From: Podarcis melisellensis
Taxonomy: Eukaryota
Length of the DNA stretch: 64,000 nt
Assembly: GCA_964234715.1 (NCBI GenBank)
Contig: OZ174275.1
Direction: 5' to 3' (one strand)
This document shows positions 1 through 64,000 of this stretch, one piece after another; position 1 is the stretch's first letter, and each line of letters begins with the position of its first letter. The translations under genes were made by a program, and so were the position numbers. The notes beneath the pieces are model-generated. The model was not told where the DNA came from, did no database searches, and saw only the letters and a program-made list of their open reading frames with translations.

Positions 1-260
1 TGGGAAGGTCCACATAGAGTACATTGCAGCAGTAATTCAGCCTTGAAGTCAACAGTGCCTGTGATTAAGCTCTCCTGGTCAAGGAACAACCATAGCTGTT
101 ATACCATGTGCAGCTGGTAAAAGGTGCTTCTAGCTGCTTAGGGTACCAGAAGCACTCAAAAATTGTGCGCCTGCCCCTTCAAGAAGAGAGCAACTCCATT
201 CAAGGTGGGCAAATGACAAATTTCTCTGACACGGGAAACACCCACGGTGCCTTCATCCTG
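1..260 (-). mobile_element. Degraded L2-clade LINE ORF2 fragment
   Basis: Reverse complement encodes a decayed (A)L(L)TSRL..CNVLYVDLP segment typical of the L2 RT C-terminal region. Confidence 0.55.
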
Positions 261-2217
261 CCAGGGTAGATCGATAGTGAAGGGGGCTTGAAGTTTGCAG
301 CTTGTTTTAGTCACTTGGAGGTATTAGGCCAACACCTTTCTGAAGTTGTATTCTTGATTTGGTAGGTTGTTCTGGTCAGATGAGATCAGGGGAAGGGTGG
401 ATGGTCCTTTCTTGCAGTTGAATCTTGCAGTTGAACCCTCAGGTGTAAGATGAATCAGAGGCACAAGTATCTTGTAGCTCTTTGTGTTTGTTTCTCATTC
501 AAATCTGAAACAGATCTTTTCAAGTCTCCCCTCACAAGGGGGTGAGCAAGTGTGGGGACAGCTTAGGAGAGCCAAGAGAAGAGATAAGAGTGAGATGACA
601 GAGCAGAAACAGGAAGTGTAAAACAGTTGTGCTTCCTGTTCTCCCTATTTAACTCGATGGCCTGTGTTCCCTTCTGTGATTTCTTGAATTCTATGATCAC
701 GAGGTCCCCTACAGGCTACTGGAGGAGGGGGAGCCCCTTCTCAATCTATGGGGAGGGGGAATGTCCTGTTCAGTTAAGAAAGCTAGTTCACATTTTAGAA
801 GACTATAAATAGGGTGGTGTGTGCTTTGCATCAAAAGGGGAAGAAATTTCTCTACAACCAGAATAATTATATGTATTCATCAGATGTACAGAATATAGCT
901 GAAGCTGCTTAATTCTCTTAGAACTTGTTCAAGACTAGAGGAGTTGGAGTAGCGTGTGTATTGGGAGGCAAGGACTTTGCATGGGTGCAAGAAATTTATC
1001 CCTTTGCTGGAAAACCCATCTGCAGTGCAATCCTAAACCTGCCTACTCTGAAGTAGGCCCCACTAATTTAGTGGGGTTTTCTTTTCCCCAGGCCAAATCC
1101 ATCCTCAAGAGTGGATACACACACATACCTAGACCCGAAATAAATTGACGATTGAATTTGTGCTATTTAGTTCATTTTTAAAAGCCTGCATTTTTGCTGA
1201 GGTGTCCCTCACTGTCGCTGTGATGGTCCTACTGCAGACAGCCTAGCTAGCATCCCAAAAATTGGGTGCCTCTGCCTTGACCTTTCAATGGCACCACTTC
1301 TCCCTCTCATGCTGCACTGTTGATAGATCTATAGTACTCAGGAATCTACATGTTTTTAACAAAGGCCATATTTTGAATTAAGGGAAGGTTAATCATTGGC
1401 TGCATCCATTGTCTCACTCCCACATGACCCCATATACAGGCAAGCACCTCTTTAAGCCCTCTCTGCTCCAGTATGAGTAGTCATAGGGGCTTTGGCAGTC
1501 TGCCCTATATTGTGCCCCTGAGCTCTGGCTTTCATGCGCAAGCCAAGCGACAGGCAAATGTGACTGAGCAGTTGTGATGCATAAGAGGAAATCAACACAA
1601 GTAATATGTGTGGGGATTAAATAGCCTTTTGCCTGAGTGTTGGTCCATGCAGGAGAAAAGCATCTTAGGTGAACAAGAGGCTCCTTATGATCAGGAGCTG
1701 TGCTTCCTATTCCTTCTCTACAGAGAGAACGTATTGGTGCTAATGAGCTGGCGCAGAGAGGTGCCATTAGGAAATAATGCCTGAAAGCATTAACCATTTG
1801 TACACAGCTTCCAGAATTTTAGTCTGACAATGTTTAGAACATTTAAAAACAATCACATGCTTGCACAGCTAATGATGTCAAGGGGTTGCCAAGAACAGTA
1901 TCTTCCAGCCATCATAGGCCTGGTTAAACAGGAATGTTTTTAAGTTGCTCCCAAACCTTAATAATGAGGGAGATGGATGCATCTCACCTGGGAGGGTATT
2001 CCATAAAGCCGGAGCCACCACTCAGAAGGCCCTGTCTTGAGTAAGTGCCAACTGGGCACCAACCAGTTATGGCAGCACTACTCGCAAGCTGATTGTAAGG
2101 TCCAAGGCGATTGATACCCTCCCCTGCCCTGAGCAAAATAATGGCTGCTGCCTTGAGAGCTGTCTCCTTTGTATTCTAGGGGGCCCTCATGCTAATCCTT
2201 TGCGTTTCCTCCTCCAG

Positions 2218-2388
2218 AGCGATCCAGAGTTGGTGCAATGGAAGAAGGAGCTGCGCGAAGCCTACCAGGAAGCCCAGCAGCTGCTGCAGAGGGTGCCCAA
2301 AATGAAACACAAGCCGCGCTCTCCGGTGGTGGAGCTCAGCAAGGTCCCTCTGCTCCAGCGCAGCAGCAGCAGCACCAACGGCCTCTGA
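2218..2388 (+). CDS. GRK2: G protein-coupled receptor kinase 2 (beta-adrenergic receptor kinase 1), last coding exon (end of PH domain and C-tail)
   Basis: Polypyrimidine acceptor ctcctccag|2218. Peptide [56 protein letters not shown] matches the GRK2 C-terminus, including the PRSP (S670) motif. Synteny with ANKRD13D and SSH3. Confidence 0.96.
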
Positions 2389-4344
2389 CCCTCCTTGACT
2401 TCCTCTCCCATCCTTAATTTATTTGGCTGGGTTTGTCCACCATCCCTACCCTCTCTCCTGTCTCCTTTCGCTGATCATTGTGATGTCCACCCCAGCCCCC
2501 TGGGGTATTATAGTGAGGGGGTGGGGCATCCAGAAGGTGTGGGACAGACTTCCCTCTCCCCATCCCCCAGCACAGGGGGACCAATACCCATTTGAAGGGA
2601 AGGAGCCTGGTTGGCAAGGTGGATGAGCGTCTACCCCACCCCCCTGCCCCCCACGAAGGAAAGCTGGGATTAAAGCCCTGCCTCTAAATAGGACCAATGG
2701 AAGGAGATGCCCTGAGGTGTGCCACACATCTTGTGTCCTCCCTGCTTCCTCCCCTGTGGCTGCCAGACATACGCTAGCGCACTCACGAGAGAGCCTGCTG
2801 GCTTAGGCCTTGCTCCCCATGGAGTGGCTGGCAGGGCATGTCCTCTCAGGTGAGTGAGTCCCTTCACACCAGCTGAGGTGAAGAGACGCATCGGCACAAC
2901 AACCCATGTTCCCAGCCCCTTTTCTTTCCAGTGCCAGGCTCTGGCATACGCTTCCACAGCAGGCCCCCTGCAGAAAGGGCGCCCTGGTTCTGGCATAGAT
3001 TGGATAGCTCAAAAGGGTGTATTTCCCGCCACCCGTCACTCACAGAATATCGGCTAGGCAGCCACTGTGCCATAAGCAATCCCCTTCAGCATTGGCTGGG
3101 TTTGGACTCTAGAGTGTGATAAGGAATTGCCTTGAAACTCTTACACTGTAACGAAAATGTCTAACAAAAAAATGAAGGCTTGCTCCTGTTCTGTTCTCTT
3201 CCCTTCCTCCCTGAGTTCACCTCCTGAATCCTTCCCTACCACCCTCTTCTGGTCCCGCCAATTGCCATTCCAAATCCTGAATTCCTGACCTGGGGCAGCG
3301 GCTGCTGCTGCTGCTCTTGCTGCCGCCTCAGAGTTGTAGCCTGCCCTCTGCCTCTTGCCACCCTGCTCTCCCAGGCATTCTCTTATCAACTGTGCCAAAT
3401 TTCAAGATTATTGTTGTGCCCTTCCCAGTTGGCCCCGTGGAGTCTGCAAAAGCCGTACTCCCTGGGGCTGAATCTGGACAAGCTCCTTGCGTTTGGCTTG
3501 CCCAGTCTCTGTACTATTGCCTCTGAATCTTCTCCTTGGAATGGGATGAGAACTGCCTCTTGCTCTGCTGTCTCTACTGCCAAATGCCCATCTTGCTTTG
3601 CTGTGGAAAGAGGGGAGGGGCAGCAGGTTTCATGCCAAAAGAGATTTCTGAGCTGCCTGGCCCCTCTGCTCTCAGGGCCTCTCTGGGCTGAGCCTGGAGT
3701 GGGGGGAGTGGGGGGGTGCGGTCACTGGAAGCTCGGCCTGGATGAGGCCCTGTGCCAAGTCCCAAGTGTCTGAAGGATTCTGTAAATATCTTTGTGCCAA
3801 GGGGGGGGCCTGGCTGGGTGTGGAAAAACTAGGCCCATTCTGCCCCTCCCTTCCAGTATCCCTCTGTATTAACAGCTCCTCCCACCCACCACCTCCCCTT
3901 CCCCTAGCAGTGTTACGGTTTCTCCCACAGGATGGGGAGAAATATCAGGTTGAATTGACCCTATATCCCTCCTCCTCCTCCTCCTCCTCTTCCCTCCATC
4001 TGCGGTTTAACAGAGGGGTTAAGGGTAGATGGCTTTCGTTTGGGGATCAGGTCTCTCATCCCCATGGTGTCATGCCCCAAGCGCATGCGATTGCCTCTGC
4101 TGCATGCCCCCCCCCACTCCGCCTCATGTGATGAGTTTTTGCCTGTTCTGCTACATGGCTCCCACATTCCTCCCAAGGCGATTGGCCCTGGGAGGGGGAG
4201 GGGTAGAGCGGGAGCCCCCCTTTCCCTGCAGTGTTTGTAAATATTGATCTCTGGTTTGTCTCTCTGGGTTATTATTATGGATTTTTTGCCGATTTTTGAA
4301 TGTGATTTTAATGAGTGGGATAAAAAGACTGTTTTTATAATAAA
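2389..4344 (+). other. GRK2 3'UTR ending at a probable polyadenylation signal AATAAA (4339-4344)
   Basis: Follows the stop codon; U-rich terminal segment with AATAAA at 4339. Confidence 0.6.
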
Positions 4345-4699
4345 AAAAATCCAAAACCCACAAAGCTTAGAAAAACGCAGGCTCTTCTGTGGCTCTCGGC
4401 ACCAGAATGCGTAAAACGTGTCGCTGACGTAGATTGAGTTGGGCTGTTGGCTCAGGGTTGTCTACTCCAGCTTTTCCAAAGCTGGTATCCAATCCAGGTG
4501 TTTTAAGAATACAGCCTCCATTAGCCCCAGTCAACAAGACCAATTGTCACAGATAGTGGGAGCTGTAGCCCACCAGGTTGGGGAAGGCTGGTCTATGGCA
4601 GAATCCAGCCCCAAGACTATGGAGACTGAAGCTGGGACCATAGGCATGCAGATTGTGTGTTTTCCATGGTGATATGGGTGCTCTGTTTCCTTTCTCTGG

Positions 4700-4840
4700 A
4701 GCAAGGATGAGAATTTTTTGGTCTTCCAGATGTTCCTAAACTACATCTCCCATCAGCCCCAGTCAGCATGGCCATTAGTCAAGGCTGATGGGAACTGTAG
4801 TTCAGTAACATCTGGCGGAGCAAAGTTTCCTCACCCCTGC
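4700..4840. mobile_element. Palindromic non-autonomous DNA transposon (hAT-like MITE); related copy near 4468-4590
   Basis: Internal inverted repeat cagatgtt..aactacatctcccatcagcc / ggctgatgggaactgtagtt..aacatctg. Confidence 0.55.
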
Positions 4841-6844
4841 TCTAAATTGAAGCATCCATTTAGGAATCTATGGTAGGAAGCACACAAATATGTCCAGAAA
4901 TTCTTGCATTATAATAGTTGACCAACCAACTCTCTCCTATGGTCTCAAGCTCCAAAGTAATAGAGTGCATCACTAACAAACCAAGTCCTTCTGCTGTCCC
5001 CATAGGATAAACAAAGTGGTGGGAGAACATTTCTGATATCCTCAATATTGCCATGCTTCACAAAAAAAAAAAAAAGGTTTCTAAGGGATACTCCAGCATA
5101 AAATAGCTAAATTAGAATTTATCATCAAATTCAGTTCTGTTCAATTTGGACCTAATGGGGACTGTGGTTCTCCCCTGCAAACATGCTATGGAAGTGCTGA
5201 ATTAGCACTGCATAGTAAATGATTCATGCCCCACTCTTCCCATAGAACCCATATGGGGGGTTTCATGAACTACAACCACTCTCAAAAAGAAAAAACAACA
5301 CACCTTAAAAACACTAGCATCAATAAACAGCAAAGAAAGATCAATAGGATTATAGTGACTGCTGCTGAGAGTACACCAGTCTGTTCTTATCTTGTATACA
5401 TTTGAGCTCTGCACAAAAACGTCACAGACCTGCTGCAACCCTTTGCATTTTATAGCCTCTTGGACCCACTGTTTACATTTCCCCCTCTACAGCTATGTGC
5501 ATGTATATATTATCTGTCAACTGAGGATAACACTTCATGCATCTGATGTCGTGCGTGCTAGTTCATGAAAGCTTCTGCCACAACAAATCATTCTTGAAGG
5601 TGCCACAAGACTTGCTTGTTTCTGATACAAGAGTCTCAATGAACTTACCAAAACAAACTGAGCACAGCTGGGCTGGAGCTTAGCACAACAGCTGGAATAC
5701 TTTTCTCTCCATAAAAGACCTTCATGGCCAGTGGAATTCCATTTCCCCATCCCTCTTAACAATATTTAATAGCATCTGTTTGAGGCAGAAGTGTAATGGG
5801 AGCTTTTCACAATCTAAAGAAAGCCATGTTGGAGTAAGCTTCCCTGTTGAATTTTTGCCCATCACATAACTCTTAAAAGCCAATGGAACCCCTCTCTGTC
5901 AAAAATGGAGAGAAAGACAGGCTGGGGTGTATGACTGGAGGTGGAGGGTTTATGATTCACAGAGCACGTTTCTTGACTCTTGAGAAGGAATAGTAACCTT
6001 TCCAAAGGAAAGGTTGCCTTGTTGTTTTAAAGGTGCCTCCTCTACACTTCCTGTGCTACATTTTTCTAGGCCTAGTCATGGAAGGCCTGTTTACTCCATG
6101 ACAGGTGAAAACAAATTCAGGTTTAACTGGGTGCCAACTACTTTGTTACTTCAACCACTGAACAAGTCTGTAACAAGGCAACACTTCCCCAAGCAGGTAG
6201 AGAGCAGGTCCTGCGTGTGAAAACCTGAGGGAGCCATTCCTGAAAGACTGTTAGTGCAAGAATCATATCCATGTCTACTCAGAATTAAGCGTCACTGAGC
6301 TGAATAAGATTTACTCCCGGAGGTATATTGGATGACCAATACCTGTGACCTAATACCCACTAAACACAGAGGGGCTCATTTCTGAATGCGCATGTCTAGG
6401 AATGTGTTTTTAGAAATGATTTCCCAGTCCTATATCCTTCTGGCTTCAAAGATGCATACACAAAACAACTTTAAATAAAAAGCAGTGGATAATCCATATT
6501 TAGGACTGGTAGGATAGAATTTAATTTCTAGAATGAGTTGTGTGAGGTTCAAGAAGCTTGGCTGGAGTCCTGGTTGTTCCTACTCAGTAGAGAAAGGTGC
6601 ACTCTGCATATGCTTAGGTGCACTAGTTTATTGAACCACATTTCACAGCTGAGCCCTGGCAAGGCAAACAGCGTAGGAGGCAGCTCCAGGTTTCAGCTCG
6701 CCACTAACCAGAAGCCACCCGCAATGCCTCCTGGTGCGATTCTTATTTCCCTGAATAATACAAGATGCAAGGGGAAGAAGGCTCTCTAACTGAACATGAT
6801 CCTACATATATCTCTACTCAGAAGTAAACTCGGCAGAGCTTAAT

Positions 6845-7075
6845 AGGCCCCAAACCAATGGATTCAAGTTGCAAGAAAGGAGATTTTAACTAAACACGAG
6901 GAAGAACTTGCGGTCAGTAAATGGTGTTCGGACTCCAGGTGAGGTGGCAGACTCGCCTTCCTCGGGAGGTTTTAAGCAGAGCTTGGATGGCCACCAGTCA
7001 CGTATGATCTAGCTGAGATTCCTGCACTGCAGGGGGCTGGACTAGATGACCCTTGGGATCCCTTCCAGTTCCTCT
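6845..7075 (+). mobile_element. CR1 LINE 3' end fragment
   Basis: aatggattcaagttgcaagaaaggagatt...ggactagatgacccttgggatcccttccag, the characteristic CR1 3' tail. Confidence 0.7.
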
Positions 7076-7850
7076 CGGGTGGATATCTGACTGCAGCCTC
7101 AGCCTTCCCGTCCGCCCCCAGCAAGCAAGCGGAGCCAAGCCGGCCCAATCGCCCACCCTTCTGGGGACAGGGGACCCCGAGGAGGCCGTGGCTCCTGCTG
7201 CCGGGGGCTGCAATTTCGCCTCCGCCCGCTTCCCCTGGCGGCTGACGAGGGAGGCAGGCTGCCCAAGGCGGCCGGCTCCGCTCCCTCCCGCTGCCGGTGG
7301 TGACGCAAGGGGTGTTGCCTGTCCTCGACGCCCAGAGCGTGGCCCTCTCGCGTGGGCTGGAGCGGGGAGCGAGCGAGGCCGGAAAAGTGCCTGGGCCAGC
7401 TTTCCGCGCCCCTGCCGCCGCTGTCTCCTCCCTGCGCCCCGCAGGCCCGCCCCTTCTCCCCCAGCCCCGCCGCTCCCTGGCTCTGGGTCGGCCCCGGGAG
7501 CCGCAGCGAGCGAACCCCGGCCAGGCCGCGCGTGCGCCCCGCCGTCCCTCCCTCTCCGCCTGCCTGCCTGCCTCTCCTCCCGGGAGCGCAGCCGCCGCCA
7601 CCGTCGCAGCGGGGCCCAGCGCAAAACCGAGCAGGAGGGAAAGCGCCGCCACCGCCGCCGCCACCCGGAAAGGCCTCGGGCAGAGAGGGATCGGAGCAGA
7701 GACCCGGCCGGGCGCGGGGACATGGTGACGGGATGGCCCGCATCACAGACGCCTTCCCCCTGCACCTGCTCGTCTGGCACAACCGGCACCAGGCGCTGGA
7801 CAGCGAGCTGCGCAAGGGACAGGTACGGGGGAGCCCCTCAACACCCCCCC
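7050..7850. promoter_or_regulatory. CpG island / promoter and 5'UTR of ANKRD13D
   Basis: Very GC- and CpG-rich stretch with GC boxes, directly upstream of and overlapping the first coding exon. Confidence 0.85.
7733..7822 (+). CDS. ANKRD13D: ANKRD13D exon 1
   Basis: [30 protein letters not shown]|gtacgg. Confidence 0.9.
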
Positions 7851-10800
7851 AATCTCCTAGGACTCCTTCCTTCCTTAACCCCGCATTCCAGGTCGCCCCT
7901 TCCAGCCGGAGTTGGAGATGTGGCAGCCAGGGAGGGGGATGTGATGTGGGATCCTTCCAAGATGGTCCCAGCCCTTCGCTCCCCCCCCCCCCTTGGTAGC
8001 CCTGCTGCTGCTGATGCCACTGGGAGGGAGAATGAACAAGGGCCAGATACTGGCACCTAGTATATCTGACTGCTGCTAACCTAGGTTTGTTCCATCTGCA
8101 TCCTGTTAAACCTGCCACATCCAGTTAACTTCCCCCCCCCTTCCCAGCCACGCCACACACACAAGCAGGAAAACTGCCCAAGGGGCATCTCTTGACCCCC
8201 CAGTCGTGATAGCATCATCACCTTTCCCCCACCTTTGTAATGCTCCTGGTCCCCTCTTTCCATTCCTTCTCTTTGTACCTCTAGATTGTAACTCTTTCCT
8301 CCTCACCCCAGCCGAACTGGTGGTTTCAGAATAGCTGTATAGATGTTTGATGATTCTTTTGGGCTGGGAATCCCCAACCTCATAATTCCTCATCAGACTT
8401 GGCAGTTGAAGCTTTGAAGCAAACAGCAATCCTCATTTGAGGCCATCTGTTTGGAATCCCAGAATCCACTGCTCCTTCGTCTTAGGCCCCCTTGTAGTGA
8501 TTTGGGCACATGAGGGCAAGACACGCGAGGGATCAGCACACTCAGTTGGATCTGAAGGGTGCCGTGATACTCAGTCCCATAACATCCTCTAGCAATCGAG
8601 GCCTAGTGTTTTTTTTTTTTTAAAAAAAAAAACAACCTTCCTGTGGTGGCTTCATGTTTAGTGCACTGATAGCCACCATTTTGGAAAAGAGAAAAAGGGA
8701 GAAAGGCAAAATAATCCTTAAAGATTGATGTCCATATGCACAGCTGGTATGGGTCTCTTTTAAAAATTCAATTCAATTCAATTATCAGAGCCTTCAAGCA
8801 AGTGCCAGCTCTAGCACCCTGTTGCATTGGAGAGGGGAAATTCACAGGGTTTCCTGCCTGCCTGCCTGCCCCTATGGACCACAGCTGAGTACAGGACTAG
8901 GCTGAGCATCTATTCTTTAAAAAACTCTTGGTTTTCCCACCTAGAGATAGACCCAAGAGAACAGAGTCATTAGAATACCTGTATGGGAGACTGACAGGAA
9001 GAGTTCTGCCTGGTAACTGATTTGGAACTGGGAGAAATGCAGACCAGGGAGCATGGCTTAAAAGAAGACTGGGCTGGAGATAACTGATGGTACCTGAGAT
9101 AATGATGGTTCCCATTTCTTGTTTTGGAAGGCGGAAACGGAGAATGAACTGACTTACAGATCTAGGGGGATGACTTTTGGGAGGATCTGAAAAAGAAAGG
9201 AATTTGGGGCAGAGGTTTGGTCAGCCGGATGTTTCTGGAATCTAATTACATAGGGCACTCCGGTGATGGCCTTGTTGTCAGTCCCTAACAGCTGATACTC
9301 AGAGGTATGTTACCTTTGAAGAGGGAGGTTCTATTTAATTTGGTGGTTGAGGCTAGTAGCTGTTGACAAACCTGTCCTCTGTGAATTTATCAAATCCTTT
9401 TTGAAACTAACTTAAGCTAGTGGCCATCAACATACCTCACAGCAGTGAATTCCATGAGTTAATTACCCCTTGAGTGACAAAGAATCTGAATTTGCTTTTA
9501 TCTTGTTTCTAAAAAATCATGGGCAGTATGGGAAAGGTGGGAGAGGAACGATTCAGAGTATGGCATACAGTGGCATCGCAACAAAAGTTGGGTCAGGGCA
9601 GATATTTGGAAGGAAATGGTGTGGAGGGTTTGGGGCTCTGCCTTGTGTTCAATTTGGCTAGGTCACTTGTCTCTCAGTCTCACCAGTTCTCCTTCTGTAA
9701 AATGGATGTTGCAGTATCAAATGTGAGGTCAAAGAAGTGGTTTGGTGTGTAGAGCTCATGCTCCACCTTTGCATTGTACTCAGGTTGCAGTCTTGGAGAA
9801 AGTCAGGTGTCTCCATCTAGTCCAGCATTCTGTTTCCAGCAGTGGTCAGCCAAATGCATCTGAAAATTTTACAAGCAAGGCCTGAGGTCAACACTGTTCT
9901 GCTGTTGCTTGTATCCAGCAGCTGACATTCAGAGGCAAATTCTTTCTGAATATTGTGGTGCTTCCATCAAATTACGACTTTCAGAGTGGGTGTTGGGTGG
10001 ATGGAGCTTTGAGTGGATGGAGCCTAGGCAAGGGAATGGCTTGGCAGGGTGGGCAGATTTGTAACATCCTGAATTTCTGAAGGTATCGGCTGCTGTTACA
10101 TCTTTTTTGCAGATGCTTTAGGATGCTCAGCCACCCTGCACATGACTTACCTTGGTGGTAGAAGAAATAACATTCTGACTATTTTCAAATATACTCTTTT
10201 GGTCAACTAGTCTGCAAGTGGAGTGAAAATAGGCCCAGCTTATGTAGGATATAAGAGACTCTGGGCTGTTCCAGGTAACACAGAAGGATTCTGGAGCTAT
10301 GATAGAACCAGCCAGACATCTCTGCAGCAAGCACTCCCATTGTTGGTGAATTGCTGGTAATCAGCTGTTAAAAAATGTGATTCTTAGCCCCAGTGCTTGA
10401 AGCGATTACACTACCCTCAGCATAAGGAAGGTGCCCATGACATCTGCACAAAGCACTACAGCCCTGTCTCCTGATCCATTTTTATTATCCATCCCTCAAA
10501 AGCGTATTTACTTGTGGGTTTGTTTGTTTTTTGTTTCTTTTCTTTAATTCATAAGCCATGTACTCTCCTTCTGTAGCACTTGAGTGCACTCTCCTTACAA
10601 TTAAAAACAAAACAGGTTGTTTCACAATATAGCTGGGCTAGTCCCTATTCTGTTCTATCATGTGGGGACAAAGGCCTTTGTGGTGAATGGCCCCTTCTAA
10701 TTGCATCTTGGAACAAGGCAGCATTTGCCATTGCAAAGAAGGTCCTTTCATCAGAAAGCCAAGACACAACATTAATTGATTTCCATACATACTTAGATTT

Positions 10801-13800
10801 CCCCCCACTTTTCAAGCAATCAAGAGTCTCCCAAAGTGGTTCAAAAACAGAGTCAGGCCCTGCCAGCAGCTTGCAAACTGAAAAGACGAGACACACAAGG
10901 AAAGGGAAGTGGAGTGGGAGAGAAATCAGTCCTTCCAGGCCATAACAAAGTGGGGAGCTATAAGAGAGGGCATTTATGCTCAGTGGAGGCCAGGGTAGGT
11001 AACCTTCCCTTGCTGATGTTCTCACTTGAATAGGAATTGTTGGCTCCAGCTCCTTTGAGCGGCAAGCGCTTCAAACTTCTCCCTTTTGATTCTACAGTCC
11101 TGGGGGGAGTTGAAGCTGAGTAGGAAGGGGGGAGGTGAGTTCCATGTAGCCTGATGGTTCTCTGGCTGGTGGTCGGGGCCAGGTTGGTCTCCTTGCCATG
11201 ACATTCTTCCTTGGAGGGCAACTGGACTGGACTGTAGCCCTAATGTGCTGCCCTTCATTTCTGCAGTCCCATCAAGGCTTTTGAATATCTGAATATCAGC
11301 ATGCGTAAGCTTAGATTAAGCAACAAGGCCGGCTCTTCTATTCTGGCCAGTGGATATGATACGTCATGGTCCCTTGGGTCGGATATTCTATAGGATATGT
11401 GAATTTTATCCTAGTATCCTGGATGTCCTTGTAGGTCAGGGACAGCATTATCTGAGGACGAGCTCTGAGTGAATCTTCCTCTTTTGCAAGAGATACTGGT
11501 GCAAGGGCATTAAAACCCTGCTGAGTCCTAGCACTGAAAACTGTTTCTAGGAATGAGCCCCAGCGCAGAGAAAGCCTCAGCCCTTGTTCTCCTGCAAAGG
11601 AATGCCCACCTATCTCATTAATCCTATGGCTCTTTTGCAGCACGATATTGAGATGCTGGACCCACGAGGCCGAACGCCCCTGGAGCTGGCCGTGTGCCTG
11701 GGGAACCTGGAATCTGTCCGGGTGCTGTTGCGACACAATGCCAGTGTGGGCCAGGAGAATGCCAACGGCTGGACAGGTATGAAGGTTCAGTGGGCAAGGG
11801 TATGTGCCCCATGTTAGTCCGTTTCAATTTCTGTCTCCTCTGCTTAAAGCTGGGGTGAGTTGCACTTACAACATCCACGCTGGCTGTAGGCTGATGGGAG
11901 ATGGAGTCCAACAAAACCTGGAGAGCCACATGTTCATCAGGATCATCAGGCTGCACGACTGTGAAACGCCTTCTGCTTGAGACCTTGCAGTGCTGCCACC
12001 TAAAACTGGGCTCAATAACAGTCGTTCATATTGAAGCATCTCCTTATATCCTAGGCAAGGGGGGAAATAGAAGGAATGTGTTGAAAGGGTTGTTGTGAAA
12101 GCTAAGCAAGGGAAGACAGCAGTTAAGAAATGAAAGACCTGAGGCGTGAGGGCTGTGGTTTTGAGGGGTAAGCAACACGAATGAAAGCCAGAGTCCAGTG
12201 CCTAGGCCAGTACTGGGGTAATATGTGTGCTTTGAAGGCAGAACTCTTCCCGGCACTTTTGTTTAAGGCACCTATTCTTGCTTCTCTGGCTTAAGTTTCT
12301 GTAGCCTTGCTTTGCCATGCCTAGGATGGTAGAAGTCTCCCTGGGAACTGAGCACTGATTGGCATGATACCTGTGCCCTTGGCAGCCAGACATGTCCTTT
12401 TGGCAGATCAATAGGCTGTCTGCTCCTGGTTGGGAGTGAGGTTAGAGGAGAAACTCGTTTGGACTTGAGAGATGATGGGCACAGTGAGTGGGGCCAAGAA
12501 GCCAAATACTGATTTTTTTTCCTCTGCCTCTCTAGTCCTGCAGGAGGCAGTAAGCACAGGGGACCCAGAGATGGTGCAGCTGGTGCTCCAGTATCGCGAT
12601 TACCAGCGGGCCACACAGCGCCTAGGCGGCATCCCAGAATTGCTCAACAAACTGCGCAGAGTATGTACTGTCAACTTCAGTCCTTGTGTATTTATCAGTG
12701 TCTACATATTTTATTATAGGGGTGCCCAACCTGTACTCTTGTCAGGACCCCTGGTGAAGAAATCTTGCCAAATCTGCCCTCTCTTAGGATCTTATTGGAA
12801 TCTCCTTTTCTTTCTAAAACTCTGGTTGTGTTTGTGTTAATTAAAAGCCACAACCCTCTCTCTGGATACTTCTTCCATAGAGCACCAGCATTAAGTCCCT
12901 CACTTTTGTGTGGGCACAGAACCATTGCAATTTAACCATTCCTATGTTCTTCTAATGCATACTTCAAGAAGGGAAACACTCTTGTCCCTCCCACATTCCC
13001 TTGCGAAGGGGCTTGGAAGACAAAGCATTTGAACAGCATGGTTTCAAGATGACAACGGTAGCAGTTACTCTGCATCCCAGAAGCATCAACCCTCTTCTCC
13101 TTTAAGCCCCCTGGGATGTTCAAAAGCACTCTTGGGTTTTCTAGCCAGCAGTTGCTAGATCTAATTGAACTCCCATTGGCAAAGTGTGACTCTTAATAAG
13201 ATTATGGTCACAGCAAAATGTAGTCCCTTTAGAGAACAGGGATTGGCTGTTCTCGCTGCCCCTTCTCTCACTTGAGTGCTCTGCCCCCTCACTTTGGTTC
13301 TCCATCTCCACAGGCTCCTGATTTTTACGTGGAGATGAAGTGGGAGTTTACCAGCTGGGGTAAGTCAGTGCTTCACTTCTGGGAGTGGTCCACAAAAGCC
13401 CGAGCAGGTGACAGGAGAGAGCTATCCAAATAGGGAGGAGTTTGGCCTGGGGAAATGATGCAGCTCAGAAAACCTCCTGAGCTCAGAAACATAGACGACA
13501 TTTTGAGGAAGAAGGAAGCATTCTCCTTTCTCTGTGGTGGGTGCCGTGGCTTCACCAAGGAGCAGAATCCATGCTATTGACACGTGGTGTCCTAGTCGTG
13601 CTCCAGAGATTAGAAGTGTGACACTCTGAAGGAATGAGGTGATGCCAGGCAGAGAGGGCAAGAAGTACCTCTCAGCCATGAGACTCATTGTGTACTTTGG
13701 AGCATGTCGCTGTCTCTCAGTTTGACCTTCCACACAGAGGCTATGGTGCCTCTCTGAAGGGCTGTAGCTCAGTGGGAGAGCACCTGCTTTTCACACAGAA

Positions 13801-16800
13801 GATCCCAGGTTCAGTCAGGCATTTCTATGTAGGGCTGGGATAGGCCTCCCATCCTGAAACCCTGGAGAGCTGCTGCTAGTCGATGTAGACAACACAGAAA
13901 TTGATGGACCAGCTCCACTGAGCCAGTGGACCAGATGGATCAGTATAAGGCAGCTCCCTGTGTTTTTGTGGGTGAGGTACAAATGTGGCAAACAAGTAAA
14001 TGATGCTAAGCAATGTTCCCTCGCCCTCTGCTCCCTCTCTTCCTCTCCATCACCAGTGCCCCTGGTCTCCAAGATATGCCCAAGTGACGTGTACCGGGTG
14101 TGGAAGCGTGGGGAGAACTTGCGGGTTGACACCACCTTGCTGGGCTTTGAGCACATGACCTGGCAGCGGGGCCGCCGCAGCTACATCTTTAAAGGCGAAG
14201 GTCAGAATATCTCTTTTCTGGGGAGATGGGTGTGTGCTTGGTGAGGTGGGGGGGCTATGATACTGACTGCTTTTCTCTCTGTTACCCCCGCCCCCTCTTT
14301 TCTCCTTCCCCTCATTGGCCAGATGAGAATGCTGTGGTGATGGAGGTTGACCACGACAAGCAGGTGGTGTACACTGAAACGTTGTCTCTAGCCTTGCATG
14401 AGCCGGAGCTGATGCTGGCTGCCATGCAGCCTTCCGAGGAGCACGTGGCCAGCCGGCTCACTTCGCCCATCGTCTCCACCCACCTGGATACCAAGAACAT
14501 TGCCTTTGAGCGGTGAGCTGGGGCAGGGGGAAGGGTAGCGTATGGGTCTGTGTGAACCGTGTGCTGCTGCCGCCGCTGGTTGTTAACCCAGATGACTATA
14601 TGCTGCCTCCAGGATCAGAGACAGCCGCATGCTGCTCAGAACACCGGAATTGTCAAGGGACAGTAGCGGGAGAGCGCTGTTGGCACCACGCTTGCTGGCT
14701 TCCCAGAGGCATCTGATTGGTCATTGTGGGAAATGGGATGCTAGACTAGAGGGACTATGGATGTGATCCAGCTGCAGGGCTCTTTTTATGGTACAGAATG
14801 AGGCCCATGAGACCAAAGCTGGGAAGGATGAAGTCTGCCCAGGCCCTCGAGCATCAACTAGTTTTGCGAGAAAAGAGGGGGACCAAGGCCCCAGCTTCTA
14901 CTGCCATAGGTGTCTGCAGCCCAGTTATCACATATGCCCCATCTCCCCTCAGAGGAGAGACCTCCACTCGCAGCTCCCTAGTCCAAGTCTTTCAAGGGCA
15001 GGGTCGGGAGAGGTGAAGGTAGAGGTGTGTGAGAGAGAGAAAGTGACATTTGATGAGATGGTTATCTTTTAGGCTGAAGAGTATGAGGTCATTCTAAGTC
15101 TGAAAAGGGTTGGAAGAGATGAAGCTCCATTGTAGCAGTGGTGTTTGAGAAAGTGGTTATCTTTAGGCTGCATTGGGGGGGGGCAGCTGAGGTCTGCAAT
15201 GGCAAACTCTATCACTCTTGACCTGAGGGCTTTCCTCTCCAGGAACAAGTCTGGCATCTGGGGCTGGCGCTCTGAGAAGATGGAAAACATCAGCGGCTAT
15301 GAAGCCAAGGTACAACTCTTCCCCCATTCCTGTTCCTTATGTGTGTAAATCTGAAAAATTCAGCAAAGTTTAGCTTAGCTTCACTGCTTTGAGGAATCAG
15401 GGCTTGTGTTGGATGGGACCAGGTGATATCAACGGTCTCTTTGTCCTTTTTCCAGGTTTACAGTGCCAGCAACGTGGAGCTTGTCACCAAAACCCGTACT
15501 GAGCACCTGTCAGATCAGGACAAGACACGCAACAAAGGTAAAAGCAGATGTTGAACTGCCTCCAGTTGTGACTTGGTGTGTTGACTCATCCAATGACCCT
15601 TCATGCTGCTAGGGATTATTTAACCCTACAATTCCCAGAACTCCGATTAATTGTGTGCTGCACTTGCTGTTTGGCAGCTCCTGCCTGCCCTTTGACCACA
15701 AGTGACTTGTCCTCAATAGTCATGATGTGCTCCTCCCATTTACAGGCTTCACCTGGTGGTTAAGAGAACAAAAATGGCAGCAGCGTATACTGAATATTGG
15801 CCTGGTCTATATGTTACGCTCAGCTGAACCATGGCTAAGCAAGAATGAAAAATTGCACAAGTGCACCGAGCGAATATTGCTGCCATTTCATTCCTCCCTG
15901 GTTCTGCTGCCTAAGAAGCAACAGGATAGATATGGATTTTGGCTGTTGTCCTGTGTAGACAGCTTTCCAAACCACTGGTGGGAGAGGCAGACTAAATGGG
16001 AATATGTACACAGCATAACTGTAGGAGTCTGGAGGGACCACTTGGGCCATGCAGACCTATGGAAGGCACCCACTTTCATGGAGAAGGAGTCTGAGAAGGA
16101 GGATGTCAGGCAGTAGATGGGCTAGCCTTAGCGGCTATGGCAGGTAGAGGAGCCTAGTGATTCCATGGTGCTGGTGGTTCCATGATGCATCTGGCAATTC
16201 TTGTGTAGATCTTCCCCCATAATGTAAAAATCATTCAGTTCATGGATATCGGTATCTGTGGTCGTAATAGAGAGGACCTTTTCTGTAGCCACCTACACCC
16301 TGCAACTCTGTCGAGAGAGACCCACCTTGACCTCTCCCAGAAGGCCTTTTGCCATAATGCAAAGATCTTCCTTTCTTGGCAGGCATTTGGTCTGTCGAGC
16401 TGCTGACCTTAACCTCCCAGGCAGCTCACTTTCTTTTTTAATCTGCTGCCTCTGCCTCTTTTATCTCTTATCAATGACTGTTTTGCTGCATTTTCCTTGG
16501 ATTTTGTCGTTCTAATGTTACTAGCCGCCTTGAACATTGCTGTGTAAAGGCGCTCTAAAACTATTTCAGATAAATAAAAATAAGATAACAAATAAATTGC
16601 ACTAAAGTGGTGGAGGTGGTGGTAGGTTCTTTGGAGAGGACTCATTCACTTAGACATCCTCCTTTTGTCTTCCAGGTTCTAAGACTCCTTTCCAGTCCTT
16701 CCTGGGAATCGCCCAGCAGCATGCTGCCCAGAATGGGGTGAGTGACCAGGTCAGATCCTGTCCATCTATGGGGAAAGGAGATGCTGGCCCAGCCACACAA

Positions 16801-19800
16801 ATTTAGCCTAAGGGTACATGAGGTGGGGAAGCAGATCACAAGGGGGATATGCCAGAGAAGGGATTGTGTGGCTCCAAAGTGTTAGTGTTCTAGTTCCTGC
16901 CCAGATCCAGACTCCGATCCTCACTTTTGCAGGCTCCTGTGCTGCAGTCAGCCAGTCCAACCAACCCAACGTCTATTACCCCTGAGGAATACTTTGACCC
17001 CAACTTCAACCTGGAGTCCCGCAATATTGGCCGCCCTATTGAGATGTCCAACAAGGTGCAGAGGTGAGAAGGATGGGGGATACTGCATGGATTGGTGGGG
17101 TGGGGTCAGAAATGGAAGAAGATGTCAGGACGTGACAGCTGGCACTTAACTCTTACAAAAGGTACTCATTTTTCCAGAGAAAGGTAAGAAACAAAAGGTG
17201 GAGGAAATAAAAACATGTCCTTGCAGATAATTCACCCGTGTAGGGGAGTTGCAGGTCCAGTCTCTCCGTGGGCAGAAGTAGGGGGCAGGGAGCTGGAGGA
17301 ATCTCCAGGAAGACTAACATGCTCCTTGTGTGACAGGTTCAAGGCCACTCTGTGGCTCTGCGAGGACCATCCCCTCTCCCTGGTGGAGCAGGTGACGCCC
17401 ATAATTGACCTGATGGCTATCAGCAACGCCCACTTTGCCAAGCTGCGTGACTTCATCACCCTCAAGTTACCTCCTGGCTTCCCTGTCAAAATCGGTGAGA
17501 GGTGTGAAGCCTGGCTGGTTGGGGGGGCATTATCTACTCAGGGTGGGTTGGGGGGCATGGAGACAAGCTGACAAGAGGCAGATCAAGAGGGGAAGAGAGA
17601 AAAAGGAAGGCAGAGAATGAAGCTGTGGGGTTACGCCTCTCCAGACATTCTTTCTGTTGTACATCCATAATGATTTGTGCTCATGAAGGTATTGGGGTAG
17701 TTCATACACAACCTTGCTTTCAATGTCATTTGTGCCTGCAAAGGTTTCAGAGCGGACATACTGCTTCATTTCAAATTGGTGAAATCCTGTAACATTTCAT
17801 ACCTCAAATGTTCTTGGGTGGGTGCAAGAGTGCCCCTCCAGAGGGCAATAATGCAATAACTTTGGGAAAACATCTCAGAACAACTAATAAAGCAGAATGA
17901 TGTCTGCTATAAATGCACCACCAATGCACTATTATTGCAGAATACACCTACAGAAAAGAAAAACCTAAATCCATTTGCACTTTAAATTTAAAGCAGTATC
18001 ATACCACTTTGAGCAGGCATGGGTTGTCCCCCCTCCCCCAGGAATCCTGGGAACTGTAGTTTGAGGGTTCTGTGAATTGTTAAAGAGTTCCCTCTTCTCT
18101 TCACAAAGCCAAAATTATCAGAGTGGTTTAACAATCAGCCCCTCTTCCCAGGGAACTCTGGGAATTGCAGGTCTATGAAGGGAATAAGTATCTCCTAATA
18201 ACTCTCAGAAACAAATTACAGCTCCCAGAATTCTTGGGGGGAGCCATGAATGTTTATATTTAAAGCTGTATCATACTATTTTATAGTGCAGTCCCCAATT
18301 TGGAGAAACCCTCAGCCTTTGTTGTGGGGAAAGGGATAATGTCCTAGAGAGGGGAGTGGTCATGAGGGAAATCAGTGAAGCTTGAAAATAGAGGTTTACC
18401 AACCTCCCAACCTTCCTTTGTACATTTTCTTTCTTTTCCCCAGAAATCCCCCTCTTCCACGTGCTGAATGCCCGGATCACTTTTAGTAACTTGTGCGGCT
18501 GTGATGAGCCGCTGAGCTCAGTGCGAATCTGTACTCCCACCCACACCCCAGAGAGCACCGAGGAGCCGACTGCTGGGGCAGAGGCAGCCAACAACACCAA
18601 AGGTAGGAGGAGCAGGATGGGGTGGGAGGCATGGTCAGGACTTCCAACAGCTAATCTAAACCTTGGAGGGGGGAGAAGAGTGGAAGAGGTGGAGGATGTT
18701 CCTGCAGGCTGGGAGAGGGAGGGAGGCAGCATTAGGGTGCAGTGGCCGTGAGCCCACATTGCAGAACTGGGAGACAACAGGGTTAAGGAGGAGATGTGAA
18801 AGTGTAAGATGTCTGAGTGACTGGAAAACGGGTGACTCCTCTGTGGAAGGGAAAGCATGCTTTCTAGAACTGACACATCCTTCTCCATGATCCCGCTACT
18901 GACCATCACATTTTAAAAATGGACATATTGGCTCAAGGTGTTTATCATCATTTTTTTTAAACATCAAGTCTTTCTGCTTCAAGAATGCTAGCACAGCCAT
19001 GTTCCTTTTGTTTCCCATTGATGTGCCTGAGAAAGTGGGAGCTATGCCTGCTTGTTGCCACCTTTAGGCTCATGCAGACAACCTGTGTATTCAACTTTTA
19101 CCTGGATTTGCTTGCGCAAAGCTTACACGGAGGTTAGATTGTATCTGGTTTTTATTGAGCATTCATTCTGATTGGTTTGTGGGCCAGCTATGCCCCAACA
19201 AGCATTCGTCCCACATTCATCCTGATTTGCTTGCAGGCTGTTGGTTTGGCTTCCTGTTAGTCATTTGCTCACCCTGCAATTTTCAGTGCACTTCCCTACC
19301 CCTTCCCAAATTGCAAAAAAGCTGGATTCTTTTTAAAACAGCAATTTTTTGTGCGAGGGCAACAGAGCCCTTCAGTCCACTTCAGTTGCGCAAACCTAAA
19401 TTTCCAGTGCGTGTTGAGTCTCTCCTGCAAAGTAGTGACCATCAGGAGGGACTTTTTGTTAAAGAGGCCCAGCCCATTTCTGCTTGCCTTAGGCCCTAGG
19501 GAGATGTCCTTTGTCCTTTTAAAGAGCCCTTTTCATGGGTGGAGAAAGTGAGGCAAAGATGAAGGGACTGGTCTTCGGTGACACAGGACATTGCAGAAGT
19601 TGCGTAGTCCGTTGGCCAGCGTGCTAACCATTGTTCTCCCTTCCTCCCCCAGTGTACCCTTTCCCCTGCGAGGTGGACCCATCAGTTTTTGAGGTGCCCC
19701 AGGGCTATACAATGTTGGGCGCAGGTCGTACAGAGCCCATGCGGGACGAGGATGATGACCTGCTCCAGTTCGCCATTCAGCAGAGCCTCCTGGATGCTGG

Positions 19801-22800
19801 CACAGAGACAGACCAGGTGATTGGGAAGGCGGAAACCTGCCTGCACTGGGGTGAAAACAGGTCCATTATAGCAGGCAGGCATGACTAACTGGTTCTTGGA
19901 GGGAGGGCACATGGTGCCCGGATGGTTGTGCGGGGACCAAGTAGAGGTTGGATTGAGTGGTGTAGCAAACTAACTCCCAGTTGTTGGCACTCAGAGTGGA
20001 GATAATTCTTGGCTGCCACTTATAAATGTAGCACTGAGTGCTTTGCAAACCTTGATCTCATTAAGGCTTTTACATCCCAGTAGGAACTGGTGATTATATA
20101 TTTCCTTTTTGCATGTGTGTGTGTGTTTGTGTGAGGGGGTGGAACCTGAGGCCATCAGATTATGGCTTGTCTCAGACCTCCCAGAGAGTCCATGGCTTAA
20201 CCAAAGCATTATGGCTTATTATTTTAGCATTATTCCAAGTCCAAGCCTCAAATTATTACCTGTTACAGCAGGAACACACACCCATTCTGCCTCTTTGCTA
20301 TCGGTTTTAGCATATTCATTCTTGTGTGTTACACCAGGTGACCATCTGGGAAGCTCTAACCAACACACGGCCAGGATCCAATCCTCCGTCCTATGATGAG
20401 GAGCTACAGTTGGAACGGTGAGTGTTTCCATAGCAAGAAGGAAGAGGTTGTATTACGAATTCAGTTCTGCAACCTGTACATTAAGGTGTATTATTTTCTA
20501 AAACCTACTTTGTGGTCACTTGGTCCACCCACCAGCAGCAATTCCATCTTAGCTGGATTGCCAGGCCTCATCCACACCCTCACTGCTTCCAGATACCGTT
20601 TCAAGGATTTCACTGCCTCAGTGGGGTTTAAGGAAAAGCAGACAGAACTGAGCAGGATCTCCATATCCTCACAGGACCTCTCCCATCGGCTGAATGCAGT
20701 GTTCTTCCCCAGCTGTTTTCCTTCATATTCCATTATAAAGCGGGGTGCAGGGCCTCTTCCTCGGTCACCTCACATTCCCCTTCCCTCATCTTTTCTTCCC
20801 AAGCAGAATGGGAATGCCCTCTTGGGGAACATGATGGCAATGAAGGAATTGGGGCGTGCCTGAATTAGCTTCCAGTGCGTCACCCATGAATGGAGTTTGC
20901 CTGGGATTGGCATAGGTGCTACGAGAAACTGAGCTTGGCATAGTTCAGATTGTAAGCACTTTGAAGATGGGTAAAAATCCTCCAGCTCAAGCAGATGCAA
21001 ATGTATTTGGAGAAATTTCCCCTCTTCAGCCTTCCTAGTTGTGGGTGTTGTGTGGACCTAGCTGGTTTTCCTACCACCTCCTTTCACCTTACTCTCTCAT
21101 ACATTTGGCCACTCTGCCTAGTATGAAGTGTGATTGTTGATCTGTCACGTGGATCTTCTTCTGCGTGAGGAAAATAAGGCTGTCTTGATGTACAGCTTTA
21201 TATCCTTCTGGGGGCATGGATGGGGGCTTTTTTGGGAGGCGCTTGTGATATTTCACATTCAGCTGTAAGATTCCTCTGTGGGTTTTTGCAACGGTGCCAG
21301 TTCTTATTTCTAATAATAATTTGAAAATCTCTTAAACAATTGCAGTCTGCCAGTGGGTGGAAAGCAAGCACCACCCGCTTTCCGGCACCAATTGGAGAAC
21401 GGTGCCAACAGAACTGAGAAGGCTGAGAGAGCCTGAAGGAAGTTTTTTGGTATGAGTAACCACCCATTGCTCTACAAGCACAGAGCTTCCTTAAAATTCA
21501 GCAGTTGAGAGAAGACTCAAGGCACATTTGCACCTATGCTCTCAAGCAGCAGGAATTTACTCCCAGCAGTAACTTCTGAGATAACAGAATTTTAGAATTG
21601 TGGGGTTGGAAGGGGCCACATGGGTCATCTAGTCCAACCCCCTGCAATGCAGGAATTTAGTTTGTTTCTTCTGTGTTGTCAACACTGCAGTTTAGTTTAC
21701 TCCTACTATTCAAGCAGTGCAGACAGCCCCTGTGTCTACTCAAACGCTATCTCAGGACCAAATAACATCAGCCATTCCATTAAGGGTTCATTGGCCTGTG
21801 CCTCTTCTCATGTGACGTATACTGTCATCTGCTGACAATGTCGTTGTTTACATGGGTCAGACTGCTCAGTTGTGACATGAAGGAATAAACAGACACAAAT
21901 CAGACATGAAAATAGTCACAGAAGCCAAGGCAAGAGGAGCATTTCAGTCTCCCAGAACTTATTGAAACAGACCTTGAGGTCCCCTCCTTAAAAGTACAAG
22001 CAGACCACAAAGTTTCAAATGGCAATTCTTGTGTGAGACCAGACCGGGGGGGGGGGTTCTTTAATTTTTCTTACATTTATATCCCACCTTTCTTCTAGTA
22101 TACAGATGGTTCCCAGGTGGTCTCCCAGGCACTGACCAGGCTCACACCTTCAGTAAAGAGATGGCCTTAGGTGCTTTCAGATCACTTCAGCCATTAGCTG
22201 AAATTCATCACCAAGTTTGTTGCAGTGAAACTTGGACTTGATGAAGACCAGGAGTGGCTACTTAACTAACATATTTGTCTTCCTTTTGGTCTTTATTTAC
22301 CTGATTCAGCTTGCTATGCCTAGTCACCCCAGCAGATCCTTGTTGAGAAAGAGTCACATCTGCTCTGAGTGGGTCCACCAGATACAATCAAATGAATGTA
22401 GTTTTTTTTTTTTTTTTATAAAAAAATTTTATTAAGATTTTTTACAGATACATATTTAACAAACAAAATAGGTTTCATAACATCTTTCATTCTATTGCGG
22501 ACTCCCTCACGTCTCCCGCTTCCACTCTCATCATTAAAAACGAATTTTTCCAAGCAAATTATCATCTTGTTTATACTCTTAAGTGCAATATTTAGGTTAA
22601 ACTCAAATAAAAAAATTATAATTTAATGGTAGACAGTTATTTCTGCTCTGGCTTCCTTGTTAGGATTCAACCAAATTACAGTACTTTTGTAAATAAATCT
22701 TAAATTTCTTCCAGTCTTCTTCAACCCTCTCCTCTCCCAGGTCGCGGATTCTGCCAGTCATCTCAGCCAGTTGCATATAGTCCATCAGCTGCATCTGCCA

Positions 22801-24557
22801 TTCTTCCAGTGTTGGTAGATCTTGGGTTTTCCAGCTCTTAGCAATAAGTATCCTTGCCGCCGTTGTAGCGTACATAAAAAATGTTCTATCCTTCTTTAAC
22901 ACGTTCTGGCCGACCATGCCCAGAAGGAAGGCCTCTGGTTTCTTGGTGAAGGTATACTTAAATACCTTTTTTAACTCATTATATATCATTTCCCAAAAGG
23001 CCTTCACTTTAGGGCAGGTCCACCAGAGGTGAAAGAATGTTCCTTCATGAATGTAGTTTATTTGTGCTCTGCTAGTATTGTGGCAAACCTGCTGCTGTCT
23101 TTTGTATTGCTTGTGGTGGGGAGGTTGGCCTCACCTTGTGGAAAGAAAGGTTCACTCTCTACTTTGTGGGTAGGTTCCCACTTTGGCAGCCACTCCGTCT
23201 AACAAAATGGGCTTTAGCCCTCAAAAAGTTCATGACGCAAAATGGCCACAGTCTTTACAGTACCACAAGATGCTTTATTCTCGTCACTGAAACAGACTGC
23301 TTGTGCAAAATTGCCCTGGCAGTAATCTCAGCAGTAAACAACAGCTGTTTTGAGAGAATTGGTGTGAACATTCCCTGCACTGATCCAGAACTGGTGCAAG
23401 CCCTTTGCTGAGGTGTAGAGTATAGCAGTGTAGGTAAGAGCACACATAGACTGCATCACGGGAGATCCTTCAGGCTTCTTGTAGGGCATAGAAATGCACA
23501 AGGAGTGAAAACCAGGGAACAAATGGGGGGCGGGGGGAAGCCCCTGGGTCGTGGTGTGGCCTGTGCAGGCAGAGAGACGTTTTCTTCACTACAAGCAGTA
23601 GCCTCTTCCCCTTTCTCCTACATTTCCTGAGTTGCTGCCCAGCAGGGAACCCTCCCACAGTTGTGATGCAACGCAACAATCTGGGGACAACAGGAAGAAA
23701 AAACACAAGCCTTTCAAAGGCTAGATGACTGCTGTTTATCCAATCCAGATAAGATGGAAAAATTGTTGATGGGTAATGCCTATGTCCAGAGAATGCTATT
23801 CAGTCTGTTCTGCATAGGATTCTACTCTGAAGAATACGGTTTAGGGGGCTTCTACACCCCACTTTCTCACTAGAGGCCCAGGTGGGACAGAGCACCAGCT
23901 TGTGGCTCTGCCCTGGGCAAGGGGGTAGCCTATACTTTGGGTTTCCATTCCCTGGTAACTTCAAGGCTTGGCTACTGAAATAAATTCTACACGGGAGTAC
24001 CTTTGAAAACTGCCCAGTAACTGTAATTAATGCAAAATGCAACTACTAGACTGTGAAATGGGACCAGGTATTTCAAACGTATCACCAACATTTAAACAAC
24101 TGTACTGGCCCCTGGTTCATTTCTGAGAGCAATTTGAAGTGTGGGGCTGAGGGTGTTGGGACATATCTGAGACAGCTTGAGCAAGCTTGCCTGAACCAGG
24201 CCTGAGAAGCATGACCAAGTAGCCATATCTTGCTGCCCTGTTTGCTGATGCCTCCTTCTCGTTCTGTGTCCTCTCAGGGCTATCCAGGAGAGCATGTTCC
24301 TTCAAGCGGGGCCAGGCCTGAGCCCAGTGGAGTCTGGAGGTGGCAACGGAGGCCCTCCTCCTCCCGAGAGCAGCCCACCTCTCAGCACCAATGGGGGTGG
24401 CTCCTCGGCCTTGCCCCCGCCCTACCCCAGCTTTGACGAGCAGCTGCGCTTGGCCATGGAGCTGTCTTCGAGGGAGCAGGAGGAGAGGGAGCGCCAACGC
24501 CGCGAGGAGGAAGAGGAGCTGCAGCGCATCCTCCAGCTCTCTCTGACGGAGAAGTAG
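7733..24557 (+). CDS. ANKRD13D: Ankyrin repeat domain-containing protein 13D (ankyrin repeats, GPCR_chapero_1 domain, four UIMs); whole spliced CDS span, 15 exons, 1914 nt = 637 aa
   Basis: join(7733-7822,11641-11776,12536-12660,13314-13359,14057-14200,14323-14512,15243-15309,15456-15537,16676-16737,16933-17063,17337-17494,18444-18602,19653-19816,20338-20417,24278-24557). All introns GT-AG, phases consistent. Hallmarks [28 protein letters not shown] and C-terminal UIMs ending [12 protein letters not shown]. Position between GRK2 and SSH3 identifies paralog D. Confidence 0.95.
11641..11776 (+). CDS. ANKRD13D: ANKRD13D exon 2 (ankyrin repeat)
   Basis: ttgcag|[21 protein letters not shown]...NANGWT|gtatga. 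Confidence 0.93.
12536..12660 (+). CDS. ANKRD13D: ANKRD13D exon 3
   Basis: tctag|[22 protein letters not shown]...LLNKLRR|gtatgt. Confidence 0.93.
13314..13359 (+). CDS. ANKRD13D: ANKRD13D exon 4
   Basis: ccacag|[15 protein letters not shown]|gtaagt; too short for the ORF track. Confidence 0.93.
13759..13962 (+). mobile_element. tRNA-derived squamate SINE (related copies near 27030-27220, 30100-30240, 36236-36415)
   Basis: A-box head gggctgtagctcagtgg, B-box-like ccaggttca, shared body cctgaaaccctggagagctgctgc and tail tataaggcagct across copies. Confidence 0.7.
14057..14200 (+). CDS. ANKRD13D: ANKRD13D exon 5
   Basis: [31 protein letters not shown]...YIFKGE. Confidence 0.93.
14323..14512 (+). 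CDS. ANKRD13D: ANKRD13D exon 6
   Basis: [14 protein letters not shown]...[10 protein letters not shown]|gtgagc. Confidence 0.92.
15243..15309 (+). CDS. ANKRD13D: ANKRD13D exon 7
   Basis: [22 protein letters not shown]|gtacaa. Confidence 0.92.
15456..15537 (+). CDS. ANKRD13D: ANKRD13D exon 8
   Basis: ttccag|[27 protein letters not shown]|gtaaaa. Confidence 0.92.
16676..16737 (+). CDS. ANKRD13D: ANKRD13D exon 9
   Basis: ttccag|[21 protein letters not shown]|gtgagt. Confidence 0.9.
16933..17063 (+). CDS. ANKRD13D: ANKRD13D exon 10
   Basis: [44 protein letters not shown]. Confidence 0.92.
17337..17494 (+). CDS. ANKRD13D: ANKRD13D exon 11
   Basis: [27 protein letters not shown]...LPPGFPVKI. 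Confidence 0.93.
18444..18602 (+). CDS. ANKRD13D: ANKRD13D exon 12
   Basis: [27 protein letters not shown]... Confidence 0.92.
19653..19816 (+). CDS. ANKRD13D: ANKRD13D exon 13 (UIM1)
   Basis: [16 protein letters not shown]...[24 protein letters not shown]. Confidence 0.92.
20338..20417 (+). CDS. ANKRD13D: ANKRD13D exon 14
   Basis: caccag|[26 protein letters not shown]|gtgagt. Confidence 0.9.
20500..20760 (-). mobile_element. L2-clade LINE RT fragment
   Basis: Minus-strand peptide ...EDMEILLS...[20 protein letters not shown] resembles the L2 RT YADD-to-LNPDKTE segment. Confidence 0.6.
22405..23046 (-). mobile_element. 5'-truncated young L1 LINE (ORF2 C-terminus, 3'UTR, polyA) with 13-bp target-site duplication
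   Basis: Open frame [17 protein letters not shown]...[19 protein letters not shown]; AATAAA and polyA on the minus strand; TSD ATGAATGTAGTTT at 22392-22404 and 23047-23059. Confidence 0.85.
24278..24557 (+). CDS. ANKRD13D: ANKRD13D exon 15 (end of UIM2, UIM3-4, stop)
   Basis: RAIQESMF...[19 protein letters not shown]...[16 protein letters not shown]. Confidence 0.93.
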
Positions 24558-25354
24558 CGTCCTAGCCTCCCTCAAGCCTCACACCGCCCAGCCTGGCTGT
24601 CCTTGCCGTCATTGTATTTTTAACCTCTGGGGGTGGGGTGGGGTGGGTTTCATGCTTTGCCCCTTCCCAGTTGAGAGTCAGGCTGGATGTGAGAAGACAG
24701 CACCTTCTGCATTTCCTGGGACTCACTCGGTTCCATCCTCTGGTATTATTTCCTGTAAGATTTTTTTAAAAAAATTGCTTTATATCCTCAACCTTCACTG
24801 AGGAAATGTTTTCTACAGCACAGAGAGGCAGGTTGGAGAAGAGGAGCAGCAACAAATAAGAAGGAGACGGGATGTGGGGCGGGGGAGGGGAGAGACGTTG
24901 AGGAAATTTTCATCACCTTGGCATGAGATTTTTCTGAGACTGATGGTGAATGTGCTGCTTTCTCTTTCCTTGCAAGGGTTTGGGCCTGTTGAGGATGGGA
25001 CCAAGTTGGGGAAGTGGCAATAGAAAGCGGTGGGGAAGCCTGGAGCTTGATGCGCTGATGTTTTGTGGCGAGACCTGAAACCAGGCTGCCGTGTGGTGAA
25101 TAATTTTCAGTCCCGCGTTTTATTTTCCTCCTCATTGTGAGCTGCTGCTCTCCCTGCCCCCCTTATTTTTAATTTATTTTATTTATATCTCTGAAGATAT
25201 ATACAAGAAGGGGAGTGGGAGGTATGTGGTTATTTTTTTTTTTAAGAAACTGAACCCAGTGGGTCTAAAGGGAACAGCTGTGCCCACTCCTGAGCGGCTT
25301 TCTCCTGTCGTCTGGGAACCAGGCACAGGGGGCTCTGGGCAGCAGGAACTACTA

Positions 25355-25360
25355 AATAAA
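25355..25360 (+). terminator. Probable ANKRD13D polyadenylation signal
   Basis: AATAAA about 800 nt after the stop, followed by GU/U-rich sequence. Confidence 0.55.
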
Positions 25361-27621
25361 ACTAAGAAACCAGCATTGCTCTGCTGTGACGTTCTTCCGT
25401 TTTCTTCCATCTTGGTCTCGGGTTGCATAGCTGTGACATAAACATAAAACTTGGCTCCAGAACCTGCTAGGATTTCTGCGGCTCTCCTTATGAAAATTAG
25501 GAAACATGCTAATTAGTTTACTCACAAAAAACCCTGATAGTTTGAACCATAAAAACATTATACCAGCATTATTTCATACCTAATGATCCCTAGCATGGGA
25601 TTCGCCTTTTTCACAGCTGCCACATGAACTGTTGACATCATTTTCACCAAGATATCCACTATGACCACAAGGTCTTTCCTAGGCTGCATACAAACTGCAC
25701 CCTTAAAGCACGTTCAGAACATATTGTCCCCAGAATTCTGGGCACTGTAGTTTGTTCAATGTGACTGGGAACCGTAACCTTCTGAGAGGTGAACTACAGT
25801 ACCCAGAATACTTTTGAGGGGGAATGTACTTTGAATGTCCTTTAAAGGTATATAGCCCTGGTCAGTCACTGCCAGTTCAGACCCCATTACTATATATGTC
25901 AAATGAGGATTTATTCTACTTACATTGAATTGTGTTTGCTATTTTAAGTTCACCCAGTTTGGAGGAATTCTTTTGGAACTCCTTGCAATCCCTTGTTTTG
26001 TTTTGTTTTGACAACCCAGAACAATTTAGTATCATGAGCAAACTTTGCTCCCTCAATACACTAATGGGACTCCATATGTTGGTGATAGTCTGTGTCCATT
26101 TTGGTAAACGATAAGGTTTACAAGCTGCTTTAGGTTCTTCAACAGGCTACGTTGCTATTAATTACCAATTTGGTGGGAGCAATAGCAGAGAGGGCAGGAG
26201 GGGGGTGAGAGAGGGAGGGAGGATAATACAATCTTGGAGTCGTAGAGTAGTACCATCCTTTTTCTTACAACTGTACTCAGAAAGTGTTCAGTTTAAATCA
26301 TTAAGTGAAATCTACACGCTTCCTTTGCCCTCATTGCCCAGTGCCCCAGTGACAGTAAAGCAACAACTAGCTTAGTTCCTTGGCAGAGTCTAGCAATCCT
26401 CTACCCTCCACCTTTGCTTCCTCCCTTGCTGCCAATAGTACACAGCCCTTGCACCACCTAGACCATGTGCATCATTTTGCACCAATACTCTTCCCCATTG
26501 CTCTTCGTCAACACATCTCTGCCACTCCTTGTACCTACATGTCCTTTCTTAACTTTAATCAAACCGGCAGCTTCCATTTTGCCACAAAGAAACCACTGGA
26601 TTTGTTCTCTGAGCCACTGAAATTATATGTCTGCTCAGCCAACATAGCATCATAGTTTTGGACTGCCCAAGTGCAAATATATACATACACTGCGCTTTGT
26701 ATAAATCCGTTGGCCTTGCCTGACACAATGCATATCCCCATCTAGTGTGCATACATAGAACTGCAATTTGTCTCTATCTCTCTCCCTCCCCCGCACCCCC
26801 CTTGCTCAATCTTCTGCATGGTGCAATTTAGGAAGCCAGGCACGATGATTGTACACTGAAGAACCATGGCTGCCACGTGATAGCACAGTGACCTTAAACA
26901 GAGCAGGTGGCAATGGTACTGTTAAAATTGCTTTGGCTGGTTTCAGTTGCCAAGTCTCCCCTGCCAGTTCGGAAGGTGTGCAAGGGGCTCCCGAGAGCTG
27001 CTCTGCCTTAACCAGCTGCATTTTGGGGGAAGAGCTGTACCCAGTGGTAGTGCGGCACATGCTCTGCAACCAAAGATCCCGGGTTCAACCCCTGGTGTCT
27101 CCAGCTGGGGCTGGGAAACGGCTTCCCAATCTGAAACCCTTAAGGAGGTGCTGCCAGAGAGTGCAAGCCATACAACTGACCTAAACGTGCCAATAGCCCG
27201 ATGTGCTATAAAACAGCTTCATAACGGCCTGCAGTAATTTTGGGTCCAAATTGCAGCACTGTGTCATATAGGCTGTATTGGGGAATCAAGGGGGTGGGTA
27301 GGCTGAGTGTGCCGAGATTAAGGCTGCCCGCAGTGAACCTGGAAATCCTGCCTACTCCTTTCAAAAGCTCCAAAGCAACAAGAGATGCTGCTGCCTTTCA
27401 CACCGCTGACCCACCTGCCCACGCTCCTTTCCACCTGCTGGGTCTTGGGCAGGTAGGAAAGTGAAGTGGTTGTCCGCCCTTTCATTGGTTCTGTGTGTTT
27501 AAAGATCAAATGCAAAGCAAACAATTCCATTATGTTCACGAAGCAGCTTACATTAAGCATCAACAACAAAAAGCCCCAGGAATTAGCTGCAGTTCCTGCT
27601 ATGTCTTCTACACTTAACAAA

Positions 27622-27735
27622 TCTCTCAGTTGGTAGAGCATGAGACTCTTTATCTCAGGGGTGTGGGCAGAAGATTCCTGCATTGCAGGGGGTTGGACTA
27701 GATGACCCTTGTGGCCCCTTCCAATTCTATGGTTC
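27622..27735 (+). mobile_element. tRNA-derived SINE with CR1-like tail (internally deleted)
   Basis: ctcagttggtagagcatgagactct head joined to agattcctgcattgcaggggttggactagatgaccc tail. Confidence 0.6.
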
Positions 27736-28679
27736 TTGGAGGTTTAACTGTGGAAACTAGTGTGCACTATGCAACTTGCACTTTAATGTTTTAAAATATA
27801 TGACCATTTCCTTTATTTTTTTAAAAAAGCATTCCCCTTTCAAATGGCTAGTTGCTTGAAATGCTTTGGATCAAAACTGCTTCCAATGAGAAATGGTTAG
27901 CAATTTGAGCTTTTAGGGGGAAGAGCTGGGTGTCTATCTAGGTCGTCTGCTGGCAGCCTTCCGCAATATCCGAAGCATTTAGAATTTCAGCACTGCTGAG
28001 TTCTGAACAGATTTTACTTTTACCTTCGATAGCCTGGCCCGGCGGTATCAGCAGCTGGCGATGTTTGCAGGGCTGTGCTTGTGGGTAGCTGTGCTATGGA
28101 TTAGGAAGGCTGCTTTTTGGATCCCGATATGCAGCGGGGGTGGCAGTGGGCTCCATGCGGCCGTCGTGCCTGATATGGGGGGGGGGGCGCTGTGCTGCTT
28201 CTCGACTCCAGCCTCTGATGTTCGGCTTTTCGCTCGACCACCTGCTGAGTCATTGTAGTAATATGCGGGGGGGGGGGGGGGCTGGCAGCAGCGGCAAGGC
28301 GTTAGGTTTCCATTTTAAGCTCCGACTCTGGTGTTAGCTGAGATTTTAACTCTGCATGCATGAAAACAAACGCACAAACACGGTGCCCGCCGCCCTCCCT
28401 AATATTCAGGCCACAACGGGAAGAGAGCCTCCTCCGTTTCACACGGCTGCATCAACACTCACAGCAGCTGCAGCAACCTCTGCACATCCTCAGAAGCATA
28501 AGAGCCAACTCCTAGGGGCCGCTGTGGTCCCTTCGCCGCCCCCCTTTATAAAATATTTGAGCGCCCCCCTCCCCAAAAAAGAAGTAGATGGGCTTTGCCA
28601 TTCAAATACTGTGCGTGCCATGTGATCGATTATGTGGGTCGGGGCTTACCCCCCCATATTTCATTCAAGTTGGCACCTC

Positions 28680-29560
28680 TGCTCAGAGGCGCTTGCTACC
28701 CCGCTTCCCACCATACGCAAGCCTAGCAGCACTCAGAATAGGTGCCGGGGCTGAGCCTTGGCCCCTGTGATGGAAGGGTGCCCCTGCGGCTTGGGGAAGC
28801 GAGCCCTGAGCAGCCCGACGCTCCTCCCACCTCCGCTCCCGGCTGGGGAAATCCCTCCCGCGTCTTGGGGCTGGTTCCTTTAAGAGCCTCCTGCCAATGA
28901 CGTGCGCGATTCCTCCGCGCAGCATCCTTGAGCTTCCTGGTTAAGGCGGCCGGGTGCAGGAGAAGAAAGTTTACGGCCGGCAGGTCCCACCCTGGCGTGA
29001 CCCAGGGAGTGCGCGGAAGGCTGGGCACGCCCGCCCCCTGGAGGCTGTCTGCAGCGGCGGCAGCGGCGCCGAGTGGCACGATCTTTCCCCGTCGGCTCCC
29101 CGCGCGCTGCGAGCGGAGGAAGGGCGCAGCAAGCCGCGCATGGCGCTGGTGACCGTCTGTCGCTCCCCGTCGGGGAGCGGCCACTCGACACCCACCGGCA
29201 GCAAGGTGAGCTCGCACGCCGCTTCTAGCCCAGCCTCACGCCGGCCCAAGAGAACCCCACCCTGATCCCCCGACGGGACCCACACAGCAGCGGCTCTTCT
29301 TTTAGGCACGGCTGCGATCCATCATCCCCTTTCTGGGGCTGGCGGGAGGTGCTGTTTCGACGGCTGCGCCATCGTGTGCCCCGTTCTCGCCACCTCTCTC
29401 TCCCATTGCAAGCCGTATGCTGAGCTGTGCAAGCGACTGCACTTTGCACCATTTTGGCCCCGAAGGATCTGGCCGTTTGTTCTCGCACCTCCCTGCAGGG
29501 GCGCTGTCGGAAGAAGGACTGGCTTGCGCGGGATGGGGGGCGGTATTGCGCAGAGAAGGG
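28680..29560. promoter_or_regulatory. CpG island / promoter of SSH3 (CCAAT overlapping TGACGT near 28895, GC boxes)
   Basis: High CpG density spanning SSH3 exon 1. Confidence 0.8.
29140..29205 (+). CDS. SSH3: SSH3 exon 1
   Basis: [22 protein letters not shown]|gtgagc. Confidence 0.92.
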
Positions 29561-32500
29561 GGCCCAAGCGCCAAAGATGAGGCAACAGATTTCCCCGTGT
29601 CTCTAGTCTCTTCTTCCCAGTAGAGGGAGCTCCCTGGGGTGAAGCAGTAGCAGGAGTGGGATAGGGAAAGAAAACGACGGTCTTCCACTCTTATATGTAG
29701 GATTTCTTTACCTGCTGCATCAGGGACTCGTGTTTCCCACCTTTGCCACTCAAGGTGGGCCAGTATCAACCTGAAACACGAACTCCACTTAGCTGTTCTG
29801 TCATATTTGCATTCAGTGTAAGTCACAGAGTGTCAAAAGGATGGGTTTTTTTTGGGGGGGGGGTTTAAGCCATCATTTGTAGGGGAAGGCCTGTAGATCC
29901 TCATGATGGCTCTGTTCTGCCTCCATCTTCTGAATACCAGTTGCTGGAAACCTCAGCTGCTGTTGCTGTCGTGCCCCGTTTGCAGGCTTTCTGCAGGCAT
30001 CTGGTTTGGCCACTGAGAACAGGATGCTGAATTAAATGGGCCTTGGGCCTGATCCAGCAGGCTCTTCTTATGTTCCAGACTGCATCTGCTCCGCCTGCAG
30101 GTTCGATTCCCAGAGTTTCCAGGCAGGACTGGGAATGTCCCCTGCCTGACACCCTGAAGAGGCACTGCCAGACCACGTAGAGATAATATTGAACTAGGTG
30201 GGCCAATGGTCTAATTTGGTCTAAGGCAGCTTCCTATGTTAACACCTCTTATGGAGCAGTATTAAAATGTCCAAGCAGAAGCAACTACCTCTGTGCTGGT
30301 AGCTGTGGCTACAGAACTAAGGTTACCAGATTTTTTTCAATGAATCCAGGGACACGTTTCAACTTCAGTCAAATTCAGTGGATTTTGTCGAGGGACTGAT
30401 TTGTAAATCTGAAACGGGGACATCTGGTAACCTTATTGTAAACAGTTCTGGGTTGCCTGTTTGCAGGAGAGGCATACAAAGGCATGATCTTGAGTATGTG
30501 GCATCCCCAGAAAGGTATGGTGGAGGCATTTTACCAGCATCTTCCTTGGGCTGGGTGCTTGCACAACTCGTAGCCTTCCTGGGTGGGTGGGTGGGTGGAA
30601 TGTGGGGTTCATATAGAGTGGAATAATCTGGCTGCGTGAAGCCAGAATGTTGGAGCTTCACAGTCCCTCCTCATTGCAACTGCTGTAGAGAGCAGGGGCC
30701 ATCTGTGAAACACCCCTTCATCTCCTTTGGCCTGAGCCTCTCTGCCCCACACAGGATGCCTTATTGTGGGATTCCTTCCCTCCCTGATCAACTCTCTCTC
30801 TCAATTCTCCATGTAAGGAAGCCTCTCAAACGCATGCCACAGTGGTCAATTGCCTTTCCTTGCTTGGGTACCCACACATCTGCTTTCCCCAGTCCTTACT
30901 CCTTCCCCCTTTCTTCCTCTAATCAGCTCTTGACAGCTCAAGATCCTGTGCAGAAGAACTGGGCATTAATAAGTGACTTGTCAGGGACTTTCACAACTTG
31001 CCACTTCCTGCCGGTTCCTTGCAGATTGCAACGTCAGGGGCCCGTGGAAGGCAGCAAAAAATATCCCTTGCATAATAGCCTCAGAAAAGCAAGATTTCTC
31101 CACCCCGGAACACCAACCCTGGGATACCTCTGTGTCCCTTTGCACTGGGGTGCCTAGCGCCATAGTTCTCACACCCCAAGCTTGGCAGTTTGCTGGGCTG
31201 ATTGCGTTTCAAGCGTAATTAGATATTGTGCAAGGAGCTGGCAATTAGGAAGTGGCAGGGACAAGGTTTGTGTTTTTTTCCATGCTTAAAAATGTCACAG
31301 GAAATTGCCAACAGACTAGGAATCACATAGATAAGGTTATGCAAGAGCCTGAATTCAAGGCCGCTCCAGGAAAATATTTGCAACCATTCCAAGGAGACGG
31401 GAGACTAGCAGTGTCCTAAAATGGAACCACACTGTGTATTTCCAAGCTGGATTCCATCCCACCCACCCACCCACCAGCCCTCAGCTGTGAAACTGTGACA
31501 TTGTGCAGGTCTGCCCAGCTTGTGATCCACTAGGGCAAACACAGACCACCAATCACAGATTGTGAAACACACAAGGCTTGATAAATCTTCTAGTTTCTTG
31601 CTTATATGGGATATGGACCTACAAAAAACATGGTGGAGAGCACCTCTCAGCCCATAGATGTGGTCCGCAGGGAACACTCAGCTTAGTGGGACATAAGATG
31701 TCCAGGCTTGGTGCAGAATGCTAAGAATTAGTGTAGTAGTTAACAGCTTGAGCTGCAAAGTCCTTGGTTTGACCCTTGCCTTAGCAGGGAACTCGTTTTG
31801 TAGCTTTGGGCAAAACACTCTCTTTTGGCCTCAGCCCCACCATCTACAGTGCAGGGATAATAATACTGGCGACTAGATGATCCTCAGGGTCCCTTCCGAC
31901 TCTACAATTCTATGATTGTTATTAATTGGTCACCTTTGTCTTCAGCAAGTGTTCTAGCTTCTTATATAGGCCAAGAACCAGCAGGTTTACAAAAGCATCC
32001 CTTTTATGGCAGAATCCCATATTCACTGTAGAGCCAGCCTTGGTTTTCCACCTGAAGTGAAAATCAATATGGTGACCTTTTGTTCAGTTCTGAAGTGTTT
32101 TTTTTAATGACACGAAGACAAGAAATTGGAGGTAGGAAAATGGCAGCCTTCTGGAATCTGTTGCCCATAGGTCTCAGATCCAGCCCTGACTTGTAGGCCC
32201 ATAATGAAAGGCTAGCTACTTCAACATCTCTTTCAAATAAGGTTGAGAACCAAGCCAGCTTCTGTGAAGGGGGATGATTCTCATTCTGTGTCTAATTGTA
32301 GCATGCAACCTTAGTATTTGATTAGCTGCATGATGAGACATTTGGGGTTCTTTCATTTACTCCCCCCCCCCCACATAAAAAGAGAACATCTCTAGCCCAT
32401 TCGGTGCTGAGATAAATTGGGAACCTGCTTGTGAAATTGCAGAATTCAGAAGGCTGAGCAAGGCTTCCAAGACCTTAGGCTTCAGTGCTTAGACTCTGTC

Positions 32501-35500
32501 CTTCTCTCTTCTGAAATAATAAAAAAAAGATCCAAAACAAACACCAATGCACAAAGTCAGGCTGTCGGTTGGGGCCTGTAAAATACAGAGCCCTGTATGG
32601 AAGTCCTGTTGATGTTCGGGATCAGAGGTGGCATAACAGTTCTGTGCTTGTGGTACAGAAGGGACTGCTTGGAACAGGAACATTATGTCATGCTGGGGTT
32701 TTCCATGGCAGAGCCAACAGCGCAAATGCAATTGTGAGGTGGTTTGGTTCTTCTGGTATAAAGGAATCGCTCTGAAGTTGCTATGGAAGGCGCCAGCCAC
32801 CTGCCCCAGCCATGGGTGTAGCCCGCCAGAACTTGGGCCTTAGCCACACTTACCTTTTGCCCCACTCTTTGCAGGCACAAGTCTGTGCTTTAAAGCTCTG
32901 TGTCCAAGTGTGTTTCTCCCCCCCCCCCTTATTTGCCACAGAGCTTTCCCTCTGAAATCAGAGCAAATGTCAATTCTGGTTTTCTGCAGATTGACATGTG
33001 CTCTGACTGAATACTAAAGAGCAGGGAAAAGCTCTGGAGGGAAAGCTCTGGAGCAAAAAAAAAAAAAGTTGCTTGGACACATACCTTTGAAGCACTGACT
33101 GTCCCCGGAAAAGAGCAGAGGAAAGGCAAGTGTGGAGAAGCCCTTAAACCAGTGCTCGCCAGCAGTGCATTCTTTGTATGCCTTTTGTGTTGGCAAGCGT
33201 GAGCTTAAAACATTTCAGCTGTGCATGAGGTAGATGATTTTAATAATAAATGGTAGAATATTTTATGGTTTTATAGCCTGCATTTACAATGTTTGTGCAT
33301 TGCTGTATGTTATGGCTTTGTGGTCTAGGCAAATAAACTTATTCATCCCTTAAAAGAAAGGCAGCCTGTTATCAATCCCAAGTTCCACCAAGGTAAAAGC
33401 CTCAGTGATTTAATTGGGTCAAACTGTTTTATCCCCAGGCCCATGCAGAGGGCCTTGTCTGAGGCCTGGGGTGGGAGTCCCCAGTTGGCTAGGAGGCATG
33501 ACAGTGCAAGTCTGGCAGGGTTTCCCAGCCAGCTTAGCCCTCTGAGGAGTCAGTGCCATTTTTCTAGAAAAAGAGGTTCTGGAACTCTCCATGAACACCT
33601 CCCTCATTCTCTTAGAATGGCAATGGTGCCCACCTGAGAGGTGCCGGGACTGAGTTCCGGAGAGTTCCGGCTGGAAAAAAGCCCTCTGAGGGCCCCCTTC
33701 TTTGTGTGGACCTGCTTACCTCTGGAAGACCTTGGTGGCAGGGCCACCTCTACCGTTAAGCAAAATAAGATGGGCAGCATTTGCTGAGGAGTGCAGAGCA
33801 AACAGAGCTGAGTGTGCCATGTGATCTGCCTTGCAGCTCCCAAACTAGCCTTCTGCCCTCAGGTCCAAGGGAGGATGCTGTTCCATCTCCACTGTTCAGG
33901 TGATATTCAAGGGCCTGGTTGGCTTTTGCATATGGAATAAGGGGAGCGGCATCTTGCCCCTTTGGCTCAGGAAGCAAAATGCCTTGGGACAGCCCTTGGT
34001 GGAAATGACCGTGTCTAGGAGATTGGTGCCACATGTGCGGAAACTTAGAACATTGTTTAATCTGGAGCCAGAGATTTCTTCTTATTTGCTCTGGACCAGA
34101 AGTGACTGATCTACCTGGAATTCCCTTGCAGGATGAAGATGTTCCTCGGAAGAGACAGCTGCAGCGACGGTAAGGAGCTAGCCTTTGTCGCTTCACACAT
34201 ACATATAAACAAAAAGACCAGGGTCCACCCAAACCAGCGTCTGGGCTTTTTCACACAATTTATTAAAAAAATGTTTTGGATTTAGTGTGTTACTCCCAGT
34301 AGCAGGAACCCAGCACGAGGGTATCCCCCCGCCTTAAGGCATTAGGGTGGGGGGAAGTTGCACTTTGCAACTTATTTTTTAAAAGATGGTTCCAATGCTG
34401 GAGCTACATTGTGAAGAAATGCAGAAGGAAGAGACTATAAATATTCCAAAACAGTGCAGTGGGTAGTGGCGGTGCAGGAAGGTGGAGCATTGCTTCTTCT
34501 TCTAACTTAAAAAAAACAACTAGTGCTGCACCAAGAGCCCCTGTACTAGAAAAATATAGTGTCGGAGTTCAAACAGGAAAAAATAGTTGATTTATTTTTA
34601 CCCTGTTTTTCATGAAGTATCCAAAGTGGCGTACTACAAAAGATGTCATAACAAATTAAACTGTTAAAAAAGCTACAGGTTAAAAAGACAACAGTGACCC
34701 AGAATATATTTAAATTGTGATACCATAGTCTGGAATTAAAAAGCAGCAAACATTTAGGAGCATATTCTGGTGCCTTTTTAAGCTGAAGGGAGAGAGGGTG
34801 CCTGCACAGAGAAGACTCTTCTTGGTTACTGCCAAACACACATAAAAAGTGTGCCATAGCTGATTGTAATGAGCAAGAAGGAGAAAGGAATCCTTCAGGT
34901 AAACGGTTCCAAACTGTTAAGGCAGTATAGGTCAAAAGCAAAACCTTAAACCTGGGTCAGTGGCTAAAAGGCAGCTAACGCAGCTCCTTTAGGAGTGGTG
35001 TAATATGCATGTGGTAAGGCACCCCGGTGAGTTGTCTAATTGCTGCATTTTGTACCAGTTGCAGCTTGCAGGGCAAGCTAAGGGCAGCCCCACATAAAGC
35101 ACACTGCAGTAATCCAAACTCAAGATTATCAATGCCTGAGCCACAGCAACCAACTGATGTGGGTGTTTGGCAGTGAGGAGGAGGAGAGAGTTGTGTTCCT
35201 CATTAATATCCCATGACATTTGCAAAACCAAATTGTACACCGCAGTCCCAATTGCATTGGAGGGAAGAATTACATTTCCCCAAGAGAAGTGCAATCTTGA
35301 GACAAGTGTGTGTGCATCAAAAGCATAACAACTGCATGTTTGTTGCTCTGAAAAGAGGGGGAAAAACCTTGCAAAGAAGAGTGCGGAATAGGATAAATTA
35401 TCTTGCAATGGAAAATGTGCACCAAACGAATACATGGGAGGATACTGTGCATTAAATATAAATGTACAGTATACTGGAAAGATCTCTAATTCTGGTGAAC

Positions 35501-38500
35501 TGGAAGGATCTAATTCCATCGTCCTCTGTAACGGAACTTGCCATCTTTTCAAACACCTTTGAACTCTGCACTGAGGTGGGGCAGGGGGGTGAGGTGGACA
35601 TAGAAATAATGGCTGGGGGAACGGCTACTGCCCACTCCCCCTACTGCTCCTCTACTCTAAATTGCTTCCCCTAGATAATCTCTGCTTTTTAAAAAATGAT
35701 GGGAGCACCTTTAAACACGCTAGTGTGTAGCATGTAGGGAGTATTATAGCCTTTCTGTCTAATTAGTCATGGGTTGGCAGTCATTTTTAGAGCACACATC
35801 TGTGTTTAAAAAGTGTAAGAAAAGCTGAGATTTGGCAAATAGTTTTTTAAAAATATTTTGAAAGGGCTAAGGGCACTCTTGGGGGGGGAATGCCTTATAC
35901 TTTGTGTGTGTTTTTTTTAAGTAGGTAATAAATCAATGTTGACATTTTTTTAAAAAAAGAGTATGCAATTTCTAAAATGCTTGCTTGTATTCCAGGTGAG
36001 TATAGCTAATATTGGTTATATATTCATTAGAGTCAATGTTTTTCAACATTTTATTTTAAAATCTGATGTGATTTTCCAATGTTCTGCCACCTCTGTATAC
36101 ATTTAATAGGCCTTAAGGCTTCTAGCTAGCACAACCTACTTAGTTTCCCTTGATGGCTAGGCCTGCCTCTCTTGGACTACTTCAGATTTTGTGACTGTTC
36201 TGTAATTGCAAATTGCTCCAAAGCATTCATGGGGAAGGGCCGTAGTTCAGTGGAAGAGCACCTCTTTTATACAGAAAGTCTCAGGTTCAGTCCCAGGCGT
36301 CTCCAGGTAGGACCGGGAGAGATTCCCAGCTTAAAACTCTAGAGACCTGCTGCTGAACAGTGTAGAAAAGGCTCAATTCAATGGATCATTGTCAGGGTAA
36401 GGCAGCTTCTTACATTCCCCCTTGGAATGAGGAAGGATTTAATGGGGCAAGCTCTCCTCTGGAGCAAGAGAGTTTTTCTACCTATCTCCGTTTCTTTCCC
36501 TTTTCAGCCACAACTTCGTCATGGTCAAAGGAGCTGCTTTGCTCCTGCAGGAAGAAGAAAAGCTGGAGTCTGTGCAGGAAGGCCCAGCCACCCCCCTGGA
36601 CCACAAGCCTAAGAGTGAGAATGCCGCGGCAGAACAACAGGAGCAGCACTTACAGCAAATGGTGGGGTTGATGCGGCCAGAAGACAGCATCCGGCTGGTG
36701 AGACTGTGAGGGCAGGGAGATACGGCAGAGTGTGGATGAGAGGAGACAGGAAAGCAATTGGCCTGACCACAAAATGTGCCTCTTCGGATAAAGAGTCTGG
36801 AGCAGGCAGTTATGGAGTTCAGTGTTTTTGACTGCCTTGTAAAAGAGTTTGCTTGGGGTAGGGCCTTTGCCCTTTTCCCTCCTCCTGTTCTGGAATCAGC
36901 ACGGTCTCCATTTCCACCCACTCAACCCTGCCAAGGCCCAACACTCAGGGCAAATTCCCTTCCCTGCCTGGCTCAGCATTGCTTACTATTGGAACAAAAA
37001 ATATTCCAGCTTTCTGCTGCCAAGCCAGGCCAGTTTAAGGTTCATTCTGTTCATCAAATGATCTTATCTACCAGAGTTGACCTTCTGTAGTAACACCCAC
37101 AGATTACAATTAAAGCACATGGCTTCACCCACTCCAAAGAGCCCTGTAGGTTGGTGCTGTTTACTATAAGTCTGTGATTGGTAAACTATTTGTTTATTAC
37201 TTATTAAATTTCTATACCACCCCCCATCCGAGGATCACAGAGTGATTTACAATATAAAAACACAAAAATACATAGCACTGTAACAAACAAAAACAATAAC
37301 ATCCCCATCACCACAGAGCATTTGTTTTATTTATTGCAGCTTCCATGGGAAGTTGTGACTATTAAAGCTGTGCTTTAAATGTATGTTAGTGGGATTCCTT
37401 TCCTTAATGGCATAAGTGCTTTCCTGCCCTCCTGTCCAGAACCACCAGCTGTACCCAGTGTGCCTTGCTGCTGTCCTACAGGCCTGGTTAGGCAAGCCGT
37501 GCCACAAGAGACAACTGTTCTGAAATGAAAGAGGGCTATTTTCTGCAGACAATATTTCAGAAAAGGGAGGTGTGTGCCCTCAGGCTCCGGCCTAGTTCTA
37601 AGAGGCAGTAAACCTGTGTCTAGACAGTATCACTTCAGGCTGTGGGTGGGATTCACATGACTGAATCCTTCCATCGTGGGATCGCACCTGAAGCCTGAAA
37701 GGGCACAAGTTTACTGCCTCAGTGAGAACGCCTCAGTGACCCAGATTTCTCCCAGGCTAGTTCAGCTGGTTTGTGGAGTGGACACCCGACTATTAACTCC
37801 TTCCTCTTGGCCTTGATCTTCACCTTTCTCCTCCTCTTAGTGCGATTCTAGAAACTGTGTTGCCTCTTGCCTGGGAGTCCTGTGATAAACTGATTCCGCT
37901 TTGCCTTCCTGCTGCAAAACTCTGTGCTGGAGAGGCCTGGTTTCTGAGAGCCTCATTGTCCATGCTTGTGGAGGCTCAGAGCACGGCGGCAAGGGATTCC
38001 TCTCCTTGAGGAATGTGGTTTTCAGGCAGACATTCAGCCGGGAGCTGCAGCCACTTCCCCATTTATGGCCTGCGGGGCTTTTGCTCTCTTGGGCAGACAG
38101 CCAGAGCTGGCGTCTCTGCCGAGTCTGATCCCGGCTTTGGCTTTGGGGACTCTGCTGGGAGATTTCCAAAGTAGCATGTGCTGGGTATTCTTTCTTTTCT
38201 AGAGAGTGAGTCACAACAGCCTCCAAGTACCTGGGGCAGTTCCTGAAGGCAGCGGTTCTCATGCTGCTTTCTGGTACCTGCTGATGTTCTTGGGAGCTGA
38301 GCAGACGTGGCTCATTCGGAAGTTCAGTAGTAGCAGACAAGCTACTGTATTTTTCGCCCCATAGGATACACCGGCCCATAGGACGCACCAAGTTTTTTGG
38401 GGGGGAAATAAAGAAAAAAAAATTATTTCTCCAATGGGGCCAGCAGCGGGGAGAAGTGCTCTTCAGACCAGATCCGGTGACAGCGGGGAAGAGGCGCTGC

Positions 38501-41500
38501 GCCTCCCAGCTGTCCCCGGAGCTTGCAGAGCTGGCGGTGGAGAGAAGCACGCGTCTCCTGGCCGTCAGCCTCCAAACCACATCGGGAGACAGCGGGATGG
38601 CGGCGTTCCGCCTCCCCTCTGTCCCCCGACCTTGTGGGGCTGGCGCTGGGGCTCTCCTGAAGCCTGGAGAGCGAGAGGGGTCGCTGCGCACCGACCCCTC
38701 TCGCTCTCCAGGCTTCAGTGAAAGCCTGCATTCGCCCCATAGGACGCACACACATTTCCCCTTCATTTTTGGAGGGGAAAAAGTGCGTCGTATAGGGCGA
38801 AAAACACGGTACCTTAAAAGATAGCTTGCTCCCCACTGCGGATCTTCCCTTGCAGTGTGGAAAATGGAGAATTAAATAAATAAACGTGCATCTGTCCAGT
38901 ATACTCTCAGTTCAGGCAAGTCAATACTGAGGTCTCATATGCTTGTCTAGTGGTCCACAATAACACTCCCTGCTCCCTCTCTATGTGTGTCTTCCTAGAA
39001 CATGCCCCAAACCCCTTGGCAAAACTACTGAAGATCTATGGCATTTGCCAATGTGGAAAGTGTGCAGAAAAATATGAAAAACACTCCCATAACACTTAGG
39101 TCCAGAGGCTCTTCCCTCTGATCCTACCACGCAATGCCAAACTGCATTCACTTAATCCAGGGGTGGGAGGGCCTTTTTCTGAAACTCCCCTCCTATTTTC
39201 CTAATGATTTTGTGCTAAAAGCCTTTTATAATATGATTTTCAATGGATGATTTAATAGCTTTGAGAACTTCAGTGCCACGGCTCTTGGGCTCAGAGATGA
39301 AAATGTGATGCACTTATTTCTGGATAAATGTAAATAGAGTTTCTCCTCAAACCTTTTTTCCCCTCACACTGAAAAGTGCACAAATGGCTACTGACAAGGA
39401 ACAAGGGGCACTTTGTCTTAGGCTTACTTGGATTATCCCAAGTTGCTGTCTTAGATTATTTCCACGCAAGTAACAATATGATACTTAGCTATGACACTGG
39501 TCTCAGGAATCATGGAATTTTTTTCAGAAGTTGCTGGTGGTGCTAAACAAAGAACTATACCTGGATCTGCCAAATGCACCACCAACAGTTATGTGGAATC
39601 TTATTGTCATATGTGTGGAGGTGACACACACAAGGACAGTCTTGCAAGGACTGTATGTTTTTTCCTCCTCCAGGCTGTGAGGCTGGAGTCGGCTCGAGCT
39701 CACCGGATCCGGTACTTGCTGGTTGTGTCAGCAGCAGAGGTGGAGAGCAAGAGTGAGATGGTGCTGCTGGGAGTTGACTTCCCTGAAGAAGGGTGAGAGG
39801 ACAAGGGAAGGAGCACGAAGATGCAGAAGGGGTGGGGCCCAGGCACTTCTAAGCTAGAAAGCTTCCAGCAGTCTATACTGTCTTGCCTTGTATCTTCTGC
39901 ATGATGTCTTTCATCAAGGCTTGGACCAAAATGAGATACCCAATAAGGCTGCTATTCTTGACCCACTTGCCTGAGAATAGGCCCCATTTAATTATATAGG
40001 ACTTTCGTTCTGAGTAGACATGACTAGGATTGTGCTGGAAGTCTCTTAGACTACAGGCTGATGCACACTACTTCCTTGAAAGTAAGCCCCATTGAACGCG
40101 GTGGATCTTACTTCTGAACAAACATGCATAGGGAACAGGCAACATTCTCTGCTTCAATAACCAAGGTTGTGTTCCAAATTACCATTAGCTGAAGGCAAGT
40201 TCTGTTGAAATTAATGGGGCATGCTTCCAAGAAAATGCACTTGGAAGAACACAACCCCTTTTCTCTCTGCATGATGTTTGTTTAAAACCCTTATCGAAAG
40301 CATCTTTGCTTCAGAGTGCTTTCTTTCTGTCCTTCACTGTGTGTGTGTATCTAAACTCCTTAATGTATTTTACTCCCTGGTCGAACTGGTTTGGCAACCC
40401 TTCACCCAGTCTTTCCTCTCCACCCCATTCCCAATGTCTGTGCTCCAGAAGAACCTTTGTTTATGTATTCAGTAAGGGCACAGGCACTCGAGCATGCCGC
40501 AGGAAGACGTCCAAATCAAGGAGCTGAATGGAAGATAGCAGTGCAGTTCGCCAAGCACCTCTGTCACAGCTCTGGAATGCTTACTTGGCTTTGCTATCAG
40601 TGATTTTTACAATGCTGATCAAGCTATTGGAAAAGCAGGTTAAGAGGCGAGTGCAGATGGGGTGAATGGGGAAGGTTTGTAGGACAAGCACAGGGACTAT
40701 AACAGGGGTCAGCAAACTTCTTCAGCGGGGGGGAACCAGTCCACTGTCTCTCACACCTTGTGGGGGGCTGGACTATATTGGGGGGGTGAACGAATTCCTA
40801 TGCCCCACAAATAACCCAGAGATGCATTTTACTTATGTAAAAGCACACTGATTCCAGGACCACCCGCAAGCCGGTTTGAGAAGGCGATTGGGCCAGATCC
40901 AGCCCCCAGGCCTTAGTTTGCCTACCCATGGACTATAATAACCCCTTCAGTAGCTACCTGATCTCTTCTCTCTTTGCCTCTCAGTTCGGCTGCCTGCACA
41001 CTGGGGATGGTGCTTCCGCTTTGGAGCGACACTCAGGTCTTCCTTGATGGCGATGGGTAAGAGACATACCTAACCCCACCAGGCACCCACAATGCTCTAT
41101 GTAATAGTAATCCTCATATAAGCTTTGTGCTTTGCAAACAAACTAGGATACTCAAACAGACTGAGATAGTGAGAGGCCACTTTTTTGGTGTGTGTTTATT
41201 TTTCTCCTCGCCCAGTTTCACCAACAATGCCTGCTCTCTCATCTGACTTGAAAATGGTCTCCACAGACTACAAACCACTTACATCCTGAATAGCTACGGG
41301 AGGGTTTGGGTTTTTTTGCTGTCTCTCCCTCCTGTGGAAACCAAGCATTCTTTTCTGCATGGTCTCTTTTTCTTAAAAAGTCTCCTTGAGAGCCTGCCCC
41401 ATGCTGTGTCTCATTTTATGGTTGTTGTTGTTAATAATAGCTATGTAGCACCACTAATGTGCACAGCTTTATTTCAGTGAGTCATACTTGTGTTTGGTTC

Positions 41501-44500
41501 CATGATGGAAAAGGACTAGGGTATGTGTGTTCATGCCAAACTTTTCACAGGAAAGGTATGTTTTGAAGGAAATCCAAGAAGGTCTACTTCACACAGGTTT
41601 CCTGGAGAGCAGTTCTAGGCATAAGGGGCAAAAGGGGGTAAAGGGCAGAGTCATCTGAGTTAGCAGGAGAGCTTCAGGCAGTTGAAGGTGGTTGAGCTGG
41701 AGGCACAAAGGCCTTGAGTGGCCATATTTTGGGATAAAAGAGCAAAGAGATGGACCTCTGGGCCTTAATTAGCCGTGTTTAGGGAAGTTTTTAATTTTTG
41801 ATGTTTTATTCTGTTTTTAATTTGATGGGAGCCACCCAGATTGGCTGGGGAAACCCAGCTGGATGGGCAGGGTATAAATAAATTATGATGGTGATGATCA
41901 TGATGATAACAAAATTAAAAAATTCCTTCCAGTAGCACCAGTAGCACCTTAGAGACTAGTAGCACCTTCAGATACATTGAGTGTATCTGCAGAAGTGTGC
42001 ATGTACACGAAAGCTCATACCAATAACAAACTTAGTTGGTCTCTAAGGTGCTACTGGAAGGAATTTTTTTTATTTTGTTTCCACTACAGCAGATCAACAC
42101 GGCTACCTACCTGTAACTAGATGATGATGATGATGATGGAGGGCTAACTAGGGTTCAGGGTCAACCCAATGTATTTTGGAGGTTCAGGCAAAAAAAATAC
42201 ATAAATCCAAATTGTACCTTCCAACGAAAAAATAGATAAATAAAAAGCAGACACTTTGCCACCCTTCAGTGGCAATCCAAGTCTGCTGCCTGAGGCAATC
42301 CACCGCCCCAGCTAATGGTACTGCCAACTGTTCACAACCCACTGCAAGCTTAAGCCACTTAACTCTGCACTGAAGCATAGACTTCATATTCACCGTGTCT
42401 GGCCCAGTCCAGGATTTATTAAAGTCAGGGATCAAATCTGCCATGAATATTATACACTGGTCGCATTTCTCAGCAGGCAACTCAAAGAGAACTCCTTTGA
42501 CTAGGGCCAGCCTGGATGTTCAACAGCCAGTCCTATTGACTGTGTTCCATCTTCACTAGTGGCTGTATTGTAGGTCATTTTAAGGTGAACAAGGTTTTAG
42601 AAAGTATTTATCCTCACACCTCCCTTGCAAAATGTGCCTGTCCCACAGTGATGCAGAGATAAGCACTACAATCCAGGGACACAGACCGAGGTTTTAACTG
42701 AAAACCTTCAACTTTGTAGTTAAAGCATTAGGTTTGTGTTTCCCAAACTTGGGTCTCCAGCTGTTTTTAGACTCCCATTGTCTCTGACCACTGCTCCTGC
42801 TAGGTAGGAATGATGGGAGTTGTCCAAAAACAGTTGGCAACCCAAATTTGTAAAACACTGCTGTAGATTGCCATTCTCACAATTAGGACCTCACTGGAGC
42901 AAACAGAATAGCTATCAGTGCTAAGAGCTGTTACCCATGGGTGTAACCAAGATTTGGGGGTGGGCAGGACTTTTGTTAGGGAGGCAGAACCAATGTGATT
43001 GGTCAGTTAAGTATTTCTATTGTTTTACTTGATCTAGAGGGGCAGCTGCCCCCCTTGGCTATGCCCATGCTGTTGTCTCAGTCCCCATGCACCCCAGTCA
43101 TGTGTTCTGTTAGACAATGCATTTGCCATTTCAAAAAAATCAGAACTCCTCAAACAGGACACTGGCCAGTCACTAAACCACAACTGCAAGCAATCAGACT
43201 TTCAGGTTTCCTTGTCCAGAAGGGAAAGCAATAGCTCCCTGAAACTCCGCACTAGTTTACACTGCATAGTCAGGAAAGTCACAGGAGCATTCCAACAGCT
43301 GAGGGGCAAACCCACAATACAGGCCTCATCGTAATACCGCACATAAAATACAATTGTCTGTTTAACTTCCAGAGTTACACAGATATCGCTTTGCAACTTA
43401 CTTTTCTGGCTCCCCGCCCCCTCCTGAGGAAAAGTAATCACAAACTAAATCAGTGGGGCCTGACAACTGGCCTGGTTTCAGTAGAGTTGTTAGAATTTTC
43501 CATATTTAACTTGTCCCCTGCAGAAAACTTTATGGTTACAATGAGGGAAGAATAATTTATTTGCTAAGGCTGAGAATTTTTAGAAGGATTAAGCAGTGCA
43601 GAAGAAGCGTACCTAAAATATTGACTTCAGCTGGCGCCATCCTTTCTAGAATGCGTAGATTAAGGTTGTTGCCATTGCACAAGGCAAGAAGCAACACCAT
43701 CCTGACTTTTAGATCTCAAGAGCAGAAAAGGATCAGATTCTCTTTTTTGCTTACAAATGGAACCTGGCACCATGGAAGATCTCAAACTAGTTTCACAACC
43801 GTGCCAAGTACTGCACTGTTCTTTGCCTCTTTCCATATATCTGCATCTCAGGTGGAGCACTCCCAAGTTACTTGTGACACTGCTCTCCCCCTTCTCTTTC
43901 CCCAGGGGCTTCAGTGTGACGTCTGGGGGGCAGACCCGTATCTTTAAGCCCATTTCAGTCCAGACCATGTGGTAAGCAAGGCTGTCAGGTAGGGTGAAAA
44001 GCGCAAGGACATGTGTGGGAAAGGATGAATGTGGGGAACAAGGATATAGTTGCCACTATTGCTTTTGGTAGGCTGGGAGAGGGGCATCATGGAGGAAAAT
44101 GGGAAGAGAGATGTGCATTTCTCTGATGGCAGTGGTAGCCTTCAGAGGATTTTTTTAGCGCATCTCTGATGTCTGATTGTCATCTCTGCTCTCAGGTCAG
44201 CGCTGCAAGTGCTGCACAAGGCATGCAGCGAAGCCATCTGCAACAACCATTTCCCAGGAGGCAGTGCGTTGAGCTGGACCGAGTGGTATCAGAAGGCTGT
44301 GAACTCGGAGCAGAGCTGCATTAATGAATGGCTAGCCATGTCCGACTTGGAATCTGTGCGGCCCACTTCTCCTGCAGCCTTCTCTGACCAGTCAGTGATG
44401 GCCCTTCCCCTCCTAGGGCTGGTTATAGGCTGTGAATGATGTAGTCAGCAAAGCTGCAGTGGTTCCAAGGTGGAACTCAATACCATGCAGTAGTCCAAAG

Positions 44501-47135
44501 CACAGACATTTCAGGTGGCCCTGCTAGCCAGTTTTAGGGACTACTGTGCAGAAAGTGCTTCTTCTGTAGGTCATGAAAGGGAAGGGTCCTTGCTTTTGGG
44601 TTTTTTTGTAATAATAAGGGAGGGAGGGAGATGCTGATCAGAGACACAGATCAGAGCAGAAGCCCACCCCAGTTCAGGTCACGTAGCATCACTTTTTGTG
44701 GTGCACTGGAGTGGAGTGGTTTGGGTACCAAACTAGTACTTGAGAGAGACCCAGGTTAACATTCTTACCTAGCCATTGAGTTCACAGGGTGATATTGGGT
44801 CAGTCAGAGCCTAACCTACCTCACAGCAACTTGTGAGGATAAAATTGAGCTGTGGGGGGGAGTAATCCTTAAGGCCCTCAAAGGAAGCTCAGGACATACA
44901 TGCAATAAATGAACGAGCACATTTACAAATGTGTAAAAGATACCTAGGGAAATGCAAAGCTTTGGCATGGTGTCAAGATTTGTAACCCTACTGCCAGTGG
45001 GGGAGGGATGCTCTAGGCATGCCATGGTGTCTGGGGCAGAGTCTGGCGAGCCAAGAGCTTTGCCGACCCTCCGTCTCTGTGCCTCAGGCCGACAGCACAG
45101 GAGATGACAGAGCGGATGATCCGGGCCAAGCTGCGTGAGGTGATGGCCACCACTGACCTGGAGAACATCACCTCCAAGGAGGTGGGATGTTGGGCCAAGG
45201 GGGTGAGGGAGGAGGGGGCGGGGGAGAGAGAATGTGAGGGAATGGAGACGTGTGTGAGGGGGTGTGTGTGAAAGAGAGAGGGTATGGGAGCAAGGTATGT
45301 AAAACAGGGACTGGGAAGGGAATGTGGGAAAGCAGGGGTATGTATAGGGGTTGGAGTGATGGGTGAGGGAAAGGAATGGGCGTGTCATTAAAAAGCAGCC
45401 AGGCTCAAAAGCAACCACAGGCACTCACAAGCTCCCTCCCTCTTCCTGCAGATCCGTACAGAACTGGAGCGGAGAGCCGGTCGGAGCCTGAACGACTATA
45501 AGGAGTTTATTGACAATGAAATGCTTCTCATTATGGCTCAGATGGATCGGCCCTCCAGGATTTTTGACTATCTCTACTTGGTGAGGAAGTACAGGAGAGG
45601 GACCCATGATGCCAGCAGACTGGAGCTCCAAGCCCCTAAAAATGGCAGTCCCTCCTCTCAACTTAAGAGTCCTCAAAATTCTTTCCTGGAATGGCAGGAA
45701 GATGGAAGCCTTGCTGTTATTTTGAGGCCTCCAGGCTTTGCCTTCCCTTCCACCATAAGAGGACGCAAAGCCCCCTGTAAAGCCTCTCCCTTATACTACC
45801 TACAGGGCCTTCTTGAGAGATAGCATGGGGCAGCAGATTTATATTCTTTACTTCATACAAAGTTGAAGATCACAGCAAGCAGCTAAGGCTGCAATTCTAA
45901 ATGGATGGTTTGCACTGAAATGGTTCCATCTTTGGTGGCCATCAGTCTAGCCTCAACAGGTGGTGGAACATACAGAACAGCCTTGGAAGCTGACCTAAGA
46001 AACTGGACAGGCGCTATTAAATTAGTATACCGCCCTATACCTGTAGGTCTCAGGGCGGTTCACAGTTACTCCCTCACATAAAAATCACAACCAAGCACAC
46101 CAGGAAGATGACTCTGCTATCTTTCTATATGCTGGCAGTTTTTCCTGTTGGGGACATATTCAAAACCTCAGTTCCTTCACCTACCCAGTCTGCAATGTTA
46201 TAAGCTAGGAGGGACTCTTCCACATGATTTGGCTAAATTTGTTCGGTTTTGAGTATTTAATGAGCAATTGCAGGATGGCTGAATGTTTGTGAACTATTTG
46301 CACTCGCCTGGGACTGAGCTCTGTGCATGGTGTTGTTCCTTTTTGTCCCAGGGCTCTGAATGGAATGCAGCCAACTTTGAGGAGCTTCAAAGGAACAGGT
46401 ATGTCACCAAAAGATGCTGCTCAGAGAGCAAGACTAGTACCTTCGGGAACTTCATCTGATCTGGATTCCTTGGACACTGAGATGACCATTTGGCACACCT
46501 CTCCATGTAAACTTGCCTTCTAGTCAGAAGGGATTTCTACTATGCATTCCAACCCGACTGAGATACTGAGCAACTGCAGTGGGGGTTGTTTAGGAAATGG
46601 GACATGGTTTAGTTAGTTGAGGCCATGCTTAAAACATGGTGAAAAAGAGCTGCTCACATTCTTGATTACTCCTTGCCTTGCCTTACAGGGTCAGCCACAT
46701 CCTTAATGTCACCCGTGAGATCGACAACTTCTTTCCAGAGCACTTTACGTACATGAATGTCCGGCTCTATGATGAGGAAACCTCACAGCTGCTGCCACAC
46801 TGGAAGGAAACTTACAACTTCATTTCGGCTGCCTGGTGAGAAGTGGACACCAAGGTGGTAGTTGTGATTTCAGCTGCAGCACTTGTGTATTGCAAGCTAG
46901 GCTTACCAACATGGTCCCCAGCTAGTCAATGGGATTGCAGGCACAGAAATGGGCTTTTCAGTGGGAATCCAAGGGCTGAGGTAGAAGAGAAGGGCTCCTG
47001 CCACAAAAAGCCCCCACCTCCCTGAATGAAATGTCAGCTGTTGTTTGAGAGGGCCTGTGATACCAGGTAGGACTGTCAACCTATTCTCTCCTTTCACCCC
47101 AGAATATTTTGTAGGTGAGAATTTGGCACAGCCCT

Positions 47136-47184
<49 letters not shown>

Positions 47185-49583
47185 CCCATCAGACTGGGTT
47201 GCCTCAATACACCCCCTACTTCATTAAGAAGTACGATGCCATCAGTTCCTAGCTTTTGATCTCTGTCAGATTTGACACAGCCAGTTACACGTTTGGAAGA
47301 GCAAGCAGCTGAATTCATCCATCTCCTCCCAGCACCCTAACCACTACACCACACTGGCTGTTGAACAACCATAATGTTTTCCAAGCAGCAATGATAGTCA
47401 CTTGCTTGGATTCATCATGATCACAGCAGAGTGGCCTCAGCATAATATAGCTAATCTGTGCCTTGGCAAGTGTTGAGTTAGGCCAAGAAGCTGGGGTATC
47501 CTACGCTTGGCTGAAGGTACAGCAACTGGATGCTGAATTTCATGACTGTCCTGGGTGATGCTGTAGCCCTGCTTATAGCAAATATTCATTCCCCACAGGG
47601 CGCAAGGCTCTCGGGTGTTGGTGCACTGCAAGATGGGCGTGAGCCGCTCTGGCTCCACAGTGATTGCATATGCCATGAAGGAGTACGGATGGTCACTTGA
47701 GCAGGCCCTTTCCCATGTACGGGAACGACGCCCAATTGTCCACCCCAATCCAGGATTCATGAGACAGCTGGAGCTTTATCAGGGCATTCTGGACGCAAGG
47801 TAAATCCAAGGGGAGGGAGAGCAGGTCTGGTCACTGTGTATGTATGTGGGGAGGGCAAGGGAGACTGATGGGAGCTGCAGCTGACCAGCCTGATCAGACC
47901 ACAGCAGAAGGCTTTGTTTTTATTGTCCAAGAGCCAAACTACATGTTACATGCAACAGCATGATGATCCTCTTAGACTGGAAAATCTACTTTCAGTGGGG
48001 CTATTGGGATCAGAGAAGATCTCCCCTTCCTGGGATTCTAAGCACCTGTGTGCAAAGGCAAACAGGAAAGATTCCGTGTGGAAAAAAATGATGGGGGTGC
48101 CAAAGAGTGGCAAGGAAAAGATCCGGCATCCATGCCATCTGCTCCATTTCCAACTTCCACTCCAAAGCACTTCTTCCAGTTAAAAAGGGCTGTTTCGTAT
48201 TGTTATGCACACGATATTTAATCTTAAACAGGGAGCCACTGATAGCAAAATTGTCCCACATTAATAGTGCAGCAAAAATTAAATAGACATTGTGATTATC
48301 TTTAATATGTGTAATTAATGCTTCTCACTGTAATTCAAAGTCCATTCTTTATTTGGTTCTTTATTTAGCATTCCTTGCTGAATAATCTCTTACATTGTTC
48401 ACCTCATGTTACTACACAGCCGACACAGCAGCCTATGGGAACAAAAGGCAGGAGATGCCCACTCAGAAGATTCTCCAGATATAAGTGATGCCAGCAGTGA
48501 TCCTTCAGGAAGCCCATACTACGAGACTTTAAGCTCAGAAGAAGAACCAGAGGAGCCAGTGACAACCCCCCAGTATTGCTTTCGTCCTTTGCGGGAACCT
48601 CCTGAAGAACCTCACCATCCCGTGGACCCTCCTGATAGTCCCAGGCTCAGTCTTCAGGCCACAGAAGAACCTGGGGCATCGGATGACTCTGGAGCTGAGG
48701 AAGTGCGAAGACACCTGGCTACGATGAGAGTGCCAGAGAAGCCAGCCACGCTCAGACGGGAACGCATCAATCTCTATGCTGTCATGCGCAGCATCAGTGA
48801 AATGGACAGCCCAGAACGCCACATCTCTGTACCAGAGTGTGCTGCTGAGGAAGAGGTAAGAGGGTCATGTAAGGGCATGCTCCCAGAGAGAGGCAAGTGG
48901 AAAGAGTGAGGGAACTTATAATGGAGCCTCAAGGCATACAAGGGAAACAAAAATGGCAATGCATAAATCAGTGGATCTGAAACCTCAGCTAATGCGAAGA
49001 TGAATGGTAGAGGCAGGATGAAGAAAAATCCTTTGTAATTGCTGGCCCTCATTCAGTCTACCTCTTCTTCCTCCAACAGGTATTTCTTCATGATGAAAAG
49101 AAGAAGACTGTGACCTTTGAGCCATTTCCCCAAAATGAAGAGAATTCAGGGTCAGGAACAGACTCTACAGCAAAGGTGCCACTGCCAGAGGAAGAGGAGG
49201 CTCAGGGTCGCAGGGCCAGGCGACGCGGGCGGAGGGCTCACCGGGGACGTCGCCATGTCTGCAAGCAGCTTTCATACTACCCGGCACCAGGCAGGGTGCG
49301 CAAAGTTGTCCAGCGCATGGAGGGCCCTGTCCCATTTGGCCGCAGGCCCGCCTTACAACACCGGCTCTCTGTGGCTCAGCTGGCTGATGCTGCCCTGGTG
49401 GTGAGCCGGGCCAAGGAGTTTGAGGGATACACAGATCCCGAAGGACCAGACAAGCTCCGGTCCCCTTCTCCTCAGGAATCCAAACCTGAGGAAAGCACTG
49501 CCCTCTGTTCTTCCTTGCCCTGCTCCCGGTCCCGGCGGATGGTTCGCCAGGCCAGCGTAGACATGGACCCCAACTCAGGGTGA
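29140..49583 (+). CDS. SSH3: Protein phosphatase Slingshot homolog 3 (SSH-N, DEK-C, dual-specificity phosphatase domain); whole spliced CDS span, 14 exons, 2304 nt = 767 aa
   Basis: join(29140-29205,34132-34169,36508-36697,39674-39792,40985-41056,43906-43971,44196-44390,45088-45181,45452-45580,46352-46398,46689-46835,47599-47799,48420-48855,49080-49583). MALVTV..SP start, catalytic loop [13 protein letters not shown]3-type tail motifs [12 protein letters not shown] and [10 protein letters not shown]. Syntenic with ANKRD13D. Confidence 0.95.
34132..34169 (+). CDS. SSH3: SSH3 exon 2
   Basis: ttgcag|[12 protein letters not shown]|gtaagg; 38 nt, restores phase. Confidence 0.85.
34900..35165 (-). 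mobile_element. Degraded L2-clade LINE fragment
   Basis: Minus-strand peptide [21 protein letters not shown]. Confidence 0.6.
36508..36697 (+). CDS. SSH3: SSH3 exon 3
   Basis: [14 protein letters not shown]...[18 protein letters not shown]. Confidence 0.92.
38345..38809. mobile_element. Tc1/mariner-superfamily (Tc2/pogo-like) MITE with TA target duplication
   Basis: TIRs CTGTATTTTTCGCCCCATAGGA... / ...GTATAGGGCGAAAAACACGG, flanked by TA at 38343-38344 and 38810-38811; internal repeats of cccataggacgcac. Confidence 0.8.
39674..39792 (+). CDS. SSH3: SSH3 exon 4
   Basis: [19 protein letters not shown]...LLGVDFPEE. Confidence 0.92.
40703..40930. mobile_element. hAT-superfamily MITE with 8-bp TSD
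   Basis: TIRs CAGGGGTCAGCAAACT / AGTTTGCCTACCCATG; perfect TSD GACTATAA at 40695-40702 and 40931-40938. Confidence 0.85.
40985..41056 (+). CDS. SSH3: SSH3 exon 5
   Basis: [24 protein letters not shown]. Confidence 0.92.
41910..42120. mobile_element. Penelope-like retroelement end with inverted terminal duplication
   Basis: aattccttccagtagcacc(ttagagac) inverted against gtctctaaggtgctactggaaggaatt; gaaagctcat motif typical of squamate Penelope ends; inserted in a (GAT)n run. Confidence 0.6.
43906..43971 (+). CDS. SSH3: SSH3 exon 6
   Basis: [22 protein letters not shown]. Confidence 0.92.
44196..44390 (+). CDS. SSH3: SSH3 exon 7
   Basis: [13 protein letters not shown]...[17 protein letters not shown]. 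Confidence 0.92.
44705..44850 (+). mobile_element. MIR/CORE-like SINE remnant
   Basis: gagacccaggtt...gggtgatattgggtcagtca..agcctaacctacctcacag..ttgtgaggataaaat. Confidence 0.55.
45088..45181 (+). CDS. SSH3: SSH3 exon 8 (DEK-C)
   Basis: [31 protein letters not shown]. Confidence 0.92.
45452..45580 (+). CDS. SSH3: SSH3 exon 9
   Basis: [43 protein letters not shown]. Confidence 0.92.
46352..46398 (+). CDS. SSH3: SSH3 exon 10
   Basis: [15 protein letters not shown]. Confidence 0.92.
46689..46835 (+). CDS. SSH3: SSH3 exon 11
   Basis: [48 protein letters not shown]. Confidence 0.92.
47139..47184. repeat. (TAA)n microsatellite, about 15 units
   Basis: Direct reading; source of the poly-I and poly-L ORFs. 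Confidence 0.95.
47599..47799 (+). CDS. SSH3: SSH3 exon 12 (catalytic HCxxGxxR loop)
   Basis: [24 protein letters not shown]...[18 protein letters not shown]. Confidence 0.94.
48420..48855 (+). CDS. SSH3: SSH3 exon 13
   Basis: RHSSLWEQK...[17 protein letters not shown]...AAEEE|gtaaga. Confidence 0.9.
49080..49583 (+). CDS. SSH3: SSH3 exon 14 (stop)
   Basis: caacag|[18 protein letters not shown]...[16 protein letters not shown]. Confidence 0.9.
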   Translation, partial: VFLHDEKKKTVTFEPFPQNEENSGSGTDSTAKVPLPEEEEAQGRRARRRGRRAHRGRRHVCKQLSYYPAPGRVRKVVQRMEGPVPFGRRPALQHRLSVAQLADAALVVSRAKEFEGYTDPEGPDKLRSPSPQESKPEESTALCSSLPCSRSRRMVRQASVDMDPNSG

Positions 49584-50261
49584 AGCCCTTGCTGTGGCAT
49601 TTCTCCCTTTCTTCTGTTCATAAGTGGAGTGATAAATGGAGCCCTGAAGGCCAAACAGGTTCACTTCCTATTGTTGGGGGCTTTTTTCCTCTGCCTGAAG
49701 CACTATTGGCAGTTGGTGTGGGAAGTGGCAATTTAAAGCTGCCTGGGAGAAGGGCAGGAAAGAGGAGGAAGGAAGACCATCCCTTTAAGAGACTATAGTG
49801 CTTCACAGGCTCTTCATCTCTTTCCATAGCTATGGAACTGCACTGGGGGGCAACCAGCGCTCTTATGGGGCTCTGTCCCATCCACTTATTGCAGACCTCT
49901 AAATGGCCTTGAAGACTGCACAGCTCCAAGATTTATACTGCAGGCACTTCTGCTTCTTCCTTCAACACACTTTTGATAACACTATCCTTTGTTAAAGCCG
50001 TGGGGGTCCCTGTGGCCTCCCAAGATGTCGCTGGGCTCTTAACTCTCTCCAGCCCTGCCAGCATGGTGAATGGTCAGAGATGATGAGAGTAGTAGTCCAG
50101 CACATGAGGAGGGCTCTGGGCTCCCCACATCCCTGCTTTATGAGGTGGGGCCAGGGAAGTAGTATCTCACTGTGATCATAACCGGGGAAGAAATGCCCCC
50201 TGTTTACTTTTGCACACACATACGCAACCACTGTGCCATTGCCAGCTTCACTCTGCTTGGG

Positions 50262-50267
50262 AATAAA
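50262..50267 (+). terminator. Probable SSH3 polyadenylation signal
   Basis: AATAAA about 680 nt after the stop, with downstream U/GU-rich sequence. Confidence 0.6.
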
Positions 50268-51439
50268 AGAGTTGGTTAACTTTCCACTTGCTGGAACTCT
50301 GGTCTTGTCCTTTTCTTTGAAATGTGTGCCCTAATGCTTGGGACCTAATCTGTGACCACAAACTCGCCTACCTGAGGGAGGGAAACGGGGGACAGTCTTT
50401 TCCTCTGGCTAGGCTACTCAGTATCCACGCAGCTGTGGGGCTCTGTTAAAGACAGTGTGGCTGCGTGGTAATAGCTGGCCATTTGCGTTAGGTGGAACAA
50501 CGGGTCAGTAAAGAATCCCACAACATCTGGCTGTTTGCAGAATCAGTTTTCTGTGGGCCCCTCGATCATGCCGTGAGCTGAGTTTTACCTATGCAGAATG
50601 AGGGCGCAGCTCACCATGTGACCAGTAGAGTGTGCAGACAGCAAAGCACATAGTCACACTCGCCCCAACTTCTCCGAGTGGTGACGAATCCCAGGGAGAA
50701 TTGGCGAGCCTGGTTACATTACACATAAGCATCAGAACCTCTAGCGGAGGGTGGGGAGAAACTACAGTTACCAGCACCCCTTTCGGTCCGCTTCCTGCTT
50801 GCGCCATGGTGTCGTTGCGTAATTTTACGTCGCCGCCATCTCATGCCTGCTAAAAAGAACAGAGCTAGGAACTTAATAGAGTAGCTTGTCTCATTGACAG
50901 ATATGAGGAAGCTGGATGTACATTTTTTTTTGTCTCCAGCTGAAAGCGAGAGCTGCCCTTGGTAATTGACTGTGAGATTCAAGATTTCAGCGTAGTTATT
51001 TACTGAGAAGCAGAACCAGAAAGTATTCAGAGAGACAGCAGCTGATTCAGGCCTTACTTCGCGTGGAAATGAGTGCCCTGCCAGTGCTAGTACAGTCCAA
51101 TATTACAGAGGAGCATGGTTTTCAGCAGCCTTGCAATGTAGAGTCACTGAATGAAGGGTGGAAGCAGGGTTGGGGCTGCCTTAAATTTTCAGGCCAAAGT
51201 CCAATCAGGTTCATAGCGGTCAATGTTTCCCTTTTTTAAAGGGAAATTCCCTTATTCTGAATAGGATTCCTCGCAAGAAAAGGGAAAAGTTGACGTCTAT
51301 GATCGGGTTTCAGTATGAGTGGCACGTCAATTGGATTGTGCCCCTATCAGCTGCACTTCAGAAAAGTTGCGCACAGAAGCTCTGCGTTTACTAACTTGTA
51401 GGCAGAAGAGTTGCACTGTTAAATGTTAAAGCAAGTCTA

Positions 51440-52330
51440 AAATACCGGAAGTAGATCCCTGTATGTCACTCTACACAGTGAAGTCTATGCTACCTAGCGA
51501 GTAACTGTCTCGTTCTCGCCGCTAGGTGGATGTTGAAACAAAACTACCGTGACCATCATGCCCTGCGGCCACGGCAAGGGGGCGGGGACTAGGACACATG
51601 CGCAGAACGCTCTTTCCTTGTTGCTATGGGAGCCTACGGCAGGGCAGCTGCTGGGAAGAGGTAGAATCCGCGTTCTCTTTTGTTCCTCCGCTGCGACGGC
51701 GGCATTTTGGCACCTGTCGCGACTCTTTCCCGGCTGGGGTTTGCGCCGGCGGCGGCCCCTCGTTGCCATGGCGGCGTTGGCGTTGCCTCTCGCGTTCTAA
51801 AGATGCGCCGGGAGACGGCGAGGGAGGCAGCGAGGCCTCCTTCTGGGAGGATGTCGCGTCCGCAGATCATCCACAGCGGCCACTTCATGGTGTCGGAGCC
51901 CCACGCCGACCCGGACCCGGACCCCGAGGCGGCTCTGAGCCAGCCAGGCCAAGGCGCCCCGCCGAGCGCGGCGGAGCGAGCGAGAAGGGCCGGCTCCGCG
52001 CGGAAGGCCGCGGCAGGGAAGGCTGGTGACGGGGCCCAGCTGGCCTCCGCCGCCGCCGCTTACGACTTCGACACGGTGGACGAGGCCGCGTGCCTGTGCT
52101 ACCGCTACGGGCCTCGAAGCAGCGGAGCCCTCAGCATCGACCCTTCGCTCACGAAGCTCTTCGAATGCATGACGCTCGCCTACAGGTAAGGGCGGGGCGG
52201 GGCGGGCGGGGCAGCCCCCGAGCCAACGGGGGCAGCGGGAAGTGTGTGTCTGGGGGGAAGGGATAGAGAAGGGCCCGCCCGGAGGCTGCCTTTCTTGCCT
52301 CCGGCCCTTGCCTCTCGGGATGCATTCAGG
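51440..52330. promoter_or_regulatory. CpG island promoter of the Mondo-family gene (ETS CCGGAAGT 51445-51452; X-box-like GTTGCTATGGGAGC 51620-51633 and GTTGCCATGGCGGC 51762-51775; GC-box array at the start of intron 1)
   Basis: CpG-dense region over exon 1; motifs read directly from the sequence. Confidence 0.75.
51803..52185 (+). CDS. Mondo-like exon 1 (MCR1, MCR2/NES)
   Basis: ...MSRPQIIHSGHFMVSEPH...YDFDTVD...SIDPSLTKLFECMTLAY|gtaagg. Confidence 0.88.
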
Positions 52331-55300
52331 GAACCAGACTATGCCTTGGGAACTGCAGCACGACCAATTAGCCTGCCATTCATACGCAAGATATACTAGT
52401 ATGCATGCAGATAAACGATACTAATAAGAGAATCCAAATGCAGGTAACTTGGCATCGTTAAGTAAAAGCCTCGGATTCCTTGTAACTACAGACATAAAAG
52501 AAATTTTCACCCAAGGAGGCATTTCAAAGGCGCGGCTTGTCTTGTCTGCCATGCCAAGTTGAAATCTAAATGAGTGTATAAATCTAGATTTGTAGCTGCC
52601 AGTTAAGAAGTGCTCCCCTACAATCTTTCCTTCCACTTTAAGAACTTCCACTTATGAGAGGGAGGTTCTCACGCATCACGTGTGAGAACAGAGTAGTCAA
52701 GGAACGAAACTGACATTTTAGAGTCAGAAACGCATACATCTGTTGAAACCAACAAATCCAGTTTTGTAGTTAAAAAAAAGCAGGGGGCCTAGATATGACA
52801 TAGAGTTGTGCCTGGTTCTCCAGCATTCTACTACCACTTGCTTTCTGGCACAGTATTATTTATTTACTCACTCTGGTTGCAGTTCTACATACAAGGGATT
52901 AGAATCAATGAATAAGTCTCATTGAACTCCGTAGGAGTTACTTCTGAGAAAAGGTGCAGAGGATTGCACTGCTACTTATTTTACTGTATTTGCAAGGTGC
53001 CCAATAGCGTCTCTAGTGGCATATGGGAATATGTTCATATAAGCATAGCATAGAGGAGGGGAACTGACACTAACTTTAGTCTTCCCAGAAAATCATGTCA
53101 GAAAAGCACATTTTGCTGCTTAGACAGTGCTTCTGACCCATACATATTACTTTGGTTTTTATCTACCCCATTTTCAGTGTATCTCATACCCCAGTTGACT
53201 TGTTCATTAAGCTGTCAAGTCCTTTAATCTTTAATCAGCTCTCAGGTCAGACTCCTTTAATGTGTGGAAAGGAGAGAAAGTCTTAAATAATAGAAATTTC
53301 TATTTGACAGAGTGTAGTGGATAGATAGTTATCATGAGTATTAAAGTGAGAAATGGACCATGACCCAAGTTGTCCCTGCCAGATGCTAGAGACATAATAT
53401 CAAAAAGCTGTCTGGGTTATGTGGGATTAAATATCATAAAGTATATCCACTGTGGTAAAGGTCTGTTTTGTCCCCTTTCTGATAGTAGTGTTGCTAAAGC
53501 ATAAAAACTTGGCAAATTATATAAACAGGAAGTTTTCACAGGACATGTATTTCTTCCTGTGCTCCCTTTAGCTTCTTAATAGAATTTTAATGTGAACTCT
53601 TGTGTAGAATTTTAATGATTTATGTTAAGGAACTAATTGGCTTGTTTTGCACAATCTAGTTTTAATTATTGTTACCTGTGCTGTACTACGTTGAAAATTA
53701 ATACATGCCCTGAATTTTTTGAATTGGTTGCCCCCCGCCCCAACGTTTCTGTGAAGTAGGAAAGAAACTTGAGCAATGAAACAGGCTGCTTAGGGAGGTA
53801 ATGAAATTTGCTTCGTTGGAAACTTTCAAAGAAAGGCTGGGTGGGCAACTCTATGGAATGTTTTAGATTACTGTGCTTCAGGGCATAACTTGGACTAGAT
53901 TAGGGATCAAAAACTTGCAGTCTGCTCGCTGCATATGGCACCCAGAACACTTGATTGCTGGCTGTGTGCCTCTTAAAGTTTAGAAATTCTAGTGTTTCTT
54001 TTTTTAAAGTAACATTTGACATGATTGCATAGACCATTTTGGACATGTGATGGTAACTCACTTTTCTGGTTCTTGGTGCAAACAGCCTATCCTGCACTGG
54101 TCTTGACCTTTGGGATTTCTCCTAGTTGTAAAAATAATTAAGATAAAAAGTACCACACTGTTTTAACCAGTATCCCTTTCCCAGGAATGTCTGGCCTTGA
54201 TGTTAGCATATAGAGTTTTGAATTAAATAGCTGTAGTCCTTTCATATACAAGTTGTATTCCTCCCAGAGTTGCACATTCAGCAGTATGTTGCAGACTAGC
54301 TTCCCAACCAATATATTTGCTGCAAAATTACTGCTTCTGCCATTGAGATCATCTCCTTGTAAATATATATCTATGAAGCAGCTTTAAATCAAGAAAAAAA
54401 AGTGTCCCAGCATTGTCAGCAACCTAGTGAACTGGAATAGATCCGCAGACCTGGGTTTTTTGGGTCGGTTCTTTGACTTCCAGCATTATGACATTTCAGA
54501 CGTTGACTCGTTTAGGTATTTTCTAGTTAATCTCCCACAACATTATGAGATGTCATCTTGGACTAAGCAAAAGGACAAAGGTAGTATGAGGAGTTTGAAT
54601 GCCTGAAGAAATCCCGGCAACAGAGTCCTTTTTGACATTAACTTTGTCAAAAGCTCAGTTTACCATATACCTGAGCCCACTGGTTTCAGTGGCAGTGCAA
54701 GCCTCTGCCCCCAGCCAGTGAAATAGACATTACATTTTGCTCAGTAGTAACAGAGAATCATATATTGAATCTTTTTCACAGCTATGCATTAGAACTGTGA
54801 CTGATCTATCTGCCTGGGATTATTCATTATTCATTCTGTCTCAAGCAGGTGCAATTTTGAATAAGAAGCTGTTGTGGCAGAATAGCAAAGGGGCATGGGT
54901 TCTGAACAGTATCTTGTTTGTTCTTTTACACAACTGTTCAGTGAAACAGCTGCCATGTTTGAAATGTAATGGGGCAGAGTCCAATAGGGTGGCATGAGAG
55001 TGTGGTCCAATACGCTTAGTGTGAGGATTTTCATGTGGGATGTTTGTGCACCTTCAAGTGAACTTCTGAAGGGCAGAATATGAGTGTGTGTTGCTACTGA
55101 TTAAACAGGGTGTGTGGGTGGAATGCAAGCTGCCAGTGTCTGCCTGTATTCCTAAGGAGATGCTGGCTCATTATAATTTCTTCTCCTTCGTAAGAACATA
55201 CAGATGAGGCACAGTTTTACTTTAGCAGTGGAAGAAATAAACCATTGAATTAACCTTCCAAGATGTTTTTAATCATTTGGATTACTCAAGTCAATACTAT

Positions 55301-58300
55301 ATTTCTCTGTTGTAGAGATACACTCACTAACAAATTGGTTATTAATAGCAAAACACAAATCATTTAACTGGATGTGTTTTAAATTATGCTGCATTTCTTC
55401 AGAATAATTGAATTACCTTAGGTTTTGTCCAGGAAATAGTTGTCCAGCACTCACCGACTCTTCGTAGATGGGGTTCTGCAACAATAATGAATGGGGAAGA
55501 CCCCTTATAGTAAGGCTGGGAGTGGGGGTTATTTCCAGATCTGCCACCTAAAGCCAGGGCTATTTTTTCTTCTGTCATAATTGCCACATGGAATTCCACC
55601 CCAAGGCTGGTATCTATAGCGTACTTTTTAAAAGCAAGATTTTGTCCTTTGTTGAGGAGCTTCATCAGAAAAACAGGAAGGCAGTATACATAGAGAGCCA
55701 TGTAGTTCTGTGGGCAGAGCTTCTGTAATCAACACAGCTTCTTATCACCTCTATAATTATGTTCTACACTTATCAGCATATGCTACTTCTAACCTGTTCA
55801 TTTTTCTCCTTCTCCCACAGTTTGCTCTAAAAAGTTGAGGAGGAATCAACATCCAGTGAGAGGTTTAGAATAAAGCAGGCATATTGGGTCAGTCTGTGCA
55901 AAAGGTGAACATTTGTAGACATCTGAGTAGTTTATAGTTTTGAGTGCAGAATTTAGTTTTTTTGGCACAGATTAGTAATAAAGTGTGGCTATAGAATAGT
56001 CAAGCTTATTAAAGAGATGTTCCCGTTCAGTGTGTTTTGAGCTGCCTTCTTCTTCTTTGGGTGTTGCCTGGCCCTGTTTCCCCTTGAAAGCCAGATATAC
56101 TTGGTATTACAAGAGGGGTTTTTTTGGCTTTCTCATTTGTAGTGAGAAACTTGTCTCTCCCAAATGGAAAACCTTCAAAGGGCTGAAACTGCTACAGCGT
56201 GACAAGATTCGACTCAATAATGCCATCTGGAGGGCCTGGTATCTGCAGTGTAAGTAGCCTGGAAGAAGGTATTTAAAACACAACAACAAAAAACCCAACC
56301 ATATAAAAGGTGATCTGATCTGGGCAGATTAGGTGGGAAGCACCAAATTCTGTGTATAAATTCACAAAAAATGGGTTCTTCCTCCATCCCTACACGTGTT
56401 TTCCATGACTTCCTCAACCAAGGAGACTGTTTCACACAGAATTATGTATTGCAAGTTTGCAAAGCTTTATGCTAGCAAAAGTCACATATTAATTGCTTAT
56501 GGATTTAAAGCTCTTCAGCTCTACTGCCTTATTTAGTGGATGCTGAAATGGGAGCGACTGCCAGCCAGCCAGCAAGTATTTTCTCTGTTTGGTCCTGCTT
56601 GAAGCTGTGCTGCAGATTACAGCCCCTTTTCTGCTATTTCATTCTGGATGCAGATGTGGAGAAGCGGCAGAACCCAGTGTGCAGTTTTGTGACCCCACTA
56701 GAGTGCAGTGATGTAGATGTGCACCGCAAGCCTGAGGTGAGCAAAGGTTACTTGGGCCTTTCTTACTTAAGAACGTACAAAGAAGACAGATTACACATTT
56801 CTGTAAGTGACCCCTGGCTGCACCTTTATTTGGCAGGCTGTCATCATGGAAGGAAAGTACTGGAAACGCCAAATTGGGGTTGTCATCAGGGAATATCACA
56901 AATGGAGGTTGTTTTCCTATACCCAGGTAAGGGTCTTCTCCAGCAAGATGTGTTGTACTTCATATAGCTTCCCTTCACCCCTAGATGACATGTTCCACCC
57001 AAGCTCATACAGTCCTTTTTAGTGTCAACCAAGGAAATCAGGTAGCCAGTCCAGAAGCACCTTGGTACTCCATTGTAAGAAGGTGGATTTTCTAGATGCT
57101 TCTTGCCAGGCTATCATAGACTGGATCTGTTGGTTATGAGGTGATCTGGTACTAGACTGGCGAGGCTACATTTCTGTCTTACTCTGATGGGTGCCTTGGC
57201 CTATAGACTCATTTCCGCAGCTGCCAAAGGCTCTCATTCTCTTGCCCTCTCTCTCACTTCCACAAAGACACACACTGGTCACCCAGCTATCCCTGTGTGA
57301 TTATTGTGGTCCGCGATGGCTTTCTGAGGCCTCAAGTGTTCATTGTTGTTGTTGTTGTAGTAGTAGTAATAGTACATTATACCTAGCCCTTCCTCCCAAA
57401 TGTGTCCAGGGCAGCAATGAGCCAGATAGGATTTTATTTAGCCACCTATGGTTTTTCTCTAGCTAAGTATTGTAATTGTAGTACTTTCAGTGGCCTAATC
57501 CTAAACATTCTGTGCATTTTTTTATAGGCTTCAAAGAAGATGGATAAACCCGTCTATGGTTCAGCTCAGGTGCTATTTTAATGCCTTGTTCCTATACTGC
57601 ACCCTCCAGATTCCCCTTTCCCCATGGCAGAGGGTGGAATTAAAAACGCTTGGGGGTTGTCCGCAGCCATTCAGTATTCCAGCCCCTCATTTGAGTTTGC
57701 CTAAAGTTGGAGTTCACAGCTCTTTCTCTCCCATTCTGGACAGGAAGTAGCTGATGATGTTCCAAGGGCAGAGCTGAAAACGGATGGAACAGATGCATGC
57801 CCCATGGACCTTGACCCCTTGCATGACCTGGATGCACTTCTGGACACCTTCATTTCTAGCCGCAACCCTTATGGTGGCCCCAACCTCCGTGGCCTTGGTG
57901 AGAGGCCTTGCTTTGTGCTCATTCCATCTATCTCTGGATCTGTCCCTTTCTACCAAGAAACCCTTTAAGTTTTCTCCACTGTCCCCAGAGGCTAGTACAG
58001 ATGCCTCTAGAGGGTGGAGAGAGGTTTTGAAGTATCTCCATGTGAGAGCCAGTCCCTTGCTTGTGAACCAGAGAACAATTCTTTGCTATGGAACAAAGTA
58101 GCGAGCGAGTGATATTATTTCTCATTTTGTGTCTTCAGCTCACCAGGGAAATGCAGATATGATCCAGCCCACCCTGACCCAACTGCACCCCATCTTTGGG
58201 GAGGAGTTTATGGACTTGGACCCCATTCAAGGTAACAACAGAGGTTTATATGGCTGTACTTAGTGGTAAGGTGGCGCATCTCAAAGCTGAAAGACATCCT

Positions 58301-61300
58301 CTGAAGCACTTTGTATGGCTTCTTAAGACCACTCCAGACTGTGTTTAAATTATGTATCCATACTGTACACACTTGAAAGAATTCCGTTTGTTTATAAATG
58401 CTACTGAGTACATGCTGCTAGGATCTCCTGATCAGCTGCAATTCCCTGCAGTGCTTATCTGTAAAAGAGCCCTTGGATTCCTCAGAATTGCAGCTTGCAT
58501 ATTTACTAAACTCACTGTTAGGGAGAAAACTGAAAAGTGTGTCATTAAAGCCCAAAAATCAAATAGAAACATTTATTATTATTATTTTAAGCCCACAAGT
58601 TAATCACCAGTTTTGAAAGATTAACTTGTGACCTCAAGAGTAAATAACATCTGAGTCTGGGTCACCAAAGTGGGCTGAAAGCTGTCACTGGTGAGAGGAG
58701 ACTATTTCCAAACTGACATTGATGAAATTCTAGTTCACCCAAGGCCAGAGCAGAATGCTGCTGAGCAAACATGATACGTCCTGGTAAGGCTAGACATTAT
58801 TTAAATCAGTCAGCATGCACGTAAAAATCCTCTTTTGGGCGTCCAGTGCTCTAAGAGAAGACTCATTCTCCATATAATCACATGCATACTGTGCTTTATA
58901 TATTGTTTGTCCCCTATCCCATTTTCTGAATCAGCCAGGACAAATTCTTCAGAGCCACTGTTTATCCCCTTTTCACAGGAAGAATAAAGTAGGCAAATTA
59001 ATCTTGTATGAATTCTTAATTTGAAAAATCTTAAACTTACGAGTTGGTCATCTCAAAATTTCTACTTGCAAGTATAGCATCTACATATTGAGCCTATTTC
59101 AGTCTCATTTCTGCCACTCCGACACATAACTCTGAAATCAGCAGTCCCCACCTGCATATTGCTCCAGTTCTTGACTTGAGTTTCTCTACCAGTTGAGATA
59201 TCCTGGATTTTAGGTCTCATCTTTCTTCGAAACCACCAATTGATGTCTTCTTGTATGGTGGATGTGAATGAATGAATGTTTATTATTACGACCAAACAGC
59301 CAGCATGCTACCTGTATGGTGAAATCCTGATGATTCCTTGCTTTGTTGATTCAGACACACCAGCCAGTTATCTTCTGCCAGTTGCTCTTTATCTCCTCCC
59401 AGCCTTTTAAATATTTGCTTTCTTTTCACAGAATTCATCAATTCCTGTCGTTCTCAGCCCATGAACCAGGTAAGGAGAATAAATTTATCTGATAGCTTAC
59501 AAACTCCTTGGGCTTTTGCAGCCCCTGATGCTTACTGCAGATACTGGTCTGTGCTTGATTTTGATTTTGGAAAGGCAATAGCCTTTTTCAGCATTGGGGA
59601 AAAAAAATGAGCAGTGGGAGTTCCCCACTTGTATAATTTTCAGTGCAGCCATCTCCAGCCTGGACTCAGGAGTTGTGTTTGATTTGCACTCTCTTCTCCC
59701 CCCTCTTAGGCTCCTGCAGTAACGGATACTAGTGCTTTGAACCAGTGCAACTCAGATACACCTCTCATTGCCCCTGGGACCAAGGATCTCCCACCGCCTG
59801 GAGACTCTCTCAACCCCATTCCCATCTCACTGGATGTGGAGCCGCCTGTACCTTTGAATGGACAACAGACCTTCCTGCCATTCTTCCCCACCTCCCCACT
59901 GAGGATCAGCCCGCCGCCTGTCTCTCCCATCTTGCGCATGCAGCCTCAAACCACTTTGGTCTTCTCTGTCATCACGCACACAGGATCAGAAACAAATTCT
60001 CCGTCTGTATTTCGGGACACTTTTGCTGTGCCAGTCTCTGCTCCTCCACCCAAGGATGGGAAATGCAGACACCTGCAACGGATTGCTCCAGCACCCTCCT
60101 CTAGCCAGCAGCCAACCCTTCCCGGTGCTCCGCTCCCCTGCCTGCTTGCAACTGGTATGTCCCTGCAAGGACAGGCTCTCCGTAGGGGAAATTGAGGCAT
60201 TGCTGACCTAGACTACAATGCTTCTCTAGGTCCATTTGGAGTTTTAAGTCATACTGCAGAATTCTCCTTTCTTTTTGGTTGTTGTTTTCTGAAGCAAATC
60301 TCACCAGGATCAACTTTTGGAATCCCTAATTTAAACAACTGCATGCATTATTAGTGTTTATTTTGATATAATTATCTGAAGTTGGAGTTTAGCTTCATAC
60401 TTGGGAATCACTGGAAGCAAAAGCATTTTTCTGTACTGGAAAAATAAAATATGTGGTCCAGGGAGATAGTTTTTTGTGTTACTGCAGAATTTTAAAATTA
60501 TATACAGTGGTACCTCGATTTTCGAATGTAATCTGTTCCAGAAGACCGTTCGAGTTCTGAAACATTCGAAAACCGAAAACTCAGTATAGAAATTTTTTGA
60601 TGTGGTTTATTTATTGTTTATGACTTTTGTAATTATGTAAATCTTGTTATGCTGTAAGCCGCCTTGAGCATTGGAAAGGTGGCATACAAATTAAAAAAAT
60701 GATGAAGAATTGAGTATGGAAAACTCAATACAGAAGCCGCGTGGCATGTTCGACTTCTGAGGCATGTTTGAAAACCGAAGCATTTATTTTCGGGTTTCCG
60801 ACGTTCAAAAACTGAAATGTCTGTCAACGGAGACGTTCAAAAACCAAGGTACCACTGTATCTGACTTGAGCTGATAGGCATTACGTAACAGTGCCTGTAT
60901 CTCCTTCAGTGGATTTAGGGTTTAGCCTTGCAGAAATTGTGTGTCAAAACTATGTACTGACTAGTCTGTAGAATAGTAAAATGGTTAGTCCACAGGTATT
61001 GGAGACGGATTTAAGGTGGCATTCTTACTTGCAACTATACATATGTGTAAAGATGTCTGGGAGCTGCTGTTTGGAAAGGGAAAGAAAAAGTCCACTATGT
61101 CCAGATTCCTGCTTTGATCCCCTTCTTGCTTCTCTGGAGTGTAGTTCAGCTTTTTGTTTTGATGCAGCCAGCAGTTTGAACCAGGTAAATCAAGCAAAAC
61201 TGCAAATGTCAACATTCGTCCAAATGCTTCACAGTTAAACAGAAAACCTTCAACTCATTAGTAGAAGTGAAATGACAGCTCATTAACATAACTATGCATA

Positions 61301-63553
61301 TTTACTAGCTTTTTAAAGTTATATTTTAATTTTTCTTAGATCTACAAGTGAGCACAGATTTTCTTGACCCATTTCAGAACAAGGCTCTTGTGCCTTGTAG
61401 CTTTTTTGAACGGGGAAAGTTGTCAAGAGCTGTAGAGTCTTCTAATGTGCAAGCATTATGAAGAGAGAATCTGTAACTATGAAACTTTCCTCTCTACTCC
61501 ATTTAAAACTCACACATAAAGGTCCAGAATTCCTATCCTCGTGTGTCTGGTGGCAAAGTGGGTACCAAACAGTTGGTGTCAGATTGGCTGGTACATGCAG
61601 GAATTTTATGAGACGCTAATGGTTATGGGGAAACCAGGCCTAGGTATGTTTTGGAAGGGATCCCTGAGGCAAGGATGCTCATTGGCCTCTCTGTTGGGTA
61701 AGGTGCCATGCATTTAAGTAGAGATTATTGGCCCGAATTGTATTTTCAGTTGTGGTGGGTGGGATTTCATAAAGCAGCAGACTCCTTTTCATTAAATAAA
61801 TTCTGCCACATTCAAAAACTTGGTCTACTGGTGAGCAGCTAATCTGAAACTGTGTAGTTACAGGGAGTGAGTGGTGCTGCTTCAGCCAGCCAAGTTTTGT
61901 ACATGCATTGGGGGTTAATACATAGAGGCTGGGAAAATAAGAACATCTCTTTCATCTCTAGGTCCTGCCCCACTGCCCCTCACTCCAGTCATGAACTCTG
62001 TGCAGGTAAGGATGCTCTCCTCTGCCACCTTCCGTCTGCGAGGCCTCCTATCTGTGTTCTGCTTTTTGCCTCCTTGGAGTTGACAGGCGGCGTATTTTTC
62101 TATCTTTCTGTTTGGCTGCTCTCTCTTTCTCTCAACCCTGCTTTTCCTCTTCCACAGGTGTGTGGCTTCCCAAAGCCCCCTGCGAATATGCTGAACTCAT
62201 TCTCGGCAACGGTGAAGTCTCCTCCGCTTGCCTCTGCTGCTGCTTCCCCTGACACTGGTAAGCTGGCTCAGGAGGGTGCAAAGTCACTTGGCCTCTCTTC
62301 TTAGCAATACCTCATCCACTTTCACTGGATTGGTCTATATGCCGTGCCAAAGTAGAAATTGAATACACACCTTAAGAGGAACTCACCTACCACAGTATTT
62401 TTGGGATTATTTCAGGTGCCAAAACCAAGGAGAGAGCTGAGGACAACACTCTCTGCAAACCCCAGGAAGTGGACAAATGCTGTACTGCCAAGGTAATAAG
62501 GATACCCACACCACTGTACCCCATCTTGTTGGCTTGAGCATTGTGGGAGAAGGCATCTTTTCTCAAAGACGATAGCCAAAGGGGTAGTCACCTGGCAGTG
62601 TCTCAAATCATGGCTTGATTGGCTCTTGCAGGGAAGTCGCAGATCAACACTTACCTCGGCTGACTATGCCCGCCGTAGGGTCATCAGCTCCGGCTTCAAC
62701 ACTCTTGCCACTCTGGTGTTGACAGGACCTGATCAAAGCAGCACTAAGGTACGCATCCCCCACTGTACCAGAGGGTGGAAGGGCACATATTCTTTGCTGT
62801 TTGTCCAGTCCTCCCAATTTGCTTTGTGAACCTGCTGGAGCCATTCTTGTGGTCTTTGCCTTCCCAATCCATTTTACACCTTTACTCTACCCCCTCACCT
62901 CCCCAGTTCAGCAAAGCGATGCTCCTGCAGAAAAGTGCGGCACATGTGGAAAGACTGCAGCAAGAGCGCCGACAAGCTCAGGAGACAGTTGAAAGACTAC
63001 GTGGGGAAATCAAAGAGCTGAGCACTGCCATTGAGTGAGTTGCGGGGCTGGCTTAAGGGGTTTTCATTGGATCAGGGATACAAGTTAAAAGGTGAGAGGG
63101 GAACTCCTGTCAACAAGTTGTGGCTTTTCTCTTCCCTGCAGTGACTTTCAGCGCCAGCTTCCACCTACGGGAGCTCCTGTGCTGCCACCACAGTCAGATC
63201 AGGCTTCTCAACTCTATGAAGAGTATGTGCGCAAGCGCACCCTGCAGGACTGGCGCTTCTGGCTTGTATCCACCAGCGAGCATGTGGGATGGGATGGGAC
63301 AGGTTAGGGTGCAAGAAAGCAAGCCAGGGGAGGCATTTGGCATGGCATTAGTGGCCTGCTGGGTGCTTAAGGGGAGCAGGGAGACTTGGCTGCATAGGCT
63401 CCTTAACCTCTTCCAACCTGCAGTTCAGCATGGTGATTAAGCCACTCTTTGAGAGCTACACCAGGACAGTGAGCACAGGCAATGTCAAGGAATTCTGCGA
63501 CTCAGTGTTGAGCTGGTTGGAGCAGCACTGCACCCTGCCCATCTTGCGCCCTG
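51803..63553 (+). CDS. Mondo-family (MLXIP/MondoA - MLXIPL/ChREBP-like) bHLH-ZIP protein, probable third paralog; 16 exons seen (about 718 codons), final exon beyond the window
   Basis: join(51803-52185,56143-56249,56654-56736,56837-56926,57528-57569,57744-57897,58139-58231,59432-59469,59710-60154,61962-62005,62158-62257,62416-62492,62632-62748,62907-63034,63142-63265,63424-63553), open throughout. MCR1 QIIHSGHFMVS, MCR2 IDPSLTKLFECMTLAY, MCR3 KLVSPKWK..RDKIRLNNAIWRAWY, MCR4 EGKYWKR..IREYHKWR, MCR5 GNADMIQP, bHLH-ZIP, and DCD/WMC FWLFSMVIKPLFESY..WLEQHCTLPILRP. The start could instead be the ATG at 51851. Confidence 0.92.
56143..56249 (+). CDS. Mondo-like exon 2 (MCR3, 14-3-3-binding helix)
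   Basis: SEKLVSPKWKTFKGLKLLQRDKIRLNNAIWRAWYLQ|gtaagt. Confidence 0.93.
56654..56736 (+). CDS. Mondo-like exon 3
   Basis: YVEKRQNPVCSFVTPLECSDVDVHRKPE|gtgagc. Confidence 0.92.
56837..56926 (+). CDS. Mondo-like exon 4 (MCR4)
   Basis: AVIMEGKYWKRQIGVVIREYHKWRLFSYTQ|gtaagg. Confidence 0.92.
57528..57569 (+). CDS. Mondo-like exon 5 (small)
   Basis: ttttatag|ASKKMDKPVYGSAQ|gtgcta; 42 nt, phase 0/0, position matches the small exon 5 of Mondo genes. Confidence 0.65.
57744..57897 (+). CDS. Mondo-like exon 6 (MCR6 region)
   Basis: EVADDV...PMDLDPLHDLDALLDTFISSRNPYGGPNLRGL|gtgaga. Confidence 0.8.
58139..58231 (+). CDS. Mondo-like exon 7 (MCR5)
   Basis: AHQGNADMIQPTLTQLHPIFGEEFMDLDPIQ|gtaaca. Confidence 0.9.
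59432..59469 (+). CDS. Mondo-like exon 8 (small)
   Basis: tttcacag|EFINSCRSQPMNQ|gtaagg; required to convert phase 1 to 0. Confidence 0.75.
59710..60154 (+). CDS. Mondo-like exon 9 (proline-rich region)
   Basis: APAVTDT...FSVITHT...QRIAPAP...CLLAT|gtatgt. Confidence 0.82.
60505..60857. mobile_element. Tigger/pogo-like MITE with TA TSD and a probable nested retroposon 3' tail (about 60590-60700)
   Basis: TIRs CAGTGGTACCTCGATTTTCGAA / TTCAAAAACCAAGGTACCACTG with TA on both sides; repeated ttcgaaaaccga units; internal AT-rich ...tgtaagccgccttgagc..gaaaggtggcatacaaat segment. Confidence 0.8.
61962..62005 (+). CDS. Mondo-like exon 10 (small)
   Basis: tctctag|GPAPLPLTPVMNSVQ|gtaagg; phase 1 to 0. 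Confidence 0.7.
62158..62257 (+). CDS. Mondo-like exon 11
   Basis: Long pyrimidine tract, ccacag|VCGFPKPPANML...SPDT|gtaagc. Confidence 0.75.
62416..62492 (+). CDS. Mondo-like exon 12
   Basis: tttcag|GAKTKERAEDNTLCKPQEVDKCCTAK|gtaata; phase 1 to 0. Confidence 0.7.
62632..62748 (+). CDS. Mondo-like exon 13 (degenerate basic region, helix 1, loop)
   Basis: GSRRSTLTSADYARRRVISSGFNTLATLVLTGPDQSSTK|gtacgc. Confidence 0.88.
62907..63034 (+). CDS. Mondo-like exon 14 (helix 2 and leucine zipper)
   Basis: FSKAMLLQKSAAHVERLQQERRQAQETVERLRGEIKELSTAI|gtgagt. Confidence 0.92.
63142..63265 (+). CDS. Mondo-like exon 15 (start of DCD/WMC)
   Basis: DFQRQLPPTGAPV...YEEYVRKRTLQDWRFWL|gtatcc. Confidence 0.92.
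63266..63423 (+). other. U12-type (minor spliceosome) GT-AG intron
   Basis: 5' splice site GTATCC; perfect U12 branch site TCCTTAAC at 63400-63407, 16 nt before the end of the intron. Confidence 0.8.
63424..63553 (+). CDS. Mondo-like exon 16 (DCD/WMC)
   Basis: FSMVIKPLFESYTRTVST...WLEQHCTLPILRP|gtatgg. Confidence 0.92.
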
Positions 63554-64000
63554 GTATGGATCAACAAGGAAATCTAGAAATGTCTTTCCCTTCACTGACC
63601 CATCTCTCTCCCCCCCCCCCCATGGCTTTCAATGATCCTTGCCTACCTTCTGCTCTGAAATCTAGCACGTGCTTGTGTATCATTCACCCATCCTACTCCT
63701 GCTTGAAGTACTCTTACGTTCACACGTAACTAAGAGAGTGGAGCAGAACCATGGCTTACCAATTATACTCCACATTCCTGATTCCCTTTTCATGCCTTGC
63801 TAAGTTACTAGACACAGTTGCCCATCACTATGATCCTTTCCTTGCCCTGAAGCAAGATTATTGGGCACTGCCTTAAAGCAAGGCCCAGATGTGACCTTAG
63901 GAGTTACCTGGCTTTGTGGTGTTTAGGAAAAAAAACTAGCTGGAGATGCCAGCTGTTCTCAAAAGTCTTCTATTCCTGATACTTCCAGAAGACTTGAAAG

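Follow-up and report, generated by a model that had tools for sequence, protein, structure and literature searches.

A third vertebrate Mondo paralog between SSH3 and POLD4 that lost His5 and Glu9 of its basic region in tetrapods: a possible antagonist of the Mlx network

In animals, glucose is sensed at the level of transcription mainly by the Mondo-Mlx pathway, and two surveys dedicated to the family put the number of vertebrate Mondo genes at exactly two (PMC3177325, PMC4766361). A window of 64,000 nucleotides from the lacertid lizard Podarcis melisellensis (assembly GCA_964234715.1, contig OZ174275.1) contains a Mondo-family gene downstream of SSH3, and an earlier note on this DNA proposed that it is an intact third paralog, 'MondoC'. 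Is this gene distinct from MLXIP (MondoA) and MLXIPL (ChREBP, MondoB), and what might its product do?

The gene (window 51851-63553) consists of 16 open exons, all with GT-AG introns, and a check of the joined exons yielded 718 codons without a stop and with consistent phases, in agreement with the open reading frame described in that note. The window contains no N, and the gene matches a Podarcis protein at 97%. Exon 17, about 40 codons long in the Podarcis ortholog, lies outside the window; with 16 coding segments in the window and one beyond, the Podarcis gene has the same 17 as its skink, agamid and emu orthologs, which is the number of coding exons reported for the Mondo family (PMC4766361). 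Single exons or database proteins served as queries in database searches, and the joined frame was used for the frame check, local alignments, identity tables, trees and dN/dS.

51851..52185, +, coding exon 1 (MCR1, MCR2/NES); in-frame upstream ATG at 51803
56143..56249, +, exon 2 (MCR3, 14-3-3-binding helix); frame, MondoA/ChREBP alignment, ortholog collinearity
56654..56736, +, exon 3 (MCR4, first half)
56837..56926, +, exon 4 (MCR4, second half; KKRL basic cluster of MondoA/ChREBP replaced)
57528..57569, +, exon 5
57744..57897, +, exon 6 (MCR6 region)
58139..58231, +, exon 7 (MCR5, GRACE); frame, RNA junction, alignment
59432..59469, +, exon 8; RNA junctions
59710..60154, +, exon 9 (proline-rich); RNA junctions
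61962..62005, +, exon 10; RNA junctions
62158..62257, +, exon 11; RNA junctions
62416..62492, +, exon 12; RNA junctions
62632..62748, +, exon 13 (basic region, helix 1, loop); RNA junctions
62907..63034, +, exon 14 (helix 2, leucine zipper); RNA junctions, alignment
63142..63265, +, exon 15 (zipper end, DCD); RNA junctions, alignment
63424..63553, +, exon 16 (DCD); RNA junctions, alignment

All nine introns tested (introns 7-15) are spliced exactly as modeled in RNA-like contigs that four studies obtained from related organisms, and these spliced contigs show that the third Mondo gene is expressed. The start ATG at 51851 is conserved, and the in-frame ATG at 51803 is not conserved across amniotes. 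A candidate micro-exon at 61168-61184 was rejected because the RNA splices 60154 straight to 61962.

The gene has its own CpG promoter, about 1.5 kb (to the first ATG) past the SSH3 poly(A) signal, as the earlier note had it. Of the locus named there, GRK2-ANKRD13D-SSH3, the ANKRD13 and SSH domains are identified by Pfam and the gene order is collinear with emu; GRK2 was recognized by reading only.

2218-2388, GRK2 last exon; reading of the sequence alone
44194..50267, +, SSH3 3' part, upstream neighbor (Pfam PH_SSH1-like and DSPc; collinear with emu and agamid); stop at 49581-49583, poly(A) signal at 50262-50267, conserved in skink and agamid
~51250..52500, no strand, CpG island over promoter and exon 1 (CpG observed/expected 0.87-1.02, around 1.0; GC <=0.72)
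51541..51633, +, promoter module of ACTAC-type, CATGCG and X-box-like elements (the last at 51620-51633), conserved in skink, agamid, turtle, emu and vulture
51762..51775, +, second X-box-like element, conserved in skink, agamid and turtle

Presumably, the candidate factors for the elements of the promoter module are ZNF143/THAP11, NRF1 and RFX. From the X-box-like elements, expression in testis or in ciliated tissue would be predicted.

In a tree built without the basic region, the reptile, ratite, amphibian and lungfish MondoC proteins form a clade of their own (support 100/99), with the lungfish at its base. This clade belongs to the vertebrate clade (100/100) and falls outside the MLXIP clade, which includes sharks (100/100); among the three vertebrate Mondo clades and lamprey, the tree sets no branching order. 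The tree places the split of MondoC from MLXIP and MLXIPL after the invertebrate chordates and before the jawed-vertebrate crown, so that the gene predates the jawed-vertebrate radiation and has since stayed between SSH3 and POLD4. The earlier note supposed that it arose in the vertebrate genome duplications, which fits this split ahead of the shark/bony-fish parting but is not proven by it. We take SSH1 and ANKRD13A to lie on the same bird microchromosome as MLXIP, and SSH2 and ANKRD13B on that of MLXIPL.

The databases label MondoC only 'MLX-interacting protein(-like)', by automatic annotation as had been anticipated, and the clusters found for it in the Atlas are generic Mondo ones. The plain label 'MLX-interacting protein' (Pogona, Anolis carolinensis, Chelonia), together with the long branches, could suggest that MondoC is a moved MLXIP or MLXIPL, a copy of one of them confined to some lineages, or else a decaying pseudogene. 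We consider this extremely improbable, given that AU tests reject the nesting of MondoC in bony-vertebrate MLXIP (p 7.7e-5) and in lobe-fin MLXIPL (p 1.4e-8), that ostrich, pig-nosed turtle and Microcaecilia each have all three Mondo proteins, and that in both Anolis and Pelodiscus a canonical Mlxip and a canonical Mlxipl occur separately. The open frame, the spliced RNA and an overall dN/dS of 0.25-0.37, well below 1, argue against a pseudogene; MondoC is under purifying selection. Thus, it is virtually certain that MondoC, conserved from lungfish to lizards, is a third vertebrate Mondo paralog and not a moved MLXIP or MLXIPL, which corrects the two-gene picture and explains the mislabeled 'MLXIP' models in reptiles. 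In a literature check that is still incomplete, we found no description of a third vertebrate Mondo.

MondoC is present in lizards, turtles, crocodiles, ratite birds, salamanders, caecilians and lungfish; the suggestion that it was retained in reptiles was accordingly correct for reptiles but too narrow. The orthologs of skink, agamid and emu lie between SSH3 and POLD4, that of a turtle precedes POLD4, and the king vulture has a decayed copy in a locus of preserved synteny (synteny was compared in these five, the lungfish and caecilian loci being too large to reach the neighbors). Loss in mammals we infer from absence only. The extra Mondo-like gene that the earlier note mentioned for zebrafish is not supported: no teleost ortholog was among the search matches, and no paper on it was found. 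A shark fragment, the 'MLXIP-like' protein of Heptranchias, was rejected as a MondoC candidate: it looks ChREBP-like and has no neighbors in range.

All the expected domains (MCR1-5, MCR6, bHLH-ZIP and DCD) align with those of MondoA and ChREBP, with 42-87% identity per region, and Pfam HLH scores above the cut-off in the Podarcis ortholog. MondoC shares with MondoA the 17-exon layout, MCR1-6, the NES, the 14-3-3 helix, bHLH-ZIP and DCD, the likeness being closest in MCR2 and MCR5/6, but it differs in clade and locus, is ~38-43% identical in aligned blocks, begins directly at MCR1, lacks His5 and Glu9 in the basic region and retains a long loop, which became shorter in tetrapod MondoA. ChREBP has the same domain set and a similar loop length, yet forms a separate clade and has a canonical, invariant basic region (127/127), and in MondoC of amniotes the MCR4 basic cluster, associated with nuclear import, has eroded. 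The earlier impression of a mosaic, with a MondoA-like NES and a ChREBP-like start of the basic region, did not hold: the NES is simply ancestral, being present in invertebrates too, and Thr occupies b4 in only 16 of 45 MondoC orthologs. The zipper heptads and DCD are intact (dN/dS 0.11-0.34), and constraint is strongest in the GRACE activation region (0.05-0.17). These features suggest that MondoC may form a heterodimer with Mlx and have glucose-dependent activity.

The main feature of MondoC, absent from the earlier note, is the loss of His5 and Glu9. Positions b5, b9 and b13 contact bases in Max-network proteins (PMC3177325), and Glu9 is common to all bHLHs that bind a CA core (PMC8431614).

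62638..62676, +, basic region b1-b13 (register set against Max)
62650-62652, +, b5, Leu instead of His
62662-62664, +, b9, Asp instead of Glu

The Podarcis protein has Leu5-Asp9-Arg13, with Arg-Arg kept at b12-b13. Asp occupies b9 in 44 of 45 tetrapod MondoC orthologs, and Glu does so in 293/293 scored rows of MondoA, ChREBP, cyclostome and invertebrate Mondo, which on the tree amounts to one change. The class B combination His5-Glu9-Arg13, associated with CACGTG/ChoRE binding, is found within MondoC only in lungfish, where both His5 and Glu9 are kept and b10-b11 are already altered. His5 and Glu9 were lost on the tetrapod stem, and the N-terminal sugar-sensing module (MCR1-6), the helix-loop-helix, zipper and DCD are under purifying selection. 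The net charge of the basic region is about +2.6 in MondoC versus +3 to +5. Exon 13 alone gave a weak HLH match and no meaningful PDB match; the single-sequence fold (pLDDT 55) is too poor for use, and the alignment-based HLH-ZIP-DCD model (pLDDT 79.6) includes canonical rows, so that the basic helix cannot be judged from it.

Because the base-reading positions b5 and b9 are lost while the dimerization and sugar-sensing domains stay constrained, MondoC could be an Mlx-binding antagonist, a brake on sugar-driven expression; we give this reading an even chance. MondoC would still pair with Mlx and 14-3-3 and may respond to glucose-6-phosphate, but its dimer with Mlx would be unable to read the CACGTG box or the carbohydrate response element; by titrating Mlx, the single shared partner, from MondoA and ChREBP, it would act as a naturally occurring dominant negative of the Id type and dampen the transcriptional response to sugar. 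Antagonists of the HLH class, Id proteins among them, have intact dimerization, have lost E-box reading and take up a shared partner; Id proteins are small and have no basic region at all. MondoC resembles them in its intact dimerization domain, lost E-box reading and a partner uptake predicted from sequence, but unlike them keeps Arg12-Arg13, the zipper, DCD and the full sugar-sensing module. No Id-like antagonist of the Mlx network is described in the literature examined.

In favor of the antagonist, ChREBP engineered with a mutated basic region abolishes the response of hepatocytes to glucose (PMC1761440); the prolines in b3-b6 of amphibians and ratites and the lowered net charge point the same way. 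The engineered dominant negative was made by mutating two arginines, R673/R674. These are probably b12-b13, and MondoC keeps both, which argues against the antagonist. So do the constraint on GRACE, for which a protein that only sequesters its partner would have no obvious need, and the near-invariance of Asp9, Arg12 and Arg13 over ~350 million years, which could reflect DNA contact rather than helix capping.

The same observations favor a retargeted factor, rather unlikely in our view, in which MondoC:Mlx would occupy an asymmetric site made up of CAC, read by Mlx, and a new half-site, read by MondoC, and activate sugar-responsive genes of its own, as HIF, SIM and AHR do with ARNT. In addition to Asp9, the retained residues include Arg12 and Arg13 (45/45 each), Ser7 (40/45) and Phe5 (31/45); the change of b10-b11 already in lungfish suggests a stepwise shift of specificity; and among bHLH-PAS proteins, those that lack Glu9 recognize half-sites of non-canonical sequence (PMC8431614). 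Like MondoC, the ARNT partners (HIF-1a, SIM, AHR) have a non-Glu b9, a kept Arg13 and a canonical partner, but their domain context is unrelated and their DNA binding is demonstrated, whereas that of MondoC is hypothetical. Retargeting also fits poorly with the free variation of b1-b6, where amphibians and ratites tolerate prolines in b3-b6, and with the erosion of the MCR4 cluster in amniotes; the Ser-x-Asp motif would also fit a helix N-cap.

A weak, partly redundant Mondo that would occupy ChoREs through Mlx and two-dimer cooperation, activating the same genes less strongly, appears improbable. Two heterodimers do cooperate via the Mlx loop (PMC1761440), all regulatory domains are kept, and the evolution of MondoC at a rate 1.6 to 5 times faster than that of its sisters and its dispensability in several lineages (e.g., its decay in the vulture) speak for such a factor, but redundancy would not hold a fixed Glu-to-Asp change invariant, and with both residues for base reading gone, little affinity is to be expected.

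With the antagonist as the preferred reading, we tentatively propose, at somewhat less than even odds, that the ancestral tetrapod genome encoded an antagonist (or a retargeted member) of the Mondo-Mlx network, possibly gated by sugar, which would have arisen when, on the stem of the tetrapods, Asp became fixed in place of Glu9 in the third Mondo ohnolog. It would survive in reptiles, ratites, salamanders and caecilians and would have been lost independently in mammals and neognath birds, altering there the sugar drive on lipogenic and glycolytic genes. With so patchy a pattern of loss, the way in which reptiles, birds and mammals differ in handling sugar can be compared with the presence of MondoC, to see whether the one tracks the other. 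Nature has here run an experiment on the Max/Mlx network by fixing a change in its most conserved DNA-reading residue; the outcome is either an endogenous brake on sugar signaling or a Mondo with new targets, and lungfish MondoC, with His5 and Glu9 in place, provides a ready control.

MondoC, the third Mondo-family gene beside MLXIP (MondoA) and MLXIPL (ChREBP), is a real and overlooked member of the family in vertebrates; its basic region carries a fixed departure from the canonical sequence. Reading the window at 48-64 kb and splicing the exons by script yielded 16 exons (51803/51851 to 63553, plus strand), with GT-AG boundaries throughout, consistent exon phases and a frame of 718 codons without stops; exon 17 lies beyond the window. 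The promoter and exon 1 are located under a CpG island ~1.5 kb beyond the poly(A) signal of SSH3 (50262), and splicing together with the CpG scan thus confirms the open gene with its own promoter described in the earlier note. The RNA-seq check proposed there gave a matching picture for introns 7-15, the modelled joins of which, including the junctions on both flanks of the basic-region exon, are reproduced exactly by contigs from four runs of related organisms, probably RNA, given the spliced joins at GT..AG. Introns 1-6 are supported by agreement with the exon layout of the orthologs.

A tree built from 476 conserved columns, none of them from the basic region, contains three clades, each with support of 100: an MLXIP clade that includes sharks, an MLXIPL clade that includes ray-finned fish, and MondoC, in which lungfish are basal and the internal order broadly matches the species tree. 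Derivation of MondoC from bony-vertebrate MLXIP (AU test, p 7.7e-5) or lobe-fin MLXIPL (p 1.4e-8) was rejected, and all three proteins are present in each of ostrich, pig-nosed turtle and Microcaecilia; Anolis carolinensis and Pelodiscus likewise carry MondoC besides the canonical Mlxip and Mlxipl listed in the tables of Singh and Irwin. The AU tests and these same-species triples rule out a copy of MLXIP or MLXIPL, and the postulated third paralog stands. The AU test does not separate sister placements to MLXIP, MLXIPL or both (p 0.23 and 0.29), and the tree leaves the lamprey and hagfish Mondo genes unfixed. A split of this age agrees with the genome duplications of early vertebrates. SSH and ANKRD13 sister genes presumably accompany MLXIP and MLXIPL in paralogous blocks.

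A search with exon 1 retrieved full-length relatives, of which the Phrynocephalus protein was used as the next query. Among the matches listed, a MondoC block at 506-1462 bits is followed by canonical MLXIP from 476 bits down, with one MondoC fragment inside the latter range. The block includes squamates (97.5% identity between the window protein and that of Podarcis raffonei), tuatara, turtles, crocodile, ostrich, emu, caecilians and salamanders, and a transcript that is probably from a lungfish, given its best match to Protopterus (73%). In Protopterus annectens, two adjacent models (P0245 and P0464, named MLXIP-like and ChREBP-like) appear to be halves of a single gene. No mammal, frog, teleost, shark or coelacanth protein joined the group among the matches listed, which is suggestive of absence from mammals, where an intact ortholog would be expected to outscore MLXIP, and weakly indicates absence from fishes. 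Shark ChREBP was not among the top matches of a further search; a short MLXIP-like model from Heptranchias perlo (L006) has an exon 1 resembling ChREBP.

Two family surveys count two vertebrate Mondo genes (PMC3177325, PMC4766361), and a zebrafish study reported single orthologs. Within an incomplete literature coverage, in which some queries were uninformative, we found no name or study of MondoC beyond automatic labels, as anticipated. These are mostly 'MLX-interacting protein-like' and at times 'ChREBP-like', close to the labels guessed, but plain 'MLX-interacting protein' is also used.

Pairwise NG86 comparisons among the window, skink, agamid, turtle and emu gave dN/dS of 0.25-0.37 overall, against the neutral value of about 1 set as refutation, and 0.05-0.17 for MCR5/6, 0.13-0.28 for the bHLH-zipper and 0.11-0.34 for the DCD. 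MondoC is under constraint, though across the same species pairs it has changed 1.6 to 5 times as fast as its sister genes. Most domains are about equally far from MondoA and ChREBP, MCR2 and MCR5/6 being nearer MondoA. The 'mosaic' character claimed earlier did not hold up: the MondoA-like NES is the ancestral state, common to invertebrates too.

The bases are contacted by basic-region positions b5, b9 and b13, nearly invariant throughout the Max/Mlx network (PMC3177325), and Glu9 is common to all CA-core-binding bHLH proteins except bHLH-PAS, which read other half-sites (PMC8431614). When MondoC of the window is aligned in register with Max, its b5 is Leu and its b9 is Asp, in place of the His and Glu of other Mondo proteins. 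Asp9 is found in 44 of 45 tetrapod orthologs (one per species; emu has Asn), His5 in one and Arg-Arg at b12-b13 in all 45, whereas Glu9 is kept in 293 of 293 scored MondoA, ChREBP, cyclostome and invertebrate rows. The two lungfish proteins retain His5 and Glu9, with b10-b11 already altered; therefore, the change was fixed once, on the tetrapod stem. Amniote orthologs have also lost the KKRL cluster at the MCR4 end, part of the import signal region in ChREBP (PMC3323566). In many bird MLXIP models (P0197 and others), the basic region is one residue short (His-Leu/Ile-Ser-Glu vs His-Ile-Ser-Ala-Glu), which may reflect a true deletion in some birds.

MondoC combines an intact sugar-sensing module and dimerisation surface with an altered recognition helix. 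Judging from sequence, we see an even chance that it dimerises with Mlx, the single partner common to Mondo proteins, in a complex that would be unable to recognise E-boxes or ChoREs, so that MondoA and ChREBP output would be damped. A ChREBP basic-region mutant acts as such an antagonist in hepatocytes (PMC1761440); however, two basic-region arginines are changed in that mutant, whereas MondoC keeps its arginine pair. Near-invariance of Asp9, Arg12 and Arg13 and strong constraint on GRACE, the activation region, leave room for a retargeted activator, which we regard as the less likely reading. The prolines within b3-b6 in amphibians and ratites and the lowered charge favour a shortened, capped helix. 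A weak redundant Mondo ranks lower still and seems improbable.

SSH3 and POLD4 flank MondoC in skink, agamid, emu and king vulture, and in loggerhead turtle the gene lies ahead of POLD4; in human, POLD4 comes after SSH3. Beyond the POLD4 side, the emu locus continues with GLYATL and a CLCF1-like gene. In the king vulture copy (L005 10001-14448), stops interrupt the frame and the exons for helix 2 and the zipper are gone, with the Asp9 basic motif still visible; this copy is a relic that shows gene loss in progress in a neognath bird. The emu copy (L002 10001-18744) has an open frame, with Asn at b9 and substitutions at otherwise conserved positions, and selection may be relaxing in ratites.

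The promoter module and two further elements of the window are as follows.

51541-51633 and 51762-51775: MondoC promoter module, kept across amniotes (window and promoters of ortholog loci L001, L002, L005, L007 and L008)
60500-60860: repeat element in MondoC intron 9, where many unrelated contigs stack
22400-23060, minus strand: by eye, resembles a LINE reverse-transcriptase fragment with a poly-T end, within an ANKRD13D intron

The promoter elements, which we take to be two RFX X-box-like, one NRF1-like and one ZNF143/THAP11-like, give a hint of testis or ciliated-cell expression.

Follow-up and report, generated by a model that had tools for sequence, protein, structure and literature searches.

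Vertebrates are treated as having two Mondo genes, and it has been argued that further duplicates are disruptive (PMC4766361). ChREBP (MLXIPL) and MondoA (MLXIP) share a domain order of MCR1-6, a proline-rich linker, bHLH-ZIP and DCD/WMC. Either the bHLHZ or the DCD alone suffices for dimerisation with Mlx (PMC3323566). Basic-region positions b5, b9, b12 and b13 are near-invariant throughout the proteins of the Max/Mlx network (PMC3177325). Natural ChoREs require two cooperating heterodimers, and ChREBP with a mutant basic region is a dominant negative that blocks the glucose response (PMC1761440).

The DNA analysed here (the window) is a stretch of 64,000 nucleotides from the lizard Podarcis melisellensis. 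It contains a Mondo-family gene on the + strand that runs from 51851 to past 63553, the window ending before its last coding exon. Sixteen exons lie inside the window and one past its end, which fits the ancestral number of 17 coding exons (PMC4766361). The features are as follows.

SSH3-like Slingshot phosphatase exons: 44197..48810, + strand; upstream neighbour and synteny marker, separate from the Mondo gene
Exon 1: 51851..52185, + strand; model start codon, MCR1 (51857-51904) and MCR2 with an NES-like helix (about 52133-52183)
Exon 2: 56143..56249, + strand; MCR3, the 14-3-3-binding helix
Exon 3: 56654..56736, + strand; between MCR3 and MCR4
Exon 4: 56837..56926, + strand; MCR4, with the signature V-I-R-E-Y-H-K-W-R
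Exon 5: 57528..57569, + strand; matched by a contig loose end before 57734
Exon 6: 57744..57897, + strand; MCR6 (about 57801-57860)
Exon 7: 58139..58231, + strand; MCR5
Exon 8: 59432..59469, + strand; gene model and spliced contigs
Exon 9: 59710..60154, + strand; proline-rich linker
Exon 10: 61962..62005, + strand; gene model and spliced contigs
Exon 11: 62158..62257, + strand; gene model and spliced contigs
Exon 12: 62416..62492, + strand; gene model and spliced contigs
Exon 13: 62632..62748, + strand; basic region, helix 1 and loop; 117 nt, phase 0, AG/GT flanks
Basic region b1-b13: 62638..62676, + strand; within exon 13
Exon 14: 62907..63034, + strand; helix 2 and leucine zipper
Exon 15: 63142..63265, + strand; end of the zipper and first part of the DCD/WMC Mlx-binding domain (W-R-F-W)
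Exon 16: 63424..63553, + strand; DCD/WMC continued, with exon 17 (last coding) past the window end

The 702-codon frame is open throughout with canonical splice sites, and splicing is supported by RNA-like spliced contigs from three studies. Contig joints at 62490/62630 and 62746/62905, both GT..AG, bracket exon 13, and a contig loose end behind 63557 encodes the residues that come next in the orthologs. Exon 1 sits within a CpG island. Exon 13 can be skipped in frame, and skipping isoforms are annotated in three snakes and two sea turtles. The genes upstream are of the ANKRD13 and SSH families. An Rfam search over 44000-64000 gave no matches.

The alignment shows the Mondo-family N-terminal MCR1-5 to be present and strongly constrained, and the HLH-ZIP is followed by the DCD/WMC in the family order. 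The MCR and DCD signatures of ChREBP and MondoA are retained, the DCD motifs W-[RK]-F-W-x-F-S and P-L-F being invariant in the orthologs. MCR6 differs between groups. Its signature [ST]DTLF[ST] (PMC3323566) is intact in amphibians and in P0077 (see below) and altered in turtles and archosaurs; in squamates, including the Podarcis gene, MCR6 is four residues shorter than in tuatara and amphibians. A glucose response of the protein is suggested by MCR1-4 only, and MCR6 is eroded in sauropsids.

The gene belongs to a third Mondo clade, separate from those of MondoA and ChREBP. In an unrooted tree made without an invertebrate outgroup the clade is supported at 100/99 with the basic region excluded, and an AU test rejects a single clade of the tetrapod rows with ChREBP (p 0.0003). 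The trees thus rule out a divergent MondoA or ChREBP. The sister sequence to the tetrapod orthologs, P0077, is the single non-tetrapod-like sequence found for the clade; AU tests rejected it both as an amphibian reversion (p 0.0001) and as a MondoA (p 0.0003). The locus also differs from those of ChREBP and MondoA, with an SSH-family gene upstream and POLD4 downstream in an agamid and alligator, and these neighbours are conserved in reptiles. The third gene may be an ohnolog dating from the early genome duplications of vertebrates. The third copy is carried by lizards, snakes, turtles, crocodiles, ostriches and amphibians. Among the matches listed it was not found in mammals or neognath birds. 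With P0077 as query no fish ortholog was found among 207 candidates; zebrafish si:ch211-110p13.9 is a candidate ortholog. No account of a third Mondo paralog turned up in a literature search, and the copy is apparently unstudied so far.

A further difference from ChREBP and MondoA lies in the basic region, which in tetrapods is without His5 and Glu9. Exon 13 translates as G-S-RRSTLTSADYARR-RVI..., and aligns to ChREBP without gaps. In this register b5 is Leu (CTT, 62650-62652) and b9 is Asp (GAC, 62662-62664), as the initial annotation had them, with Arg12 (62671-62673) and Arg13 (62674-62676) retained. The His5-Glu9-Arg13 triad of class B E-box binders is therefore Leu5-Asp9-Arg13 in Podarcis. 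The accompanying claim that only the RR pair remains went too far, since RR at b1-b2, T at b4, S7, A8 and the helix-1 Ile also match ChREBP. Two further substitutions had been listed. The YA in place of QK includes an Ala at b11 that is shared by Pho4, a protein that does bind DNA, and the Val replacing Asn before helix 1 is seen in Podarcis but is not clade-wide, Asn being retained in 14 of the 38 tetrapod sequences used for residue counts. A family profile compared with solved structures places b5, b9 and b13 on the His, Glu and Arg of Pho4 (1A0A) and MITF (4ATI), which with the ungapped ChREBP match rules out a mis-registered alignment. The Pfam HLH match of the Podarcis raffonei ortholog begins at profile position 12 of 53, while those of ChREBP and P0077 begin at position 1. 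Exon 13 alone as query matched no solved structure, and P0001 was an unrelated chance match.

These residues are not a sequencing error, because a contig from a DNA run covering 60831-63600 (possibly the source sample itself) has 0 differences to the window, and the same basic region is found in P. raffonei and Lacerta agilis. Zootoca deviates at b6 only. All three relatives share Leu5 and Asp9, where an intact His and Glu in close relatives would have pointed to an error or to lineage decay. The Mondo gene is intact, spliced and under purifying selection; dN/dS is 0.11-0.28 for the whole gene, 0-0.07 for MCR1-5 and 0.07-0.17 for the DCD. A lineage-specific decay of a redundant copy toward a pseudogene would suit the relaxed b1-b6 half and the lack of a copy among the mammalian and neognath matches listed, but this reading, like that of error, is largely refuted and retains a very small probability in the face of the open frame, the canonical splice sites, the RNA-like contigs, these dN/dS values and an Asp9 shared from caecilians to ostrich. 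Decay in lacertids only is ruled out by the spliced, intact gene, the purifying selection and the count at b9.

Position b9 is Asp in 38/38 tetrapod orthologs, and Arg12 and Arg13 are each present in 38/38. Also invariant are a Lys in the loop, the Lys that comes first in helix 2 and a basic residue farther along that helix. By contrast b5 is Phe in 24, Leu in five, Ser in four, Pro in four and His in one, so of the two changes proposed for an ortholog check Glu-to-Asp is conserved and His-to-Leu is not. Proline at b5 occurs in salamanders and one caecilian. MondoA H724P, which we take to be an engineered DNA-binding mutant at b5, is the same change as that found naturally in these four amphibian orthologs; in baboon MondoA the b5 His is residue 725 of 920. 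MITF E213D, TWIST1 Glu117Asp and MondoA H724P are reportedly precedents and are not counted as evidence here. The contact position after the helix-1 Ile is Ser in 34/38, compared with K/N in ChREBP and MondoA. Site rates are 0.20 for MCR1, 0.38 for MCR2-4, 0.58 for helix 1, 0.65 for helix 2, 0.72 for the zipper and 0.65 for the DCD, upholding the earlier view that zipper and DCD/WMC are well conserved; b1-b6 evolve at 1.40, much as the proline linker (1.51). A PKA-type site at b1-b4 was rejected as a cause of constraint, RRxS/T being present in just 12/38. Asp9, Arg12 and Arg13 fall in the slowest rate class, and Asp9 never reverts to Glu on a tree whose total length is 5.7 substitutions per site. 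Because P0077 still has His5-Glu9-Arg13, the change is placed near the tetrapod stem. The alignment indicates that Glu9 was replaced by Asp once and then fixed, with His5 and b1-b6 freed from constraint.

The consequence for E-box binding is suggested by other bHLH-ZIP proteins, in which a change of this Glu to Asp, too short a residue, leaves no E-box binding (PMC6337544), in agreement with the initial annotation. Our preferred reading, to which we would give an even chance, is that the tetrapod third Mondo is an E-box-blind Mlx partner that damps ChREBP and MondoA. The protein would bind Mlx through its HLH-ZIP and DCD, and would shuttle under the same 14-3-3, NES and sugar-phosphate control as other Mondo proteins. 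The heterodimer would have a single base-reading half, too little for productive binding to CACGTG or to a tandem ChoRE; it would then compete with ChREBP and MondoA for Mlx, so that sugar-induced transcription is damped. Heterotetramers may be spoiled too. Ser7-x-Asp9-x-x-Arg12-Arg13 would cap and stabilise the start of helix 1, with at most a backbone grip on the DNA. In a low-confidence AlphaFold2 model the helix begins at b8 and is capped by Ser7 (monomer predictions were of low confidence, with mean pLDDT 53 and 62, and a fold search with the predicted monomer gave no usable match). The erosion in sauropsids of MCR6, a proposed activation/G6P site, favours a brake, as do the annotated isoforms that lack exon 13. 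Against it, Arg12, Arg13, the loop Lys and the helix-2 basic residues are retained at positions that contact DNA in bHLH proteins, which may mean that selection preserves some contact with DNA.

The protein had been described as a candidate Id-like sequester of Mlx. Sequestration has a precedent in dominant-negative Mlx and in an engineered dominant-negative ChREBP, R673A/R674G; with the basic region disabled and dimerisation left intact, the response to glucose is blocked (PMC1761440). The dimerisation surfaces are conserved here. R673 and R674 seem, from the numbering, to be the Arg12 and Arg13 positions; the engineered form thus drops the arginine pair, whereas the natural paralog keeps the pair and drops His5 and Glu9. 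The likeness to Id1-4/Emc (class D HLH) lies in the proposed withholding of a shared partner from DNA by dimerisation (PMC8431614). It is an analogy only, since Id proteins lack a basic region and here Asp9, Arg12 and Arg13 are invariant. Id1 matches the HLH profile only from position 21. Id proteins are small, have no zipper and target E proteins, whereas the third paralog keeps b7-b13, the zipper, the DCD and a nutrient-sensing N-terminus; on these features it is not an Id protein. The plant atypical bHLH inhibitors HFR1, PAR1 and IBH1/AIF, which sequester DNA-binding partners, have a basic region that is degenerate and not deleted; they are of unrelated lineage, without zipper, DCD or sugar-sensing module. 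A ChoRE-driven feedback on the gene was also considered and rejected. The promoter and gene showed no ChoRE. Four loci gave no tandem E-box at two or fewer mismatches, and at three mismatches the window had 2 matches where about 4 would be expected. Nothing therefore points to feedback of the Id kind.

The invariant Asp9-Arg12-Arg13 keeps alive two readings in which DNA is still bound, and the initial annotation had itself allowed for an altered site. In one, Mlx reads the CAC half while the third Mondo reads another half-site through Asp9 and Arg13, acting on targets of its own as a sugar-regulated activator or repressor. HIF-1a, SIM and AHR provide the precedent: these class C bHLH-PAS proteins are obligate heterodimers with a CAC-reading partner, and bind DNA beside ARNT with Arg at b13 and without Glu9 (PMC8431614). 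The retained helix-2 lysines and an Asp9 that never becomes Glu agree with this, Glu appearing in 13 of the 26 Asp-majority columns; yet 6/26 such columns are also invariant, so the invariance of Asp9 alone is not extraordinary. A fresh base-reading surface should moreover be fixed more widely. Instead b1-b6 evolve as an unstructured linker with one or two prolines in most amphibians and some other rows, b10 varies between H, Y, C, R and Q, and the basic-region K/R count drops to 2-3 in iguanians, snakes, crocodilians and some turtles. Class C proteins have PAS domains, a conserved basic region and a defined half-site, whereas no PAS domain was matched by Pfam in P0023. Such a re-specified binder is unlikely, though it carries some weight.

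In the other, the Mlx half-site, the arginines and tetramer cooperativity give low-affinity occupancy of ChoREs, and the protein is either weakly activating or a DNA-bound place-holder, not a soluble sponge. A strong E-box can stabilise a poor neighbour in the tetramer (PMC1761440), the backbone-contact residues are invariant, MCR5 is conserved and amphibian MCR6 is intact. We regard weakened binding as distinctly unlikely, since the Asp9 change abolishes binding in the bHLH-ZIP proteins tested, His5 is gone too, replaced even by Pro, and Glu should have been kept or regained if E-box reading mattered.

The strongest constraint falls on MCR1-4 and not on the bHLH. This would suit a mainly non-nuclear role, in which the N-terminal module and DCD serve in the cytoplasm as scaffold or sensor (14-3-3, mitochondria, Mlx retention), the effect on ChREBP and MondoA is minor and the basic region is a structural vestige. 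The isoforms that skip exon 13 are in keeping with it, as is a cytoplasmic retention signal in the DCD (PMC3323566). But helix 1, helix 2 and the zipper are still constrained, which indicates a bHLH-ZIP partner, and Mlx binding would by itself affect the network, leaving this role very unlikely.

Taken as a whole, we put somewhat below an even chance the proposal that in early tetrapods a single fixed replacement of Glu by Asp made a third sugar-sensing Mondo paralog a dedicated, glucose-gated antagonist, or a re-specified partner, in the Mlx network, and that amphibians, reptiles and ratites still use the gene, which mammals have apparently lost. The suggested relevance to feast-famine metabolism in ectotherms is weak, because endothermic ratites keep it. 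Annotation under the names MLX-interacting protein, its -like form and ChREBP-like invites confusion with MondoA and ChREBP in reptile transcriptome studies. A third copy across tetrapods in which the base-reading Glu has been replaced and fixed would be a duplicate kept by dropping E-box reading while retaining sensing and dimerisation. If a new site is bound, the bHLH recognition code would be extended. As an antagonist the protein would supply the negative arm that ChREBP/MondoA signalling lacks so far, and it would be a bHLH-ZIP that naturally carries Asp where bases are read. With DNA-reading residues lost and the sensing and partner-binding parts kept, the third Mondo protein may act naturally to brake the gene expression that sugar drives. 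Amphibians, reptiles and ratites would then have sugar signalling wired unlike that of mammals, and would offer a natural inhibitor of the Mlx network to study.

By architecture and by position in the trees, the gene in the window belongs to the Mondo family. Sixteen exons (51851-63553) with canonical splice sites create an open frame of 702 codons, the last coding exon lying past the end of the window. The model, searched exon by exon (with fetched orthologs as queries for full-length searches), shares 97.7% identity with the RefSeq protein 'MLX-interacting protein-like' of Podarcis raffonei and ~97% with the proteins of Lacerta and Zootoca, which marks the window as lacertid. An in-frame ATG upstream (51803-51850) would add 16 residues if used, as in the P. 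raffonei model. Exons 6-16 are spliced at the modelled junctions in RNA-like contigs from related lizards (three studies; RNA status presumed), and 60831-63600 shows no differences from a DNA contig, whose run is possibly the source sample. Within intron 9, 60500-60860 is a high-copy interspersed repeat, with a depth >10,000 in the DNA run.

Upstream in the window the gene is preceded by a Slingshot (SSH) phosphatase gene and by an ANKRD13-family exon:

17401-17493, exon of the ANKRD13 family (Pfam ANKRD13_C)

In an agamid and a rattlesnake, too, the ortholog has an SSH gene upstream; in the agamid, as in alligator, POLD4 lies downstream of the ortholog. Two alligator models named Slingshot (P0146 and P0148) join SSH3 to the Mondo gene; the two were probably merged in annotation because they lie close together in tandem. 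A small CpG-richer patch, in which ETS- and YY1-like words can be made out by eye, is located at 50770-50850, ~1 kb upstream of the CpG island of the gene; this is possibly a second promoter element, and an Rfam search covering it gave no match. A near-palindrome in intron 1 (52664-52690) contains a perfect CACGTG at 52677, with a spacing that is not that of a ChoRE. The locus yielded no ChoRE, and hence nothing points to feedback induction.

Orthologs are present in squamates, tuatara, turtles, crocodilians, ostrich, emu, caecilians and salamanders; none from mammals, neognath birds, frogs or ray-finned fishes was among the matches listed. In two unrooted trees they form a clade separate from MondoA and ChREBP, with support of 100/99 in the second (401 conserved columns, basic region excluded). 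The protein P0077, from a vertebrate meta-transcriptome (runs SRR6291289/90), is sister to all the tetrapod third-Mondo sequences in these unrooted trees, and AU tests reject its grouping with amphibians and likewise with MondoA. The transcript of this type (L002 and L003, from the same runs) is full length with a long 5′ leader, and encodes an intact His5-Glu9-Arg13. A phylogenomic study of Mondo genes describes two paralogs only (PMC4766361), and a literature search, with most subscription journals outside its reach, found no description of a third paralog, its clade or its basic region. The proteins are already in databases under automatic names.

The basic region lies in a single exon:

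62632-62748, + strand, exon 13, containing the basic region (117 nt, phase 0, AG/GT flanks)

Within it, 62638-62685 aligns without gaps to the basic region of ChREBP. In standard numbering b5 is Leu (CTT, 62650-62652), b9 is Asp (GAC, 62662-62664), and b12 and b13 are both Arg; translation and alignment bear out the residues and coordinates of the initial annotation. The family profile maps b5, b9 and b13 onto His, Glu and Arg in the solved structures of Pho4 and MITF. Class B E-box binders carry the His-Glu-Arg triad, which this protein lacks. The Pfam HLH match begins at profile position 12 in the nearest ortholog and at position 1 in ChREBP. Isoforms omitting this exon in frame are annotated in three snakes and two sea turtles (P0057, P0058, P0059, P0062, P0063 and P0065; Crotalus, Candoia, Dermochelys and Chelonia), and retain helix 2, the zipper and the DCD; no skipping joint was among those listed for the lacertid contigs.

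Asp at b9 and Arg at both b12 and b13 are each found in 38/38 tetrapod orthologs. By contrast b5 is free (Phe in 24, Leu 5, Ser 4, Pro 4 and His 1), so that of the two substitutions first proposed Glu to Asp is conserved, but Leu is just one state of b5. Five different residues occur at b10. One emu model with Asn at b9, its exon boundary seemingly mis-predicted, is outside this count, as is a coelacanth MondoA model (P0080) that is out of pattern across this exon, most likely through gene-model error. Pro at b5 occurs in three salamanders and one caecilian (P0066, P0071, P0072 and P0141), and presumably resembles the engineered MondoA DNA-binding mutant H724P. The triad is retained in P0077, bird ChREBP, and mammal and killifish MondoA, and the entire network ancestrally carried His/Glu (PMC3177325); taken together these most simply suggest a single change near the base of the tetrapods.

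Site rates set the two halves of the basic region apart, with 1.40 for b1-b6, similar to the proline-rich linker (1.51), and 0.16-0.17 for b9, b12 and b13; they are 0.58-0.72 for helix 1, helix 2, zipper and DCD, and 0.20-0.38 for MCR1-4. In pairwise comparisons of lizard, agamid, snake and alligator, where dS nears saturation in the deeper pairs, the whole gene has a dN/dS of 0.11-0.28, against ≤0.07 for MCR1-5. On these rates the basic region is a domain reshaped within a maintained gene, and decay of the gene is very improbable. Helices 1 and 2 keep their hydrophobic cores and the zipper most of its positions, and the DCD motifs linked to Mlx binding are preserved; MCR1-4 (NES helix, 14-3-3 helix and MCR4 signature) and MCR5 align closely with MondoA. 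MCR6 (57801-57860), the proposed site for G6P and co-activator (PMC3323566), is intact in amphibians and altered in turtles and archosaurs; aligned squamates have four residues fewer than tuatara, turtles, archosaurs and amphibians, which on the alignment is a second, later erosion.

In the half-site, Glu9 forms bonds with C and A; the bHLH-ZIP proteins tested lose binding altogether when it is changed to Asp (PMC6337544). Natural ChoREs require two cooperating heterodimers, and disabling the basic region of ChREBP makes it a dominant negative (PMC1761440). We give an even chance to a mechanism in which the third Mondo would pair with Mlx under Mondo-type regulation, the heterodimers would fail to hold ChoREs, and the output of ChREBP and MondoA would therefore be damped. 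Although outside the Id class, the protein may by analogy work in a similar manner.

Such a brake leaves unexplained the invariant Asp9, Arg12, Arg13 and lysines of the loop and helix 2. Id proteins likewise retain loop and helix-2 lysines, which are not diagnostic. In a low-confidence AlphaFold2 model the helix begins at b8; on a structural account of the invariance, Ser7 might cap this helix and Asp9 pair with the arginines. Arg12 and Arg13 seem to be the pair removed in the engineered dominant-negative ChREBP, and where a partner reads CAC, bHLH proteins lacking Glu9 are able to recognize other half-sites (PMC8431614). Because of the retained arginines and this precedent, two alternatives stay in play. 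Reading of an altered DNA site, which both points favor, is rather unlikely; weak cooperative binding to ChoREs, for which the arginines speak, is somewhat less probable again. A mainly cytoplasmic role ranks behind these two as doubtful, and decay falls far below.

The suggested link of the damping role to feast-famine metabolism in ectotherms finds no support, given that the gene is retained in ostrich and emu. At b9, the residue best conserved in a well-studied family of metabolic regulators has undergone an old, real and fixed substitution, which is directly testable.
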